Below, piece after piece: positions 1 to 64,000 of a stretch of 64,000 nucleotides of DNA (the first letter of the stretch is position 1; each line of letters begins with the position of its first letter). The translations under genes were made by a program, and so were the position numbers. Source of the DNA: a virus; the IMG/VR virus record IMGVR_UViG_3300045007_000250, positions 22,921 to 86,920 of that record; one strand, written 5' to 3'. The notes under the pieces were generated by a model, which saw only the letters and a list, made by a program, of their open reading frames with translations, searched no databases and had not been told where the DNA came from.

Positions 1-1
1 T

Positions 2-1687
2 CTTTTTGCCGATCCACAGCGGGAAATTGTGGGGGTCAATCTCAAATTTGATACGATGGTGCTTCGTAACAATGGCGTGGAGAACGTGCCCGGAAATGTC
101 GGCACGGCTCGTATTTTCGATTGTATGGTGGCTTCGTGGATGCTTTCAAATGATGAGCGAAAGCATGGTATTGAAGCCGCGGCGGAGCGTTTTCTTCATA
201 CGACGGTGGTGAAAGACCTTGGTGAGATTCGCAAGCTGAAAGCTACAAATCCAGACCTTTATTGGAAAGAGATGTTGCGCTACGGGTACGTGGACGCGAC
301 GATTCCGTTGCAGCTTCGCTCCGTGATGATTCCGATGCTTCATGCCCGGAATTTGGAAAAGGCTTTCAAAGAACTTGAGATGCCGTGCGTTGGTGTGACG
401 ACGGAGATGGAGATGGCCGGTATTCCGATGGACACCGTTCATCTGCAAGCGATTGCACCGGGGATTGAAGAGGCGGCGAAGGCTGCACAGACTGAAGTTT
501 TCAAGTACGCCGGGCGGGAGTTCAACATCGGCTCCCCGGTGCAGTTGTCGGAAGTGCTTTATGAAGGCACTCCGCCACTTCTTTCGAGTGAGGGCTTGGA
601 GCGCGGAAAGTCGCGGGGCAAGAAGAATCCCAAGCCCGGCGCTTATCCCACTGGTTCTGAAATTCTTAAATACTTTGACCACCCTATTGCCAAGGCGGTT
701 CTCGATTGGCGTGGGTCGGAAAAGTTGCTTAGGACATACGTGTATCCTCTCATTGAATTTTCCCATTCCCACGGGGGCCGGATTTACACGTCTTGGAGGC
801 AGACGGGAACCACAACCGGGCGCTATGCCACTTCCGATCCCCTCAACGTGCAGAATTGGCCTCGGAAAAAGGGACTGATTCGGAAGGCGGCGAAGGCGTC
901 TCCTGGTTTCGTGATAGTGGCAAGCGACTATTCGCAGATTGAGTTGCGCCTAATGGCTCACCAAAGTTGTGACCCGGTGATGATCGCGGCGTACCTGGCG
1001 AACGAAGACTTGCACCGGCGTACTGCCGCGTTCCTTTTGCGCATTCCTGAGAGCGAAGTCACTAAAGAGCAGCGACACATGGCGAAGGCGGTGAATTTTG
1101 GCTTCTTGTACGGAATGTCCGCGCAGTCTTTCGTGGAGTACGCTTTCTTGAATTATGGGGTGACGGTGAGTCCTTCCGATGCCGAAGCCTTCCGCAAATC
1201 TTTCTTCTTGCTTTATCGTGGGGTTGCTGAATACCACAATTACATGCGTGATTTTGTTTGGGAGAGGGGGTACGCGGAGAACGTCATTGGCGAGCGTCGG
1301 TATCTGCCGGAACATCGGTCTTCTGATAATTACAAGCGATGGTTGGCGTGGTCGGAAGGCGTGAACTACACGATTCAGGGGAGCGCGGCGGCGCTTATCA
1401 AGATCGCCATGCGCAACATCTACCGTGACTTGATTCGTCCGCACGGGTACAAACGGTCCACCCGGTATGGACGGCTTTTGACGTGTTGGGGCGCTCCGTC
1501 TCTTGCCCACGAAGTCCGCTTGGTGATGCAGGTGCATGATGAATTGGTGTTTGAGGTACGACAGGAAATTGCGGTGCCTTTCTCCAAATGGTTGCGTCAC
1601 AAGATGGAGACTGCGGTAACGGCTTTCAAGATTCCGATTATCGCGGAAGCTGGGATTGGCCCGGACGTGGAAAGTGCGAAAGTGTAG
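2..1687 (+). CDS. polA: DNA polymerase family A (PolI-like), 5'-truncated by the window edge
   Basis: Exonuclease motifs (NLKFD, FDCMVASW), motif A DYSQIELR, motif B RHMAKAVNFGFLYG and motif C QVHDELV. The frame is open from position 2. Confidence 0.97.
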   Translation, partial: LFADPQREIVGVNLKFDTMVLRNNGVENVPGNVGTARIFDCMVASWMLSNDERKHGIEAAAERFLHTTVVKDLGEIRKLKATNPDLYWKEMLRYGYVDATIPLQLRSVMIPMLHARNLEKAFKELEMPCVGVTTEMEMAGIPMDTVHLQAIAPGIEEAAKAAQTEVFKYAGREFNIGSPVQLSEVLYEGTPPLLSSEGLERGKSRGKKNPKPGAYPTGSEILKYFDHPIAKAVLDWRGSEKLLRTYVYPLIEFSHSHGGRIYTSWRQTGTTTGRYATSDPLNVQNWPRKKGLIRKAAKASPGFVIVASDYSQIELRLMAHQSCDPVMIAAYLANEDLHRRTAAFLLRIPESEVTKEQRHMAKAVNFGFLYGMSAQSFVEYAFLNYGVTVSPSDAEAFRKSFFLLYRGVAEYHNYMRDFVWERGYAENVIGERRYLPEHRSSDNYKRWLAWSEGVNYTIQGSAAALIKIAMRNIYRDLIRPHGYKRSTRYGRLLTCWGAPSLAHEVRLVMQVHDELVFEVRQEIAVPFSKWLRHKMETAVTAFKIPIIAEAGIGPDVESAKV

Positions 1688-1698
1688 CGTGGTGAAGT

Positions 1699-3045
1699 AT
1701 GACGACTCCTTTTGTGGATTCTTGGCTGCACCTACCCGTTGGACCATACAATCCGTCCACGTTGGCCGGGCGTCTGACTTTTTTGAGCCGAGCGTCCGAG
1801 TTTGACCCCACCGGTGCGCAGTCTCAGATAGACCTTTTCAAGATGGAGCCGGGTGGGATCGCCATTCCGCGCAATGCTGCAATCGTTCCGCGAAGTGTGA
1901 TCTTGGGTGCAACTGATTGCACTACCGCGGGGGATTATAGGCTTTTCAAAGCCCCGTCCATCACGCTTCGTCCTCATCAAGAGCCGGTGTTGGCAACCGT
2001 GATGGACGCTTTGAGTGGTTCGTATCCTTATGGTGGGATTATCCTGGCGAAGCCGGGAAGCGGAAAGACGGTGATGGCGTTGGAGGTCGCCCGCCGCCTG
2101 TGTCGCACCACCCTGATTTTGGTCCACACGACGGCTTTGATGACGCAGTGGGGAGACCGTATCCGTGAGCATCTTCCGGGTGCGCGGGTGGGTTTTGTTC
2201 GTCAAGGCATGTGTCAGTTCGGTGATAATTACGACTTCGTGGTGGGGATGCTAGAAAGTCTATCCGTCCGACAGTACCCTTCTGCGTTCTACCGATGGCC
2301 GGGTGTGGTGATTACGGATGAGGTTCACCGGCTTGGGGCGGAGACATGGGCACCAGTGATTGTGCAGTTTCCTGCGAAGGTGCGCCTTGGGTTGACGGCC
2401 ACCCCGCGACGCAAGGACGGGTTGGAGCCGGTTTTTTTCTGGCACGTCGGGCCGATCATTTCCACGGCGAAGCACGACGCGATTATGACCCCCACCGTGA
2501 AGGTGGTGAAGTACATCAAGACGTACAAACGAAACTTCATTCAGCGAAACGGGAACTTCAACAGGGCGCGGTGGCTTACCAGTATCGGAGAGGATGCGGA
2601 GCGGAATTGGGTGCTCTGCCAGTTCATTTTGAAGGCGTTGCGGAATGGTAGGAAGATTCTTTGTCTTTCTGATCGTCTTGAGCAGATTGCCGCGGTTCGC
2701 ACCATGCTTGCTCCCCACGTTCCGACCGGGAAGTGGGTTAGTCCCTACGTTGGGGAGTGTACTCCGGCGGAGCGAATGGAGGCCGTGGCGTCGGACGTGA
2801 TTATGGCAACGTACCCGATTGCGGCGGAGGGCTTGGACATACCGGACTTGGACACCCTTATTTTTATGACTCCCCGTGGCGATGTGGAGCAAGCAGTGGG
2901 GCGTATTCAGCGTGTGGTGCCGGGGAAGTTGACGCCGGTAGTCATAGACATTGTGGACGCGGCTTATAGGTTTGGGGTTGCACTGGCAAAGGTTCGGCGG
3001 CGGGTTTACGAAAGAATCGGGGCGATGATGCACGAAGGGCGTTGA
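1699..3045 (+). CDS. Superfamily 2 DNA helicase (DEAD/H-like)
   Basis: Motifs AKPGSGKT (I), DEVH (II), LTATP (III), EGLDIP (V) and QAVGRIQR (VI). Confidence 0.95.
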   Translation: MTTPFVDSWLHLPVGPYNPSTLAGRLTFLSRASEFDPTGAQSQIDLFKMEPGGIAIPRNAAIVPRSVILGATDCTTAGDYRLFKAPSITLRPHQEPVLATVMDALSGSYPYGGIILAKPGSGKTVMALEVARRLCRTTLILVHTTALMTQWGDRIREHLPGARVGFVRQGMCQFGDNYDFVVGMLESLSVRQYPSAFYRWPGVVITDEVHRLGAETWAPVIVQFPAKVRLGLTATPRRKDGLEPVFFWHVGPIISTAKHDAIMTPTVKVVKYIKTYKRNFIQRNGNFNRARWLTSIGEDAERNWVLCQFILKALRNGRKILCLSDRLEQIAAVRTMLAPHVPTGKWVSPYVGECTPAERMEAVASDVIMATYPIAAEGLDIPDLDTLIFMTPRGDVEQAVGRIQRVVPGKLTPVVIDIVDAAYRFGVALAKVRRRVYERIGAMMHEGR

Positions 3046-3070
3046 CAAGCCCCTTTTGGCGTGTTATAGT
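3042..3070 (+). promoter_or_regulatory. sigma70-type promoter, GGCGTGT class
   Basis: TTGACA (3042-47), 17-nt spacer ending GGCGTGT, TATAGT (3065-70). Confidence 0.85.
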
Positions 3071-3104
3071 TAGAAAGGGTGAAACTTTGAAAGGAGAAAC
3101 CCCC

Positions 3105-4040
3105 ATGAGAATACCCGTGAAAGCGAGACCAAGGACGAAGGGCGATGCTCTTCTGGTTTCTTCCGCAGCGTCCGGCGGACCCGTGCAAGACGGGGAGTTG
3201 TCGGAGACCGTGGATACCAGCGTTTTCGACGAGATTGACGGTGTGACGCCTGATCCGGTGGACGACGCCGCTTTGGAGAAGGAACATCTTGCGGCGGGCG
3301 CTTCGGTGGAAGAGGACGCCAATTTGGGTCCGGTGGCCCACATCGAAGACGCAGCGAATATGACGGAAGGCGACGCCGTGAGCGGTGACAAGCCGGTGAC
3401 GATTCCCCAGGGCGGCTTGCCGGTACTTGGCAAAGAGGGTGCTGTGGTGACTTCCGGCACCAAGACCGGGCGGTTTACCACGGCGGTCTCATCCGTCAAG
3501 GAAGTGGAGAAACCGGTGGATTTGGTGAAGGGGCGCGGGGATGCTCCGGTGGAAAAGCATCCGGCTCCGGCTCCCGGTGAGACGGCGGAGATCATCTTGG
3601 TTCCGTCCACCATTACCGTTCGCAAGCAATTCTTGAAAGTCACGGACGGCAAGATGAGGATGGTGCGGGAAGAGGAAAGCACGGAGACCATTGCCGTGCA
3701 TCGCTTCGTAACCATACCGGCGCAGCCGGGGTACACGGCGCAACGCACCGTCAACCTTGGGGACTTCAACTCCCTGAAAGTCGGCGTGTGGGGCACCGTT
3801 CCGTGCTACAAGGAGGAGTACGACGAGGCTTGCCAGTTCATTCAGGAACACACCGACGCTCGCATGGACTCCATTTCGGACGCGATTGACAAGAGCATGG
3901 AAGGCGGGGACGCACCGGAGACCACGTATGAGAAGACTCCGGTTTCCAAAGACAAGGAAACGGCTCCGGCTTCCGAGACCCCGGTGGCGGGAAAAGGTGT
4001 GCGTGAGATTTCCACGTTCAAGCTCCCGATTGTGAGGTAG
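3105..4040 (+). CDS. Hypothetical acidic protein with conserved-looking C-terminal phage domain (TVNLGDFNSLKVGV)
   Basis: AAGGAG RBS before ATG 3105, downstream of a promoter; acidic low-complexity N-terminus. Confidence 0.75.
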   Translation: MRIPVKARPRTKGDALLVSSAASGGPVQDGELSETVDTSVFDEIDGVTPDPVDDAALEKEHLAAGASVEEDANLGPVAHIEDAANMTEGDAVSGDKPVTIPQGGLPVLGKEGAVVTSGTKTGRFTTAVSSVKEVEKPVDLVKGRGDAPVEKHPAPAPGETAEIILVPSTITVRKQFLKVTDGKMRMVREEESTETIAVHRFVTIPAQPGYTAQRTVNLGDFNSLKVGVWGTVPCYKEEYDEACQFIQEHTDARMDSISDAIDKSMEGGDAPETTYEKTPVSKDKETAPASETPVAGKGVREISTFKLPIVR

Positions 4041-4043
4041 GGT

Positions 4044-4805
4044 ATGGACGTGATGGCACAAGCAAAGACGGTCTTGGGGACCGCCAAGAAGATTGTGGTG
4101 TTGACCGGAGCGGGGATTTCCGTTGAAAGCGGTATCCCCGCCTTTCGCACCGATGCCGACGCCTTGTGGTCGAAGTTTGACATGGGCAAGGCCACGCTTT
4201 CCTATTTTCTCCATAACCCGGAAGGGTTTTGGAAGGCTCTTGGCCCGTTGGCGGGGAAGTTCATGGGCGCGAAGCCCAATGCTGCACATGCGGCTTTGGC
4301 CGGTTTGGAGCAGACCGGGCGCTTGAAGGCACTTATCACGCAGAACATTGACGGTCTTCATCAAGAGGCCGGGAGCAAGCGCGTGATCGAATTTCATGGC
4401 AATGCCCGGCGCTTGGTCTGCTTGAAATGCGGCAAGGCGTACTCCGTGGCGGAGATACTTGCCGTGCATGACCCGGAAAATGAGACCATCGTTCCGGCGT
4501 GTGAGTGTGGACAAATCCTGAAACCGGATGCCACCCTTTTCGGTGAATCAATACCCCCGGATGCGCTCAAGGCTGCGCTCAAGGCGGTGCGGGGAATGGT
4601 GGACGCCATGCTGATTGTCGGTACATCCGGTTCCATTCAACCGGCAAACCAGCTTCCTCAGATCGCCAAAGAGCGCGGTGTCAAAGTGATCGAAGTCAAT
4701 CCTTCCCCCACTCCGTACACTCAGCACCGGATTACGGATATTTTTGTGAAGGGGGCTGCGGGGATGGTGCTGCCGCAAATTTTGGGGGGAAAATTATGTC
4801 AGTAA
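4044..4805 (+). CDS. Sir2/CobB-family NAD-dependent protein deacylase
   Basis: GAGISVESGIPAFR, TQNIDGLH, catalytic HG, CxxC..CxC zinc site, GTS and EVN motifs. Confidence 0.95.
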   Translation: MDVMAQAKTVLGTAKKIVVLTGAGISVESGIPAFRTDADALWSKFDMGKATLSYFLHNPEGFWKALGPLAGKFMGAKPNAAHAALAGLEQTGRLKALITQNIDGLHQEAGSKRVIEFHGNARRLVCLKCGKAYSVAEILAVHDPENETIVPACECGQILKPDATLFGESIPPDALKAALKAVRGMVDAMLIVGTSGSIQPANQLPQIAKERGVKVIEVNPSPTPYTQHRITDIFVKGAAGMVLPQILGGKLCQ

Positions 4806-5002
4806 TTGCTACGAAACCGTGTTTTGATTTTGCGGGTGGTCCTGATGCGGGGATTTTGCCTTGTCAAACGGACGGGGCTTTTTCCGGCAAGGTAGAGTGC
4901 CTTGAATTACTTGAGGGCGGGTGTTGGTCCAAGTGTGTGATGGGCAAGCTGCACCCGCTTTACGAGGATTGGAAGTCGTCAAAGAAAGCGGTGTCAAAGT
5001 GA
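4796..5002 (+). CDS. Small Cys-rich hypothetical protein
   Basis: 68 aa with 5 Cys; overlaps both neighbouring genes. Confidence 0.55.
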   Translation: MSVIATKPCFDFAGGPDAGILPCQTDGAFSGKVECLELLEGGCWSKCVMGKLHPLYEDWKSSKKAVSK

Positions 5003-6273
5003 GCGAAAAGATCAACGCGAAGTACGGGCCGGGCACACTTGTTCGGCTCGGTGAGCAGGTGCTTGGGCACCGGATTTCCACTGGTATCTTCGACTTGGAC
5101 CTTGCCCTTGGCGGCGGGTGGCGTGGCCCTTTCGATGAGATTTGGGGTGGGCGTTCCACCGGAAAAAGCACGGTGGCGGCACATACGGTCCATGAGGCTC
5201 AACAGATTTGCCGGTACGACGGTTTGCTTCTCGGTGATCCGAAGGTGGAAGGAAATTCCCCCTTGCCGTTGGTGCCGACATGGACCGACCCGAAGGGTGG
5301 TCTGCATTCGGGGCCGGATACGGACACGGATGAGTTCAAGAAAGCCGCCTACGAAGTGAAGAAGGTCAAGGTCAAGGACGAAGAGGGGAAAGAGACCGGT
5401 GAAGTGCAGGAAGTCACCGTATTGCGCAAGGGGTGGGTGCAGCATCGGGTACAGGAGCCGCTTCGTTGCACCGTGGTCAACGTGGAGCAGGCGGTGGACC
5501 CGGATTGGTACATTCACTGCGGGGCTGACCGTGACTTGACCAATCTTTTGAACGTGACCACGACGGAGCACGTTGTTGACCTGATTGACGTGCTGATTCG
5601 GGAACAGACCGCCGATTTTGTGGTGCTGGATTCCATCGCGTCCATGTCTCCTCTGTGGGAGCAGGAGAACACGGCGGAGAAAAAGGCTCCTCCTAAAAAC
5701 GCCGAATTGCTCAACCGCGCCCTGCGCTGTTGGCTTGCCGCTATCGTGGCTCGGCAAGGCGCGACCGTCCTTCCCCGCATCCTGTTGGTCAACCAGGTGC
5801 GTTCCAAGATCAACCTGCCCTATCCCAACATGAATCCCGATGTAAAGACTGCCGGATTGGGGCAGGACTTTGCCTCTGTCTCCGAAGTGAAGTTAGAGCC
5901 GGGAAAGCATGACAAGTCCGATTTTCTGTCCCCGGAAGACGGCGGTTTGTCAATTCTCAACCGCACCAACTTCAAGGTGACGAAAAACAAGACCTACCCC
6001 CCTCTTGGTTATGGTCAGTTCATCACTTGCCTGATTGGGCACGACGGGTATTCACAGGGCGAGATCATGCAGCTTCGCTCGGTGTTCGAGACGGCGCGGC
6101 GGTACAACGTCATTCAGACCGTGAAAGACAAGTGGTTTCTCGGTGGCTTGGAGTTCCGCACGCAGAAGGCGGTGGCGGAGCATCTTCGGGAACATCCTGC
6201 TGATTTTCGCGCCTTGTGGCGGGTGCTGGTTCCCCTTGTCACTGCGGCGCGGATTGGTCGGAAAGTCGCATGA
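4999..6273 (+). CDS. recA: RecA-like recombinase with an ~86-aa insertion
   Basis: STGIFDLDLALGGG, Walker A GGRSTGKST, VVLDSIAS, LVNQVR and KNKT. GTG start overlaps the upstream stop. Confidence 0.9.
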   Translation: MSEKINAKYGPGTLVRLGEQVLGHRISTGIFDLDLALGGGWRGPFDEIWGGRSTGKSTVAAHTVHEAQQICRYDGLLLGDPKVEGNSPLPLVPTWTDPKGGLHSGPDTDTDEFKKAAYEVKKVKVKDEEGKETGEVQEVTVLRKGWVQHRVQEPLRCTVVNVEQAVDPDWYIHCGADRDLTNLLNVTTTEHVVDLIDVLIREQTADFVVLDSIASMSPLWEQENTAEKKAPPKNAELLNRALRCWLAAIVARQGATVLPRILLVNQVRSKINLPYPNMNPDVKTAGLGQDFASVSEVKLEPGKHDKSDFLSPEDGGLSILNRTNFKVTKNKTYPPLGYGQFITCLIGHDGYSQGEIMQLRSVFETARRYNVIQTVKDKWFLGGLEFRTQKAVAEHLREHPADFRALWRVLVPLVTAARIGRKVA

Positions 6274-6665
6274 AGGCCCTGGCCGATCATATTCCTAGAA
6301 GGGTGGGGAAGAAAGTTGGGCGGGAGTGCGACGTTCCGACGTGGAAAAGGCAGGAGCGGCGGGTTGCGAAGCGGCGCGGGGCCAAGTTACAACCGAGAAG
6401 CGGGGCACACCCTACCCGGAAGGGGGACACTGTTGACTCCGTGGTGGTGATTGAAGCCAAGAGCACTAAGCACGCTTCCATCTCAATCACGGTGGGGCAT
6501 CTTCAAAGGGTGACGGATGCCGCACACGCGGCAGGGGTGTCCCCGGCCATGTCCTACACCTTCGAGAACATGCCGCCGGGGGTGGACCCGGATTGGGTTT
6601 TGATTCCGTTAGGGGTGTTCAACGCTTTGACTGGCACCCCGGAGCCGGGGTTGAAAGAGGGGTGA
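6270..6665 (+). CDS. PD-(D/E)xK nuclease, Holliday junction resolvase-like
   Basis: QERRVAK...SGA...KGD...IEAKST pattern. Confidence 0.7.
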   Translation: MKALADHIPRRVGKKVGRECDVPTWKRQERRVAKRRGAKLQPRSGAHPTRKGDTVDSVVVIEAKSTKHASISITVGHLQRVTDAAHAAGVSPAMSYTFENMPPGVDPDWVLIPLGVFNALTGTPEPGLKEG

Positions 6666-6673
6666 AAAAAAAG

Positions 6674-6687
6674 TGCAAGCGATTGCA
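6674..6687. promoter_or_regulatory. Palindrome TGCAAGCGATTGCA, copy 1 (operator or hairpin)
   Basis: Identical 14-mer at 18968-18981 and 47246-47259; ends 8 nt upstream of a -35 box. Confidence 0.65.
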
Positions 6688-6694
6688 TTTTTCT

Positions 6695-6784
6695 CTTGAC
6701 AAGCCAAAAGTGGCGTGTTATATTGTGCCCATGATGACACGGACCACAAACCACGAAACACGAAAGGGCACGACAATGCGTAAC
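6695..6784 (+). repeat. Promoter-leader cassette, copy A (inverted copy B at ~21964-22039)
   Basis: Both copies share CTTGACAAGCC..CGTGTTA..TGTGCCCATGATGACACGGACCAC..GAAAGGGCA..ATGCGTA. Confidence 0.85.
6696..6724 (+). promoter_or_regulatory. sigma70-type promoter, GGCGTGT class
   Basis: TTGACA-17 nt (..TGGCGTGT)-TATATT. Confidence 0.85.
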
Positions 6785-7171
6785 ACTCACACCACGAATC
6801 CGGCTGCTTCCATCGCTATCGCCATCGCGGTTGTCCGCGCTCGGATGGGTCAGTATCGCGCCACCATCATGCGAAACTTGGAAAAGGCGGTGAAGGCCGG
6901 GAAGTTCTCGCAGAAGGCGGTGGCGGATCGTGCGGAGCGGGCGGTTGAAGTGCTCCGTACCTACTCCATTACCGACACCGGGCGCAAGATCAACGGGTGG
7001 GGTGAGTTGGTTCACGCCTTCACTCTGGAAAATCCGAGAGGCCGTGAGTACGAAGTGCAGGTGCGCGACAACGGGCAGACTTCGTGCAACTGCCCGGACT
7101 GGATTTACCGGCGTGGCTCTCACGGCGGATTCTGCAAGCACTCTCTTGCGATTTCCGCCTTGGTGTGGTAG
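6776..7171 (+). CDS. SWIM zinc-finger protein
   Basis: CNCPDW...CKH (CxC-xn-CxH) motif; has its own promoter and terminator. Confidence 0.85.
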   Translation: MRNTHTTNPAASIAIAIAVVRARMGQYRATIMRNLEKAVKAGKFSQKAVADRAERAVEVLRTYSITDTGRKINGWGELVHAFTLENPRGREYEVQVRDNGQTSCNCPDWIYRRGSHGGFCKHSLAISALVW

Positions 7172-7184
7172 TTGGTGAAGACAC

Positions 7185-7210
7185 GGGCGGGGGTAAAACC
7201 CCGCCCTTTT
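7185..7210 (+). terminator. Rho-independent terminator
   Basis: GGGCGGGG-GTAAAA-CCCCGCCC followed by TTTT. Confidence 0.8.
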
Positions 7211-7231
7211 GTGCGTGAAATAGGAGTAAAA

Positions 7232-8215
7232 ATGCGGTGGGTCAGGACCGGCCTCAAGAAGCCGTCCGTTCCGGCGGTAAAGCCCCTTGGTGCGGCTGAA
7301 AAGAAGTCTTCCGTTGTGTCGGGTATTCCCGTCACTCTCCCTCGTCCGTTGGTGCTTCCCGCTTTGATTGAGGCGGTGAAGGAAGACGACGTGCGGGATG
7401 ATTCCTACCTTCATGCGTCTTCCCTTGAGGATTACTGCCCGCGTATGCAGGTGATCCTTCATGTGTTCGGGTTGCGGGTGTCCAAGCCGGAGCTTTCGTT
7501 GAACCTGAAATGGACGATGGAGCTTGGCAAGATGATTCACACCACCCTGCAAAACCGCTTCCTTGGGCGGCGGGGGGTGTTGGTCGGGAAGTGGAAGTGC
7601 CTTGCGTGCGAGCATCGCGTTGGCCGGGATATGCCGAATGAGTGGGTACGAATGCCGGACCCTGGCGAATGCCCGGCTTTGTCCACTTTCAGTGGTCGGG
7701 AACGTCCGCACCTTTGGGTGCATGATGAATGCCACGCGGTTGATGCAGAGCTTGGGATTGGTGGGGACATTGACGGCGGGATTCGACACTCCAACGGGGA
7801 GATCGTCGGCTTGGAGATCAAGAGCATTTCTGCGGACGGGCACAATCGTCTTCGTGGGGTGAAGGCGGACCATATTGTGCAAGCCAACGTCTATATGATG
7901 CTCTTTGGGCTTCGACAACAGGTTTTTGTTTATACATCGAAGGGTTGGCATGATGAAAAAGAGGCGACCGTGCGTGACGCGGCTGGGGGTTGGCGCAACG
8001 GTCCTTTCTATGAAGTTTCGTTGAAGCGCGATGAGCGGGTGATTGCCGACTTCGTGCTCAAACGCCGGTCGGAACAAACGGCGCGTGCGGATATGGCGCG
8101 AAGCGGTGGGGAGTGTTACCCACCGCGGTTGGAGAGGGAGTGCGCTTCGGAATTTACAGGTCGGGCCAAGGCTTGCCCGGTGAAAGACCTTTGTTTTTCT
8201 CTGGCGGCTGAGTGA
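7232..8215 (+). CDS. Cas4/RecB-like PD-(D/E)xK exonuclease
   Basis: HASS..CPR, G..IH, GDIDG, LEIKS, QANVYM and C-terminal Cys cluster; AGGAG RBS. Confidence 0.85.
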   Translation: MRWVRTGLKKPSVPAVKPLGAAEKKSSVVSGIPVTLPRPLVLPALIEAVKEDDVRDDSYLHASSLEDYCPRMQVILHVFGLRVSKPELSLNLKWTMELGKMIHTTLQNRFLGRRGVLVGKWKCLACEHRVGRDMPNEWVRMPDPGECPALSTFSGRERPHLWVHDECHAVDAELGIGGDIDGGIRHSNGEIVGLEIKSISADGHNRLRGVKADHIVQANVYMMLFGLRQQVFVYTSKGWHDEKEATVRDAAGGWRNGPFYEVSLKRDERVIADFVLKRRSEQTARADMARSGGECYPPRLERECASEFTGRAKACPVKDLCFSLAAE

Positions 8216-8904
8216 TGGAGAGACCCGTACCGAAGCCGGATGGCTTTGTTCATCCGACATGGGCTGTTGGCCTTGACTTGAGCTTGGATTCCGCCGGTGT
8301 GGTGGTTCTTGGCGATGGGCTGGTGCAGCATCACGAAGCCTTGCAGTATGCCCCTGTGTCCGCAGAGATGACCCGCACGAAGTCCGGTAAGAGCCAGTCC
8401 CTTACGTTGCGGCAGAAGGCGGCGCGATTGGCTTTCGTCTGTGATGGGGTGTGCCGAATCATGTTGGATGCCGGTACTCCGCACGCCGTCATTGAGAACT
8501 ACGCCTTTTCACGGGGCGGGGCTTCCGCGTCCGTGACCGGGTTGGCCGAAGTGTCCGGGGCGGTGCGGGTTGCTCTTTTCAAGATGGGGGTTGTCCCCCT
8601 GGTTGTGGAAGTTTCCGTGGCGCGGGCTTTTGTCTGCGGGAAGGGGAATGCGACCAAGGAAGACACCATTGCCGTGCTTCAAGGCGCGCAGTATGGAAAG
8701 CAGCAGTTTGGAACGGAAGATGAGTACGATGCAATGGCCTTGGCGCTGATTCTCTACTATCTTCGTAATCCGGGGAAGCGCGAGGGTTTGTCCATGAAGC
8801 AGGTGTTGACTCTCTCCCGGTGGAGTGACCGGGTGGATCGGGTGACGGGGGTGGTTGTGCCGTCAAAGTTCAAAAAAGTGCAACTGCTTGCACAGAAGCC
8901 TTGA
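8215..8904 (+). CDS. RuvC-like Holliday junction resolvase
   Basis: GLDLSL, IENYAF, GKGNATKE and DEYDA acidic motifs. Confidence 0.85.
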   Translation: MERPVPKPDGFVHPTWAVGLDLSLDSAGVVVLGDGLVQHHEALQYAPVSAEMTRTKSGKSQSLTLRQKAARLAFVCDGVCRIMLDAGTPHAVIENYAFSRGGASASVTGLAEVSGAVRVALFKMGVVPLVVEVSVARAFVCGKGNATKEDTIAVLQGAQYGKQQFGTEDEYDAMALALILYYLRNPGKREGLSMKQVLTLSRWSDRVDRVTGVVVPSKFKKVQLLAQKP

Positions 8905-8929
8905 CATTCCAAAAGCGGCGTGTTAGATT
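8901..8929 (+). promoter_or_regulatory. sigma70-type promoter, GGCGTGT class
   Basis: TTGACA-17 nt (..GGCGTGT)-TAGATT. Confidence 0.8.
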
Positions 8930-8971
8930 TTTCTATAGGGCTTAGTACCAGTTTGAGAAGGGGAAACGACA

Positions 8972-9193
8972 ATGGCTTTGACGATTCGAGTAGTCAGGGA
9001 AATGGACCCGTGGGACGCTTTCTTGGAAGAGTCGGGGTTTCTGATGGATGATCCTACCGTTCGCGTTCGCGGCAAGGGTGACGTTTTGGACATGCTCAAA
9101 CAATACACTGACTTCTTGGAGAAGAAGCGCACGGAAGCCGGGGCGTGTCCGGTGTGTGGGTGGCGCTTCCGCAAGAAGGAGGAGGGTGACTGA
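8972..9193 (+). CDS. Small hypothetical protein with CxxC
   Basis: Good RBS; CPVC motif; TGATG coupling to the next gene. Confidence 0.65.
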   Translation: MALTIRVVREMDPWDAFLEESGFLMDDPTVRVRGKGDVLDMLKQYTDFLEKKRTEAGACPVCGWRFRKKEEGD

Positions 9194-9939
9194 TGGGACG
9201 CAAGCCTTTCATGGAAGGGAGCAACGCGGAGATCACTTTGGCTCCCGAAGCCGTAGCATCTCTCCGCACGGAAGCGGCTCGCCTGGCGTGTGTGGTGGAA
9301 GAGACCTACTTTGACCTTGGACACGTCCTCTTGGACATCGCCCGGTCCACCTGCTACAAGGCGTGGGGCTTCAAGGACTTCGACACCTACGTTGAGAAGG
9401 AGTTGTCTTTTCAGCGTCGGAAGGCGTACTACCTCATACTCATTTATGACCAAGCGACGGAGCTTGGCTTGACGATGGAAGACCTTGCCGGGATCGGGTG
9501 GAGCAAGGCCAAGGAAATTCTCGCCTACGTTCATACGCGGGCTGACTTTGACGTGTGGGCGGCGAGGGCCAGAAAGATGAGCCTGCGGGAACTGATTGAC
9601 GCCATCCGAATCGCCCGCGGGGTCGGTCCGAAGCCGGAGCACCCCATTTCGGAGCATCCCGTCACCGGTGAAACTCTGCACACCATGACGTTCGCCCTCA
9701 CCGATGGGCAGTACGCCAACGTGATGCTGGCGATGGAGACGGCAAAGCGAATCGGCAAGACGGACAAGGATTCGCACGCCTTCGACCTGATTTGCCTTGA
9801 CTTCGCCTCTCACAATGCGGCAACCTCTGACTTGGCGGTGAAGCTGGCTCAGTGGTTCGTGACCACGCCGGACTTGGGGGATCGGATTGCGGCGGCGGTG
9901 AACGCTGGCGTGCTTGAGGAAGTGCCGCCGGGGAGCTAG
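9193..9939 (+). CDS. Hypothetical helical, probably DNA-binding protein
   Basis: LGHVLLDI..FDTYVEKELSF..RKAYYLI pattern of phage HTH-like proteins; GGAGG RBS. Confidence 0.6.
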   Translation: MGRKPFMEGSNAEITLAPEAVASLRTEAARLACVVEETYFDLGHVLLDIARSTCYKAWGFKDFDTYVEKELSFQRRKAYYLILIYDQATELGLTMEDLAGIGWSKAKEILAYVHTRADFDVWAARARKMSLRELIDAIRIARGVGPKPEHPISEHPVTGETLHTMTFALTDGQYANVMLAMETAKRIGKTDKDSHAFDLICLDFASHNAATSDLAVKLAQWFVTTPDLGDRIAAAVNAGVLEEVPPGS

Positions 9940-9955
9940 ACCGAGGGGGTGACGA

Positions 9956-10180
9956 ATGCCCTTGAGCGGACAAGTGTTGGGTCAGGCGATCATTGCGGCG
10001 GTGCAGGCTCCGCCGGACGCTCAACCGAAAATCTTGGCGATGGCGGAAGCCATCGTGCAGCACTTCATAACGAATGCGGTGGTGACGGTCCCTATCACGG
10101 GGACCGTCATTGCCACGGGAGCGATGGCCGGTGGTCCGGGTGTTCCTTGTGCGGGGACTGCCACTGGCACCGTTGGCTGA
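9956..10180 (+). CDS. Small putative virion (spike-associated type) protein
   Basis: MAEAIVQHFITNAVVTV..TATGTV pattern, Gly/Thr-rich; GAGGGGG RBS. Confidence 0.55.
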   Translation: MPLSGQVLGQAIIAAVQAPPDAQPKILAMAEAIVQHFITNAVVTVPITGTVIATGAMAGGPGVPCAGTATGTVG

Positions 10181-10250
10181 AATCTCTTGCGGGCGTGGTT
10201 GTTTTGCTTTAGCATGTTGACAGAACATTCTTGTCCGCGGGGGTGTGTGA

Positions 10251-11324
10251 ATGGCCGGAAAAGGACGTGCAAGCGGAGCAGCGGGTGGTGGCGGTGGTCC
10301 GACCCGCGAGCAGATTGAAGAAAAAGAGCGGGCGGCAGCGCAGATCGCCGAAGAGCAGCGTGCTCGTGAAGAGTTGATGCGTCGGCAAGAGGCCGAAGCC
10401 AGAGCGCGGGCGCAGGCTGCGGCGCAAGCGGCGCAAGCGGATCGGGCTTTCCAGCAAGCCTACACTCGTTTCGTTTCGCATGAAACCATTACGGGCGCGG
10501 CGCGTGATCGTGGTGTACCCCCCGAATTGCGAAAACAGTTCGTGGGGAACGTCCGTGGGATGCGCGATCAGGTGATGAAGGAAAAACCCGCGAGCATCAT
10601 TGCAAAATTCCGGGCCGATGGGCATACGGTGGACGCTCATGGTGTGTCGGATCGGCGGTTGCGGCAGGCGCTAACCGAAGGCGGGATCAAGCCCATTCGT
10701 GGTGTCACCGCTGCGGAACAGTTGGCGGCTATCTCCGGTATTGCGGGGGTTGGTTTGCGTGGGTGGAATTTTACCATTTCGGGAGCGGGGGACTCTCTTC
10801 TTGTGAGCGGCAAGGGTCCGAGTGGCGGGAGCGTGAGCTATGCCATCTCGAAGGTGTGGAACGCGGAGGCGGGACGTGCCACTCCCATGCTCGGTTATGG
10901 CGGCTTTTTTCCCGGACAGCAGCGCGGCGCGGGTGTGAGTTATTCCGCTATGCCGCGTATGTTTATCATGGCGCGGGCTTCTGGCATTCACGGGTTGGGC
11001 TTTCTCGCTGGTACTGGTGGTAACATGACCGGGGCGGTTGCTTGGCCTTTGATGGGCGCTCGCTTTTTGAATCCTACAGAGGCGCGTGGCGCAATGGAAT
11101 ACATGGCGCGGGCCACGGGGAATCGCCAGTGGTTGCGGTTGCGCGATCCGCGTGACATGATTGGAAAGGATCGGCTGGTGCGTGAGTGGAAACAGCACGC
11201 TCGCAATCTTCCGTCAATGCCGGAGATGGGGCTGAGTTTGCTTGGTCCGCAAGCGCGTGTGGACGGGAAGTATTTGAACAAGTCAACTCTCGAATCGGCG
11301 TATCGCATGATTCGTAGGATGTAG
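10251..11324 (+). CDS. Gly-rich-leader protein with coiled coil and putative C-terminal GNAT acetyltransferase domain
   Basis: N-terminus MAGKGRASGAAGGGGG; E/A/Q/R coiled coil; QQRGAG (motif A-like) and NMTGAVAWPLMG (motif B-like). Confidence 0.55.
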   Translation: MAGKGRASGAAGGGGGPTREQIEEKERAAAQIAEEQRAREELMRRQEAEARARAQAAAQAAQADRAFQQAYTRFVSHETITGAARDRGVPPELRKQFVGNVRGMRDQVMKEKPASIIAKFRADGHTVDAHGVSDRRLRQALTEGGIKPIRGVTAAEQLAAISGIAGVGLRGWNFTISGAGDSLLVSGKGPSGGSVSYAISKVWNAEAGRATPMLGYGGFFPGQQRGAGVSYSAMPRMFIMARASGIHGLGFLAGTGGNMTGAVAWPLMGARFLNPTEARGAMEYMARATGNRQWLRLRDPRDMIGKDRLVREWKQHARNLPSMPEMGLSLLGPQARVDGKYLNKSTLESAYRMIRRM

Positions 11325-11334
11325 GGGAGAAAAG

Positions 11335-11541
11335 ATGGCTCCGAAAAATGGCGAAGTGATGCCGTGGAATCTTTCCGGGTTGAAACGGGGAAAGCCGGAA
11401 AAACCGCGTGGTATTTCTCCCGATGCCGCGGACACACTCATTCAGAATCCGCGGGATTTGCTGAATGACTCGAATCCGGGGATCAGGAAGGCCGCACAGC
11501 GGGCCGTGGAGCTTGCGGATCGGGTCAAGAAGGGGAAATAG
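11335..11541 (+). CDS. Small basic hypothetical protein
   Basis: GGGGAG RBS; fills the gap between two coupled genes. Confidence 0.6.
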   Translation: MAPKNGEVMPWNLSGLKRGKPEKPRGISPDAADTLIQNPRDLLNDSNPGIRKAAQRAVELADRVKKGK

Positions 11542-11544
11542 TGT

Positions 11545-12750
11545 GTGGGTTTCGACATAAACCAAAAACGTGATGCTGAGTATCGTCACACCTTTGCAGC
11601 CCGCGACTACGACTATTTACGAAATTGTAAAACCTGCCCGTTGAAAGAGCTTTGCGGTGGGTGGAGTGTCTGGAATGATGCTCGGTGGTGTGTTGGACCC
11701 GGAGAAGTGTGCGTTGGCGGGGAGTCCGGTAAGTGGGTGCATGGTTGCCGGGCTATCTGTTCCCGTTCCCCGGAGAAGGTGAGTTACCTGGCTACTCTCT
11801 TGGGTCAGGATCATTGCTTTCTCAATCCAGAATACAACCCTGAAAGCCCGGATGTGTGGAAGCGCGTGCAGTACCTTCCGCGGCTCTCCATCGTTGGGGA
11901 GCATCCGTGGGTGTCTTGGGAGTACGATTGGCCGGACGTTGGGTTTCAGGTGAACGCCCATGTAGAAGGGATTTACCAAGACCTCTACACCATTTCTTTG
12001 AAACATCTCTATTACCCGGATCGGGATTCGTGGTCCCCTCAGAAGGATGTACGGAAGCGTTTTCAGATACCCAAAGATTCAGCAGTGGCGATCACCACCA
12101 CGACCCACGATTTTCATTTGGATCGTCTCTGTGAGGACTTGGATTTGTGGGCGGATGAGATGGTGGAGTTTGAGGGGGTGGACTTCATCATTGCTCCGAA
12201 TCTTTCCGTGTACGACAACTACCCGCGTCTGGACAACCTTTTTCAGATCAAGCGCAAGTGGATCATGCTGGAAAAGCTGCAACGCCGCGGGGCGCTGGTG
12301 CTTCCCGACGTTTGCTTTGTAACTTCTGGCGATTTCAAGAATCAGGTGGCGTGGATGCGGGACAATCACTGTACCTGCATGATGATGAATTTTCAGGTGC
12401 AGGCGGTGACGACTACGACCCCGCAATGGCGTGCTCAGTTGAAGAACGCTCTCATGGTCCGCGACTTCTTGGGGTGGCCGGTGCAAATGCTTGCATACGG
12501 AGCCACGGGTGGGGACCGTATGGTGGAGATTGCCAAGCACTATCCCACCACGACGTTCCTTGACGCCAAGAGCTTCCGGCTGGCGGAGTTCCACCACGAT
12601 CTGTTCGGGGGGACGGACAAGACGAAGCTGGTGAAGGTGCAGTTTCGTGAGAACTGTGCCGCGATGATTGAGCGCGTGCGGAAGGCGAAGAAAGGATTTG
12701 CGCTCGGCGACGACCTGTGCGATAATGCGACAAACGGTGAGGATGAGTGA
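11545..12750 (+). CDS. DUF4417-like protein with Cys-rich N-terminal domain
   Basis: DFHLDRL..IAPNLSVYDNYP..N...RK....LQRRG..VLPDV matches the DUF4417 pattern as recalled; N-terminal CxxCx5CGG..C..C..CxxxC. Confidence 0.65.
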   Translation: MGFDINQKRDAEYRHTFAARDYDYLRNCKTCPLKELCGGWSVWNDARWCVGPGEVCVGGESGKWVHGCRAICSRSPEKVSYLATLLGQDHCFLNPEYNPESPDVWKRVQYLPRLSIVGEHPWVSWEYDWPDVGFQVNAHVEGIYQDLYTISLKHLYYPDRDSWSPQKDVRKRFQIPKDSAVAITTTTHDFHLDRLCEDLDLWADEMVEFEGVDFIIAPNLSVYDNYPRLDNLFQIKRKWIMLEKLQRRGALVLPDVCFVTSGDFKNQVAWMRDNHCTCMMMNFQVQAVTTTTPQWRAQLKNALMVRDFLGWPVQMLAYGATGGDRMVEIAKHYPTTTFLDAKSFRLAEFHHDLFGGTDKTKLVKVQFRENCAAMIERVRKAKKGFALGDDLCDNATNGEDE

Positions 12751-14168
12751 TGCCCGCTATTCTGGACCGCTGTGTAGCACACCTTCAAGCCCGCGGGGTA
12801 AGCACGTCTTCGTCCTACGCCATTTGCACGTCTTCTCTGCAACGCGCTGGCAAACTTCCCCGCGGAAAGTCCAAGAAAGAGCTTGAGGTTGAGTTCGGCG
12901 AGTGGTCCAAACGGGTACTGTTGCCTTCCGATTTTACTCTTTCCATGCAGATGATTTGGGAGCATTTTGCTCCCGGTGACGTGAATCTCTTGAAGGCTCT
13001 TCGCAAGGTATCGGTTCTGGATGAGGATTACTCCGATCAGACCGATCCCGTGAAGCGCAAGAGGGAGTTGGCTCGGAGGAAGCGCATTCTTGGCGAGGCG
13101 CGGTTGCACTCCAAGAACATCTCCATGAATCCGAAGGCGCTGGTGCGTATCGGGGATCATCCGGTGTGGTATGGTACGGTGGCGATCCATGAGGCGCAAC
13201 ATGCGGTGTACGGTTTTGGGGAGCACGAAGCAACCCGCGGGGAACAGCGGTGGCTTGGGAAGCTCTTTGCGGAGTATTCCTTGGATTTCGACAAACCGGC
13301 CATGATGCTCACGATGAGGGCCGCGGCAGTGGCTCAGGCGCAGAGGGAGAAGGACGTGCATCATGCGCACCGGGCCAAGGACTTTCACTTCTTGAACTCG
13401 GTGGGCTTCACTGCCCGTGCTGCTCGCAGGATTCTTGCCATTGGCCGGGCGATGGAGAAGTACCGGAAGTGGCATGTTCAACAGGAAGATGATGCTGCGA
13501 AGGATTATTACGACTTCATGGAAGGCGATCTTACGTGGATCGAAAGGACCGTGGACGCCGATCTTGAGGAAGCCTTCGGCGATTTGATTGAAAAGACCTT
13601 TTTTCCCGTTGTGCATGGGGTGGAGAGGTTGCTTGGCTCCGGTGCGGGCGGGTACGCGGACGCGGTGGACTCCAAGGGGGCGCGTGGCGGGCGGAATCCT
13701 TACATGGGAAGCCCGGCGGAGCGGCGTATTTCCACTGGTGGCGATGTGCCCGTGTCATCTGGTGTGTCGTCTCCAAGCCCTCCCTCCACTGTGCGGAATC
13801 CGTATGACGACCGGTACGATTACATGGTGACGGCGGACACGCCTACACCGTGGACTACGGTTGCGGGCATGATGGAGCGATACATCAATCGGTCCATCAC
13901 TCGGCGTGTGGGAAAGGAACTTCGTGGGCCTTTGGGCGTGGTTCCTGCCTTGCGTCGTGCCGGATGGGATGCCAAGAATCTTCCTGCTGAATGGAAGGAG
14001 AAACGCCTTGCTTCTCTGCGCGAATGCTTGCCTTCGTTGAAAACACAGGGGCTTTTTGATGAGGACGGGGAAGTGACGGACGCCCATCTTCTTTGCCTGC
14101 TCCATGCGTGGACCCCGGTGCCCCACTTGATCTTTGACGACGAAGCCCTAGACGTGGTTCTCGTCTGA
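12750..14168 (+). CDS. Hypothetical protein with zincin HExxH motif
   Basis: AIHEAQHAVYGFGEHEA at ~13182-13230; small N-terminal RCV...YAIC domain. Confidence 0.55.
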   Translation: MPAILDRCVAHLQARGVSTSSSYAICTSSLQRAGKLPRGKSKKELEVEFGEWSKRVLLPSDFTLSMQMIWEHFAPGDVNLLKALRKVSVLDEDYSDQTDPVKRKRELARRKRILGEARLHSKNISMNPKALVRIGDHPVWYGTVAIHEAQHAVYGFGEHEATRGEQRWLGKLFAEYSLDFDKPAMMLTMRAAAVAQAQREKDVHHAHRAKDFHFLNSVGFTARAARRILAIGRAMEKYRKWHVQQEDDAAKDYYDFMEGDLTWIERTVDADLEEAFGDLIEKTFFPVVHGVERLLGSGAGGYADAVDSKGARGGRNPYMGSPAERRISTGGDVPVSSGVSSPSPPSTVRNPYDDRYDYMVTADTPTPWTTVAGMMERYINRSITRRVGKELRGPLGVVPALRRAGWDAKNLPAEWKEKRLASLRECLPSLKTQGLFDEDGEVTDAHLLCLLHAWTPVPHLIFDDEALDVVLV

Positions 14169-14183
14169 TCCCACAATTAGTAG

Positions 14184-14213
14184 TTGCATATTCCTCTTTT
14201 GGCGTGTTATGAT
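14184..14213 (+). promoter_or_regulatory. sigma70-type promoter, GGCGTGT class
   Basis: TTGCAT-18 nt (..GGCGTGT)-TATGAT upstream of the ParB-terminase genes. Confidence 0.7.
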
Positions 14214-14240
14214 TTCGGCGGATGTTTTTGAGGATGCATC

Positions 14241-15221
14241 ATGCCGAAGAAAAAGGTTGTCAATGTTTCTGAGCCAAGGACGGAAGCCCCGGCTGTTCCG
14301 GTCGAAAAGAAGAGTCGCTTGTCTCGCCTTCCATTTCGGGGACGCATCGCCGCCCGTCCTGTTCCCGAAGAGCTTGGCGAACCTGGGACAGCGCATAAGG
14401 ATACTGCGTGGCTTGACGAGGGTTTCCTTCCCCCCGATTCTCTGGCGAGTACGCCGGAATCCATGAAGCTGCCCGGCACCTTGGCCGACATTTCCTTGGT
14501 GAAGCTCAGGCCGAACACATGGAATCCGAACAGGATGACCAACAAGACGTTTGATTTGTTGGTGCGCCGGATGCGTGAGGCGGGGTGCTTGCAGCCGATT
14601 CGTGTGTGGCTTGACCCCGCGGATGGCATGTACGAGATTGTGGACGGGTTTCACCGATTCAAAGCCGCTGGCATCTTGGGGTGGGAGACCATTCCCGCGC
14701 TGGTGTTTCCTGAAAAGTGGGACGATCCCGATTTGCGGGTGTTCACCGGCATGACGCTCAATAACGTCCACGGACAGAACGATCCTGTGGAGTTTTTGAA
14801 GCTCTACAACCAGTTGCTTCCGAAGTACCCGGACAAAGAGTTGCAAGACCTCATGGGCTTTGCGGAGCGAACCAAGTGGAAGATTCTTACCAAGGGCATC
14901 ATGGAGGGACTGCCAAAGGGGATGAGGAAGGCGTTTGGTGAGCGGGTGAAGGACGCCACTGCGGATGAGTTGGGCGGCATCCTGCAAGAGTTGATGGCGC
15001 ACTACGGCAATGATCTGCGTTTCAATTTCATGGTCTTCACGCTGGACGGCGTGGAGAATGTGTGGATTCGGTGTCTTCCCGAAACAATGCAAGGGATTGC
15101 ACAACTCGCGGAGAAATGCCGGGAGAGCGGTGTGGACATAAACTATCCTCTCATGGATGGACTCACTCATGCGCTCAACAGCTTTACCGCGGAGCCGGAT
15201 AAGGAAACTGCCAGAGCATGA
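14241..15221 (+). CDS. ParB/Srx N-terminal domain protein
   Basis: LRPNTWNPN and EIVDGFHRFKAA motifs. Confidence 0.85.
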   Translation: MPKKKVVNVSEPRTEAPAVPVEKKSRLSRLPFRGRIAARPVPEELGEPGTAHKDTAWLDEGFLPPDSLASTPESMKLPGTLADISLVKLRPNTWNPNRMTNKTFDLLVRRMREAGCLQPIRVWLDPADGMYEIVDGFHRFKAAGILGWETIPALVFPEKWDDPDLRVFTGMTLNNVHGQNDPVEFLKLYNQLLPKYPDKELQDLMGFAERTKWKILTKGIMEGLPKGMRKAFGERVKDATADELGGILQELMAHYGNDLRFNFMVFTLDGVENVWIRCLPETMQGIAQLAEKCRESGVDINYPLMDGLTHALNSFTAEPDKETARA

Positions 15222-15997
15222 GTACGCGACCGCAAGTGCGAAGATCGAAGCAGTCAAAAAAGCCGGTGCCGAAGCAGGCGGTGACGCGGCTTCAAGACCT
15301 GCCCATTTACAATGTGCTCCTTGAAAAATTGCTCTCCGGTGTTTCTTGCAATCAGTTGGCGGGGTGGATCAAGGGGCAGGGGTTTTTTCCCGACGTGAAT
15401 ACCGAAGCTCTGCGAAAGGCGCTTGACCGTCTTCGTCGTGCCGAGCAGAGGGCGCATCCCCCGTTGGCTCCGACGTTGAGTAATCCCGTTCCGCAGCCTG
15501 TCACCGATGACGGAGCCGTGGAGATCAAGGAGACCAAACTTCTTCCACCGGAGATTGCGGCTTTGGAAGAGTTGGCGATGTTGCAACAGGACCGTATCAA
15601 CCTGCTCCACGATAATGAAAGGAAGATCAAACACCTTTTCCCGCAAGGAAGGGGGGAAGTTGCTGAACTGCGTGCGATACTACACACCCTTCTGGACAAG
15701 AAGCGAGAGCTTGGCACGCCGGGGTACGGTGGTCCGCAGCAACCCGCGCCGGAGCGTGGTGGTGATGTGAACCTGACCCTCCATGTTGGGCAACTCACCC
15801 AACAGACCATGACTGTGTTGGGAGACCCCGGATCGCGGCGGCGGGTGCTGGATGCGTTGCGGGCGTTGGGCACTAAGGGGGACTTGGACAGGCTGCTTTT
15901 GAAGAAGCGTCTTGGAGACAATGTTTTGTCCGAAGCCGGGCTGCTTGAGGACGGCGAAAAGAAAGAACCTGTAACGGTAGTGGTGGCTGGTCCATGA
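15218..15997 (+). CDS. Putative terminase small subunit
   Basis: Helical, HTH-like N-terminus; coupled directly to the large terminase. Confidence 0.55.
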   Translation: MSTRPQVRRSKQSKKPVPKQAVTRLQDLPIYNVLLEKLLSGVSCNQLAGWIKGQGFFPDVNTEALRKALDRLRRAEQRAHPPLAPTLSNPVPQPVTDDGAVEIKETKLLPPEIAALEELAMLQQDRINLLHDNERKIKHLFPQGRGEVAELRAILHTLLDKKRELGTPGYGGPQQPAPERGGDVNLTLHVGQLTQQTMTVLGDPGSRRRVLDALRALGTKGDLDRLLLKKRLGDNVLSEAGLLEDGEKKEPVTVVVAGP

Positions 15998-17832
15998 GCC
16001 CCCCTGAGACTCCTCTTCCGCCGCAACTCCTACCCGAAGAGGCGGAGATGCTTTCTCGCCTTTCGCCGGAAGAGCGGGAAGTTCTGCAAATGATCCTCTT
16101 GGGCAATGAGGATTTGCTGACCGCTATCTACGATCAGGAGTATGAAGAATCCCCGGTGGATGCTAAGACCTTTTTCACCGATCCTTATTACTTGGGTGTA
16201 ACCGGTGGAGACCTCTATCCGCAGGTGTTGGACGACCTTTGTGAGATTTTCAACCCGGAGAGGAATTATCTTGAAGTAATCCTTGGCGGAGCAATCGGAT
16301 GGGGAAAGAGCACTGAAGTTGAATTTGGTTTGCTTCGGTGCCTTTATGAGATTGCTTGCTTGCGTAATCCCCAGCGGTCCTTTGGTCTCATGGAAGGCTC
16401 GTCTATCGTCATCATCAACCTTTCGGTCACGGAGCAACAGGCGCGGAAGGCCATTTTTTCCGGTCTTCTGGCGAAGGTGCGGCAGTCTCCGTTTTTCAAG
16501 AACAACTTTGCCTATGATCCTACCGTAGTCTCGGAGCTTCGTTTCCCCAAAGGCATCACGGTGTTCCCCGGAGCTTCCACGGACAATTCCATTCTCGGTT
16601 TGAACGTCGTGGCCGGAGCGGTGGATGAAACCAACTTCATGCCCATCATGGAAGTACGGAAGACTGCTGGGGGAAGGTCCGCGGGCGTGTATGATAAGGC
16701 GGCGTCCTTGTATAACGCCATGATTCGTCGCATGAAGAGCCGCTTCCTTCGACATGGACGTTTGCCCGGCAAGATGTTTTCTCTTTCCAGTGCGCAGTAC
16801 CCCAACGATTTTATTGAGCGGAAGGTGCGGCAGGCGCTTTCCGACACGACCATTTTTGCCCGCCGATATGCCCTTTGGGACGTGAAGCGTGAACAGTTCT
16901 CTACGCAGACTTTTCCGGTGGAAGTCGGCACGGACCTTTCCGGTTCCCGTGTGCTTTACCCCGGAGATCAGCCGACCGGGAAAGTGATTGACGTTCCGGT
17001 GGACTTCCGACCTGATTTTGAAAAGGACTGTGACGGCTCTCTTCGTGACATTGCCGGGGTCAGCACGCTTACCGTGGATCAGTTCATCAAGGACTTCGGG
17101 AAGGTGGTGGAATGCGTCAATGAGAAGCGCCGCCACGCCTTCACTAAGGAGTTCACCACCCTTGAGGATGGGGCTAAACTTCGGCTTTCTACTCTGCTCA
17201 AGGAGAATCCTCAGAATCCGCGGTGGAAGCCGGTGCTCATTCACAATCCTGAATCCTTGCGAGTGGTTCACATTGACCCCTCGCTAACCCGCGACGCCAC
17301 CGGCATTGCCGTGGGGCACATTTCCGATATGGTGCGGGTGGTGCGGCGGCAGGATGATGGGACGGAGAAGGTGGAGTGGGCACCCTTCATCGTCTATGAC
17401 TTGCTGTTGCGTATTGTTCCACCGCGGCACCGGGAGATTCAGTACGACCGAATCCGCGACATTATTTATCGGCTGCAAGAGGTTGGGATGCGGATTGGGT
17501 TTGTGTCTATGGATAGCTTTCAAACGGCGGAGATGAGGCAACAGCTTACGCGGCGGCGCATTCCCAACGATGTGCTTTCGATTGACCGCACCACCGAACC
17601 ATACGAAATTCTCAAGGCGGCTTTGTATGAGAAGCGGGTGGACCTGTACCCCTACCCCGTTGCGATGAAGGAGCTTCGCCAGTTGGAGCATGACCGACTC
17701 AAGGGAAAGATTGACCACCCGGAGCATGGGTCCAAAGACGTGTCCGACGCGATGGCGGGCGTGGCTTATATTCTCACTTTGCACGCGGCTCGTTTCTATA
17801 AGCCCAAGGTGAGCGTAAGCACATTCGGTTGA
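15994..17832 (+). CDS. terL: Terminase large subunit
   Basis: Walker A GGAIGWGKS, Walker B AVDE, and RNase H-like nuclease motifs HIDPSLTRDATG, SMDSFQ and DHP..GSKDVSDA. Confidence 0.93.
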   Translation: MSPPETPLPPQLLPEEAEMLSRLSPEEREVLQMILLGNEDLLTAIYDQEYEESPVDAKTFFTDPYYLGVTGGDLYPQVLDDLCEIFNPERNYLEVILGGAIGWGKSTEVEFGLLRCLYEIACLRNPQRSFGLMEGSSIVIINLSVTEQQARKAIFSGLLAKVRQSPFFKNNFAYDPTVVSELRFPKGITVFPGASTDNSILGLNVVAGAVDETNFMPIMEVRKTAGGRSAGVYDKAASLYNAMIRRMKSRFLRHGRLPGKMFSLSSAQYPNDFIERKVRQALSDTTIFARRYALWDVKREQFSTQTFPVEVGTDLSGSRVLYPGDQPTGKVIDVPVDFRPDFEKDCDGSLRDIAGVSTLTVDQFIKDFGKVVECVNEKRRHAFTKEFTTLEDGAKLRLSTLLKENPQNPRWKPVLIHNPESLRVVHIDPSLTRDATGIAVGHISDMVRVVRRQDDGTEKVEWAPFIVYDLLLRIVPPRHREIQYDRIRDIIYRLQEVGMRIGFVSMDSFQTAEMRQQLTRRRIPNDVLSIDRTTEPYEILKAALYEKRVDLYPYPVAMKELRQLEHDRLKGKIDHPEHGSKDVSDAMAGVAYILTLHAARFYKPKVSVSTFG

Positions 17833-17893
17833 TTGTCTTTCCGACACGCCCTACTACCTGTGCCCGTCTTTCTTTCAGTGGCGCTTTTTTGTG

Positions 17894-17922
17894 TTGACAC
17901 GGCGGAAAAGGCGTGTTACGTT
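17894..17922 (+). promoter_or_regulatory. sigma70-type promoter, GGCGTGT class
   Basis: TTGACA-17 nt (..AAAAGGCGTGT)-TACGTT. Confidence 0.75.
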
Positions 17923-17972
17923 GATGGTGCCCGTTGGGAAAGCACCGTTCACAAAGAACGGGGTGGAGAAAG

Positions 17973-18383
17973 ATGAGCGACGTGAAGGAGAAGAAGCAGC
18001 AGCGATTGGCGGAGCGTTGGCGCACTCGGATTCTCGTGGAGCTTGGCACGATGACGGATGCGGCCTTGGCAAAGAAGTATTCCAAGAAGGTCGGATTCGT
18101 CATTGGGCGGCACACCATCTTCTATTTGCGCAAGGCCAATGGCATTCCGGCTTTTGAACAGCGGGCGTATTCGCCTCCGTCTTTCCGCGGTCGTTTGGAA
18201 GATGCGCACCCGGAGATCAAGGAGTTACTCGGTAAGGTGCCCGTGGTCGCGCTGGCGATGAGGTACGATGTGTCCCGGTCTTGCGTTCGGGCAGCGGCAC
18301 AACGCCTTGGGCTTCCGACCCGTGCGCAGAATTTCGACGATGTGATTGCCGCGGCAGAGGCTAAGGTACAAGCGACGGCGTAG
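17973..18383 (+). CDS. Tandem HTH-like DNA-binding protein
   Basis: Two repeats, LGTMTDAALAKKY..R and LGKVPVVALAMRYDVSRS. Confidence 0.65.
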   Translation: MSDVKEKKQQRLAERWRTRILVELGTMTDAALAKKYSKKVGFVIGRHTIFYLRKANGIPAFEQRAYSPPSFRGRLEDAHPEIKELLGKVPVVALAMRYDVSRSCVRAAAQRLGLPTRAQNFDDVIAAAEAKVQATA

Positions 18384-18403
18384 GCTCAAGTCAAGAAGCA
18401 AGA

Positions 18404-18739
18404 TCAGGCGGCTTTGTTCTCAACTCGCCGGTCAATCACGTCCGTTAGCATGTCGCAGTACACGGTATCCACCGTTTCCACCGTCGTCCACTTACCCCGG
18501 CGGATGCAGCCAAACTCCACGGTATAATCGTCGGAGCAGGTGAGCCATACGATGACCCATCCGGTGAAGTGGCGACCGGAGACGTAGAATTTCAAACCGC
18601 CTTCCATGAAGCTGCCAAAGCGGTGCGTCTTTGGCATGGCGATCAGCTTGCGCATTCCCCAAGAGCCGGGCACGAATGGGCCGTGCGCAGCAAAGATTTG
18701 GGCGCGGATGATGCTGGCGATTTCCATGTGGCGTTGCAT
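18404..18739 (-). CDS. Conserved-type phage hypothetical protein
   Basis: GGLKFYVSG..FTGWVIVWL..DDYTVEF..VYCDML; AAGGA RBS. Confidence 0.75.
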   Translation of the reverse strand: MQRHMEIASIIRAQIFAAHGPFVPGSWGMRKLIAMPKTHRFGSFMEGGLKFYVSGRHFTGWVIVWLTCSDDYTVEFGCIRRGKWTTVETVDTVYCDMLTDVIDRRVENKAA

Positions 18740-18741
18740 TG

Positions 18742-18900
18742 TCAGTTCCTTTCCGTATCAAAGAGCGACTCGATTTCCCGAAGTTCGTTTTCCATGTCGG
18801 CAATCTCTTCCGGGGTGGCGGTAGCGCGTGCGGCTTCAAGTTCTGCCCGCAAGCCTTCGAGCATCTTCCCCGCCGCTTCAATCATTTCTCGGTGTGTCAT
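18742..18900 (-). CDS. 52-aa acidic helical protein (not in ORF track)
   Basis: MTHREMIEAAGKMLEGLRAELEAARATATPEEIADMENELREIESLFDTERN; GAAAGGA RBS after a promoter. Confidence 0.7.
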   Translation of the reverse strand: MTHREMIEAAGKMLEGLRAELEAARATATPEEIADMENELREIESLFDTERN

Positions 18901-18930
18901 GGTCCGTGTCCTTTCTCAGTGTCTAGGGGT

Positions 18931-18959
18931 ATTCTGACACGCCTTTTTCGGCTTGTCAA
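18931..18959 (-). promoter_or_regulatory. sigma70-type promoter, GGCGTGT class
   Basis: Minus strand TTGACA-AGCCGAAAAAGGCGTGT-CAGAAT. Confidence 0.8.
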
Positions 18960-18961
18960 GG

Positions 18962-19070
18962 AAAAAGTGCAAGCGATTGCATTTTTTCCTGGCCTCAAAA
19001 TGCGGGGCACCCGGCTTTGCGACCGGGTGCCTTTTGGTGGGCTTTGTTGGAGGGGCCAAGTGGCAGTGTG
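18962..19070 (-). ncRNA. Candidate small RNA
   Basis: Promoter at 19104-19076 with no downstream RBS or ORF; GC hairpin at 19006-19031; second hairpin plus U-tract ending near 18962. Confidence 0.4.
18968..18981. promoter_or_regulatory. Palindrome TGCAAGCGATTGCA, copy 2
   Basis: Ends 8 nt upstream of the minus-strand -35 box, the same spacing as copy 1. Confidence 0.65.
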
Positions 19071-19075
19071 GATGC

Positions 19076-19104
19076 TTTATAACACGACTTTTTTGGCTTG
19101 TCAA
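19076..19104 (-). promoter_or_regulatory. sigma70-type promoter, GGCGTGT-class variant
   Basis: Minus strand TTGACA-AGCCAAAAAAGTCGTGT-TATAAA. Confidence 0.75.
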
Positions 19105-19157
19105 GAGAAAAGTGGGGTGAGAAACCTTTTTTGGCCCTTCCCGCGACTTCTTTTTTC

Positions 19158-19186
19158 TTGACACGTCGGGAATGGCGTGTTAGGTT
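19158..19186 (+). promoter_or_regulatory. sigma70-type promoter, GGCGTGT class
   Basis: TTGACA-17 nt (..TGGCGTGT)-TAGGTT. Confidence 0.75.
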
Positions 19187-19214
19187 TGGAGCAGGGACAC
19201 GAAGGGGGACTTGA

Positions 19215-19346
19215 ATGCAATGCTCAATCTGCGGTGGTGAGTTGGTGGAGATGGGGGTGCTTGGCCGTTTGGTTCACCTTTGCTGCCGGAATTGCGGCCT
19301 GTGGTTCACTAAACGGAAGCGTCTCAAGCGCAAGGCGTCAAAGTAA
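19215..19346 (+). CDS. 43-aa zinc-ribbon protein (not in ORF track)
   Basis: MQCSICGGEL...CCRNCGLWF plus basic tail; GAAGGGGG RBS; TAATG coupling to the next gene. Confidence 0.7.
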   Translation: MQCSICGGELVEMGVLGRLVHLCCRNCGLWFTKRKRLKRKASK

Positions 19347-19555
19347 TGTCTTTGACAAAAGAGGAAGAGGCGTTGGCGGAGCTTGCCTTTGGGCGCATTC
19401 TTCGCATGGCTTTCCGCCCCGCGCAAGCGGGGGACGTGGAGGAATACTACCGGTGCCGGGGGATCATGCTCGATCTTCTTGAGCCGGTATTTTCTTTTCA
19501 GGATACGCGCCCCAACTACGCCCGTGACCGTCTAAAAGGTGCGGCGGGGGGCTGA
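19346..19555 (+). CDS. Hypothetical protein
   Basis: 69-aa ORF coupled to the upstream gene. Confidence 0.65.
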   Translation: MSLTKEEEALAELAFGRILRMAFRPAQAGDVEEYYRCRGIMLDLLEPVFSFQDTRPNYARDRLKGAAGG

Positions 19556-19556
19556 C

Positions 19557-19913
19557 ATGGTAAACGACAAGGATTTTGTTCTCATTGCCGGTGATCCTTC
19601 CAAGTGGGACGCTGAAATACGCTCCCTTGCCGGGAATGTGTCTTTGTCCGCGTTGCAGAGTGCGCAGTTCATGGACGGGAGGCGCGGTGCGATTCTTCAA
19701 CCGGTGCATGGTGGCAGAGAGTGGGTAGTCACGCATGACAGTTCCCTTTCTGGTTTTGTGGCGATCAACGGCATGAAACCGGTGGTGGACAAGCTGGTGG
19801 CGATCCGTGTGGGAATCGCGTGGGCGGAGAGGGCTCCGTTGAAGCGGGAGTTCTATGCTCGCCGGGTAGATGTGACACCGGAAGAGGTTGAAGCGGCGAG
19901 GAGGGCTGGATGA
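19557..19913 (+). CDS. Hypothetical protein
   Basis: ATG 1 nt after the upstream stop; G-rich RBS. Confidence 0.6.
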   Translation: MVNDKDFVLIAGDPSKWDAEIRSLAGNVSLSALQSAQFMDGRRGAILQPVHGGREWVVTHDSSLSGFVAINGMKPVVDKLVAIRVGIAWAERAPLKREFYARRVDVTPEEVEAARRAG

Positions 19914-19993
19914 TGGTGTGGAGACCTGAGACAGAACGCGGTGCTTGGGTCGTGCGGTGCTCTCAAAGACCGGGAAGAAAAATAATCTTTCAG

Positions 19994-20022
19994 TTGACAA
20001 CGCTTTTTGGGTGTGTCAGAGT
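19994..20022 (+). promoter_or_regulatory. sigma70-type promoter, GGCGTGT-class variant
   Basis: TTGACA-17 nt (..GGTGTGT)-CAGAGT. Confidence 0.6.
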
Positions 20023-20030
20023 ATCCGGTA

Positions 20031-20291
20031 ATGAGTGAGGTTGCGCCAGCTATCTTGAGGGAACCGGAGAAGTTGGTGGGCGTACCGAGTGAGAAAAAGC
20101 CTTTCTATGTTCGCTGTCCGCAGTGTCAGGTGCCTATCAGAATCTTAGATCGAGAGCGGAACGCAAAGCGCACGCTTTGTACGTCCTGCTTCTCGGTTTT
20201 TGATCCTGAGACACAGCGGGTGTTGGTGAAACGCAATCTTCGCAACACCGATCCAATTGATCTTGACGACTTGGATGAGGTCAAACTATGA
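20031..20291 (+). CDS. Zinc-finger protein
   Basis: CPQC-x16-CTSC. Confidence 0.65.
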
Positions 20292-20761
20292 AACGATTTG
20301 TACTGGCGCTTTTTCTCTTCACCTTGGCTGTGTTCGTTCCCTTGGCGATCTCTGCCGCGCCCTCTCCGTTGCCGGTCATTGAGGGGGGCCGGGCGACGTA
20401 CTATGCGGAGCCTTTTCATGGAAGACGGACAGCTTCGGGTGAAATCTACGACATGAACGCCATCACCGCGGCTCATCCGCGGTGGCCGTTTCACTCTTTG
20501 GTGCGTGTGACAAACAAAGATAATGGCAAGTCGGTGGATGTGCGTATCAATGATCGTGGTCCCTTCACCTGTGGCCGACGTGGGGGTGCGCGGTGCGTGC
20601 AGTGGGTCAGGCGTGATGATCGCCACATTGATCTCTCTCGTGCCGCCTTCTTCGCGATCTGTCAAAACTGCGGCAACCCCATGACCGTGCGCCTTGAAGT
20701 GCTCCGGTGGGGTGCCGTTCCGCGAGGAAGTCGTGCCTGTGTTGTGGAAGCGGCTCCATGA
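20288..20761 (+). CDS. rlpA: RlpA-like lytic transglycosylase (DPBB) with signal peptide
   Basis: [50 protein letters not shown]; hydrophobic N-terminus. Confidence 0.9.
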
Positions 20762-21199
20762 GTGGGCGGTGTGGCGGTGCATCCGGCGCTCCCAAAAAGA
20801 ACGATCCCGCTTGAAGCCGTTGGCGGGAGTGTTGAGAAGGAAGTTCTACCTCTTGACCGTGCGGAGAGTAGCGTAGCGGGTGTGCAATTCGTCAAATCTA
20901 TTCAGGTGATTGGCTTTGAAGGGCGGAGACCAAGAGAGAAGATGCGGCTCTCCCTTACCTGCCAGCACATACCGGATGTATTTACGGTGTTGGTACCCTT
21001 GGTTCCGCTGGTGCAGGCGTTGGACTTGTTCTCTGGTGACTTTGAAGATTTGGATTTTGATTTTCACCTGAAAAAGAAGAAGCTCCACCTGCTTTGCCCC
21101 TTTCTACTTTTGGTGGACGTGTTGGAGCGGGATGGAGCCTTGCTGCGTTACGAGAGGTCTTTAGTGAAGGATGGTCCAACCCCTCCAAGAGCAGAGTAG
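20762..21199 (+). CDS. Hypothetical protein
   Basis: Fills the gap after rlpA; start uncertain. Confidence 0.45.
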   Translation: MGGVAVHPALPKRTIPLEAVGGSVEKEVLPLDRAESSVAGVQFVKSIQVIGFEGRRPREKMRLSLTCQHIPDVFTVLVPLVPLVQALDLFSGDFEDLDFDFHLKKKKLHLLCPFLLLVDVLERDGALLRYERSLVKDGPTPPRAE

Positions 21200-21559
21200 A
21201 ACGTGTCCGAGCGGATTTACCAGCACGTCACCGAGCATCATGGACGTGTGGTGGATTCCTTTTTCTTCTAGGAAAGCGTTGGCTTCGCCATCGGGGGACC
21301 AATTCTCTCCCTGCATAGCGAGAAACACCCCGTCGATTCCGTTTCCATCGGGGAAGCCAACGGTGCCTAAGAGGGTGTGTGTTTTCTCCAAGCGTTTCGG
21401 GTCGATAGGAACGGGATCAGGAAGCCAGTCCTTTCCGTCATCCGCAATCTTGCGCAGGGACTTTTCTTGCGCCAGATTTGGAATGAAACCCCTTTTCAAG
21501 TACCATACTTGGACTTTTCCGGGTATGAGGCCGAAATCTTGCAAGGTTGTTCTTTTCAT
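21161..21559 (-). CDS. YodL-like hypothetical protein
   Basis: MQGENWSP..HTSMMLGDV motif. Confidence 0.6.
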   Translation of the reverse strand: MKRTTLQDFGLIPGKVQVWYLKRGFIPNLAQEKSLRKIADDGKDWLPDPVPIDPKRLEKTHTLLGTVGFPDGNGIDGVFLAMQGENWSPDGEANAFLEEKGIHHTSMMLGDVLVNPLGHVLLCSWRGWTILH

Positions 21560-21972
21560 AGTGCCACCATTGAGCGGGATTCCGCCGGAAGTTCGTGGTC
21601 AAGCAGGGGGCGTCCGTTTTCCGCGTGGAAACGGCGTCCGTCCATGTAACGCGGGAACGTGCGCACGATGCTCTTTTCGTTGATTCTCAGGACACGCATG
21701 ATCGGATCGTGCCCATACTTGGCTTTGAAGGCGTCCGCGAAGCACGCCGCGTCGCTATCTTCTTCCAGATAGACGAAGTACCCGGTGTGGGGCGTCTGGA
21801 AAGAGTAGGACGTGATCTCGGTGGCGATTCCGAGTTGTTCTAAGAAGCGCCGGGCCACCTTGAGGTAGCCATGTCCCGGATCGGAGATGAAATTGAAGGG
21901 GCGGTTCGGATTCAGTTCCGCGGTGCTTTCCGTCCGGGGATGCCAGCAGGTTTTGTGGGTTCTGGTACGCAT
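21556..21972 (-). CDS. Conserved-type phage hypothetical protein (DPGHG...LEED.D family)
   Basis: FISDPGHGYLKV and YLEEDSDA motifs; first gene after cassette copy B. Confidence 0.75.
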   Translation of the reverse strand: MRTRTHKTCWHPRTESTAELNPNRPFNFISDPGHGYLKVARRFLEQLGIATEITSYSFQTPHTGYFVYLEEDSDAACFADAFKAKYGHDPIMRVLRINEKSIVRTFPRYMDGRRFHAENGRPLLDHELPAESRSMVAL

Positions 21973-22039
21973 CGCCTTGCCCTTTCGTGGTCCGTGTCAT
22001 CATGGGCACACTCTAACACGGCTTTTCCGGCTTGTCAAG
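21964..22039 (-). repeat. Promoter-leader cassette, copy B (includes promoter TTGACA-17-TAGAGT at 22038-22010)
   Basis: 24-nt identity TGTGCCCATGATGACACGGACCAC with 6724-6747, plus shared RBS and start context. Confidence 0.85.
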
Positions 22040-22279
22040 GAAAAAAGGCGTACAAGCGTGGAAAGTGGGGTGTCCCGGTGATTCGGTGGACGAAAGTTCA
22101 AGACCCCGGTGCTTGAGTGTGACCCCGCCTTTTTGCCGAGCGCGCCCAATTGCGGAGAGCCGGTCTTGAGTTCCTTGAGCGGGTGAAGAGTGCTCCGAGA
22201 CCCGGCACCTAAGAAACCGGTGGGGTTGTCTTTGCGTTTGGTGCCGGTACATGGCCCCCGTCCCTTTTGATTTTCTCGC

Positions 22280-22308
22280 TTGCCTTTTTTACAGATTGCC
22301 GGTATCCT
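22280..22308 (+). promoter_or_regulatory. Putative promoter lacking the GGCGTGT box
   Basis: TTGCCT-17-TATCCT. Confidence 0.5.
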
Positions 22309-22340
22309 TGTCGTAGCGATTTCTCGAAAGGAGAGGGCCG

Positions 22341-22547
22341 ATGGCAGTTCTCAAAGTGTTCCACACGGACAAGATTGACGGAACTTCCATTCAGGAGACG
22401 GCGCTTGCGGCGGACGATTTCGTGAAGTATTTGGCCGCGCAGCAGGCGGTGGACCCGGCGCAGATGGACACGGCGATGAGTGACAACGGTTTCACCATCA
22501 CGATCATGTCCGGTCTGAGCGACAGTGACTTTGGTGGGCCGCAGTAA
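22341..22547 (+). CDS. Small protein, paralog 1
   Basis: AGGAGAGG RBS; K.FHTDKID..DNGF..M.GLS shared with the next gene. Confidence 0.75.
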   Translation: MAVLKVFHTDKIDGTSIQETALAADDFVKYLAAQQAVDPAQMDTAMSDNGFTITIMSGLSDSDFGGPQ

Positions 22548-22562
22548 GGACGGGGGTGAAGC

Positions 22563-22763
22563 ATGGCCGGAATCAAAGCCTTTCACACGGACAAGATTGA
22601 CGATGCTTCAATCAAGGCGGTTGAGGCGGATGCCAGTCTCTACGTGGACTCCCTGCGTCCTGACACGGTGGTACAGGTGCGCACGACCAAGTGTGACAAC
22701 GGTTTCGTGATCGTTGTCATGGACGGTTTGAGTCGGTTCGGGGTGATTCTGCCGCCCAACTAA
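22563..22763 (+). CDS. Small protein, paralog 2
   Basis: Tandem duplicate of 22341-22547. Confidence 0.75.
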   Translation: MAGIKAFHTDKIDDASIKAVEADASLYVDSLRPDTVVQVRTTKCDNGFVIVVMDGLSRFGVILPPN

Positions 22764-22777
22764 GCGGTGGGTGACGC

Positions 22778-22957
22778 ATGAAGGACAAACGCGGAGGCGT
22801 GAGCTTTCAGGATCGCGGTACGCCCGGCTCTCCGGTGAGGGTGGCGGGCCGTCCGGCGAAGACGACGGATTTGACTCCGGGGAACAAAACCAAGGGTCTG
22901 AGGGTCCGTCTGATTGAGGACAAACCGCTGAAATTCGATCCTCAAGGCGTGCGCTGA
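22778..22957 (+). CDS. 59-aa basic hypothetical protein (not in ORF track)
   Basis: MKDKRGGVSFQDRG...; lies between paralog 2 and a terminator. Confidence 0.5.
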   Translation: MKDKRGGVSFQDRGTPGSPVRVAGRPAKTTDLTPGNKTKGLRVRLIEDKPLKFDPQGVR

Positions 22958-22979
22958 GACAGTAGCTTTTCTTGGGATG

Positions 22980-23020
22980 TGCGCTAGGACTGCCCGGTGG
23001 TCTTGGCGCATTTCTTTTCT
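22980..23020 (+). terminator. Rho-independent terminator
   Basis: TGCGCTAGGAC..GTCTTGGCGCA followed by TTTCTTTT. Confidence 0.7.
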
Positions 23021-23021
23021 C

Positions 23022-23050
23022 TTGCCATTCCCTGTGCCTTCCTTTAGAAT
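23022..23050 (+). promoter_or_regulatory. Putative promoter lacking the GGCGTGT box
   Basis: TTGCCA-17-TAGAAT. Confidence 0.7.
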
Positions 23051-23094
23051 ACTTGGCGGAGTGGGCGAAGCCCCAAACACAAAGGAGTGTGCAA

Positions 23095-23436
23095 ATGGCC
23101 TTGGTGCAGTATTTCACGGTGAACCGCCAAGATCAGCGGGCGCTTGAAGACCTACAAGATCAGGTCAACACGTTTCTCGCAACTCTGGCGGGTGGTACTC
23201 CCGTTGAGACATCCCTGAAATTCAGTCGCTACGAAATCGTGGCTGAGATCATTTACGGGGATGGCGTCGGCGGGCAGGTGATCGGGGACGATGGGTTTGG
23301 CAACGTCATTCTGTGGTTCTCGTCGGACCACAAGAACTGGCTGCGTTTCAACGTGGCGGAAAACCGCTTCGAGTTCGCTTTGAACGACGTGGTGGTGGGG
23401 ATCGTTGACGAAAACGGCCCCGGCCAACCGTCGTAA
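23095..23436 (+). CDS. Hypothetical, probably virion-associated protein
   Basis: AAGGAG RBS before ATG 23095. Confidence 0.7.
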   Translation: MALVQYFTVNRQDQRALEDLQDQVNTFLATLAGGTPVETSLKFSRYEIVAEIIYGDGVGGQVIGDDGFGNVILWFSSDHKNWLRFNVAENRFEFALNDVVVGIVDENGPGQPS

Positions 23437-23447
23437 GGGGGACGACA

Positions 23448-25730
23448 ATGCCTTACATTTGCAGCATCACGAAGAACGGAATTGCGGTTCACGAAGAGGG
23501 CGTGGATCATCACCAGCAGTACGTTTTCTACGTGGACTACGATGACGTGACCAACCGGGTGACGTTGGAAATCCGCGACATTGCGGGCAACGTCGTCCTG
23601 TCCGTCGTGGAGACCGCGGGCGATCCCACCATGACCGGCAAGCTGGTGGACATGCTCATGGCGTCCATCGCCGCTCTGGACTGGCAGGAGAGTGTGCTTG
23701 ATCGTCTCGCCGCTCCCCCGATGGGTCCGGCGGACGGGGCGCGTTATCTTGCCACGGCCACTGCCGGTGGGTGGACCGTGGATCACATCTACGAGTGGGA
23801 CGCCGGTGCGACCGCTTGGGTGGATACGACTCCCAACGAAGGCATGTGCGTGTTTGTGGAATCGGAAAACACCTTCTACCGCTACGCCGGTGCGGTGTGG
23901 GTGACGTTCTTCAACATCACCGACCTCAAGGCTTCGTCCGTGGGTCTCACGGCTTCCGCCGATCCTGAAATCCTCTCGAAGACCGGCAGTGTTTCTCCGG
24001 TGTCCGTGTCGGTTCAGGACATGCTGAATGACCTGATCGTGGTGGCGGGAAGTTTTCAATACACGGCGCTTGATCTACTCGCTGCTCCGCCGGTGCCTGC
24101 TCTGGATGGCGATACCTACGCGGTGGACGTGGGTGCTATCGGCCCGTGGGCGGGACAGGACGGCAATCTGGCGGTGGCCGTTTTCAGCATGGGCGCGTTC
24201 GATCATTGGGACTTCATCATCTTCTCTGGCGGGGAGATGGTGGTGGTGGGTGCCGTTTCCTCCTACGTCATTGTCAGTGATGGGGCGGCGGGCTGGTATC
24301 AATTCCACGCCATGATTGCCACTCCCGTTCCGGGGACGGCGGATGAGCAGGAGACCTTGGCGCAGAAGGTCGGCGCTCCGGCGAATCTCGGCGCGGCGAC
24401 TTTGGCCCTGATCCAATACCTGAACAACATCCAGAGTTTCACGGTTTTGGATTGGACGGATACTCCGCCGATGGCTCCGGGTGATGGCGATACCTACGCC
24501 GTGGCCGCGGGTGCGATTGGTGCCTGGGTTGGGCAAGACGGCACGTTTGCCCGGTGGGATGCGGGTGGCCCGGCGTGGGTCTTCTTCAACGGGGAGCCGG
24601 GTGACATCGTGTATGTCAACGTGGGTACTCCGTACCTGATTCAGTACACCGGCGGGGCGGATTTCGTGAACTTCGGTGCCGTTCTCCTGGCGGCGGGCAT
24701 CCCGCTGGTGGATGCCGACAACTACTTCACCACGGACAACGTGGAAGCGGCGTTGCAACAGGTCGGGGAGACGTTGGCGAACATCGCGGCGCTTGGCACC
24801 GAGATCATGTCGGTGATTCTGATTGCCAATGACGATCCGGTTCCGGCCAATGATGGAGACACCTACGCTGTTGGTCCTGCCGGTATCGACGGCTGGCTTG
24901 GGCATGACAACGAGATCGCTGTGGCGGTCTTTTCTATGGGCGCGTTCGATCATTGGGACTTCATCACGATGGACGACGGCCACATGGTCTATCGTGAGGA
25001 CTACGCGCAAATCTACATCAAGGACTACACCACGCACGCCTACATCCCGGCGTCCGAGTTCTTTGTGCCGGTGGACGCGATCTACTGGCAGTATGACGCG
25101 GACGGTGTTCTTCGGTGGCAGACGGGCATGGCGGAGCAGGTGCGCAATCAGGGTCACATCGGGAAAGCGATCTGGACGCCCGTTAACAACCCATCGAACG
25201 GCGACACCGTGACCATCGGTGCGGACACCTATGAGTTTGACGACGGCGGTGGTGTCGGTCCCGGCAACATTCAAGTGCTGATTGGCGTTGCTCTGACGAA
25301 CACGCTGGACAACCTCGTTACTGCGATTGATGTCAACGGTACGCAGAATGTCGTCGGTGCCAATACCGGCGGAACGGCGCTGACCTTGGAGACCGCGATT
25401 TCGCCTGGCGGCGCGGTTCTTTGCGGTGTGCTTCCCGCCGTGTCCGGGTCTGTCCCCGCAGATGTGTGGGTGGTGTATGCCACCGGCAAGGTTGTGGGTG
25501 GGCGGCATACGATTGGGGAAGTGGGGTTGACCACGGCGAACATCGCTGCGGCTTTCGACATCGACTTGGACTTCACTCCGACGTGGTGCAAATTCAGTGT
25601 GTACGACGCTTCCGGTGTGCCGGTGGCGCTTGACAGTGCGAGCATGGTGGTGGGCGCGTCCAAGGTGACGTTCGATCCCGACAACGACTGCGCTGACACC
25701 AATGTTCTGGTGTTTGAAGCGGGCAACTAG
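23448..25730 (+). CDS. Putative virion protein with four DUF2793-like repeats
   Basis: Repeats of PP..P.DGD.Y.V..GA.G.W.GQDG..A; acidic and Lys-poor. Confidence 0.75.
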   Translation: MPYICSITKNGIAVHEEGVDHHQQYVFYVDYDDVTNRVTLEIRDIAGNVVLSVVETAGDPTMTGKLVDMLMASIAALDWQESVLDRLAAPPMGPADGARYLATATAGGWTVDHIYEWDAGATAWVDTTPNEGMCVFVESENTFYRYAGAVWVTFFNITDLKASSVGLTASADPEILSKTGSVSPVSVSVQDMLNDLIVVAGSFQYTALDLLAAPPVPALDGDTYAVDVGAIGPWAGQDGNLAVAVFSMGAFDHWDFIIFSGGEMVVVGAVSSYVIVSDGAAGWYQFHAMIATPVPGTADEQETLAQKVGAPANLGAATLALIQYLNNIQSFTVLDWTDTPPMAPGDGDTYAVAAGAIGAWVGQDGTFARWDAGGPAWVFFNGEPGDIVYVNVGTPYLIQYTGGADFVNFGAVLLAAGIPLVDADNYFTTDNVEAALQQVGETLANIAALGTEIMSVILIANDDPVPANDGDTYAVGPAGIDGWLGHDNEIAVAVFSMGAFDHWDFITMDDGHMVYREDYAQIYIKDYTTHAYIPASEFFVPVDAIYWQYDADGVLRWQTGMAEQVRNQGHIGKAIWTPVNNPSNGDTVTIGADTYEFDDGGGVGPGNIQVLIGVALTNTLDNLVTAIDVNGTQNVVGANTGGTALTLETAISPGGAVLCGVLPAVSGSVPADVWVVYATGKVVGGRHTIGEVGLTTANIAAAFDIDLDFTPTWCKFSVYDASGVPVALDSASMVVGASKVTFDPDNDCADTNVLVFEAGN
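24170..24968 (+). repeat. Intragenic direct repeat ATGGGCGCGTTCGATCATTGGGACTTCATCA (at ~24189 and ~24936)
   Basis: Both copies encode AVAVFSMGAFDHWDFI. Confidence 0.85.
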
Positions 25731-25765
25731 GCGGGCGGCTTCCTTCTCTGCCATCGTGAACCCCT

Positions 25766-25797
25766 AAAGGGCCGGGTTGGTGCTCGGCCCCCCTTTT
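25766..25797 (+). terminator. Rho-independent terminator
   Basis: GGGCCGGG-TTGGTG-CTCGGCCC then CCCTTTT. Confidence 0.6.
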
Positions 25798-25801
25798 ATG
25801 C

Positions 25802-25830
25802 TTGACACGCCATCTTTGACCTGATAGAGT
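25802..25830 (+). promoter_or_regulatory. Putative lysis-cassette promoter lacking the GGCGTGT box
   Basis: TTGACA-17-TAGAGT. Confidence 0.65.
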
Positions 25831-25862
25831 TGAAAATGGTTGACAACTCTTAGGGGATCAAT

Positions 25863-26138
25863 ATGGCGGAACAGAACGGGAAACTCGGTGGCCGGAAATT
25901 TTGGGCGTTGAAGTTCGTTCTTGTGCTCGCCTTTCTCTCCTTCATCCTCTCCCTTGTGACCATCATTGTGAAGCCGACTATTGCGCAGCAGGTGGTGGAC
26001 CTTGCGGGCAGCTTGGGAACCACTCTGCTTGTGGTGGGCGGCGGTTACATCGGTGCGCAGGGGGTGGTGGATTATCGTAGCGTGCAAGCGAATGCACAAC
26101 CGGCGGCGGTGGCACCGGTGCCTCCGCCTGCTCAATGA
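25863..26138 (+). CDS. Putative holin
   Basis: GRKF followed by two hydrophobic segments; directly upstream of the endolysin. Confidence 0.7.
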   Translation: MAEQNGKLGGRKFWALKFVLVLAFLSFILSLVTIIVKPTIAQQVVDLAGSLGTTLLVVGGGYIGAQGVVDYRSVQANAQPAAVAPVPPPAQ

Positions 26139-26145
26139 GGTACCT

Positions 26146-26949
26146 ATGTTGCTTCAAGAAGGATCGCGTGGACCCGAAGTGGCGGAGATGCAGGGCATTC
26201 TCTTGGCGCATGGTTTCGGTGTCGGGCGCATGGTCGTCAACGGTGTCCTGGACGACCCAACGATGGATGCTCTGCTTTACTTTCAACAGACGCATTTGAA
26301 CTCCGAGGGGCGTTTTCTTGAGCCGGACGGGAAGGTGCTGGTGGGCGGCACCGAGACGTGGTGGGCGCTTTACAATGCTTCCGGTGATGCGCAGCGCAAT
26401 TATTTCGACCCGTTCATTCCCGAAGGAGTCTCCGGCATGGCGCGGGCCATTCTGGAAGTCGCGTTGGCGGAACATGCCAAGGGCGTCCGCGAAGAGCCGG
26501 ATGGGTCGAATTGGGGGCCGGAGATTTCCAAATACGGCGGTCAACCAGGCTGGCCGTGGTGCTGTCTTTTCACAAGTTGGTGCGAGATGATCGCCTATGG
26601 TGCGTATCCCTTGGGGGCCAAGTACGCGCTTTGCGCGGCGGCGTGGAAACGGGCGAAGGAGATGGGGCGGACGTTTACCGCCGTGCGGGGCCAACTCCGT
26701 CCGGGACAGCAATTTATGATCCTGCGCGGGGATGGCACCGGGCATACCGGCTTCATCGCCGCGGTATCGGCGGACGAAACCGTGGTGAACACGGTGGAAG
26801 GCAACTGTGGCAATCGCGTGAAAGTCGGCCAGCGTCCTGTGTCTCAGTTCGCCGGGGTGATTGACTTCTTCGATCTTCCCCTGAACTCCATGTGGTTCGA
26901 GCGAGGTCTTTTTTCCGCGAAACCCGTGGGGCAGGACGGCACAAGATGA
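26146..26949 (+). CDS. Endolysin: peptidoglycan-binding domain plus CHAP amidase
   Basis: L.EGSRGPEV..Q..L..G..G..T..A...FQ...L..DG.V domain; CHAP motifs WPWCCLF, GHTGFI and EGN. Confidence 0.9.
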   Translation: MLLQEGSRGPEVAEMQGILLAHGFGVGRMVVNGVLDDPTMDALLYFQQTHLNSEGRFLEPDGKVLVGGTETWWALYNASGDAQRNYFDPFIPEGVSGMARAILEVALAEHAKGVREEPDGSNWGPEISKYGGQPGWPWCCLFTSWCEMIAYGAYPLGAKYALCAAAWKRAKEMGRTFTAVRGQLRPGQQFMILRGDGTGHTGFIAAVSADETVVNTVEGNCGNRVKVGQRPVSQFAGVIDFFDLPLNSMWFERGLFSAKPVGQDGTR

Positions 26950-27143
26950 GAAAGCGCCTGCTTTTTCTGGCGTGGTGGTTTGAGACGGTGTACCCCGTAT
27001 TACAGAAGCCGGATGGTACTCCGATTCTGAATCAGCATGGTACGTCGGTTCAAGACGATTTGCGACGGTGGGCGCGCTCTCTTTGGTGGAAACGCCTTTT
27101 TCTTTTCGGGGCCGGGGTTGTCCTGGGGTTGCTGATTGAGTGA
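26946..27143 (+). CDS. Small membrane protein
   Basis: ATGA overlap with the endolysin; C-terminal hydrophobic segment. Confidence 0.5.
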   Translation: MRKRLLFLAWWFETVYPVLQKPDGTPILNQHGTSVQDDLRRWARSLWWKRLFLFGAGVVLGLLIE

Positions 27144-27492
27144 TCCGAAGTATCAGTTTCACCAGAAACAGACCGCGTGGGCATTGAACATTTCCACGTC
27201 TCGTTTGACTTTCTTGCGTCGTGTCGGGAAGTTTCCTGCCACCGGTCGGGATGGGACGGGTTTTTTGTGGTCCGCCGCGGCGATTATGGAGTGGGCGGGC
27301 CGAAAGAAGGGTGAACAGGCGGACGCTTACCGTAGTATGGTGTCCGAGCGATTGCGGGCTTTGATGTATGATGGCAAAACGTCGGCGTCTCTACACGCAC
27401 CGGGGGGACGCCCCAAGAGAGAGGAAGAAACAAATGCTGCTGACGGGTACGGAGATTCGCAAGGCGATGGAGGAAGGGCGGATCATCGTTGA
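27136..27492 (+). CDS. HTH DNA-binding protein (excisionase/MerR-like)
   Basis: TAWALNISTSRL..RRVGKFP...W....IMEW. Confidence 0.55.
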   Translation: MSDPKYQFHQKQTAWALNISTSRLTFLRRVGKFPATGRDGTGFLWSAAAIMEWAGRKKGEQADAYRSMVSERLRALMYDGKTSASLHAPGGRPKREEETNAADGYGDSQGDGGRADHR

Positions 27493-28099
27493 TCCTCTCA
27501 CCCCGGAGCATGTTGGGCCAAACTCGGTGGACTTGACGTTGGCCGACGTGCTAATTCTCTATGAGCTTGCGCTGGATGACGGGATCATTCGACAGCAGGC
27601 GACCCCGGATGGGAAGCAGTTGGTGTTGCCGATTTTCTTGGACACGGCCAATGCGCAACACCCATCCTTGTCCTTGAAAATTCCTGAATCCGGTCTCCTA
27701 CTTCGCCCCGGCAAATTCTACTTGGCGGCGTGCCGGGAGAGGGTGCAGGCGGATGAGTACGTGGCGGAGATTCAGTCGCGCTCTTCCGTTACCCGTCTTG
27801 GCTTGATTGTTCATGGCGGGGTGGGGGAGATGGGCGCGACGGGAACGTGGACCTTTGGGCTTCAACCGTTGGTGCCCGTGTACGTTCGCCCTGGTTTGCG
27901 TATCTGCAAAATGGTGTTTCACAAGGCGGAAGCCGGTGGGACGCTCTATCGGGGCAAGTACCTCAATGAAACTGGTGTGGGCGCTTCCAAGATCGGTTTG
28001 GACGTGAAAAAGCGTCCCCCTTTGGAAGTTGTGTCGCCCGCCCCGGAGTCTGGCAGTTCCGAACCGGCGAAGCGGAAGGAGGCGGAAAAAAATTCTTGA
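27434..28099 (+). CDS. dcd: dCTP deaminase/dUTPase-family protein with divergent active site
   Basis: MLLTG.EI, PNSVDLTL, SRSS..RLGL, GLRIC.M.F and YRGKY. Confidence 0.8.
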   Translation: MLLTGTEIRKAMEEGRIIVDPLTPEHVGPNSVDLTLADVLILYELALDDGIIRQQATPDGKQLVLPIFLDTANAQHPSLSLKIPESGLLLRPGKFYLAACRERVQADEYVAEIQSRSSVTRLGLIVHGGVGEMGATGTWTFGLQPLVPVYVRPGLRICKMVFHKAEAGGTLYRGKYLNETGVGASKIGLDVKKRPPLEVVSPAPESGSSEPAKRKEAEKNS

Positions 28100-28124
28100 C
28101 AAGCCCTTCATGGCGTGTTAGATT
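28096..28124 (+). promoter_or_regulatory. sigma70-type promoter, GGCGTGT class
   Basis: TTGACA-AGCCCTTCATGGCGTGT-TAGATT. Confidence 0.85.
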
Positions 28125-28165
28125 TGGGGCATGGTAAGGACTAACCACGAAAGGAGACCTTGACC

Positions 28166-28846
28166 ATGCCAAAGAAGCCGAAGAAAACCGGAGCGAATTT
28201 GTCGCCGGAACCGAAGCCGATGCTGCCCGTTGGCAAAGCGGCCTCGAAAGCCGCTGCAACGGGGCCGCAAGAGCCGGGGGAGAACGTGCCCTTGTCGCAG
28301 GACGCCGCCACCATCTTTGAGGCGTTGCAGACCGTCGTGGGAGACGTGAAAGCCGGAGCCGTGACCACGGATGAAATTCCGATTTTCGACGCCTTCCGGC
28401 AGGGCTTGGACAAAGCCAGTGACGCCTTGAAGGAAGCGATGCGACCGGCTGCAATCGAAGCGGCCAAGGGTGCGGAAGGCACGTACCGGTGTGAAACGGG
28501 GCAGATCACGTACACCTTCATCCCCGGCAAAGAGACGGTGGAGTACACCGAAGAGACCGTGGCCTACTTGGAGCGTATCGGTTCCTTGGAAGAGGCGGTG
28601 AATCTCACTGCGACTTTGAAGCCGGGTGTGGACGTGAAATCCATGTCCGAAGACGACCTGAAAGTGCTCCAAAGGTTCTTCATCATTGAGCATGAAGTGG
28701 CGCAGGACAAGCTCGCGGCCCTCTTCACGTTGGGCAAGGCGGACCCCGCCGAAGTCGAAAAGACGGTGGTTCGCACCCCCGGCAAAGCGACGGAGCGCGT
28801 GACCATCACGCCCAAACCGGAGATCAAAAAGGCGTTCACGCTCTGA
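28166..28846 (+). CDS. Hypothetical protein
   Basis: AAGGAG RBS and its own promoter. Confidence 0.75.
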   Translation: MPKKPKKTGANLSPEPKPMLPVGKAASKAAATGPQEPGENVPLSQDAATIFEALQTVVGDVKAGAVTTDEIPIFDAFRQGLDKASDALKEAMRPAAIEAAKGAEGTYRCETGQITYTFIPGKETVEYTEETVAYLERIGSLEEAVNLTATLKPGVDVKSMSEDDLKVLQRFFIIEHEVAQDKLAALFTLGKADPAEVEKTVVRTPGKATERVTITPKPEIKKAFTL

Positions 28847-28943
28847 TTCTCGGCGCGTTGGAAGCGGTTTTGGTCTTGCTCTAGCACGCGGAAGAGGCTA
28901 CCATGTTCGGTAGTCTTTTCCGCGTTGCATTCAGGGGTTGACG

Positions 28944-30914
28944 ATGTTGCCGATTACGCCTTTCCAGCTTACCGACACATTTCTTGAGCAATACAAACAC
29001 AAGCCCCCGGCGTGGGGTTACGGAGTAGTTGGATGGCTCACCTTTCTTCGCACATACGCCCGTCCAAAAGAGGGTGGTGGTGTGGAAGACTGGTGGGAGA
29101 CCGTAAAGCGCGTGGTGGAGGGGTGTTACGCGGTCCAACGGTATCACTGCGACTTGCATAAACTTCCGTGGAATGGGCAGAAAGCGCAGCATTCAGCGCA
29201 GATCATGTACGACCTGATTTTTCACTTCAAATTCCTTCCGCCGGGCCGTGGGTTGTGGGCGATGGGCACTGACTATGTGTGGACCCGTGGTGCGGCTTCC
29301 CTCAATAATTGTTCTTTCTATTCCACGAGGGATATTCGACAGGACTTTGCCGCGCCTTTCCTCTTTTTGATGGACATGAGTATGGTCGGTGTGGGTGTTG
29401 GTCTGGACACCCGTGGTGCAGGCACTTGCACTATCAAGCACCCGCCCGGTCAGTCGTCCAATCCTTTCGTGGTGGAAGATTCGCGGGAAGGGTGGGTGGC
29501 GTCGGTCAAAGTTCTTTTGGATGCCTTCTCCGGCAAGGGTCCATTGCCTAGCGGCTTTGATTACTCGCGGGTGAGACCGGCGGGGAGTCCATTGCGGGGT
29601 TTCGGTGGGGTGGCTTCTGGTCCCGGTCCTTTGGAGGAGTGCCACGATGCTCTGCTTGGTCTTTTTACAGATCACATTGAGAGGCCGGTGACTTCCCGGA
29701 TCATCGTGGACATGGCCAACATTCTCGGTCGGTGCGTGGTGGCCGGGGGCATTCGTCGGACGGCGGAGAACATCTTGGGCGCTCCCGATGACGCCGAATT
29801 TTTGGACTTGAAAAATCCGTCTCTGCATCCCAAGGAGTTGCGGGAGTGGCGGTGGGCAAGCAACAATTCCGTGCTGGCGGAAGTCGGCATGGATTACTCT
29901 CCGTTTGTGGATCGCGTGATGGCGAACGGGGAGCCGGGTTTTTTCTGGTTGGACAACGCACAGCACTACCGCAGGATGGCCGATCCCCGCGGGGATTGGG
30001 ACACTTTTGCTCTTGGGTGTAATCCGTGTTTTGAGCAGACGTTGGAATCAGGTGAATTATGCAATTTGGTTGAGACCTTTCCCGCGCACCATGCTTCTTA
30101 CGAGGAGTACCAACGCACCCTCAAGTTCGCCTACCTTTTTGCCAAGGTGGTCTCTCTGATTCCCACGCATAACTCCAACTCCAACGCGATTATCGGTCGG
30201 AACAGGCGTGTGGGTACGTCCATGAGCGGCATCACGCAGGCGATTCACAAATTCGGCTTCCGGCAGTTCATGGAGATGTGCAATCGCGGTTACAACTATC
30301 TGCGGCATCTGGACAAGATTTACTCGCGGTGGCTTTGTATCCCCGAATCCATCAAGCTCACGTCGGTCAAACCGTCCGGCACCGTCTCGTTATTGGCTGG
30401 GGCCACTCCCGGTATTCACTTTCCCAAGGCACAGTTCTACGTTCGCAACATTCGGTTTGATCCGTTGTCACCCCTTTTGGAAGTCTTGGCCAAGGCGGGG
30501 TATTCAACGGAGTCTTCGGTGGCGAAGGATGGTACGGTGGTTGTATCGTTCCCTGTGGAACAGCCGCACTTTTTGAAGTCAGAGGGGAACGTCTCCTTGT
30601 GGGAGCAGATGGAATTGGCCGCGCAGATGCAGCATTGTTGGGCGGACAATCAGGTGTCTATCACCGTTGCTGTGCGTGATCGTGATGCGGCAGACCTGCC
30701 TCGGTGTCTTTCCATGTACGATACTCGTTTGAAGAGCGTGAGCTTCATTCCAGAGGGGAAGAAGCACGGCTTCAAGCAGGCTCCATACATTCCGATTACG
30801 GAAGACGAATACAAGGAGATGAGGGCGAAGATCAAACCCCTCAAGGGGATGGCCGGAGCCGCGGCCCATGAGGTCACGGAAAAGGGTTGTGATGGCGAAA
30901 CCTGCACAATCTGA
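28944..30914 (+). CDS. nrdJ: Class II (adenosylcobalamin-dependent) ribonucleotide reductase, monomeric RTPR type
   Basis: FLPPGRGLW, LNNC, NPCFEQ, LCNL, VKPSGTVS and C-terminal CDGETC redox pair. Confidence 0.93.
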   Translation: MLPITPFQLTDTFLEQYKHKPPAWGYGVVGWLTFLRTYARPKEGGGVEDWWETVKRVVEGCYAVQRYHCDLHKLPWNGQKAQHSAQIMYDLIFHFKFLPPGRGLWAMGTDYVWTRGAASLNNCSFYSTRDIRQDFAAPFLFLMDMSMVGVGVGLDTRGAGTCTIKHPPGQSSNPFVVEDSREGWVASVKVLLDAFSGKGPLPSGFDYSRVRPAGSPLRGFGGVASGPGPLEECHDALLGLFTDHIERPVTSRIIVDMANILGRCVVAGGIRRTAENILGAPDDAEFLDLKNPSLHPKELREWRWASNNSVLAEVGMDYSPFVDRVMANGEPGFFWLDNAQHYRRMADPRGDWDTFALGCNPCFEQTLESGELCNLVETFPAHHASYEEYQRTLKFAYLFAKVVSLIPTHNSNSNAIIGRNRRVGTSMSGITQAIHKFGFRQFMEMCNRGYNYLRHLDKIYSRWLCIPESIKLTSVKPSGTVSLLAGATPGIHFPKAQFYVRNIRFDPLSPLLEVLAKAGYSTESSVAKDGTVVVSFPVEQPHFLKSEGNVSLWEQMELAAQMQHCWADNQVSITVAVRDRDAADLPRCLSMYDTRLKSVSFIPEGKKHGFKQAPYIPITEDEYKEMRAKIKPLKGMAGAAAHEVTEKGCDGETCTI

Positions 30915-31116
30915 AAGAAGGCGATTGCAAAGTTGTCGAAATTGCCGCACAGTATGTGTGGTAAGGGATTCGTCCGGGCTTTGTGACTTGTGCCGCGGAG
31001 TGCCCGTTGCTTCCACGGTTCGCAAGGTGGGTTTCGACAATGAAAGTGTGGTGACACGCACCTTGTTTGGTGGGAGAGAAGATGCCCGAAGAAAAGTCAA
31101 ACAAAGATTCCGCTAG
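30892..31116 (+). CDS. Possible small zinc-finger protein
   Basis: CRNC..CDLC; overlaps both neighbours. Confidence 0.35.
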   Translation: MAKPAQSERRRLQSCRNCRTVCVVRDSSGLCDLCRGVPVASTVRKVGFDNESVVTRTLFGGREDARRKVKQRFR

Positions 31117-33907
31117 GCCGGGGTATTTTGAGGCTCTTGTTGCCGATTCCGAGCTAACCATTGTCAAGGTTTTCGGTGGCGAGAGTGACGTGGGTTTACC
31201 CGGAGCCGCGAAGTCTCAACAGCTTCCGCCTAACTACTTTGAGCAGGACATTCGTGCGGGGAAGGTTATTGCTCCGCTCTATGATCCGCTGGTGTGGGCT
31301 TTCCTTCTTGAGCAGAGTACCCGCCTCGCCACGCTGGTTCGCAGCATGGCGAACAACACCGTGGGGTTGGGATGGGAGCTTGTGCCGGTCAAGGAAGAGG
31401 AGACGTGGCTTGAACAGAACAAGGATGCAATCGCGGCGGAGAAAGAGAACGTCACCGGTCTCTTTGAGGCTCCCAATCCTGAGTTGCCTTTCTGTGAAAC
31501 TCTAAAGTGCGTCAAGATTGATGAGGAAGCGACCGGCGGCGGTTGGCTTGAAGTGTTGCCCACCGTGAGCGATCCTCACGCCATTGCCGGTTTTGACCAC
31601 ATCCCGTCCTATACGATGCGCGTTGCCAAAGAAGGCGACAAATACGTGCAAATGCGTCCTTCCGACACGTCCAAGCGCGTGTATTTCAAGCCGTATGGGG
31701 AACGGCGTGACTTGAATTGCGAAACCGGCGAGTGGGGGACGGACAAGATTCCGGTGCCGAAGGACAAGCTGGCGCATGAGGTTCTTTACTGGAAGCTCTA
31801 CTCTCCGCGGTCTTCTTTTTACGGTGTCCCGCGTGCTGTTGCCACCGCACCGGCGATTGCCGGAACACGCTTGGCGCACCGGCGGAACGTCAATTTTTTC
31901 GAGAATGATGCATGTCAGCCAAAAAGTGCAATGATTCTCACACCTTACGGGTGGTCCACGATGGGGGAGATGTGCGTTGGCGCTCTTGTCATCGGTTCTG
32001 ATGGCAAGGCTCATGCGGTTACGGGGGTCTTCCCACAGGCCGGTGAGCGGGATGTGTACCGGGTGCATTTCTTCGGCGGTGCTTCAACGGAATGCTCTTT
32101 GGATCACGTTTGGACCGTGACCAACGCTTATGATCGGAAGCGGGGTGTGATGCGAAAGATGACCCTAGAGGATATTCTCAAAGACGGTTTATTCTACGAG
32201 TGCGGTACGGCGAAGTGGGCCGTGCCGATGCTGGACCCCGTGGAGTATGCGCCGGTGGAATCTCTCTCCGTGGACCCCTATTTGCTTGGGTATCTTTTGG
32301 GTAATGGGTGCTTGCGTGGCGGTGGGGTATCCATTTCTTGCAATGCTACCGACACGGATTTTGTGGAGAGCATGTTTAAGAGTACCACGGGACTTCCCGT
32401 TTCTCGGTCGGATATGAAAGGTTGGTCCACGCTGCGATCTTGTGGTGGTCGTAATAATTCCATCCGTGAGGCGTTGAAAGTCTTGGGTGTTTACGGTCTT
32501 TTGGGAAAGGAGAAATTCATTCCTGAGAGCTACTTGCGGGCGTCTGTGGCGGATCGTACTGCTCTTCTTCAAGGTTTGATTGATTCGGATGGGCATGTGG
32601 GGGATACTTTTGTCCGCTTTACGACGGCCTCGCGCCGCTTGGCGGAGGGCGTGCAGGATTTGGTGGGTTCCTTGGGGGGTGCTACGACGTTTGCTCCTTG
32701 TAAGGGGCGCTCCACCATGAATGTCACCATTCGGCAGTTGCCGGAAGAGATTGTGCCGGTGCGTTTGCCTCGAAAGGCTGCGGCCTATTCAATGTTGTCG
32801 GTGACACGGGTTCGCACCATGATAGGTGCAGAGTTTGTCCGAAAAGAAGCGGTACAGTGTATTCGCGTGGACACGCCGGATTCGCTTTACGTCACGGATA
32901 ATTTCATTCTTACGCACAATACGCCCCGGTTGGCCGTGGTCGTGAACGGCGGGGAGCTTTCGTCCGAGAGCCTTGAGATGATTCGGGACTTTGCGGAAGT
33001 TCGTGGGAAGGGTGTGGCGAATGCCGGGCGTGTCATGGTGTTGCAGGCGCGTGCCGCGGATAACATCACGCAGAACACGGATCAGTTGAAGATTCAGTTG
33101 GTGCCTTTGACAGTTGGTGTGCAGGATGACGCCTCGTTTGCCAAATACATCGCCATGAACAATGAAGAGATCAGGGAAGCCTTCGGTATCGGGCAGATTT
33201 TCATTGGTACGTCGGACAACGTGAACCGGGCCGTGGCTCTGGCAATGAAGCAGTTGACCGTGGAGCAGGTCTTTGAGCCGGAAGCCGTGCGGTACGAGTA
33301 CAAATTCAACCTCATCTTGCGTGATCGTTTCGGTGTGAAGCACATCCGGTTGAAGTTCAAGCGGCCTCGTACCACGGATTTGCAGGCGGAGGCACAGGCA
33401 TTCTCCATGTTGGCCGCGGCTGGCGGAGTTACGCCCAACGACATTCGTGACTTCCTTGGAAAGCCGCGGTTTGAGGGCGCGTGGGCCAACACTCCCATCG
33501 CCATTCTTCGTTCCGGCATGATGGAGAAACGTGGTGAAGCGGATGCGACTCTTTGGACGCATTACGGGGACAAGCTGCCGTCTATGCGTCTTACGGATGA
33601 ACAGGCTGATTTGGCCGAGGCTCAAGCGGGGACGGCGAAGCAGCAAGGAGAGACGCAAAAGATAATGGTACCGATGCAGCAAGAGGGTCTGAAAGCGCAG
33701 TTGGAAGTGACCAAAGCGCAGGCTGCGAAGCTCTTGCAGGAAGCCAGAACAGGCGGGCAGGCTCCGACTCCGACGCAGATTCAGGCTGCGGCGAAGGAGT
33801 TTTGGGATGATGACTACCTCGCGCTCATGGAGCAGGTGCAATCGCTTGCAGACAAGCTCGCTGGACTCGGCATGGCGGTGGAAGTTCGTCCGGTGGTGGA
33901 GATATGA
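31082..33907 (+). CDS. Portal protein containing an intein
   Basis: SPRSSFYGVP, NFFEN.A|TPRLAVVV and TPNDIRDFLG; lies upstream of protease and capsid genes. Confidence 0.9.
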   Translation: MPEEKSNKDSARPGYFEALVADSELTIVKVFGGESDVGLPGAAKSQQLPPNYFEQDIRAGKVIAPLYDPLVWAFLLEQSTRLATLVRSMANNTVGLGWELVPVKEEETWLEQNKDAIAAEKENVTGLFEAPNPELPFCETLKCVKIDEEATGGGWLEVLPTVSDPHAIAGFDHIPSYTMRVAKEGDKYVQMRPSDTSKRVYFKPYGERRDLNCETGEWGTDKIPVPKDKLAHEVLYWKLYSPRSSFYGVPRAVATAPAIAGTRLAHRRNVNFFENDACQPKSAMILTPYGWSTMGEMCVGALVIGSDGKAHAVTGVFPQAGERDVYRVHFFGGASTECSLDHVWTVTNAYDRKRGVMRKMTLEDILKDGLFYECGTAKWAVPMLDPVEYAPVESLSVDPYLLGYLLGNGCLRGGGVSISCNATDTDFVESMFKSTTGLPVSRSDMKGWSTLRSCGGRNNSIREALKVLGVYGLLGKEKFIPESYLRASVADRTALLQGLIDSDGHVGDTFVRFTTASRRLAEGVQDLVGSLGGATTFAPCKGRSTMNVTIRQLPEEIVPVRLPRKAAAYSMLSVTRVRTMIGAEFVRKEAVQCIRVDTPDSLYVTDNFILTHNTPRLAVVVNGGELSSESLEMIRDFAEVRGKGVANAGRVMVLQARAADNITQNTDQLKIQLVPLTVGVQDDASFAKYIAMNNEEIREAFGIGQIFIGTSDNVNRAVALAMKQLTVEQVFEPEAVRYEYKFNLILRDRFGVKHIRLKFKRPRTTDLQAEAQAFSMLAAAGGVTPNDIRDFLGKPRFEGAWANTPIAILRSGMMEKRGEADATLWTHYGDKLPSMRLTDEQADLAEAQAGTAKQQGETQKIMVPMQQEGLKAQLEVTKAQAAKLLQEARTGGQAPTPTQIQAAAKEFWDDDYLALMEQVQSLADKLAGLGMAVEVRPVVEI
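31913..32920 (+). mobile_element. Intein with LAGLIDADG homing endonuclease (336 aa)
   Basis: Starts CQPKSAMILTP; block B DHVW; LAGLIDADG-like LLGYLLGNG and LQGLIDSDG; ends ILTHN with +1 Thr. Confidence 0.93.
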
Positions 33908-33924
33908 TTGACAACGAAATAGAC

Positions 33925-33953
33925 TTGACACGTTTTCGTGTGTTCTGTATCAT
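33925..33953 (+). promoter_or_regulatory. Putative head-operon promoter lacking the GGCGTGT box
   Basis: TTGACA-17-TATCAT. Confidence 0.7.
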
Positions 33954-34006
33954 GGCTTCCGTAACGTGAGGATTATCGAAAGGTCTTCGTACAAGGAGTA
34001 GCGAAA

Positions 34007-34207
34007 ATGGCCGACAAGATCAAAGGCGCGACCCCGATTCCCGGCGTGGCTCTTTCCGGCGCGAAGGTGGCTGGTGTGGCTGACCACGATGCCGCCGCTG
34101 GCAAGGATTTGCAGACCGGCGCGGCGAATCCGACGCAGAAGGCGAAGGAGAACACGCCGAACCTGCAAAAGCTGAATCAGACTCGCAACGCGAACGCTGC
34201 CGACTAA
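34007..34207 (+). CDS. Small hypothetical protein
   Basis: AAGGAG RBS; first gene after the promoter. Confidence 0.65.
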   Translation: MADKIKGATPIPGVALSGAKVAGVADHDAAAGKDLQTGAANPTQKAKENTPNLQKLNQTRNANAAD

Positions 34208-34232
34208 TCCGTGCTCTTGAAGGGGTGCGTGG

Positions 34233-36305
34233 ATGAAAGATCGGTTTGAGTTCGATCTGACTGTGTGGAAGGCTGACCAACGCGACGGTAAGCCTTGCTT
34301 GCTCATCTACGCCACTGACACTGCGGACGACCGGCATGGCGACAACTGCACTCTCGCGTGTCTTGAAGGCTTGCAGAAGCAGATTCGGGATGGCGGGATA
34401 GAAATTCTCAATTCCCATCACGACGCGGTGGGTCTTGGACAAGCGGTTGATGCCCATATTGTTGACGCGGAACAGTTTGATTTCCGCTTGAAGGGCGAGC
34501 GTGCCCTTTTGGTGGATACGATTTTGGACCCCCACGATCCGCGGGCGATCAAGCTCTTCGAGAAGGCACAGCAGAGCACCCCTGAGAATCCTCTGATTCG
34601 TTTTTCCATCGGTGGCGAATTGAACAAGGCCAATCCACGGCGCGTTCTTTGGAAGACTGGCGGTGGCAGGCAACTCAACGACATGGTTCTTGACCACATC
34701 ACCGCTTGCCGTCCCCTCAAAGCCTCTAACACACGCACACACATTGCCGAAGCCGTTTTCAAGACGTTGGAATACCCGGAAAGCGATCCGGGGTCCGTCG
34801 TTTTGGCGGACAATGTGGCTGCGGACAAGGACAAAACCATGCCCCCTGACTCCTTCGTTGCGGCACTCCGAAAGTTGGCTTTCGGTGACGGCGTGGAAAA
34901 GGCTCTCTCCACCGCGTACTTTGAGGGCGAGAGCGGCCCCGCGGGGAAGGGGGAGAATGAGCATGTTCACCAGTTCACCGCCCGTTTGAATGCGGACGGT
35001 GGTACGGTGATCGGCATGACGCAGAATTGGTCTGCCGGGGATCGTCATTCGCACATGATTGATCTCATGGGTGACGACGATCCCGTGACTTCCGGCCCAT
35101 CTCGCGGTTTTCAGCATTTTCACGCCTTGGAAATGCCGACTGTTCGCCAATTGACCCAAGCGGAGTATGAAAAGACCGTGGCGGCCCTGGTTGCGGAAGA
35201 CCCCAATGCCACCGTCTTGCAGGTTGACCCTGCGGACTTGGAGAAGTTGGCCCCGGCGGTGGAGCCTGCTCCTGTGGACGTGGCGGCGAAGAAGGCCGAG
35301 GACGACGAAGAGCCGGATGAGGATGAGCCGGAAACCAAGGCAGCGATGGGCTTTTTCAAGACCATGATCCAAAAGCTCCGGCACAAGGAACCACCCACTC
35401 CGCTTGTCCTGTTGAAGCAGACGGCGAGCTATCTCACGCCCGAAGCCGTTGCGAAAGACGGTTTCGACGCGGTGGTGGGCGGAACCATCGAAGTTCTCCG
35501 AAAGGTTCTGGCGGCTGCTCCGGCGGATCGTGAGAGCCTTACCGTGCGTGCGGCCAAGACCATTTCTGTGTTGGAAGCCGCCGCTACCGGTACCGAGCTT
35601 CCGAAAGAAGCCGTTGGAGCTTTGGTGGATGCTTTCGCCAAGCATACCAATTCCGCACCGGACGGCCCGACTGCTCCCCCGGCGGAGGCCAGTGGCGGCG
35701 GTAAGTCGGAAGTATTGGAAGGTGAAGCCGGGGAGAAGGCCAAAGAAGAAATGCCCGCGGGTGGTTTCGCGGGTGCGGAGAATGCAACGAAACCCGCTCC
35801 GGTTGGGGGCGGCGAAGAGGATGAGGGAGTGCCCGACATGAAGAGGGAAGAACTATTGGCGGCTCTGAAAGAGTTTGCGGCGGAGCAGACCGTGGCAATC
35901 GTGAAAGGCGTCACGGACGCCTTCCGCAAAGACGGGTTGCTCCCTGCGAAAGACAATCAGACGGAAACCCCGGCTTCGGGGGCAACCTCGAAAGAGGCCC
36001 CTCCGGCGACCGAGACACCGGTTTCCAAAGAGGCGGCTCCGGCGGCTCCGGCACAAGCCGAGACTCTTACGGCCCCGGCGGACGCGCAGAAGGACGGCGG
36101 CGAAGTCGAAGCGTTGAGGGCGACATTGGACACGGTTCTCAAGACCGTGGACGGTCTCAATGCGACGGTACAGCGGTTGTCCAACGCTCCGGCGGCTCCG
36201 CGCAACATCGCGGGGCAGGATGGCCCGGCCACGCCCCCGCAGGCGAAGAGGGGTGTCTTTTCCGGCGCTCTTTTCCGCGGGGACAAGCCCTCGGCCAAGG
36301 CGTAA
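34233..36305 (+). CDS. Prohead protease fused to scaffold
   Basis: HK97-type protease motifs D..GD, NSHH, FSIGG and LDHIT; low-complexity and coiled-coil C-terminus. Confidence 0.8.
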   Translation: MKDRFEFDLTVWKADQRDGKPCLLIYATDTADDRHGDNCTLACLEGLQKQIRDGGIEILNSHHDAVGLGQAVDAHIVDAEQFDFRLKGERALLVDTILDPHDPRAIKLFEKAQQSTPENPLIRFSIGGELNKANPRRVLWKTGGGRQLNDMVLDHITACRPLKASNTRTHIAEAVFKTLEYPESDPGSVVLADNVAADKDKTMPPDSFVAALRKLAFGDGVEKALSTAYFEGESGPAGKGENEHVHQFTARLNADGGTVIGMTQNWSAGDRHSHMIDLMGDDDPVTSGPSRGFQHFHALEMPTVRQLTQAEYEKTVAALVAEDPNATVLQVDPADLEKLAPAVEPAPVDVAAKKAEDDEEPDEDEPETKAAMGFFKTMIQKLRHKEPPTPLVLLKQTASYLTPEAVAKDGFDAVVGGTIEVLRKVLAAAPADRESLTVRAAKTISVLEAAATGTELPKEAVGALVDAFAKHTNSAPDGPTAPPAEASGGGKSEVLEGEAGEKAKEEMPAGGFAGAENATKPAPVGGGEEDEGVPDMKREELLAALKEFAAEQTVAIVKGVTDAFRKDGLLPAKDNQTETPASGATSKEAPPATETPVSKEAAPAAPAQAETLTAPADAQKDGGEVEALRATLDTVLKTVDGLNATVQRLSNAPAAPRNIAGQDGPATPPQAKRGVFSGALFRGDKPSAKA

Positions 36306-36360
36306 GGGTTGCCGCGTAAGCGGCGTGAACAATCATCTCGTTTTGTGAAGGAGTGCTATA

Positions 36361-37674
36361 ATGCCCCCGAAAACCGACAATCAGGAGTTGATCGAAAAAA
36401 CGATCACGACTGACATGCTTTTGACTGGCGGACGTTTGAATCCGGCCCAACAGGATGCCTTCGTGCAGTTGGTCAAGGACACGTCCGTTCTCTTGCAGAA
36501 AGTCCGCTTCGAGCGGATGGCGACGGCTCGCAAGCAGATCGACAAGGCGTACATCGGCGAGCCTGTCACCCGTGGTGTGGCTGAAAACGCCGCCACCGCG
36601 GTCAACGCTCGCGCCGTGTTCGACCAGATCACCCTCAACGCGACCAAGGTGAAGTCGGATTGGTCCATCACCACCGAGACCTTGCAGGAAAACATCGAAG
36701 GGGATGCTTTCGAGGACACCCTGATGAGCATGATGACCAAGCGGATCAGCACCGACTTGGAATTGCTCGCCATTCAGGGCGACGTGACCCTTCCGGGTGG
36801 TACGGTGCTCAACAACCTGCTCAGCACGCTGGACGGATGGGACAAGAAATCCCTTGCTGCGCACATCGTTGACGCCAACGGCTCCGGGATCACCAAGGAA
36901 ATCTTTGCTCGCGCCATGCGCCGGATGCCGGAACAGTACATGCAAGACCCCGATCTTGTGTGGCTGACTCCGCGTGCGGTGGCGACGGATTGGGCGGAGC
37001 AGGTCGCGGCCCGCGAAACTGCGGCTGGTGATGACGCTCTCAAGGGCAACACGCTCATGCCCTATGGCTTCCCCATGCTGATCGTGCCGAATCTCCCGGC
37101 GCGGAAGTCTTTGGCGGTTGCGACGGCGACCCCGGCCCTCTGGCTCGGCACACAGTTTGCTCCGTTCGAGATCACTGCGGGCGTGAACGACCGGCTGACC
37201 ATCAACGTCAACGCCATCGGCAATCAGGCGTTGGTTCTCACGGCGGGCGTCTATACCGTCGTGGAGTTCATTGCGATGTTCATGGCGAAGCTGGCGACGG
37301 CTTCCCCGGCGAGCGCGGCGGCGTTGCAGTGTTACGATGATGGACAGGGGCGGCTGGTGTTGCAGACCATTGCCACCGGTGCGGCCACGTCCATCGAGTT
37401 CGTGGCGGTGGCTCTCAACTGCTACGCGGAGATCGGTGTCACGGCGGCTTCGCACACGGGCGCGGCGGCGGGCAGTGGCACGACCAACGACGGCACGATC
37501 CTGTTGCTCACCAACCTCAAGAACCTGATCTTCGGGATGGTGGATGACACGCGCATCTACTCCGAGTACAACAAGGACTACGACCGCTACGAGTTCGTGG
37601 TTTACAACCAAGTCGCGGTCGAGATCGAAAACACCGAAGCCGTGGTGAAGGTCATCAACCTGAAACGCGGCTAG
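36361..37674 (+). CDS. Major capsid protein (HK97 fold) with insertion domain
   Basis: GGRLNP.Q...F, LQENIEG..FE, DLELLAIQGD and LTN.KNLIFG; position in the head module. Confidence 0.9.
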   Translation: MPPKTDNQELIEKTITTDMLLTGGRLNPAQQDAFVQLVKDTSVLLQKVRFERMATARKQIDKAYIGEPVTRGVAENAATAVNARAVFDQITLNATKVKSDWSITTETLQENIEGDAFEDTLMSMMTKRISTDLELLAIQGDVTLPGGTVLNNLLSTLDGWDKKSLAAHIVDANGSGITKEIFARAMRRMPEQYMQDPDLVWLTPRAVATDWAEQVAARETAAGDDALKGNTLMPYGFPMLIVPNLPARKSLAVATATPALWLGTQFAPFEITAGVNDRLTINVNAIGNQALVLTAGVYTVVEFIAMFMAKLATASPASAAALQCYDDGQGRLVLQTIATGAATSIEFVAVALNCYAEIGVTAASHTGAAAGSGTTNDGTILLLTNLKNLIFGMVDDTRIYSEYNKDYDRYEFVVYNQVAVEIENTEAVVKVINLKRG

Positions 37675-37712
37675 GCGTTGCTCTCCGCAGAGGCGGGGGC
37701 GGGGCGTGACGG

Positions 37713-38309
37713 ATGGACGAGGGAATGATGGCTCCGATCTACTTTGACACGATGGGCGGGCGCGTGTCGTTTGCCTGTCGTTTCAGCCGGAATGTCTATC
37801 GCTTCTACGAAGGGCAACCGGAGTTGAATCCCGTGACGAATCCGCATGACGTGGATGAGTTGCGGCAGTGCCCGGACCTGGTGGAAGTGACGCAGATTGA
37901 AGGCGGACGGTGGGTACGGCGTCCCGCCCCCGGTGTACGTCCGCGGCGGACGGTGATGACTTCGGACACTCTGGCGCAGCCCACACCCGTACCGATCACG
38001 GTAGCTGGGGTGGAGAGTTCGGCGAGTGTGCAGCCGACTTTGGTGGGGAATGGCGACACTCACCCCCTAGCGGTAGCGTTGGCGGAAGAGCCGGTGGGGG
38101 AAAGGAAAGAGGAGATTGCGGAAGAGCCGGGGGTGGAAACACCCCCGGTTTCTCCGGTTCTTGGAGAAGAGCCGGTGGGGGGAGTGCAAGCGGAACCTGA
38201 TTCCGCTGGTGTCGTGGGAAGCGACGACATCCCAAAGGATGCCGCGGTAATCCCCGCTCCCACCATCAAAGTCAGAGTGGCGAAGGACAAGAAGCCAAAG
38301 GATGAATAA
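37713..38309 (+). CDS. Hypothetical head-associated protein
   Basis: Follows the capsid gene; acidic, Pro-rich tail. Confidence 0.6.
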   Translation: MDEGMMAPIYFDTMGGRVSFACRFSRNVYRFYEGQPELNPVTNPHDVDELRQCPDLVEVTQIEGGRWVRRPAPGVRPRRTVMTSDTLAQPTPVPITVAGVESSASVQPTLVGNGDTHPLAVALAEEPVGERKEEIAEEPGVETPPVSPVLGEEPVGGVQAEPDSAGVVGSDDIPKDAAVIPAPTIKVRVAKDKKPKDE

Positions 38310-38311
38310 GT

Positions 38312-39385
38312 GTGCGTCCAAAATTCCGATACGCCACACTTCCCGAAGTCAAGCGGCGGATAATTCCGACTGCTCTCACTGATCCTGACCCCGATATTTC
38401 CGACGCGGACATTCTCAAGATCATCGAAGCTGTGTCCGCGGCGCTCAATGAGTGGACGCAGCAGTTCTTTCAGCCCGTTCCTGAGTTGGTAAGGGTTTCG
38501 GGGCAGGGCGATCAAGTGTTGTCGCATCCCTCTGTGGTGCCCATTCTTGCCATTTTACAGATGGCTGGATTGCCGGTGCGCGGTTACGGGGAATTTCGGG
38601 GCAGTGAGAGGATCGTCCCGTTTTCCAACGACTACCCGGAAATTCTTTATGAAGGCTTGGTGTACCCGCCTCAGTACGGGCAAGCTCTAAATCAAACTGG
38701 AAGTGGCCTTGTCGCGTGGGAGCGTGGGAAACGGCATGTCCGTATGCTTTCCCGGCGCGGCGGGTTTGTTCGTGGGTACGCCAATGTGGAGATGACGGGG
38801 TGGTACGGGTGGCTTGAGGGGTACAAGTCGGTGAGCATGACCCTTTCCACTGCCATCGCGGTCAACACGTCCGTCAGTACCATTCATGTCAATCAGATCG
38901 TGGACCCCACCAGCGGTGATTTCTTGCAGGTTGGGGATACCGTTGCCATCTATTTGCAGGAGCCGGTAGGTGCGCTGATCCCGTCCGCAGTGGAGTTTGC
39001 GATTGTGCAAGCGATTGCAGACCATGTGGGCGGTGGCTATGATTTGACGGTGGACCCCATTTCTAAGTACCCGTTTTCTCTGCCGATTGGGACTAAGGTG
39101 CTGTCCCTTGGAGCGGTTCCGCGAGGTTTGGCGGAAGTGGCGCAGTACCTTGTGGCCAAAGAAGTGATCGCGCTTTCGGATTCTCTCACTGGTGGTTCTT
39201 CTGGTGGTGGGAGTAGTGGTCCTCTCATTTCCGAATCGGTTGACAACTATTCGTACACGCTGGCCGACACTTCAAGTAGCGGTGGTACGAGCAAAGGTGC
39301 GTTGGGACTCATTACCGGCTCCGTGCGGCATGATTTACTTTTACGTGAGTTTGTCCGTCCGCAGGTGAGCATTTCGTGGTGGTAG
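38312..39385 (+). CDS. Head-tail adaptor
   Basis: YATLPEVK.. N-terminus, NVE.TG.YGW and SESVDNYSYT. Confidence 0.7.
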   Translation: MRPKFRYATLPEVKRRIIPTALTDPDPDISDADILKIIEAVSAALNEWTQQFFQPVPELVRVSGQGDQVLSHPSVVPILAILQMAGLPVRGYGEFRGSERIVPFSNDYPEILYEGLVYPPQYGQALNQTGSGLVAWERGKRHVRMLSRRGGFVRGYANVEMTGWYGWLEGYKSVSMTLSTAIAVNTSVSTIHVNQIVDPTSGDFLQVGDTVAIYLQEPVGALIPSAVEFAIVQAIADHVGGGYDLTVDPISKYPFSLPIGTKVLSLGAVPRGLAEVAQYLVAKEVIALSDSLTGGSSGGGSSGPLISESVDNYSYTLADTSSSGGTSKGALGLITGSVRHDLLLREFVRPQVSISWW

Positions 39386-39388
39386 CGA

Positions 39389-39802
39389 ATGTCGGTGCCG
39401 ATGCGCATGAATCTGGTGGACGTGGAGTACACTCCTTTGTTGAGCGGGGCTCAACAAACTATGGATTCCGACTTCAACGAACCGCGCACTGGCGCTCGGC
39501 GTCAATACGGAGCCGCTGTTTCGGCGAAGTCACAGGTAGTGTGGGGTCAGCGGCATCGTCGGGATGCGAGCGTGACCGGTGATCCGGCGAATGCGACCGG
39601 ACACCTGTGTTTGAGCGTAAAGGCAATGACGGCGGGTGGGTGGGTGTTCTCGAAGGGAGACCTCATCACGAAGATTGCCGGGGTTGCTCAAAATTTGGAA
39701 GTGATCGAAGTGCGACCGGTTGGACATTTGAATGGCAAAAGCAATCTGACTCTGGTATTCTTCGGGAACAATGAAGACACGAATCCCAACGTGCGGGGGT
39801 GA
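39389..39802 (+). CDS. Head closure/stopper-like protein
   Basis: DSDFNEP and KGDLI motifs; position. Confidence 0.6.
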   Translation: MSVPMRMNLVDVEYTPLLSGAQQTMDSDFNEPRTGARRQYGAAVSAKSQVVWGQRHRRDASVTGDPANATGHLCLSVKAMTAGGWVFSKGDLITKIAGVAQNLEVIEVRPVGHLNGKSNLTLVFFGNNEDTNPNVRG

Positions 39803-39805
39803 GTG

Positions 39806-40159
39806 ATGCAACAGTGGACTCATCGGGTTGGTGCCGGGTCTCAGATGGATGGGACGGCGGGCAAGGGTGGTTTCACCGAAGCGCAGGAGATGTATAGGGC
39901 GCAAGGGCACTACTTGATGCAGGTGGTCCTTCGCGTCGGCGCGTCGGTGCTGGTCAAGGATGTGGAAGTGTATCTTCGTACCGCTTTTGGCGACGTTCCG
40001 GTGATTGCTACCACCGTTGCCGCGGTGGACGAATACTACTTTCTCAGCGATTTTACCATGTATGCGGGGCCGGGCGAGTATTTCGTGGTGACGACGGACC
40101 ACTGTGTAACGGAAGTCTTCGCTTCCATTTACACCGTTGGCACCGTGGCGGAGTGGTGA
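39806..40159 (+). CDS. Hypothetical neck-region protein
   Basis: Co-oriented ORF in the structural module. Confidence 0.6.
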   Translation: MQQWTHRVGAGSQMDGTAGKGGFTEAQEMYRAQGHYLMQVVLRVGASVLVKDVEVYLRTAFGDVPVIATTVAAVDEYYFLSDFTMYAGPGEYFVVTTDHCVTEVFASIYTVGTVAEW

Positions 40160-40208
40160 CGTGACTCAGATTCTCCTTTTCACTGAGTTTCCGGCGTAGG
40201 GGTTTTGA

Positions 40209-42167
40209 ATGGCGACCATTACGATTACTCTGCTTGCCGGTGCGGGTACTCCGCCACTTGATTTTCAGGTGGGCGATCAGGTGGGGCTTGAGGCCACTGG
40301 TGGTGCTGGGGGTGGTTTGTCCACCCCGACGTACTTGTGGACCTTCGTGGATAAGCCCGCGGCTTCTGCGGCGGTTCTAAATAACGCCACGTCTCAAAAT
40401 GCCGATTTCACGGTGGATGTGGAAGGCACCTACTTGGTGCAGGTCGTGGTGGACGGGTACGATATGACCCGCGCCGCCGCGGGTTGTCCCTTGGTAGTTA
40501 TCGGGCCTTCCGTGCTTCGTCCCCCTGCTATTGGCGAGATGGTAGAAGCGAACATGGTGACGGGATGGGGCAGGGAGTTTCAAAATCTCTTCTACTTGAT
40601 GGGCACCGTTTCTTCCATCCTGTCGTCTCTTTTCGCTAGCGGGCGTTCTCCCGGCGATCCGCCGGTGTATTTCGTGGATTCGGTGGGCGGGGACGACGTG
40701 ACCGGGGATGGGAGTTTTGCCCTTCCTTGGCAGACGGTGGGCTACGCGGTCTCTCAATGTCCGGTGGCTCCTGCTGATACCCGCGCTATTCTTTGCCTTT
40801 TTTCTGGTACGCATGATCTTGGTTCGGGAGTTGGTTTTTCCGATCAGGCTATTTCTTTTGTGGGTTTGGGTGGGAGCCGCAACGATGTGAGGATGGAAGC
40901 CACTTCTATTCCGGGCGGAAACGCCATCACCCTGTCCGGCGAAACTTGGCCCGACGGTTCGGTGATGTTCTACAATCTCACTATTGAAAACTTGACCACC
41001 GGTGGAAATGAATCCGCCGTATTTTTTGATGCCGCCTATCGTACCACCAATCCGGCTTTTTTCGTGGATTGTATGTTGCGTGGGGACTACGCTTTCAATA
41101 CCAACATGGGGGTCGGAGCGCCCGGAAGTCGTGAAGGTTATTTCATTTTTAGCGGGTGTACCACGAGTAGGATTCGTTTCTATCGTGACCCAGCCTGCGC
41201 TTTCAGTTCCGTATTTGTTGGGCTACTTATAAATTGCCTTGGTTTATCTTCTCTGATTGTTGACGATCAGCCGTCATACGTTGGTGGGCAACGCCAGATT
41301 TATCTTAGTGGTTCGGCTTTTCAAGAGGTCGAAGAGACGCCTCAAAATCTCACTCCAATCGTTTCCGTCTTGGTTGGTCAGAATGCTCGCACACATCGAA
41401 TGACGCAGCCGGGTGGGAGCGGCGTACAGACCTTTACAACTGGCTTGGAGCCGGTGCAGCTTGGAGCCGGTGAGATTTGTCCGATTATTGGTGTTGGTGG
41501 GGGTGCGGTGGACATTGCCGCCATGCCGGTGCCGCGGCATTTCGGGGATCGAATCATTCTGCTTGCAACCGGTGACTACGATCATCGTGTGCGTTTGACC
41601 AACCTCACTACGGATGTTACTTTGGAAGGATGGGAGCCGTGGCAGGGGTACGACAACGCCATGATCTGTTTCGAGTGGATGCCCACCGATCTTTTGGGAG
41701 CCGGTGTTTGGCGCGAGATGTGGCGTAAAACCGGTTTCGGGCGTGTCGGTACTGTGGGATTTCATCTGCTCGGTTCTTGTGATGTGGATTTGAAAGCCGT
41801 GACTGCGGGCAATCTCGTGTTGGAGATTCCTGAGACGATTAGCAATGTCATGCTCTGTGCCATGATGTTGATATACGACGCGGATGCTCCGAACGGTGAC
41901 GCCATCGTGCAGTGCGGTGTGTCCGGCGGTGTGGGCACGGAGCTTTTCGGTCCTACCACCCTTGTCGGTGTAGTGGACGGGGACGTGTGGTTTTGGGACT
42001 TGTATCCGGCGGGCATGGTTCCCGCCGGTGGCGGTATTCTTCCTGCGGACGTGGGGATTTTCAAAGGTCCGAAAGTGCTTACGATGGATGTGACGCAGGC
42101 GGATACCGGCGGTATCACCATGCGTGGCCTTTTGATGCTCTTTGGTATGAACCTGTGGGGCGCGTGA
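40209..42167 (+). CDS. Putative collar/neck appendage protein with PKD-like and beta-helix domains
   Basis: TYLWTF..KPA.S.A.L..F.VDVEGTY.VQ (PKD-like); YFVDS.GGDD..GDGS...PWQT...A (start typical of beta-helix proteins). Confidence 0.65.
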   Translation: MATITITLLAGAGTPPLDFQVGDQVGLEATGGAGGGLSTPTYLWTFVDKPAASAAVLNNATSQNADFTVDVEGTYLVQVVVDGYDMTRAAAGCPLVVIGPSVLRPPAIGEMVEANMVTGWGREFQNLFYLMGTVSSILSSLFASGRSPGDPPVYFVDSVGGDDVTGDGSFALPWQTVGYAVSQCPVAPADTRAILCLFSGTHDLGSGVGFSDQAISFVGLGGSRNDVRMEATSIPGGNAITLSGETWPDGSVMFYNLTIENLTTGGNESAVFFDAAYRTTNPAFFVDCMLRGDYAFNTNMGVGAPGSREGYFIFSGCTTSRIRFYRDPACAFSSVFVGLLINCLGLSSLIVDDQPSYVGGQRQIYLSGSAFQEVEETPQNLTPIVSVLVGQNARTHRMTQPGGSGVQTFTTGLEPVQLGAGEICPIIGVGGGAVDIAAMPVPRHFGDRIILLATGDYDHRVRLTNLTTDVTLEGWEPWQGYDNAMICFEWMPTDLLGAGVWREMWRKTGFGRVGTVGFHLLGSCDVDLKAVTAGNLVLEIPETISNVMLCAMMLIYDADAPNGDAIVQCGVSGGVGTELFGPTTLVGVVDGDVWFWDLYPAGMVPAGGGILPADVGIFKGPKVLTMDVTQADTGGITMRGLLMLFGMNLWGA

Positions 42168-42643
42168 TGATTTTCGTGGAGTTCCAGATTGATGACCGGG
42201 GGTTGAAAAGGGCTCAGGAGATGCTTTCTCCGGTGCTCTGGAATCGCATCATTACGAAGGCCGCGTATGATACGACCCGTGACATGGCGGAGCTTTACCT
42301 GAGTCGAGTTCGCACGCGCATTCTTCAAGGGCGGGCGCTTGGACCGCCTCTTTCGGCGGGATGGGCGGCCCGGAAGGGCCACGATATTCCGTGGCTCTGG
42401 ACCGGATGGCTTCTTGCCCGTATGAATGTCCGGCGGGTGAGTGGCATGATGGTGTCTGCCGGATTTTCAAGCGGCCCGGCAGCGGAAGCGGCCTTGCGGT
42501 GTGAGTTGGGCACGGTCAAACAACCGGGGAGGCCGGTGTTTGAGCCGGAAGCAAAACAGCTTCGCCGTGAGCATGGTACCCTAAGACGGGTTGCCAGGAA
42601 GAATACTCTGAGCGCCGCACGACGGCATGGGATCAGGGTGTGA
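42167..42643 (+). CDS. Tail completion/virion morphogenesis protein
   Basis: PLS..W.ARKG...W.WTG and E.GT.KQPGRPVFEP. Confidence 0.7.
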   Translation: MIFVEFQIDDRGLKRAQEMLSPVLWNRIITKAAYDTTRDMAELYLSRVRTRILQGRALGPPLSAGWAARKGHDIPWLWTGWLLARMNVRRVSGMMVSAGFSSGPAAEAALRCELGTVKQPGRPVFEPEAKQLRREHGTLRRVARKNTLSAARRHGIRV

Positions 42644-43932
42644 TGCCCTACGCCATTCTCAGTTCAACCGCCATCGGAGCCGTTCGTGATGACGTGACGG
42701 CTTGGGCAATCAAGGGGATGGGTGTTGGGCTTCGTATTGATTACGGGAGTACCACGGGCACGTACCCTCTTTTTGATGAGACGGTGGTGCAGCTTCCCCC
42801 CTGGTCGGCGGAGATGTTCGATGGTTTTTGGGGGATCATGCCCCTTGTGCTCAATCTCTGCGATGACCCCACCACGGATACTGAAAAGCTCTACAAGGCG
42901 ATCCCGCAAGACAAGGGGGCCGTTGACTGCCGCATTTCTGTGGACGCTGGGGCGACGTGGCTTGTGTGGAAGGCTGGGGCGTGGACTATCGCGGGGGCCG
43001 GGGAGTGGACTTCGTTTTATGACTTGAACGCCCACCTTGGGGCCATTCCCTTCGTAGTGCGTCGTCTGCTCATGCGAGTGCGCTTGCGCAAGGGTACGGA
43101 TACCAAGATTGGCCCCATTTTCAAGGGCGTACAGTTGGGGTATGCCACCCTTCCCAACATGGCTTTTGAAGATGTGCAGCGGACTTTGATCCGATGGATG
43201 CGCACGGAGTTTGCCGTGCGTTTTCGGGAATCCTTTACGCTCCTTGCCGCGGCGAATACGGTTGACACCGGTAAAACGCTCTCCGTGAAGAGCGTGAAGC
43301 ACGCTTACAACCTGACCGCTGATCCTACCCGGCAGACCGATCTTGCGACTGGTGCCTTTTCGGGAACAGTTGTTAGCCTTTCAGCGGTGCAGGCGCTTGG
43401 GAGCGTCATTGAAGTGGAGTGGGACGCGGGGTTGCCGGATGACAGGATTATTTTGCAACGCCGGGATGCCGACTTTTTTCAGGAGTTGGCCGTGCATTCG
43501 CCTGCTCTGATCCTGCACGTTGCGCCGGGTGAAGAGGCGGACAAGGCCAAGGTGTCGGGACAGGTGGACACCATCAATTACGCTACGTCTTATTACTGGC
43601 GTGAACGCATGGCTACACCGGTGGATTACCGTATCATGGTGCGTGCTGTGGCCTCTTCCAATGCGGAAGGGCTGGCCACGCGACTTTGCAACGCTGCGCA
43701 CATGCTTTTCAAGGAGCGGTCGGAAACTCAATACCTGCCTACGGTTTATTTGGGATCGTACCTTGAGATCGTGGATTTCACTCCGGCTTTCGAGGACGAA
43801 AGTTTGGAAAAAGAAGGCTTGTCAATCAAACTCTTCTCCTGTATAATCTGCGCGAGAGAGTGGGCGGAGAGCGGGGTGCAAACTGGCCCGCTAGCGCGTG
43901 AGCACGAAATTCTTGTCGAGGAAATGGCATAA
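42640..43932 (+). CDS. Putative tail terminator/neck protein
   Basis: Position upstream of the sheath; C-terminal PVDYR.MV-type strand. Confidence 0.5.
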   Translation: MMPYAILSSTAIGAVRDDVTAWAIKGMGVGLRIDYGSTTGTYPLFDETVVQLPPWSAEMFDGFWGIMPLVLNLCDDPTTDTEKLYKAIPQDKGAVDCRISVDAGATWLVWKAGAWTIAGAGEWTSFYDLNAHLGAIPFVVRRLLMRVRLRKGTDTKIGPIFKGVQLGYATLPNMAFEDVQRTLIRWMRTEFAVRFRESFTLLAAANTVDTGKTLSVKSVKHAYNLTADPTRQTDLATGAFSGTVVSLSAVQALGSVIEVEWDAGLPDDRIILQRRDADFFQELAVHSPALILHVAPGEEADKAKVSGQVDTINYATSYYWRERMATPVDYRIMVRAVASSNAEGLATRLCNAAHMLFKERSETQYLPTVYLGSYLEIVDFTPAFEDESLEKEGLSIKLFSCIICAREWAESGVQTGPLAREHEILVEEMA

Positions 43933-44264
43933 TGGCTCTGAAACTCATCAACGACGGCAGGGGAAAAGGGCCACGCACGGTCAACGTCTTTGGGCCGGAT
44001 GGCCGTCTGATTCGTACCATCAACATGCAGACGGACGAAGCGGTGGCGATCACCGACGAAGAGGCGGAGTGTCAGGAAATTGCCGGGTACGTTCGTCGCG
44101 GTCTGATGCGTCTTACGACCGTCCGCGAGCCAATGCAGCCGTTTCCGGCTCCTGTGGTCGCATCGCCGCGTGAGGAAGCTCCGAAGGTTGACTTGGAGCG
44201 GAAAACGTCCATGAAAGTCAAAACTCCGTCGAAGAAGGAAGAGACGGAAGAGCCGAAAGAGTAG
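43932..44264 (+). CDS. Small pre-sheath protein
   Basis: TAATG coupling; charged C-terminus. Confidence 0.65.
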   Translation: MALKLINDGRGKGPRTVNVFGPDGRLIRTINMQTDEAVAITDEEAECQEIAGYVRRGLMRLTTVREPMQPFPAPVVASPREEAPKVDLERKTSMKVKTPSKKEETEEPKE

Positions 44265-44276
44265 GGGGACTGACCG

Positions 44277-46697
44277 ATGGAACAGTTTGCACCGGGCGTT
44301 GAGATTCTTGAAAAAGATTCTCTGCCCACCATTCAAACTTCGGGCGCGCAGTTCTCCGGCATCGTGAGCACCGCGCAACGTGGCCCGGACAACGTGGTGA
44401 CGCTGCTTTCCGGCATGGAGCAGTTCAAAAAGCGGTACGGCTACTACGGCGGCACCTTCTTGGGCTACCTCATGGCGAACGGGTACTTCGATCAGCTTGG
44501 CGTGGGTCTCTTCTTTGTTCGCGCCACGCATCACGACGGGGTGACTGGTGTGTACGTCCCCCGCGTGATGAATCAACAGTTGAACATCATCAGGACCATT
44601 TCCGCCATCACGAACGCCAACCCCGCCCGTGTGACGACTTCGGTGGCGCATGGTTTCGTCCGCGGTCAGAAGGTTCGCATGGTGGACGTGACGGGCATGA
44701 CGCAGGTGAGCGGCAACGTCTATGTCGTCACTCCGCACGCCACCGATCCCACCATATTCTTCTTGGACGGTTGCGATTCGACCGCTTACGGCGTCTTCAT
44801 CGCCGGAACGGTGGAAGGGTACGCGGAATCGTCCATCATCCAAGCGTCTTCGACTGGCGCTTGGGCGAACAGCACGCTTCTCACCTGCCAGAAGTACGCG
44901 CTTTCCCTGAATGCTGAAACCACGGCGGGTGCAAGCACCTGCACGCCCGCCAGCATCGCCGGGATGGAAGTTGGTGACGTGGTGTACTTGGAGCAGTATT
45001 TGAACATTCTGCCCAACATCGTCACCGCCATCAACACGGGGACCAATCAGGTCACTTTCCGCACGGCGCTCCCGGCGACGGTGGCGATCACCAGCATGAC
45101 GGTGGGCGCTCCCGGTGCCCCGATTATCGTGACGAAGGCTGGGCATGGTCTCAAGACCGGCCAGTACGTCAAGATCAGCGGCAACACCCGCGTCACTGGC
45201 CTTCCGACTCTCAACGCAAATTGGGTCATCGCCCGAACGGGCGCTGATACGTTCACCTTGGACGGCAGCGATTCCATCAACTACACTGACACTGGTGTTG
45301 GAAGCTATGGCAATTACAACCTGACGTGGGACACCGGTGCGTACCTCAAGTCCACCAACACGCACAGGACCAAGACGGCGCTCTCCGTCGCGTACACGTC
45401 GGGGACACAGATTCAAGTGCTTTCCGCCGCGACGATCAACGTGGGCGCTCTGCTCCTGTTGGTCACGTCCACTCGTGTCGTGGAAGGCCGGGTGGTTTCC
45501 AAAAACGGGAACATTCTGAATGTGACCATTACCAAGGCGGATGGCACGGCGACTTTGCCGGTCAACACCTTGGTTGTGTCCGTCAACTTCGATCTTCTGC
45601 ATCAAGTGGATGGCACCACCACGCGGTACGAAGGTCTCTCCTGTGAATCCGAAGACAACATTGACCACTACGTTGCCCGCTTTGCGCAGAGCGAATACCT
45701 GCGGGGCGTGGCTGGCGATACCGGTGCGGGCGGAGACTACAAGGCGTACACGTATCCGATGGCGTTCAATTACGAAGCCATGACGCAGGGCGCGGACGGC
45801 ACCACACCGGACGACACGGACAAACTCGGTACGAACACCAACAAGGCGTACAAGCACGGCATGGCGCTCTTTGACAGCGTGCCGACGCTTCCTCAATTCG
45901 CCGTTCCCGGTGGGTCCGTGACGGTGCAGCGGGCTGCGGACACTTACGCTCAGAGTCGTGGCGACACCATCAACGTCATCGCTGCACCGGAAACGTCCGA
46001 CACGCAGGAAGAGCTTTTGGCCTTCCGCAACGTGACGCTCAATCTGGTGTCGTCCTACACCGCGCTCTACGCTCCGTGGGGTCGTGAGCCGAATCCCGAC
46101 ATTCCGGGTGCCTATGTGAATGTGCCCCCGGAAGGTCGTATCTTGGGCATGATCTCGGAAGTGTCGAAGCGGCGCGGAATCCAGAAGCCCCCGGCCAACG
46201 AGCTTGTGAAGTTTGCGAGCTTGGTGGCGTCCTTCACTCCGACCGAGCACGGCGTTCTCAACGCCGCTGGTGTGAACTTGATCCTCATGGAAGAGGGTCG
46301 CGGAATCCGGTGCATGGGTGCCCGGACTCTGTGGCCCAACGCCGACCGGAAACAGTACCTCAACGTCCGATCCATCCTCAACGGCGTGAAGCGCGGTCTC
46401 AAGGAGTTCGGAAAGGCCATCGCGTTCGAGGCTTCCGATGACCTGCTGTGGAAGTACATCCAGACCGAAGGCAACAAGTGGATGGAGCAGCGGTGGAAGG
46501 ACGGGTGGTTTTTCCCGCGAAACGACAAGACGAAGGCGTTTTTCTTCAAGTGCGATGCCACGACCAACACCGAAGAGTTGCGCCTGAGCGCCAAGGTCCG
46601 CTCGGTGGTCGGAATCAATCCCGTCCTGCCGGGTGAGTTGATCCAGTTCGAGTTGATGCTGTGGGACGGCGGCGTGGTCGCGGTCAACGAGCTATAA
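44277..46697 (+). CDS. Contractile tail sheath protein
   Basis: APGVEILE, RGP, ALYAPW, PP.G...G, KPPANE, LN.AGVN and GARTL motifs. Confidence 0.95.
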   Translation: MEQFAPGVEILEKDSLPTIQTSGAQFSGIVSTAQRGPDNVVTLLSGMEQFKKRYGYYGGTFLGYLMANGYFDQLGVGLFFVRATHHDGVTGVYVPRVMNQQLNIIRTISAITNANPARVTTSVAHGFVRGQKVRMVDVTGMTQVSGNVYVVTPHATDPTIFFLDGCDSTAYGVFIAGTVEGYAESSIIQASSTGAWANSTLLTCQKYALSLNAETTAGASTCTPASIAGMEVGDVVYLEQYLNILPNIVTAINTGTNQVTFRTALPATVAITSMTVGAPGAPIIVTKAGHGLKTGQYVKISGNTRVTGLPTLNANWVIARTGADTFTLDGSDSINYTDTGVGSYGNYNLTWDTGAYLKSTNTHRTKTALSVAYTSGTQIQVLSAATINVGALLLLVTSTRVVEGRVVSKNGNILNVTITKADGTATLPVNTLVVSVNFDLLHQVDGTTTRYEGLSCESEDNIDHYVARFAQSEYLRGVAGDTGAGGDYKAYTYPMAFNYEAMTQGADGTTPDDTDKLGTNTNKAYKHGMALFDSVPTLPQFAVPGGSVTVQRAADTYAQSRGDTINVIAAPETSDTQEELLAFRNVTLNLVSSYTALYAPWGREPNPDIPGAYVNVPPEGRILGMISEVSKRRGIQKPPANELVKFASLVASFTPTEHGVLNAAGVNLILMEEGRGIRCMGARTLWPNADRKQYLNVRSILNGVKRGLKEFGKAIAFEASDDLLWKYIQTEGNKWMEQRWKDGWFFPRNDKTKAFFFKCDATTNTEELRLSAKVRSVVGINPVLPGELIQFELMLWDGGVVAVNEL

Positions 46698-46716
46698 GAG
46701 AAGGGGGTAAGACGCA

Positions 46717-47199
46717 ATGGCAACCGGAACGCGCATTGATCCCTTCCGGGGGTACAATTTCTACGTGTTGGCCCAAGCCAAGGGCTTCACCGTGGAGATG
46801 GGCTTCAAGAAGGTTTCCGGGCTGGATGTGGAAGTCGAAGTGACGGAGTACCGCGAAGGCACGGACGTTGCCACTGTCCGCAAGCTCCCCGGCTTGGCGA
46901 AGTATTCCAACATCGTGTTGGAGCGTGGCATCACCGACAACGGTGCGGCTGTCGAGTGGATGCAGGAGATCGTGAAACTCACCGAAGAGTCCGGTCTTGC
47001 TGCGGACGCCGATTTCCGTTCGGAGGTCACTATTCAACTGCTCAATCGCAATCAGGAAGTCGTGCGTGAGTGGCAGGCGACGGCTGCGTGGCCCGCAAAG
47101 CTCACGGTTGGTGATTTCGACGCCACTTCGTCCGACGTGGCGATTGAGACGTTGGAGTTGGTCCACGAAGGTCTCACCTGCACGCAGTTTGGCGGGTGA
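46717..47199 (+). CDS. Tail tube protein (T4 gp19-like)
   Basis: DPFRGYNF, GF.KVSGL..E..EYREG, KLPG..KYSNI.LERG, AWP.K and IETLELVHEG. Confidence 0.95.
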   Translation: MATGTRIDPFRGYNFYVLAQAKGFTVEMGFKKVSGLDVEVEVTEYREGTDVATVRKLPGLAKYSNIVLERGITDNGAAVEWMQEIVKLTEESGLAADADFRSEVTIQLLNRNQEVVREWQATAAWPAKLTVGDFDATSSDVAIETLELVHEGLTCTQFGG

Positions 47200-47239
47200 T
47201 AGCTCTCTGATAACCCATATTCTTTAGGCGAACACGCAC

Positions 47240-47265
47240 GGCCCGTGCAAGCGATTGCATGGGCC
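47240..47265. promoter_or_regulatory. Palindrome TGCAAGCGATTGCA, copy 3, inside an extended hairpin
   Basis: GGCCCGTGCAA-GCGA-TTGCATGGGCC between the tube and chaperone genes. Confidence 0.6.
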
Positions 47266-47294
47266 TTGTGACAAAGCCAAGAAAGGATGCTCCC

Positions 47295-48212
47295 ATGTCC
47301 GACGACAAAACTCCCCCGAAAGATACACAGGACGTTGTTGTGCCGGAGACGCCGGTGGAACTCCCGCCCGCTCCGGTGATTGCCGCTGGTACGCCGGTGG
47401 TCAAGTCCATTCGCGCCGCCATCAAGGATGTTCCGATTCATCTTGCGTGCGGCGTGCTGGTGGACGGGAAAATTTACCGGGATATTCTTGCCACTTCGAT
47501 CATGGCCGGAGACCGCAAGGCGTTCGGAGAGTCGAAGAACAGGAACAACGGCGGGAAGATGATTACCGACCTGCTCACGACCAAGGTGCGGAGCTTTGTC
47601 GGAGCGAAATTTCCCCTGCATCAACGGCATCTTCGTGACATGATGCTTTCGATGGATCGGGATCAGATCACCTATGAGCTTCGTAAAGCGACGGTGGGGG
47701 ATCGGCCCTTTGAAGAGATTATGACGTGCGTGCATTGTTCCTCGAAAAACTCCGTTAGCGTGGAAGCCGCGGAGATCGAAGAATCTTTCCGTGTCATGCC
47801 CGACGATGTGCGGTTGCATCTGGATTCCAAAGGGCGTTGCTACTTCACGGTCCATGTGCCTGAGTACGGTTTCCATGCCGACTTCTTCTATGGGGACGGC
47901 AAGGAACAGGAGTACATGGCGGGGACCACCAACGACAAAACCAACGTCTTCGACATGGAGTTGCATATTCTTTCCCGTCTCTGTCTTGATTGGAACGGGG
48001 AAGGCCCGATTTCCGCGGAGCAGCTTGCGGAGATGGATGTGGATTTCATCGAACGTCTCCAAGACGCGATCCGCGACTACGAGTACGGGTACAACTTCAC
48101 TCCGTTGGCGTCCTGTTATTCGTGCGGGCGCTTTACGAAAGTGAGGGTCAACCCTCTGGATTTTTTGTTTCCGAAGACGGGCTTGGTGGAGCCGAAGAAG
48201 CGTCGTACCTAG
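47295..48212 (+). CDS. Tail assembly chaperone (G-like)
   Basis: Between tube and tape measure; L.SMDR....ELRK, two CxxC motifs; ends ..DFLF. Confidence 0.75.
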   Translation: MSDDKTPPKDTQDVVVPETPVELPPAPVIAAGTPVVKSIRAAIKDVPIHLACGVLVDGKIYRDILATSIMAGDRKAFGESKNRNNGGKMITDLLTTKVRSFVGAKFPLHQRHLRDMMLSMDRDQITYELRKATVGDRPFEEIMTCVHCSSKNSVSVEAAEIEESFRVMPDDVRLHLDSKGRCYFTVHVPEYGFHADFFYGDGKEQEYMAGTTNDKTNVFDMELHILSRLCLDWNGEGPISAEQLAEMDVDFIERLQDAIRDYEYGYNFTPLASCYSCGRFTKVRVNPLDFLFPKTGLVEPKKRRT

Positions 48213-48352
48213 ACCGGGTGCTTTTCAATCTGGCCTACGGGCTTCATTGGCACTACCAAGACATGCTTGAGTTGCCTTATGAAGTCCTGATCCGTATGCA
48301 CGAACTCCTGCAAGAACAATGGGAGCGTGAGCGGAAGGCGTTGAAGGGGTGA
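48161..48352 (+). other. -1 programmed frameshift site T TTT TTG and T-segment of the GT chaperone fusion
   Basis: Slippery heptamer at 48161-67; the -1 frame continues ..LAYGLHW..DMLELP.. to the stop at 48352. Confidence 0.75.
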
Positions 48353-48365
48353 GAGGGTCTAGGCG

Positions 48366-51300
48366 ATGAGTTTGATGAGTCTTGGAAATTTTGGACTCGG
48401 CTTCGTGGCACAGATGCGCGGAGTGCGATCCATCACCCTTGCCACTGCCGCCGTCTCCAAACTCCAAGATGAAGTGAACGCTCTCCGGCATCTTCAAGCG
48501 CGGGCGCGTATTGAAGCCTTTGGTGGGGATAAAGAAGCCCGGAAGTGGGGGCAGGCTTTTGGGATGCTGGCCGCGGAGCGAAGCGCGGAGCTTCGTGAGC
48601 AGGTGGAAGAACAGCAGCGGCTTCAAATGCGGCAATCCCTCATCGGCAAAGCAATGGTCGGTGTAGGTGTCGGCATGATGGGTGTCGGTGCCGCCCTTGG
48701 AGCGGGCCTCGGTGTGGCTTTGAAGAAGGCAACGCAGTTTGAAGCCACCATGAACATCGTGCGGATGAACATTCGGAACATTGATGCTTCGCAGTTGAAG
48801 TCTCTTGGCGAAGAGATGAAGGTGCTTTCTATCCGGCTCCCCGGCACTGTGCAGGATATGGCGAATGCTGCGGTGGTGCTCTCCAAGATGGGTATTCCCA
48901 CTCAGGAGTTGGCCGCGGCGACGGAGCAAGCCATTGTTCTGTCAACCGCCGCGGGTATTGACGCTGCGACGGCTGCGCAACACATTTCGACGGTCTATCT
49001 TACCACGAAGGCCACCCTTCCTGCGGCATGGAGCATGGGCGAAGCCATGCGCCGGATCAACTCGGCAATGGTGGCTCTCGCCACGTCCGGTCCTGTCACG
49101 GTAGATGAGTTGGCCGATCTCACCAAACGCTCCGCTGTGGCAGCGAATCAGCTTGGGTTGACCACGGATCAGACCCTTGCTTTTGCCGCTGCGTTGGGAG
49201 ACCTGCGCATTCCGCCGGAAATGGGTGGTAGTGCCTTGCTTCGTATTTTCAAGACGATTCAAAGTCAGCCTGAAAAGATTATCAAGGGTTTGGAAGCCGT
49301 GAATCATCCGGCGGCGAAGATGTGGAATAGCCTTGCTGGTGTGGACAAGGTGAAGGCCGCACTGGAAGGCTTGAATATCGCCGCTCAGATGGAGCAGACC
49401 GGGCAGAAGATGGGTGGGCAGGCGGTGTCTTTGAGTAAGGTGATGGGTGAGATGTTTGGAAAGAACATCCGTACCGACATTGCCCTTGGCGCTCTCATGT
49501 CCAGTTTGCAGGAATCGTGGGACAAGGGGGAAAAGGGTCTTACTCGCTTGGACAACCGATTGAATACGGCGGCTCAGGGTATGCGTGAAGGTGCGGCGGC
49601 GGAACAGCGCATGGATCAGTGGGCCACCAGTCTTTCCGGTCAGTGGGAAATTATGACTTCGACGTTGGACACGTTCATCACCAGCGTTGGGGAAGAATTG
49701 GTGCCGCTGGCGAAGAAGGTGGTGAGCGTTTTTCGTTCGATTGCTGATTGGCTTGGGAGTTGGTCGGCGGCGCAGAAGAAGTTGCTTGGGTACGTTACGC
49801 TTTCCGCGGCGGCATTTTTCCTGATTACAGGTGCCATTATCGCTCTTGGCGGTGCCGTGAAGATTGCTACCATTTCCTTGAGTGCGTTGGCTCCGGCGTT
49901 GGCTGCTGGTACTGCGGGAGCCACGGGATTTGGTGCAGCACTCTCCGCTGTTGCATGGCCGATTACGTTGGTCATCCTTGGTGTGGCGGCTCTTGGTGCG
50001 GCGATCTACGGTCTCTACAAGCTGAAATTTTTTGAGGGTTTCGTAGATGGTTGGAAGACGCGGGCCAAGGAGATGAGTGAGGTATTTTCCGGTGTGAAGC
50101 AGATTTTCGTGGATGCTTGGGCGAGCATCAAAGAGGCGTTTGCAGATGTGGTGGTTTCAATGGGTGGGTCCGGCGGTGTGACTGCTTCCTTCCGTGACGC
50201 CGGTAAAGCCATCGGGATTTTTGCTACTTACGCGATGCAGGTGTACGTTGCCTACTTCAAGCCTTTCATTCAGCTTACGGTGAGTGCGGTGGTTTTGGCC
50301 GTGCGGACCATTGTTGCCGTTTTTGCCTATCTCGGAAGCGCCGTTTCGAGTTTCGTGACCTTTTTCCGCGGTGTTTGGGCTGTTTTGAAGGGCATTTTCA
50401 CTTGGGATATGAGCACGGTCAAAGAAGGTTTCTCCCTCATCCTGAGTGCCATGAAAAGCTCTCTCTTGGGCTTCTTGACTTTTTGGAAGCGTATTTGGCG
50501 TGCCACGGGGGATTTCATTGTCAGCTTCCTTCCTGAAAAGGTGCAGCTTGCTTGGCGCAAGATGATCGGGTGGCTTGCCGATGCGTGGGACCGCTTCTTG
50601 GTTTGGATTGGGTTGAAGGAGAAAACGCGGGCACAAGAAGAACAGATAGCACGCGATGGTGCCGTGAGTGCGGAGCAGCGTAAAGCGGAGCAGTTGCAGA
50701 AAATTCAGGAAGACGCCGCGGAGCGGCAGCGGGCCGGGGAGACGGCTACTACCAAAAGAATCGAGAACGAGCTTGCGGAGCGGGTGGCATCCTTCAAAGC
50801 CTACCAACAGGAGATTTTAGGGCTTCCATCGGAGAAGAAGGCTGAATTGGCCGGGAAAATGGAAGCCGAGCGGATCAAGGTCACTGAGGTCATCCCGGCT
50901 TTAGAGGCGAATCGTATGGCCGTCTCCGGGGCTGGCGGTGTGGCTGGCGCGGCTGGCATGACTGGCGGTTTGGAGGCGTTGGTAGCGCAGGCGGAGAGCG
51001 CGGGTGTCTTGCAGGATTGGATGGGGAATGCCGTTAGCGAGATGGTGTCTCGCATCGAAACGGCCACTCCCGAACAGGCGGAGCAGGTGTCTGCGGCTGC
51101 GGAAGCCTTGGCAAATCAATTGTTCGAGAGCATCGGCGCTTCCATCATGCCGGACATTGCTACCTATGTGCAAAATCGTGCGACGGCGGATGTGGCGCAA
51201 GTGCAAGACCTCAATGCGCTTATTGCCGACATGACGGCAGATGTGGAGCCGTTGCGGGCTGCATACGAGCAGGCGGCGGCTTTGGCGGCAAGCAATCCCA

Positions 51301-51809
51301 TGTTGGAAACTCTTGCGGATGAGGCGGAGATTCGTCGTCAAGTTTGGATGGAAGAGCAGGGGTATGTGGATGAGCAGCGTGCTCTTCTTGAAGCTACGCG
51401 CAATAGCCTTGGGGCTTTGGCGGAGTATAAAAGTCTTCTTGATGTGGCAAATACCGCGGGTGGGACGCCGGAGCAAATGGCAGCGCGGGCCGAAGCCGTG
51501 CGTAAGCTGTTATCCTTTTTGTCCGGTAGAGACCTTCCCTATGAAGCTCCGTTTCGTCTTGAGGCGTTGCCCGGCGAGAAGGTTCCGCCTGCTGGCGCTC
51601 CGGGTGGTCGTCCGGGTACTCCCCCCGTTCGCGGCACCGGAAACGCTGTGGCCGATGCCGTTACGAGTGGGATGAACACCATGATAGAGCGGATGCCAAA
51701 AAAACTTGAGGGCACAATCAAGACCACTCTTCAAGTGGATCAGCGTGTGTTGGCTGAAACGGTCAATGAGTTCAACGCTAATGCCGCTGGTGCCACCGGA
51801 AATGGGTAA
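48366..51809 (+). CDS. Tape measure protein
   Basis: 1147 aa, Ala-rich and helical; TP901-like core (A..FE..M.., G..P..GGSAL); periodic W/F repeats. Confidence 0.93.
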   Translation: MSLMSLGNFGLGFVAQMRGVRSITLATAAVSKLQDEVNALRHLQARARIEAFGGDKEARKWGQAFGMLAAERSAELREQVEEQQRLQMRQSLIGKAMVGVGVGMMGVGAALGAGLGVALKKATQFEATMNIVRMNIRNIDASQLKSLGEEMKVLSIRLPGTVQDMANAAVVLSKMGIPTQELAAATEQAIVLSTAAGIDAATAAQHISTVYLTTKATLPAAWSMGEAMRRINSAMVALATSGPVTVDELADLTKRSAVAANQLGLTTDQTLAFAAALGDLRIPPEMGGSALLRIFKTIQSQPEKIIKGLEAVNHPAAKMWNSLAGVDKVKAALEGLNIAAQMEQTGQKMGGQAVSLSKVMGEMFGKNIRTDIALGALMSSLQESWDKGEKGLTRLDNRLNTAAQGMREGAAAEQRMDQWATSLSGQWEIMTSTLDTFITSVGEELVPLAKKVVSVFRSIADWLGSWSAAQKKLLGYVTLSAAAFFLITGAIIALGGAVKIATISLSALAPALAAGTAGATGFGAALSAVAWPITLVILGVAALGAAIYGLYKLKFFEGFVDGWKTRAKEMSEVFSGVKQIFVDAWASIKEAFADVVVSMGGSGGVTASFRDAGKAIGIFATYAMQVYVAYFKPFIQLTVSAVVLAVRTIVAVFAYLGSAVSSFVTFFRGVWAVLKGIFTWDMSTVKEGFSLILSAMKSSLLGFLTFWKRIWRATGDFIVSFLPEKVQLAWRKMIGWLADAWDRFLVWIGLKEKTRAQEEQIARDGAVSAEQRKAEQLQKIQEDAAERQRAGETATTKRIENELAERVASFKAYQQEILGLPSEKKAELAGKMEAERIKVTEVIPALEANRMAVSGAGGVAGAAGMTGGLEALVAQAESAGVLQDWMGNAVSEMVSRIETATPEQAEQVSAAAEALANQLFESIGASIMPDIATYVQNRATADVAQVQDLNALIADMTADVEPLRAAYEQAAALAASNPMLETLADEAEIRRQVWMEEQGYVDEQRALLEATRNSLGALAEYKSLLDVANTAGGTPEQMAARAEAVRKLLSFLSGRDLPYEAPFRLEALPGEKVPPAGAPGGRPGTPPVRGTGNAVADAVTSGMNTMIERMPKKLEGTIKTTLQVDQRVLAETVNEFNANAAGATGNG

Positions 51810-51812
51810 GCA

Positions 51813-52424
51813 ATGGCTGTAACAACGCAGACACCTAAGAACAATTTGGGAGCACTGAATCGTGGTCCTGCCAAGGGTTTTTTGGCGGCGTATGACGACC
51901 CCAATGTGCGATTGGTGTTTCAGTACAACCCGCCTGAGATCACTGAGACAAAAGAGATGGAGTGGCCGGAGATCGTCATTCCCGGCGCGGATGATGCTTT
52001 GGCTAATTTTGGTGCGGGAAAGAGTTTCAAGCTGGCTTTCACGCTCTTTTTCAATGAGGTTGGCGAGTCGTACACGAAGCCCGGTGCGGTGCCTGCAAAG
52101 GATACCCGGCCCCCGGCTCCCCAAGGGATGCCGGACACTGGCAACCGGGTGGAGATGGCTCTGGCCTTTCTGCACTCTTTTACGGAGACACAACAGGCGA
52201 CGGATCAGTACATGGGCCTTTCTCCGCGGATTCTGCTCTTTTGGTTCGGAGAGTCGCAGTTTGGGACCGGTGCGCAGTATCAATCTTCGCCCGGTGGCCC
52301 GGCCATGATTGTTCGGATTACGAAGTTGACCACGAAACGGGGCTTTTTTGACAAGAAGACGCTGGTGACGCGCAGGGCAACCGCTGAGATCGAACTAACA
52401 CGACACGCTCTGTTTCCGAGGTAG
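51813..52424 (+). CDS. Tube-initiator-like baseplate protein
   Basis: FQYNP.EI and P.ILLFW..G motifs; follows the tape measure gene. Confidence 0.75.
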   Translation: MAVTTQTPKNNLGALNRGPAKGFLAAYDDPNVRLVFQYNPPEITETKEMEWPEIVIPGADDALANFGAGKSFKLAFTLFFNEVGESYTKPGAVPAKDTRPPAPQGMPDTGNRVEMALAFLHSFTETQQATDQYMGLSPRILLFWFGESQFGTGAQYQSSPGGPAMIVRITKLTTKRGFFDKKTLVTRRATAEIELTRHALFPR

Positions 52425-52427
52425 GCC

Positions 52428-52742
52428 ATGCCGGTATATTCCACATCGCGGTACAAGGGTGGTCTGGTGGTTCCTATCCTTTCAGAGCGTAACGGGATCA
52501 CCAAGGAGCGTCCTTATCTCTATACGCGCCCGGCAATCGGTAATGTCACGATTACGCAAATCTACACCACGCAGGACGGGGACCGTCTTGACCTTCTGGC
52601 TTTCCGTTTCGCCAAGGATTCGACGTTGTGGTGGATTATCGCGGAAGTAAATAAGATTTTCGGTTTTCCGTTCTTTTTGGCACCGGGCACGCCTCTTTTG
52701 ATTCCGTCCTATGCCGATTTTCAGCGGCTTGGGGGTGCGTAG
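52428..52742 (+). CDS. LysM/Tail-X-like baseplate wedge protein
   Basis: DGDRLDLLA.RF..D..LWW.IAE.N....PGT.L.IP. Confidence 0.85.
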   Translation: MPVYSTSRYKGGLVVPILSERNGITKERPYLYTRPAIGNVTITQIYTTQDGDRLDLLAFRFAKDSTLWWIIAEVNKIFGFPFFLAPGTPLLIPSYADFQRLGGA

Positions 52743-54025
52743 TGGCGGAGTCGATGGTTACTACCATTTCAAGCAAGCACCGCACCGGTGACTTCATGCG
52801 CCATGCGCTCCGGCTTTCCGTTTTCGCTCTTCCTGAGAAGACGGGGCGTAACGGATCAATGGATATTTCCGGCATTGTGTCCGGTGTGTCCATTGAGGAA
52901 GAGCATGGGGCGAAGAAGAAAGACGTGATGGCGACGGTTTCCGTTTTCAACTACGACTATGCTATGCAGGAAGTGGTGCTTTTTTCAGAGGGTCATAGGC
53001 TCGCCATTTCGATGTTTGACGGGTACGTTGCCAGAGATTTTGGGGATTTCGTCATTGTGAATCCTGACCGGCAGTACGGAGAGAGTACGTCCTTGAATCT
53101 GCGGCTCCGGTCGGATCAAATCGTGAATCAGCTTCAACCCATCTCTTACAAGTTTGTCAACTGCACCATCGCAGAAGCGGTTGCCGATCTGTGGCAGTCC
53201 TTGGGGTATCAGACCGACGTGACGCCCACGGATGAGACTTTTCCCGAAGTCATGTTGGCGAATGAAACGGCAGTGCAGTTCACGAAGCGGTGGGCGGAGA
53301 AGTTGAATTATGTATGGGGAATCCGAGAGGGGAAATTCTACTTCAAGAAAGAAGAAGAAGTTGTGGTGGATCATCGGACTGACCCGAAGAACACCCTCAA
53401 ATTCTCGCCGCCTTTTCCCGAAGTTGGCTCCATTATCTCCGCACGATCACAGGCGAAGACGGATCAGGCGCGGGGTGGGAAGCCGAAAATTGCCGGGATT
53501 GATTTTTCCGCGGGCGGTTTCTCTTCCGATATTATGAATGACCTGATTGCGGCGGGCAGCGTGCGCACGGAAGAAGGGCGTCCTATTGTCACCGATCCCA
53601 CCAAGAAACCGTCTTTTCAGGCGACGGACGTGACCCGGTATAAACTGCTCTCCATGCTGCGTGGCCCGAATTTTCAAGGCGGAGAGGATTCTGATAGCGT
53701 TTTGTTGCCGCCCTACTCCTTGGTTCCAAATGTTCCCGGTCGCGTGGGTTTGATTCAGCGGAGCAACGATCAGGCGAGTGCCATGCGCGATATTCTTTTT
53801 GTGCAGAATGCCGTGAATAACTATGAGTTGCAGGTGGTGACGTGGGGCAACGCCGCCTTGAGTGTCGCGGGTTTGGTGGACGTAGCCGGGCTTTCGCCCG
53901 AAGATAATGGGACGTGGTTCATCAAGAAAATCGTTCATAACTTCGATTCCACGTACAAACAGACGTTGACGCTCTATCGTAATGAGCGGGAAGCGGTTGC
54001 CAAGAGGAAGAAGATCAAAAAATGA
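52742..54025 (+). CDS. Baseplate hub (GpD/gp27-like)
   Basis: NET..F.KR.A and GN..L..G..V...GL...NG.W.I..I.H; position. Confidence 0.8.
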   Translation: MAESMVTTISSKHRTGDFMRHALRLSVFALPEKTGRNGSMDISGIVSGVSIEEEHGAKKKDVMATVSVFNYDYAMQEVVLFSEGHRLAISMFDGYVARDFGDFVIVNPDRQYGESTSLNLRLRSDQIVNQLQPISYKFVNCTIAEAVADLWQSLGYQTDVTPTDETFPEVMLANETAVQFTKRWAEKLNYVWGIREGKFYFKKEEEVVVDHRTDPKNTLKFSPPFPEVGSIISARSQAKTDQARGGKPKIAGIDFSAGGFSSDIMNDLIAAGSVRTEEGRPIVTDPTKKPSFQATDVTRYKLLSMLRGPNFQGGEDSDSVLLPPYSLVPNVPGRVGLIQRSNDQASAMRDILFVQNAVNNYELQVVTWGNAALSVAGLVDVAGLSPEDNGTWFIKKIVHNFDSTYKQTLTLYRNEREAVAKRKKIKK

Positions 54026-55386
54026 GATGGGTGAATCCACAAGACGGTCGCACCTACTTTCTCGGCAAGTACCGTGGGAGAGTAGTGCGTGTGGACGATC
54101 CCACGAAAGGGTGCCGGGTACAGTGTCTTGTCCCTGATGTGTACGATGAGATTCCTTCCCCGTGGGCCATGCTTTCCCTGCCCGGAAGCGACGTGAAGAT
54201 TCCCCCCGCTGGTTCGCAGGTGTGGGTGGAGTTTGAGCAGGGAGACCCCGACCTTCCGATTGTGTGCGGGTACACTCCGTCCGGCAAGGACGGTTCACAG
54301 GCTGCACCGGGGAATGCGCTGGCGGAGGATGACAACACCACGGAGATGTGCGGCGGCAAGGGTGGGGATGCCGTGGATGTGGAAGACGTGGAAGGCACCA
54401 ACACCATCTTGGAGCCTACTACTTCTTCACAGCCGGAGTATGGATACGTGCAATCCCTTCGGGTCAATTCTACCATGTTTGAAGTGGATGGGACTCCCCA
54501 AAAAGAGCGCCTTCAAGCCTATCACGACACCGGCGCGTATTGGGAGTTTGGACCGGGCGGGCAGTATAATTTCAAGGCTTTTGGTGTCAGTACGTGGTGG
54601 TTGAAGGGCAGCAAGGTTGAGATGGTGAGCGGCGGATTGAAAGCCGTGGTGGGTGCTCCCGCGGAGTATTACTACAACGCCTCTGTCACCACTAAGATCG
54701 GCACGGCGTACATCCTCACTGTCGGTGGGGACATTACCGAGACGGTCAATGGGAGCTTGATTCAGACCTACGAAGGCGGGTGGACGCAGGATGTGGGCGG
54801 TCTTGCCAACCTGAGTTACGGTGCCCTGAGCATTATGAGTGGCGGTCCATGCAATCTTGGTGTTATGGGGGCATACCAGATTGCCGTGACCGGTGCCATG
54901 AACGTGACCGTTGCCAACGCCGACTTTCAGAACGGGCAAGTGACTGCCTACGCTCTTACCGCCATTGTCGGGAACATCGCTCTCACGGCGACGGCGGGGG
55001 CGTTTCTCATCACGTCCGGTACCGCGCTCACTCTCATGGCAGGAGCCGCGGCGACTCTTACGGCGAGTGCGGCGGTGACTGTGACGGCTGGTGCGGCCAT
55101 GACGCTCACGGCTTCGGCTGCGTTCACCATTACTGCGGCGAGCGTAGTGCAGACTGCGCCGACGAATACGATTGTGGGGAAAGTGTTTCTTGGTGTGGCT
55201 GGCGCGGCTAATCCGGCAGTGCTTGGGATTGAGTTTGTGGCCTTGATGACGGCTCTTTTTACGTGGCTTGACACGCACACGCACACGGGAAATCTTGGGG
55301 CTCCGACGACCGTACCCATCGTGCCTTCAACGTCTGTGGCCAGTCTGGTGACGGCTACTCAATCGAAAACGGTGACGTTGGTATGA
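54022..55386 (+). CDS. Baseplate spike (gp5/GpV-like OB fold plus beta-helix)
   Basis: GKYRG.V..VDDP...RV...VP and VWVEFEQGDPD.P; Ala/Thr repeats; HTHT apex motif. Confidence 0.9.
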   Translation: MRWVNPQDGRTYFLGKYRGRVVRVDDPTKGCRVQCLVPDVYDEIPSPWAMLSLPGSDVKIPPAGSQVWVEFEQGDPDLPIVCGYTPSGKDGSQAAPGNALAEDDNTTEMCGGKGGDAVDVEDVEGTNTILEPTTSSQPEYGYVQSLRVNSTMFEVDGTPQKERLQAYHDTGAYWEFGPGGQYNFKAFGVSTWWLKGSKVEMVSGGLKAVVGAPAEYYYNASVTTKIGTAYILTVGGDITETVNGSLIQTYEGGWTQDVGGLANLSYGALSIMSGGPCNLGVMGAYQIAVTGAMNVTVANADFQNGQVTAYALTAIVGNIALTATAGAFLITSGTALTLMAGAAATLTASAAVTVTAGAAMTLTASAAFTITAASVVQTAPTNTIVGKVFLGVAGAANPAVLGIEFVALMTALFTWLDTHTHTGNLGAPTTVPIVPSTSVASLVTATQSKTVTLV

Positions 55387-55664
55387 AGGAAAAAGACGGA
55401 GATAGACTGCTTGAGGAAGTTGCGGACGGCGTGAAAGGGCTTTTCACCCCGGATGGGACGCTCCCGGAGTGGAAGGGGCTGGCCGATACGCAATTCGGGC
55501 AGCGAATCGTTGACTTGGCGGGGAAGGCCAAGGAAGCTGAGAGAGTGATTCTTGAACAAGCGGTGGTGCAGTTGCATGGCTTAGCGATGCTGGCGCAACA
55601 TTTTTTGCCGCCGGGGACGAAGGTGAACGTGCCGACGCTTGAGGAATTGAAGAATGTCCGCTAA
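55383..55664 (+). CDS. Hypothetical protein
   Basis: Coupled ORF in the baseplate module. Confidence 0.6.
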   Translation: MKEKDGDRLLEEVADGVKGLFTPDGTLPEWKGLADTQFGQRIVDLAGKAKEAERVILEQAVVQLHGLAMLAQHFLPPGTKVNVPTLEELKNVR

Positions 55665-56892
55665 CGGCCAATGGGTAACGCTGCATCTCGAACTGCCGCC
55701 TGCCTTGCAGTCCATTTTGGACGTAGGGGCGGACGGGTTGGACGCGGTGGCTACTTTTTTGGAAGCGCAAGCGGCTTTCTTGCAGTTGATCGCGGACATG
55801 GCGCAGGCTCTTTTTGACGCCTACTCTGCCATTGTGAACGCTCTCATCACGATGGTTCAAAATTTTCTTCTCGACCTGAAAAATGCGGGCATCTACGTCT
55901 TTTTGGATTATCCGAATAACTTGAAACTCTCCGACTTCAATCCGGCGGCGGAAGAGAATTGGGAAGGGACGATTTTTGATGACGACCTTCTTGCTGCTGC
56001 TTCCTTGAATGATGTTGACCTTGTGGCTATTGCCAAGCAGCGGAAATCGTGGAGCCGACAGTCAAATATGTTGCTGAGTTTCGGTGACGTGCTTTCCCGC
56101 ATCTCCACCGGATTCTATGACGTGCATGACCCTTATCGTCCGCGGTTTTCCGAGACGGCGGCGACCTTTGGGGTAGTGATTCTCGCCTATTCCGTGGAGC
56201 TTGCCCTGTTTTTGAAGATGGTACGGCAACTTTCTGACATCTTTGCCCTCTCCGATCTCCGGGGCATTCTTCAACCGGCTATTGTGTCGGATGCCTTCAA
56301 AGCACTTTGGGGCAAAGCGGTGGACGAATGGGATTCGGTGGATTGGGAAAATTGGAAGCCGCAGCTTCCCGCTAGTTTTCGCAATCCGGGGGCCTTCCCG
56401 AACTGGCTGGGGAGATTTACTTTTCAAGACCTTTTTCCGCCACTCGGACAGTTATTGCAGGCGTTGGCGAACATGCTTGAATTGCTCCGTCCCAATGGAG
56501 ATATTGCGAAATTTATTCAGGATATGATAAACGCTTTGGTCAGAAAGGTTGATAGAATCCGCAGGCTTGCAGAGACTTTGGCGGAGTTGGCCGATTTGAT
56601 CCGAAACGTCTTTTCCGGTACTCAGTTGTGCGCGTGTGCTATCAATTCCGCGGAAGGAAATAGTGGATTTATCAATGGTCTTCGCTCTGCCAAAGGCGCT
56701 CCGCAGTTTGAGAAAGCCCTTTGTTGCTCGGTGGTGCTTTACACCGGCGGGCCGGGCATCGTTCCCTTGCAGTTGCTTTTCAGTGGCGAAGGCGAGCCTA
56801 TCCCCGGATCGAGTTATGAGGAAAATCTTGAGAATGAGCGGCAGGATGAGCCGATTGTGCCGCCGGACTACACGGGGCGTGATCCACAATGA
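55654..56892 (+). CDS. Hypothetical helical baseplate-region protein
   Basis: Long coupled ORF with a D..RP.F motif. Confidence 0.65.
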   Translation: MSANGQWVTLHLELPPALQSILDVGADGLDAVATFLEAQAAFLQLIADMAQALFDAYSAIVNALITMVQNFLLDLKNAGIYVFLDYPNNLKLSDFNPAAEENWEGTIFDDDLLAAASLNDVDLVAIAKQRKSWSRQSNMLLSFGDVLSRISTGFYDVHDPYRPRFSETAATFGVVILAYSVELALFLKMVRQLSDIFALSDLRGILQPAIVSDAFKALWGKAVDEWDSVDWENWKPQLPASFRNPGAFPNWLGRFTFQDLFPPLGQLLQALANMLELLRPNGDIAKFIQDMINALVRKVDRIRRLAETLAELADLIRNVFSGTQLCACAINSAEGNSGFINGLRSAKGAPQFEKALCCSVVLYTGGPGIVPLQLLFSGEGEPIPGSSYEENLENERQDEPIVPPDYTGRDPQ

Positions 56893-57275
56893 GTGGGATG
56901 TTCACCAGCATTGAGAGGGATACGATTTTGCGGGCACTCTCCGACTTGAGAGCCGTGTATTCCAAGTCAGAGGTTGCCAAGGAACGGCAGCGGCTTTTTG
57001 ATTTACAGGCGGAGGTGGAGCGCAGACGGAAGGGCATTGAGGACGCTCGGAGTTTGCTGGCCGATTTGGAACACGCGGCGCGTTTGGTGCAAGCGATTGC
57101 ACCTGATCTGGCTTATGCCTTCACGGTTCGTGCGAATGTGGTGCGGGAGCAGATAAAGAAGTTGAATCCGGCTGACTTAGAGCATAGAATGACGGGGATT
57201 GAAAACGATTTAGCGTTGGTGGCACTCTTGGGTGTTACGTTGTCCACGGATTACAGGGAGCTTTTTGAGGAATGA
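56889..57275 (+). CDS. Coiled-coil hypothetical protein
   Basis: ATGA coupling on both sides. Confidence 0.6.
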   Translation: MSGMFTSIERDTILRALSDLRAVYSKSEVAKERQRLFDLQAEVERRRKGIEDARSLLADLEHAARLVQAIAPDLAYAFTVRANVVREQIKKLNPADLEHRMTGIENDLALVALLGVTLSTDYRELFEE

Positions 57276-57757
57276 TTCGGCAAACTCCATACGATCCTGT
57301 TGGTGTGGGAATCAAAAGTCCCATGTCCTTCGATGGGGGTGGGCTGAATCTCACCGCTAGAACACGGGTCAAGGTGGTAGGGGATGCCGGAATTGGGGAC
57401 GGTCCTCAGACCTTCACCCGTGAAGTGATTTCCGCGACGAACGAAGAGCGCAGGCAGACCATTGCGCAGGTGATGAATCGAATTGCCCTCACGCCGCAGA
57501 AGACGCGCTTTATGGACGGCGGCTACGGGTCTCTGGTGCCGGATTTTGTGTTTGAGACGAATGAGGATTGGGTGTGGGCGCTGGCGGCGTCCTACGCGAG
57601 CTTGGCGATTTGGTCTAGCGATGCCCGCGTGGTGGTGCAACAGGCGTGGGGCGAAGCGTCCGATGATGAAGAATACGCCTTCCTTGTGCATGTGGCGTAC
57701 TCCGTGAAAGGCACCAGCCTGCTCGGAGAAGTGCAGATTGGGGTGGTGCAGCGATGA
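57272..57757 (+). CDS. GPW/gp25-like baseplate protein
   Basis: I..I.LT...RFM..YGS.V..FVFE and I...D.RV. Confidence 0.85.
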   Translation: MIRQTPYDPVGVGIKSPMSFDGGGLNLTARTRVKVVGDAGIGDGPQTFTREVISATNEERRQTIAQVMNRIALTPQKTRFMDGGYGSLVPDFVFETNEDWVWALAASYASLAIWSSDARVVVQQAWGEASDDEEYAFLVHVAYSVKGTSLLGEVQIGVVQR

Positions 57758-59547
57758 CGAAATCGTGGAGACTTCCTTCCCTTGATTATACGAGCCGGGA
57801 CTACCAAGCCATCCGCAACGACGCGGTGGAGCGAATCAGCGCCTTTATCGAAGAGTGGACGGACCACTCTCCATCTGATCCCGGCATTGTGATTTTACAG
57901 CTTTTTGCGGGGATGCACGATGTTTTGCACTTTTACGCCGACCGCGGGGTGAAGGAAAATCTCATCACCGATGTTCTTGGTCGCAGAAACATGATTGCGC
58001 TGGCCGCGCTGGTGGGACAGAGGCTTTTGGGCAAGGCTCCGGCGGTTGCCAATATGACTTTCGACATTCCAGCGCAGCCTACGGATACTTCGATACCCAC
58101 CGGCACTCTCTTGACGACGCAGGGGGTCACTCCGGCGGTTTATTTTGAGACCCGGCAGGATGTGACGATCTTGGCGGGCGATACTCGTGTGGAAGACGTG
58201 CTTGCCGCGGCGGGGCGTACTTTCTCCGGCACTATCGGCACGTCCAACGGACAGGAATGGCAGAGCTTCCTTGTGGCGGATACGGACGATGTACTTGATG
58301 AGGGTATTACCGTTACCGTGGACGGGGTGCCTTGGACTTATATTGCGAGCCTGGGCTTGGCGGAGCCGAATGGGACCAACTGGACGTACACACGGGATGA
58401 GCGTGGACGGGTGTATGTTTGCTTCGGCAACGGTACGGCTGATTCCGGGTATGGATTGATCCCCGACAACCTTGCGGTGATTGAGGCGGCGTGGCGACAG
58501 GGCGGGGGGCGGTTTTCTTCGGTCCCCAAGAACACCATTCGTACCGTGGTCTCCACCATCATGTCCGGTGGCATACCCATCTCCGTATCTTGTACGAATC
58601 CGAATCCGGCGGAAGGTGGGGATGAGGAAGAGGATATTGAAGTGGCCCGGCGACGCATCCCACGGGCCTTCAAGGCGAATGACAGGGGCGTGACCGCTGG
58701 CGATCTGGAAGCGTTGGCGGAGAGCATTCCCGGTGTGGTGCAATCGCTTGCATTGGTGACGCAGCCGGGGCATTGGACCGTGTATGTTGCCCCGCATCCT
58801 ACGGTGGGAGCGGGTACACTTGGCGGTACCGATCCGTTTGGGTACACCGTTCTGGCAACGCAGGAGCTTTCGCAGCAGGCATTGGCAACGGTTGTGACCA
58901 ATGCTCTGCTCGGCAAAAAGATGGGCACGGATAGTGTGCGAGCGATGCTGGTGCGGTACATGCCGGTGGAGATCGTCACCACGCTCTACCTGCTCCCCGG
59001 AGCGCGGCGGGATGCCGTGGAGGGGGAGCTTGCTACCTTCTTGAAGAGCTACTTCGACGTGACCACCCGCGAGATTGGGTTGACCGGGCGTGTGCAGGGG
59101 GACGCCAACTTATCGAAGTGGGAAGACGACGTGGGGGATTTGGAAGGGGTGGATTACGCCACCACTACGCGGTTTCAGCTTCGTCCGATGGTGGAGACCA
59201 TTCAGGCGGTGGGCACTCCCGTCTTCTCAAGCATCGTTACCACGGAGCACACACGGCACGCCTATTGGGAAGTCCTGTTTACCAGTCCCACGGTGTTCGT
59301 GGTGTATCGACAGGATATTGGCGGACCGCGAATCCTGCAATCCGACTTGGGGCTTGTTGGGAAGTCCTATGTGTCGGCAGATGGGGAAGTTCAATTCTCC
59401 ATCACGGTGCCTTCCGGCGGTACTCCCCCGGCTTCGGGAGATCGTTTTCGTTTTCGAGTGTCTCCGCAGCTTGATACGGTGAGGATATTGACCGGTGAGA
59501 TGGCTGTTGGCGGTATCCTGAGTTATACAATGGAAGGCGGTGCGTGA
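57754..59547 (+). CDS. Baseplate wedge (J/gp6-like)
   Basis: DYTSRDY, WTDHSPSDPG..L, FGNG..G..P, GG.EEE and R.VT..D.E..A. Confidence 0.9.
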   Translation: MTKSWRLPSLDYTSRDYQAIRNDAVERISAFIEEWTDHSPSDPGIVILQLFAGMHDVLHFYADRGVKENLITDVLGRRNMIALAALVGQRLLGKAPAVANMTFDIPAQPTDTSIPTGTLLTTQGVTPAVYFETRQDVTILAGDTRVEDVLAAAGRTFSGTIGTSNGQEWQSFLVADTDDVLDEGITVTVDGVPWTYIASLGLAEPNGTNWTYTRDERGRVYVCFGNGTADSGYGLIPDNLAVIEAAWRQGGGRFSSVPKNTIRTVVSTIMSGGIPISVSCTNPNPAEGGDEEEDIEVARRRIPRAFKANDRGVTAGDLEALAESIPGVVQSLALVTQPGHWTVYVAPHPTVGAGTLGGTDPFGYTVLATQELSQQALATVVTNALLGKKMGTDSVRAMLVRYMPVEIVTTLYLLPGARRDAVEGELATFLKSYFDVTTREIGLTGRVQGDANLSKWEDDVGDLEGVDYATTTRFQLRPMVETIQAVGTPVFSSIVTTEHTRHAYWEVLFTSPTVFVVYRQDIGGPRILQSDLGLVGKSYVSADGEVQFSITVPSGGTPPASGDRFRFRVSPQLDTVRILTGEMAVGGILSYTMEGGA

Positions 59548-62342
59548 TGGGTGTTCCGTCCTTCATCATCAAAGTCACTCCCACCCACGTTCCTCTCAAT
59601 GGCGAGTTGATCGTGGACGCGATTCCTTCGGAACCTTTGCGGGGATATCCAGATATTACGGTGGACATGGCGACGTTGGTTGCCGGTCCAATGTATCAGC
59701 CGTGGGGGGCTTACCGGGCCGTTTTCGTGGTCCGTGGATATAATAACGGTTTGGTTCGGGTGCGCGGATTTTCCTATGAGGATGGGTTGGAAGGCGCATC
59801 CTTGGTGTCCGGTGCGTTTACGCTCGGTGCCGGTGTTCCCGTTGGCGTAGAGGGGGTGGGGTGGTCCCCGCCGGGTGTGAGTCTTGAGTTTGCTCCCGGT
59901 ATGGCAGCTTCCGATGTGTTGGCGGCGTTCAACTTCCGGGTGGAACGTGGGTACGAAGGTCCACAGGTGGTGTGCAAGTGGGACAATCCGACCAACGAAC
60001 CACTACTGCTTGTGGTTCGTACTGAATTTGCATGGCCGGAAGATGCTGATGGCACTTTTGGAAATTCCTTTGCGTTTCCGATGATCTATGGCGTGACCTC
60101 TTTTGCCGATGTGTGGTGCCAAGATGGGGTCATGTACTACTACGGTTTGTATCGAGTGAACCTGGGCAGTGGCGATCCCCTACTGGAATGCCTCGGTCAT
60201 GGGGCAATCTTTCCCATTGATAACCGTCCCACGGTGGAGCTTGTTCCGCAGACGCCGGTTTTGGATGTTGTGGGCACTCTTCCGATGGCTCCGGTGGATG
60301 GGGACAGGTATTTGCTGGATGCGTCCCATCCCGAATCTCCGAAAATTGCCACGTACACCGGCGGGGCTTGGGTGTATGAGATGCCTTCTCGCAGGTGGTC
60401 CGTGGTGTCCCCTCTCTGTACCAGTCCCCTCATGCGCTCTATTTTCAACACGCTTGCGTTTCCGACGACATGGTGTTTTCGTGAATTTGGTGCTTACCTG
60501 CAAGACCTTACTGGATCGCCAGGTCTTTGGTGCCCCTTTGTGGATAAGGAGCGTCTTGACCTCTACTCCTTCTTGGATTTGTTTGACCGGGCGCAGGATT
60601 CCAAGTCCGTGACCAAAGCCCTGTCAACTCAGACCTTGGAGGAGTTGGAGTTTGATGAGAGGTTCAACTTCGAGACCGATCCGGGGATGATGCAGCCTGC
60701 GGCAAAGCGGTTTCTCAAACTTTTCACCTTGCCTATTGGGACAGCCAAGGGGTTGATTGACTGGCAGCGGAATAGCTTGATGCGGGTGAACACCACCGAT
60801 TTGCGTCTTGTGCCCAACATTGGTGCCTTGGTGGGATATGAACACTACGACGCCCTGCCGGTATCTTTGCAGCGATTTCTCGTCTTGAATCTGAGTCACT
60901 TTTATCCCATTCTTGGCCGGTGGGATGAGATCGGGAGAGCTTTCCGAAACTGGCTTGGTCCGGGGTATGATTTCAATTTGAAACCCTTTGCGAGCAACGT
61001 AGCCTACATGAACGAGGCCATGTTTGCCGTGGTGACGCCTTCCCCGGAAGAAACCGGAACAGAGCTTGACTGCGGTTTCTACATGACGCACACCGACCCG
61101 GAAAACGTACATCACTTCAAAGGCGTGGAGCTTTTTGCCGACATAAACCCTTTCTTGGTCACGTCGATGGCCGACCCCGAACTAGGTCCGTCCGAGTTTA
61201 GGCCGAAGCTGACCCCCACAAGGCGGGGAGCTTTTTGGACCGTGGTATCGGCAACGCAAACTACCGAGCCGACTATAGATCAGGTGGGACAGCTATTTTT
61301 AGTGCCGGTGGGTGCCGATCCGGGGTGGGCGCGCTTTGAGCGGGCCGTTGTTTTCGTTTTTGACGTTGGCGTGTATTTCCCGTGTTGGCCTTGGGACTAC
61401 GAGGGGATTGTGGCCGAAGATACCGGACACCTATGGGTGTTTCGGCAAACGTGGCTTGGCGATCCGTTGGACCCACAAACGCACGGGGAATGGTTTGAGC
61501 TTCCGGGGCTGCAACAGTTCTATGCCTTGCAGTGGTGGTTGCAATGCTATGGAGCGCCGGGGACGCTGCACATGGAGTTTCGGGATCGTCCTTTTCCCCC
61601 GATGAGCCTGGTGGATGACCTGCGAAGTTGGCCCAATGGTCCGGTTACGTCGGTTACGTCGAAGCACGGGTGGTGGTCGGACACGGTTCCACCCATTTCC
61701 CTTCCGCCTGTGATTCCCTTTGACAAGCATGAGATCATGGGGGTGCATTATCTTCGTGGCGGGGTGCCGGATTTGCCTTCCGGTTGGAGTCCGGGATCGA
61801 GTCCGTCTCTTTTGCAAGGAGTATTTGATTTTGCTTGCGCTGGTTATGGGCATCGTAGGTTTGAGTTTACTTTGGATTTTGTACTCCCCGTAGGTTTTCC
61901 CGGTCCGACGATGCTGGGGGCGGTTCCTGTGGGCGATACGGCTTTTTATTGCCCGATTTCCTTGGCGTGTCGTGTGGATAATTTTGGTTTCTCTAATGGA
62001 TTAGCCATGCTTACTGCGGTGACTTCGGGTGGTGTGTGCAGTTTTGTTTTCACCGTTGGTCCCATACCAGGGGGCTCTTTTCCCGGCTCTTATCAAATAA
62101 TTCCGGTGGGTGCTTTGGCGGACGGCAATCCGCATACGCTTTTCGTTGCGTGGGATTTGGATGACCAGCTAATTTCTGCCACTATTGATGGAATATATGG
62201 GATAGAGCATCCCGTTGTTTCGACCGGTGTACCGAATGGCATTGCTATCGTTTCTTGGGGTGGGCGGACATGGGTGGGGGCACCGTTGGTGAATGACATT
62301 CCCCCGTGGGATTTCACGAATCTTGAGATTTCCGTTGACTGA
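59547..62342 (+). CDS. Baseplate wedge/tail protein (gpI-like core) with DUF2793-like and C-terminal beta-sandwich domains
   Basis: LVP.IGALVG..Y..LG core; PMAPVDGDRYL repeat; follows baseplate J. Confidence 0.65.
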   Translation: MGVPSFIIKVTPTHVPLNGELIVDAIPSEPLRGYPDITVDMATLVAGPMYQPWGAYRAVFVVRGYNNGLVRVRGFSYEDGLEGASLVSGAFTLGAGVPVGVEGVGWSPPGVSLEFAPGMAASDVLAAFNFRVERGYEGPQVVCKWDNPTNEPLLLVVRTEFAWPEDADGTFGNSFAFPMIYGVTSFADVWCQDGVMYYYGLYRVNLGSGDPLLECLGHGAIFPIDNRPTVELVPQTPVLDVVGTLPMAPVDGDRYLLDASHPESPKIATYTGGAWVYEMPSRRWSVVSPLCTSPLMRSIFNTLAFPTTWCFREFGAYLQDLTGSPGLWCPFVDKERLDLYSFLDLFDRAQDSKSVTKALSTQTLEELEFDERFNFETDPGMMQPAAKRFLKLFTLPIGTAKGLIDWQRNSLMRVNTTDLRLVPNIGALVGYEHYDALPVSLQRFLVLNLSHFYPILGRWDEIGRAFRNWLGPGYDFNLKPFASNVAYMNEAMFAVVTPSPEETGTELDCGFYMTHTDPENVHHFKGVELFADINPFLVTSMADPELGPSEFRPKLTPTRRGAFWTVVSATQTTEPTIDQVGQLFLVPVGADPGWARFERAVVFVFDVGVYFPCWPWDYEGIVAEDTGHLWVFRQTWLGDPLDPQTHGEWFELPGLQQFYALQWWLQCYGAPGTLHMEFRDRPFPPMSLVDDLRSWPNGPVTSVTSKHGWWSDTVPPISLPPVIPFDKHEIMGVHYLRGGVPDLPSGWSPGSSPSLLQGVFDFACAGYGHRRFEFTLDFVLPVGFPGPTMLGAVPVGDTAFYCPISLACRVDNFGFSNGLAMLTAVTSGGVCSFVFTVGPIPGGSFPGSYQIIPVGALADGNPHTLFVAWDLDDQLISATIDGIYGIEHPVVSTGVPNGIAIVSWGGRTWVGAPLVNDIPPWDFTNLEISVD

Positions 62343-62389
62343 CTTCCGGGCTAAGGCTAAACTGCCTGACCAAGAAGGAGTAAGTGAAA

Positions 62390-64000
62390 ATGGCTCCTAG
62401 AATCATGCAACAGCCGTTCAACGGGGACTACTCGCAGGACTTGTTTTCCGAGCGCAAACAGTTCCTTGGTGCGCTTTTCCAGCAAGGCAAGAAGATCATG
62501 GACGCTGACTGCAATGATTCCACCGTGGCTCTGGTGGGACGGTTGCAGCGCATGATTCAGTCGGCCTTTCCCGCGCAGGCGGTGGGGAAGGCGTTTCAAA
62601 TCATTCAGTCTCCGACTGCGACCACCAACAATTTCTTGGTCCGCGGGTGCTGGGAAGACGGCTTCTACGCGCAAGCGGCGCTCCCTGAGACCTATGCCAA
62701 GCTCTTCATCGGCGGTCTGTGCGCCCTCATCTCCAACTGCACGACCACCACGGCGGGAAAAGAGGGCATTGAATTTGCCTGGACGGGGCCGACTACGGGT
62801 GGCGGGGAATACATCGCTGGGGCGCTTCACCATCGGAGCACGGCGCTCGCCCCCTTGGTCTTGACCGATACCAACGCTCGATTCGTGGTCAACTCCCTCA
62901 AGGGCATGACGCTTGTTCCGTCCGTGCCCGTGGGGGGTGCACACACGTACCAGATTCTTTCCAACACGGAAACGCAGATCACGGTGGTTGATCTTGGCGG
63001 CACGGACATGACGCTTTTTGCGTCTGCCGGGGAGTTCTACCGCATCATGCCGTCCACGCCCATTGCGGGTGGAGCCGGACAAGGACGCCGTGACTTGGTG
63101 TTTTTGGATGTGTACGTGGGGGAAATGGACTCCGCGGAAGACTCCACGCTTCTGCATCCCATCGCCGGTGGTTACGAAGCGGCGCGGCGCATGGTGATTC
63201 GACAGCAGGTGTTGGTGCGCGAGAACAAGGACGGATCGGGAAACGATGTGCTTGGGACACTGGCTGACCCGGCGTACACGCGCCCCGGCCTCCCGTGGGC
63301 GAGTGATCCCACGGCGACGGAGAGCTACTATCAGGATGGGAACGGACAGACGCATTATTGCGTGGCTTTGGCGGAACTTTCCCGTCCGCAAGCCGACGCC
63401 ACTCTTGTCACGGCGTACATCACCGACCTGCGTGACCCATACTTCGGCTCTTCACGGGAAGTGGTGGAAGCCCGCCGCGGGTACGACAACCTCTATGACA
63501 GCATTGAAGCCGCGGAAAACAAGCCTTCCCGTGCGATGGCGCTTCCCCATGAAGCCCCGACTCCGGTGACGCTTTCTCAAACCAACGTCTTGCAAATTAC
63601 TGACACGGCCTACGTTGGCGAATCTGTGTCCGACAACATCAAGGAGACGTTGAAGCTCTTTGAGTACGATCCGCAGCACCCGTCCGTGACAAGCCGGAAT
63701 CCGTTGCGTGGCGATCCGGCTTCTCTCATCTCGCCCATCACGTCTTACGCCAGTTTGACCGGACAAGACTTGGCGGTACGGATGCGCGATCCCGTCACGG
63801 GGGCAGTGGTCAGTTCCACCGTGGGAAATTTCGGTGGCTGTGCGTCTCCGCTCACCGCGGCGCAGTTGGTGACACTGCTCAATGGCACGGTGTTCCCGGC
63901 CATGACCATCACTTTCTCCACCGGCGCTGTTGCCCTCAGTACGGTGTTGGTGGCGCAGGAGATTCAGAGCAAATACCTTGGATTGCGCTCTCTCATCACG
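62390..64000 (+). CDS. DUF6519-like tail fibre/baseplate attachment protein, 3'-truncated (not in ORF track)
   Basis: AAGGAG RBS; MAPRIMQQPFNGDYSQDLFSERKQFLGALFQQGKKIMDADCND and later RRDLVFLDVY; frame appears open to the window end. Confidence 0.8.
   Translation, partial: MAPRIMQQPFNGDYSQDLFSERKQFLGALFQQGKKIMDADCNDSTVALVGRLQRMIQSAFPAQAVGKAFQIIQSPTATTNNFLVRGCWEDGFYAQAALPETYAKLFIGGLCALISNCTTTTAGKEGIEFAWTGPTTGGGEYIAGALHHRSTALAPLVLTDTNARFVVNSLKGMTLVPSVPVGGAHTYQILSNTETQITVVDLGGTDMTLFASAGEFYRIMPSTPIAGGAGQGRRDLVFLDVYVGEMDSAEDSTLLHPIAGGYEAARRMVIRQQVLVRENKDGSGNDVLGTLADPAYTRPGLPWASDPTATESYYQDGNGQTHYCVALAELSRPQADATLVTAYITDLRDPYFGSSREVVEARRGYDNLYDSIEAAENKPSRAMALPHEAPTPVTLSQTNVLQITDTAYVGESVSDNIKETLKLFEYDPQHPSVTSRNPLRGDPASLISPITSYASLTGQDLAVRMRDPVTGAVVSSTVGNFGGCASPLTAAQLVTLLNGTVFPAMTITFSTGAVALSTVLVAQEIQSKYLGLRSLIT

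What the first reader, a model, noticed from the sequence alone, without database searches (positions are those of the whole stretch)
10251..15221. Candidate undescribed packaging-linked modification/effector system: Gly-leader GNAT + Cys-rich DUF4417 + HExxH protein + ParB, next to the terminase
Seen: five co-oriented genes lie immediately before terS/terL. They encode (1) a protein starting MAGKGRASGAAGGGGG with a coiled coil and a GNAT-like C-terminus, (2) a 68-aa basic peptide, (3) a DUF4417-like enzyme with an extra Cys-rich N-domain, (4) an HExxH protein and (5) a ParB/Srx protein. Known: phage ParB-terminase neighbourhoods often carry DNA-modifying enzymes. From memory (unverified), DUF4417 genes commonly sit next to genes whose products start with a Gly-rich MGGRG-like leader followed by a variable effector domain. 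Inference: the DUF4417 enzyme modifies the Gly/Arg leader, or ligates it to DNA, so that an acetyltransferase effector is packaged and injected with the genome. ParB would couple this to packaging and the zincin would process the cargo.
Basis: partly seen in the sequence, partly recalled or inferred. Interest (0 to 1): 0.85.

Follow-up and report, generated by a model that had tools for sequence, protein, structure and literature searches.

The report
Glycine-tagged phage cargo beside TGT-like enzyme
Just before its DNA-packaging genes, this uncultivated phage of about 100 kb encodes a barrel enzyme shaped like base-swapping transglycosylases, a zinc-protease-like protein and a ParB-type NTPase. 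It also encodes several unrelated arginine-rich proteins that all begin with the same glycine-rich tag, and I found no paper in the held library that describes this enzyme-plus-tag pairing.

Summary
The five co-oriented genes exist as described. ORF3 (11545-12750) belongs to a Cys-rich branch of the DUF4417 superfamily. Its high-confidence model is a TIM barrel whose five best solved matches are all tRNA/DNA-guanine-transglycosylase relatives (ArcTGT, QTRT2, TGT, DpdA, Cap10). ORF5 is a ParB-type protein and ORF4 is a conserved orphan HExxH protein. The GNAT call for ORF1 stays inconclusive.

The main result concerns ORF1's Gly-rich start. The same tag heads three more genes of this phage and 19 genes in five related phage lineages, on unrelated, basic, mostly lysine-poor bodies; one is a DRAT-like ADP-ribosyltransferase. 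Every testable locus with the DUF4417-like gene has tagged genes. Five syntenic relatives that lack the ORF1-ORF4 block (327 kb) have no convincing tagged gene. In cultured phages A25, L5, Soups, CELFI and Equemioh13, the ORF after canonical DUF4417 starts MGGRG.

Closest precedents are type IV CBASS (TGT-like Cap10 holding a Gly-rich N-terminus that carries a deazaguanine) and DpdA/DpdB (TGT-like enzyme plus ParB-like ATPase acting on DNA). No QueC-like gene is present, so the chemistry is unknown.

This scan had already noted the same pairing on other DNA, including two of the relatives used here. I found no paper on it.

The parts
10251..11324 (+). ORF1, a tagged cargo protein (357 aa, pI 10.8). 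It has a Gly-rich N-terminal tag (residues 1-17), a long helix (about 19-74) and an alpha/beta C-terminal domain that may be GNAT-like.
   Evidence: ORF and sequence. Only two homologues were found, one being a shorter public call of this same gene. The syntenic gene in G001 keeps the tag but has an unrelated body. GNAT rests on leads only (QQRGAG motif). My model is poor.
10251..10301 (+). The tag itself, M-A-G-K-G-R-A-S-G-A-A-G-G-G-G-G-P. Family consensus is M-G-x-G-R/G-x-G-G-G-x-G-G-G.
   Evidence: The tag is shared with G000 genes at 300-824, 852-1436 and 1561-2187 in genome coordinates, outside the window. It is also shared with 19 genes in G001 and L015-L018. An SD sequence precedes nearly every ATG.
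11335..11541 (+). ORF2, a 68-aa basic peptide of unknown role.
   Evidence: A 77-aa basic ORF occupies the same place in G001, but BLASTP finds no similarity between them. No family hit.
11545..11910 (+). ORF3 N-terminal Cys-rich domain (residues 1-122), with the pattern C-x2-C-x5-C...C...C...C-x3-C. It probably binds metal (Zn or Fe-S).
   Evidence: Seven Cys are invariant and the pattern is conserved across the wider family. There is only a non-significant resemblance to MYND zinc fingers (E about 0.35). The fold of this domain was not tested on its own.
11911..12750 (+). ORF3 catalytic TIM barrel (residues about 123-386), DUF4417 superfamily with a TGT-like fold.
   Evidence: AF2 model: pLDDT 92, pTM 0.90. 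VIA top five: ArcTGT Z 17.3, QTRT2 15.9, TGT 15.4, DpdA 14.4, Cap10 14.1; generic barrels score 14.0 or lower. Foldseek TMq is highest for human TGT. Phage proteins annotated as queuine tRNA-ribosyltransferase recur among the BFVD matches. Conserved D189, N219/S221, Q284 and G319 follow consecutive beta strands.
12747..14168 (+). ORF4, an orphan HExxH (zincin-like) protein. The conserved core is about residues 100-230, with HEAQH at 148-152 (window 13188-13202) and invariant G156, E159 and E166.
   Evidence: HMM hits occur in three of the four DUF4417-positive contigs among the 80 ParB-seeded loci and in none of the 76 negative ones; tblastn also finds a homologue in L016. No Pfam, PHROG, NCBIfam, PADLOC or PDB family. 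The Atlas gives only weak M78/SprT-type leads on a poor model.
14241..15221 (+). ORF5, a ParB/Srx-fold protein with the GxxRxxA NTP-binding box.
   Evidence: PF02195 at 38.5 bits and phrog_26387 at 4.5e-42. Motifs PNxWNPN and DGxHRxKAA are conserved. It is a core gene of the lineage that also occurs without the cassette.
15218..15997 (+). Putative small terminase subunit (context).
   Evidence: Position before terL, and 56% identity over 93 aa to the G001 gene in the same place. No family hit.
15994..17832 (+). Large terminase subunit (context).
   Evidence: phrog_9 at E 9e-5. 66% identity to the G001 ORF and 44% to the L016 ORF in the same place.

Best explanation
This is a phage enzyme-tag-cargo module.

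Shown: a swappable set of proteins carries one short N-terminal tag. The set includes small Arg-rich, mostly Lys-poor proteins and enzyme effectors such as ADP-ribosyltransferases, possibly with a GNAT in this window. The tag reads Met, then Gly or Ala, then a basic Gly-rich stretch of about 15 residues. The tagged genes travel together with a DUF4417-type TIM-barrel enzyme whose fold is closest to the base-exchanging transglycosylases.

Inferred: after the initiator Met is removed, the free Gly/Ala N-terminus enters the barrel's pocket, as the Gly-rich N-terminus of CdnD does in Cap10. The enzyme would be loaded on phage DNA by the ParB-type NTPase, as DpdA needs DpdB, and would couple the tagged proteins to the DNA by exchange-type chemistry at a sugar C1'. 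The coupling could be direct through the alpha-amine or go through a small adduct. The cargo would then be packaged by the neighbouring terminase and delivered with the genome into the next host. The HExxH protein would trim or release the cargo.
For: Fold:
- The five best solved matches of the ORF3 barrel are all TGT-superfamily enzymes, including the DNA enzyme DpdA and the protein-binding Cap10.

Tag:
- 23 tagged ORFs in six lineages have unrelated bodies and real translation starts.

Co-variation:
- All six testable DUF4417-positive contigs carry tags, including genes 25-31 kb from the enzyme gene.
- Syntenic relatives have exo-phrog_17202-ParB with the ORF1-ORF4 block missing as a unit.
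- Five such contigs (327 kb) hold no DUF4417 gene and no convincing tagged gene.
- On the ParB tree the module needs at least 2 gains or losses.

Generality:
- MGGRG starts the ORF that follows canonical DUF4417 in A25, L5, Soups, CELFI and Equemioh13.

Cargo nature:
- A DRAT-like ART above the Pfam cut-off and annotated VIP2-like toxins.
- Tagged proteins have K 2.4% and R 12.9%, against 4.4% and 6.0% for the genome's long ORFs.

Precedents:
- Cap10 holds the M(G/S)G(G/S)GG N-terminus of CdnD, conjugated at Gly2, poised for transfer.
- DpdA needs the ParB-like ATPase DpdB to exchange bases in DNA.
- ParB-DUF4417 fusions are frequent in phages.

Position:
- The module lies beside terminase or portal genes here and in relatives.
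Against: - No biochemical step is shown.
- No sequence similarity to TGT (PF01702) was found, and the catalytic Asp residues could not be mapped. The fold could serve another chemistry.
- No QueC-like enzyme, which makes the conjugate in CBASS type IV, is encoded in G000 or in the complete relative G001.
- ParB is present in many relatives without the module.
- The DUF4417-positive contigs are related phages and the negative contigs are fragments (32-70% complete), so co-variation is not fully independent.
- In IPP14 the GGGRG motif lies inside the next protein, not at its start.
- A folded protein tethered to DNA would have to pass the portal.
Confidence: 0.35

Rival explanations
1. There are two separate functions in one mobile cassette. 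DUF4417 with ParB would be a DpdA/DpdB-like DNA base-modifying machine that protects phage DNA from restriction. The Gly-rich tag would be an independent address label, like a capsid-targeting or export signal, read by head or scaffold proteins or by the HExxH protease in the manner of the T4 internal proteins. The enzyme would never touch the tag.
For: - TGT-like fold with DpdA among the best matches.
- The ParB partner fits the DpdA/DpdB precedent.
- Tandem polymorphic arrays of small basic proteins with a shared leader resemble the T4 internal proteins and Alt (my own knowledge, not checked in a paper here).
- Most tagged genes of G000 and G001 lie 25-31 kb from the enzyme gene.
- Atlas structure neighbours of ORF1 include phage MuF-linked GNAT proteins, a type of head-packaged effector.
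Against: - The tags and the enzyme co-vary at whole-contig level.
- The pairing is immediate in very distant phages of Actinobacteria and Streptococcus. A mere hitch-hiking pair would not be expected to keep this.
- No deazaguanine synthesis gene was found (QueC absent).
- The closest structural family includes an enzyme that binds exactly this kind of N-terminus.
Confidence: 0.25
2. This is a protein-only modification or chaperoning. The DUF4417 enzyme would bind the tag, and perhaps add a small group to its N-terminus, to keep toxic effectors (ARTs, possibly a GNAT) inactive or stable in the producing cell, or to activate them. This would resemble Cap10 holding CdnD inactive. DNA would not be a substrate.
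For: - Cap10 holds its partner in an inactive state through the tagged N-terminus, and has lost the Zn site and basic patch that TGT uses to bind nucleic acid.
- Several cargo bodies are toxin-type enzymes.
- Canonical DUF4417 proteins of A25 and L5 are short (about 230 aa) and lack the Cys-rich domain; neither is annotated with a ParB domain.
Against: - ParB fusion or adjacency is frequent.
- Most tagged proteins here are small Arg-rich proteins that look like nucleic-acid binders rather than toxins.
- The consistent placement next to packaging genes has no explanation under this view.
Confidence: 0.25
3. There is no functional link. The Gly-rich starts would be low-complexity sequence or mis-called starts that recur by common descent.
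For: - Gly-rich ORF starts arise easily in GC-rich DNA; loose criteria give many spurious hits.
- The six uncultivated lineages share ancestry.
Against: - Exact motifs recur, such as six MGRGG genes in one locus, each with an SD before the ATG.
- The same MGGRG occurs in unrelated cultured phages of different host phyla.
- No convincing tag occurs in 327 kb of GC-rich relatives without the enzyme.
Confidence: 0.03

Closest known systems
Type IV CBASS accessory module: Cap9 (QueC-like) and Cap10 (TGT-like) acting on the CD-NTase N-terminus (Wassarman et al., bioRxiv 10.1101/2025.04.06.647259; PDB 9ntn)
   Same: A TGT-fold barrel is paired with a partner protein whose N-terminus starts Met-Gly and continues Gly-rich. 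After Met removal the N-terminal Gly lies in the barrel pocket. Cap10 is among the five best structural matches of ORF3 (Z 14.1).
   Different: - That system is a bacterial defence system with one fixed partner (a cyclase).
- It needs the QueC-like Cap9 to make the 7-amido-7-deazaguanine conjugate, and no QueC-like gene is present here.
- Here there are many unrelated cargo proteins, a phage setting, a Cys-rich N-domain, and ParB and HExxH neighbours.
- ORF3 shows no sequence similarity to TGT.
DpdA/DpdB of the Dpd 7-deazaguanine DNA modification system (PMC10164549; PDB 7ui4)
   Same: A TGT-fold enzyme works with a ParB-superfamily NTPase on double-stranded DNA. DpdA matches the ORF3 barrel at Z 14.4. 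The ParB-type gene lies one gene away.
   Different: - DpdA inserts the free base preQ0.
- No tagged proteins are involved.
- DpdB carries a DGQQR motif and a different C-terminal domain, whereas ORF5 has the classical GxxRxxA box.
- The Dpd system sits in a restriction-modification island, not next to a terminase.
ParB-CTPase fold fused to DUF4417 in phages (bioRxiv 10.1101/2025.10.10.680097)
   Same: The same two domains are linked in phages. I confirmed one fusion, IPP14 gp25.
   Different: That paper reports the fusion as a domain of unknown function and, in the passages I read, does not mention tagged neighbours. Here the two domains are separate genes, with an HExxH gene between them.
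T4 internal proteins IPI-III and Alt with an N-terminal capsid-targeting sequence
   Same: A short shared N-terminal leader sits on unrelated, basic, rapidly swapped proteins, among them an ADP-ribosyltransferase. The genes partly lie in tandem arrays, and the proteins are presumed to travel in the virion.
   Different: The T4 leader is not Gly-rich. It is read by the scaffolding core and cut by the prohead protease. No TGT-like enzyme is involved.
MuF polymorphic toxins and other head-packaged phage effectors
   Same: Variable toxin or effector domains are attached to a constant module for delivery by the virion. Atlas structure neighbours of ORF1 include GNAT proteins, 13% of which carry Phage_Mu_F.
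   Different: In those systems the constant part is a large folded head protein fused to the effector, not a 15-residue tag with a separate enzyme.

Membership tests
DUF4417 (PF14386) | Pfam model match above the gathering score | tested here: not met
   ORF3 scores 20.3 bits against a cut-off of 28.9 (E 4e-4, residues 206-265 only).
DUF4417 (PF14386) | Homology to recognised members through intermediates | tested here: met
   A profile search gave 419 relatives at E up to 0.001. Of 63 chosen, 41 match PF14386 (best 2.6e-17). An HMM of those 63 hits A25_22 (5e-23) and L5 gp1 (2e-17).
tRNA/DNA-guanine transglycosylase (TGT) superfamily | (beta/alpha)8 barrel with TGT enzymes as closest structures | tested here: met
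   The top five of 48,161 chains are ArcTGT (Z 17.3), QTRT2 (15.9), TGT (15.4), DpdA (14.4) and Cap10 (14.1), with 235-262 residues aligned. The margin over generic barrels (Z 14.0) is small for the last two.
tRNA/DNA-guanine transglycosylase (TGT) superfamily | Sequence match to the TGT family (PF01702 or solved TGT chains) | tested here: not met
   No PF01702 match in G000. No TGT chain appears in phmmer or hmmsearch against PDB sequences at E up to 10.
tRNA/DNA-guanine transglycosylase (TGT) superfamily | Catalytic Asp nucleophile and nucleobase-reading Asp/Ser residues in equivalent positions | not testable with these tools
   The fold tools give no residue-level superposition. Invariant D189, D213, N219/S221, D263 and Q284 lie at or near strand ends, but they were not mapped onto TGT.
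Type IV CBASS Cap9/Cap10 module | QueC-family enzyme (Cap9) encoded with the TGT-like protein | tested here: not met
   No PF06508 match in G000 (82% complete) or in the complete relative G001.
Type IV CBASS Cap9/Cap10 module | Partner protein with an N-terminal Met-(Gly/Ser)-Gly-rich extension | tested here: met
   Tags include MGKGRSGGG, MAGKGRASG, MAKGRSGGG, MGRGGAAGGG and MGDGKGGG, compared with M(G/S)G(G/S)GG. Here the tag is basic, and in some phages it starts Met-Ala.
DpdA/DpdB-type DNA transglycosylase pair | TGT-fold enzyme encoded with a ParB-superfamily NTPase | tested here: met
   ORF3 and ORF5 lie one gene apart. The pair is conserved in L002, L015, L017 and L018 and fused in IPP14. 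However, ParB also occurs without the enzyme.
DpdA/DpdB-type DNA transglycosylase pair | Exchange of a DNA base for a 7-deazaguanine | not testable with these tools
   This needs nucleoside LC-MS. Only QueC was searched among the synthesis genes, and it is absent.
GNAT acetyltransferases (ORF1 C-terminus) | Match to a GNAT profile or a confident GNAT fold | tested here: inconclusive
   No Pfam hit even at E up to 1 on residues 113-357. The model has pLDDT 55. VIA matched only the long helix, and Foldseek gave nothing at E below 0.1. Atlas structure rows point to GNAT clusters at TM 0.31-0.45.
GNAT acetyltransferases (ORF1 C-terminus) | Acetyl-CoA motif A, (Q/R)-x-x-G-x-(G/A), before a helix | tested here: met
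   QQRGAG at residues 223-228 is followed by predicted helix 234-243. It is kept as QARGAG in P0007. A six-residue motif alone is weak evidence.
Zincin metallopeptidases (ORF4) | Conserved HExxH with a third metal ligand | tested here: inconclusive
   HEAxH is invariant in 7 homologues, and E159 and E166 are invariant candidates for the third ligand. No peptidase family matches and the Atlas model is poor.
ParB/Srx superfamily (ORF5) | ParB_N profile match and the GxxRxxA nucleotide-binding box | tested here: met
   PF02195 at 38.5 bits, above the 26.3 cut-off. phrog_26387 at 4.5e-42. G136, R139 and A142 are invariant.
T4-type capsid-targeted internal proteins | Shared short N-terminal leader on unrelated basic proteins, partly in tandem arrays | tested here: met
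   The proteins have pI 10.2-12.0, and BLASTP finds no significant similarity between bodies (best E 0.03).
T4-type capsid-targeted internal proteins | Presence in virions and leader removal by the prohead protease | not testable with these tools
   This needs virion proteomics.

The most novel reading that the evidence does not exclude
Phages of many groups, including L5-like, A25-like and this lineage, would use a TGT-fold enzyme to join proteins covalently to their own DNA through a Gly-rich N-terminal tag. The link would form either directly through the alpha-amine or through a small adduct. Effectors and DNA-coating proteins would then be packaged by the terminase and enter the next host with the genome. 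This would be a new kind of protein-nucleic acid conjugation and a general, swappable system for delivering phage cargo.
Probability: 0.2. Interest if true: 0.95.

Novelty: categorically new. Interest (0 to 1): 0.8.

Why it matters
DUF4417 has no known function, yet tblastn finds homologues of the A25 gene in 508 records of cultured phages. They include textbook phages such as L5 and A25, where the gene sits at the packaging end of the genome.

Linking DUF4417 to a short, transferable N-terminal tag on unrelated effectors gives the family a testable function. It would also explain how siphoviruses that lack a T4-like core might deliver toxins, anti-defence enzymes and DNA-coating proteins.

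If the chemistry resembles Cap10 or DpdA, it would extend nucleobase- or sugar-linked protein conjugation from one defence system to a large part of the phage world. It could also offer a compact tag-and-enzyme pair for conjugating proteins to nucleic acids.

The tag corrects gene starts as well: A25_23 and Soups gene 2 start upstream of their annotated starts, and L5 has an unannotated ORF.

Tried and rejected
I used the search for related loci instead.
- ORF3 alone, and the A7 alignment, found nothing in viral contigs. The A2 and A4 alignments were too diverse for a pattern search.
- tblastn of ORF3, ORF1, P0054 and P0018 against cultured phages found nothing.
- PDB sequence searches for ORF1, ORF3 and ORF4 and for profiles A2 and A9 gave only non-significant rows.
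- PADLOC gave nothing except a weak methyltransferase-linked ParB hit.
- Complex prediction of ORF3 with the tag (residues 1-45 of A8) returned 'no answer' (score 0.01). This is neither support nor evidence against.
- The ORF1 model was too poor for fold searches.
- L019 has the DUF4417-like gene at a contig end, so its downstream side could not be tested.
- L054, a close ParB relative of L050, ends just upstream of ParB and is likewise untestable.
- I considered a phage-encoded preQ0 pathway. QueC is absent; FolE, QueD and QueE were not searched.
- I considered ORF2 a conserved partner. It shows no similarity to the G001 peptide in the same position.
- A full-text search for MGGRG found no relevant paper. 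The four papers that mention DUF4417 give it no function.

Full report
**Setting.** The window is bases 22921-86920 of an 86.9-kb IMG/VR phage record (G000, about 82% complete). Genes read almost entirely on the + strand. Upstream of the finding lie DNA polymerase A, a helicase, Sir2, a RecA-like protein, a SWIM protein, a Cas4-like exonuclease, a RuvC-like resolvase and a phrog_17202 protein. Downstream lie the presumed terminase genes and a portal gene.

**Observation.** All five ORFs are present as described.
- ORF1 starts MAGKGRASGAAGGGGG, followed by a long predicted helix.
- ORF2 is a 68-aa basic peptide.
- ORF3 has a conserved Cys-rich N-domain, with seven Cys invariant in close relatives. 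Four of them are at least 90% conserved across 63 relatives.
- ORF3's GTG start is supported by the conserved MGF(D/E)I N-terminus of homologues. The public gene call (P0001, 316 aa) omits this domain.
- ORF4 keeps HEAxH, G156, E159 and E166 in all seven homologues.
- ORF5 is a ParB_N protein with the GxxRxxA box.
- The GNAT assignment of ORF1 could not be confirmed. No profile hit was found and my model was poor. What remains is Atlas structural leads (TM 0.31-0.45) and a QQRGAG motif.

**What ORF3 is.**
- Directly, ORF3 hits DUF4417 below the Pfam cut-off.
- A profile of six close homologues found 419 relatives. Of 63 chosen, 41 match DUF4417. An HMM of these hits the canonical DUF4417 proteins of phages A25 and L5.
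- With that alignment AlphaFold gives a confident model (pLDDT 92, pTM 0.90).
- An exhaustive structural comparison puts five TGT-superfamily enzymes on top: archaeosine TGT (Z 17.3), QTRT2 (15.9), bacterial TGT (15.4), the DNA preQ0 insertase DpdA (14.4) and CBASS Cap10 (14.1). Generic TIM barrels score 14.0 or lower.
- Foldseek agrees on the barrel, with the highest TM for human TGT. Phage proteins annotated as queuine tRNA-ribosyltransferase recur among the viral matches.
- Conserved polar residues (D189, N219/S221, Q284, G319) follow consecutive strands, which is the usual catalytic face of a barrel.
- There is no sequence-level match to TGT. I therefore call it TGT-like in fold, not a TGT family member.

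**The tag.**
I confirmed three of them: MGKGRSTGG..., MGKGRSGGG... and MGKGRAGGG....
- The complete 106.6-kb relative G001 has the syntenic ORF1 counterpart plus a tandem array of four genes, all starting MAKGR(S/A)GGG.
- Its ORF1 counterpart shares the tag but not the body.
- Four more distant loci, whose DUF4417-like proteins are 28-34% identical to ORF3, carry tagged genes close to the enzyme gene. L015 has six MGRGG genes, L016 has four MGDAR/MGDGK genes, L017 has two, and L018 has one or two.
- The 23 proteins are 87-357 aa long. The nine from G000 and G001 have pI 10.2-12.0 and bodies unrelated by BLASTP. The 23 average K 2.4% and R 12.9%, against 4.4% and 6.0% for the genome's long ORFs.
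- They have no PHROG family. One is a DRAT-like ADP-ribosyltransferase that scores above the Pfam cut-off.
- Nearly all have a Shine-Dalgarno sequence at the right distance, so the tag is the true N-terminus.

**Is the link more than shared descent?**
- I seeded a survey with the ParB protein, which gave 80 viral loci.
- Only the four already-known contigs hold the DUF4417-like gene. Each has same-strand tagged genes, and three also gave an HMM hit for the HExxH gene.
- None of the 76 others has the HExxH gene. Of these, 62 have no tag-like ORF, and the other 14 show only loose hits, about half of them on the opposite strand.
- Syntenic relatives (L023-L033) run exonuclease, phrog_17202, ParB with no gap. 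The ORF1-ORF4 block (window about 9950-14170) is therefore present or absent as a unit.
- Five such contigs, fetched whole (327 kb, GC up to 0.62), contain no DUF4417 relative. Stricter criteria gave only two doubtful tag-like ORFs, both in one contig. G000 has four tagged genes and G001 five, including genes 25-31 kb from the enzyme gene.
- Six of six positive contigs against none of five negative ones gives about p = 0.002 by my arithmetic (1/462). The contigs are related to one another and the negative ones are fragments.
- On a ParB tree the module needs at least two gains or losses.

**Generality.**
- Earlier follow-ups in this scan reported the same pairing in other genomes and named L5 and A25. 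I tested this claim.
- In A25, the ORF after DUF4417 (A25_22) starts MGGRGASSG when read from an ATG nine codons upstream of the annotated A25_23 start.
- In L5, an unannotated 112-aa ORF starting MGGRGSKGG begins just before the end of gene 1, which is DUF4417.
- In Gordonia phage Soups and in Equemioh13, the VIP2-like toxin genes after DUF4417 start MGGRG. In CELFI, gp111 does the same.
- In IPP14, whose DUF4417 is fused to ParB, the next protein carries GGGRG internally at about residue 64.
- tblastn finds homologues of A25's DUF4417 in 508 cultured-phage records. I inspected only six.

**How it may work.** Two published systems frame the mechanism.
- In type IV CBASS, the TGT-like Cap10 binds the Gly-rich N-terminus of its cyclase. 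That N-terminus carries a 7-amido-7-deazaguanine put on Gly2 by the QueC-like Cap9, and it is poised for transfer to an unknown target.
- In the Dpd system, the TGT-like DpdA exchanges bases in DNA only with the ParB-like ATPase DpdB.
- The present module combines both themes: a TGT-fold barrel, Gly-rich N-termini and a ParB-type NTPase, placed next to the packaging genes.
- My best reading (confidence 0.35) is that the enzyme engages the free N-terminus of tagged proteins and couples them to phage DNA for co-packaging and delivery, with the HExxH protein as a processing or release factor.
- Only the gene-level association and the fold are shown. Every chemical step is inferred.
- The absence of any QueC-like gene means the chemistry cannot simply copy CBASS.
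- The rivals are a DNA-modifying enzyme plus an unrelated capsid-targeting tag (0.25), protein-only modification or chaperoning of toxic cargo (0.25), and no link at all (0.03).

**Novelty.** The only functional statement on DUF4417 in the held library is that it is often fused to ParB in phages and is of unknown function. MGGRG does not occur in a relevant paper. The pairing therefore appears undescribed in print. This scan, however, has met it repeatedly on other DNA, including the contigs behind my L015 and G001. This window adds a variant with a Cys-rich N-domain, MGKGR/MAGKGR tags, an HExxH partner, and indel evidence that the block moves as a unit.

Noticed in passing
window 31067-33907 (+): The 946-aa portal protein carries LAGLIDADG/homing-endonuclease matches in its middle (residues about 490-545), which suggests an intein. 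tblastn to the L018 portal splits into two pieces around this insert.
   Followed up: partly
L120 (Mycobacterium phage L5, Z18946) 1081-1419 (+): An unannotated 112-aa ORF starts MGGRGSKGGPGPG and begins just before the end of gene 1 (DUF4417). It overlaps the annotated start of gene 2 (1305) in another frame. This could be a missed gene, a frameshift site or an error in the old sequence.
   Followed up: partly
L121 (Streptococcus phage A25, KT388093) 2858-3268 (+): A25_23 is probably annotated nine codons too short. Read from the upstream ATG, it starts MGGRGASSG, directly after the DUF4417 gene A25_22.
   Followed up: yes
L122 (Streptococcus phage IPP14, NC_070925) 2623-3369 (+): After the ParB-DUF4417 fusion gp25, gp26 has the motif GGGRG inside the protein (about residue 64, after ...NFTL) instead of at the start. 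This hints that the tag may be exposed by proteolysis in some phages.
   Followed up: no
A8 (23 tagged proteins; G000, G001, L015-L018): Most tagged proteins are strongly depleted in lysine while rich in arginine. Several have 0-2 Lys in 100-220 residues, and sometimes the only Lys is the one in the tag. This would suit chemistry aimed at a single amine, or avoidance of Lys-directed host modification.
   Followed up: partly
L015:15806-16693 (+): A tagged protein (MGRGGGAIGAGGG...) matches the DRAT ADP-ribosyltransferase family above the Pfam cut-off (27.2 bits against 25).
   Followed up: yes
window 13340-13440 (ORF4 residues about 200-232): The stretch ...DFHFLNSVGFTARAARRIL aligns weakly with the UBA region of NUB1 (E 0.24, not significant). 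It is conserved in the short HExxH homologues of L015 and L016.
   Followed up: no
window 11545-11800 (ORF3 N-domain): The public gene call for ORF3 (P0001, 316 aa) starts downstream and drops the conserved Cys-rich domain. The family profile resembles MYND zinc fingers only weakly (E about 0.35).
   Followed up: partly
window 4044-4805 (+) and G000 11899-13080, 13910-17279: The phage also encodes a Sir2-family protein, an N6/N4 DNA methylase and a CobS/CobT-like AAA plus VWA pair. None was examined further.
   Followed up: no
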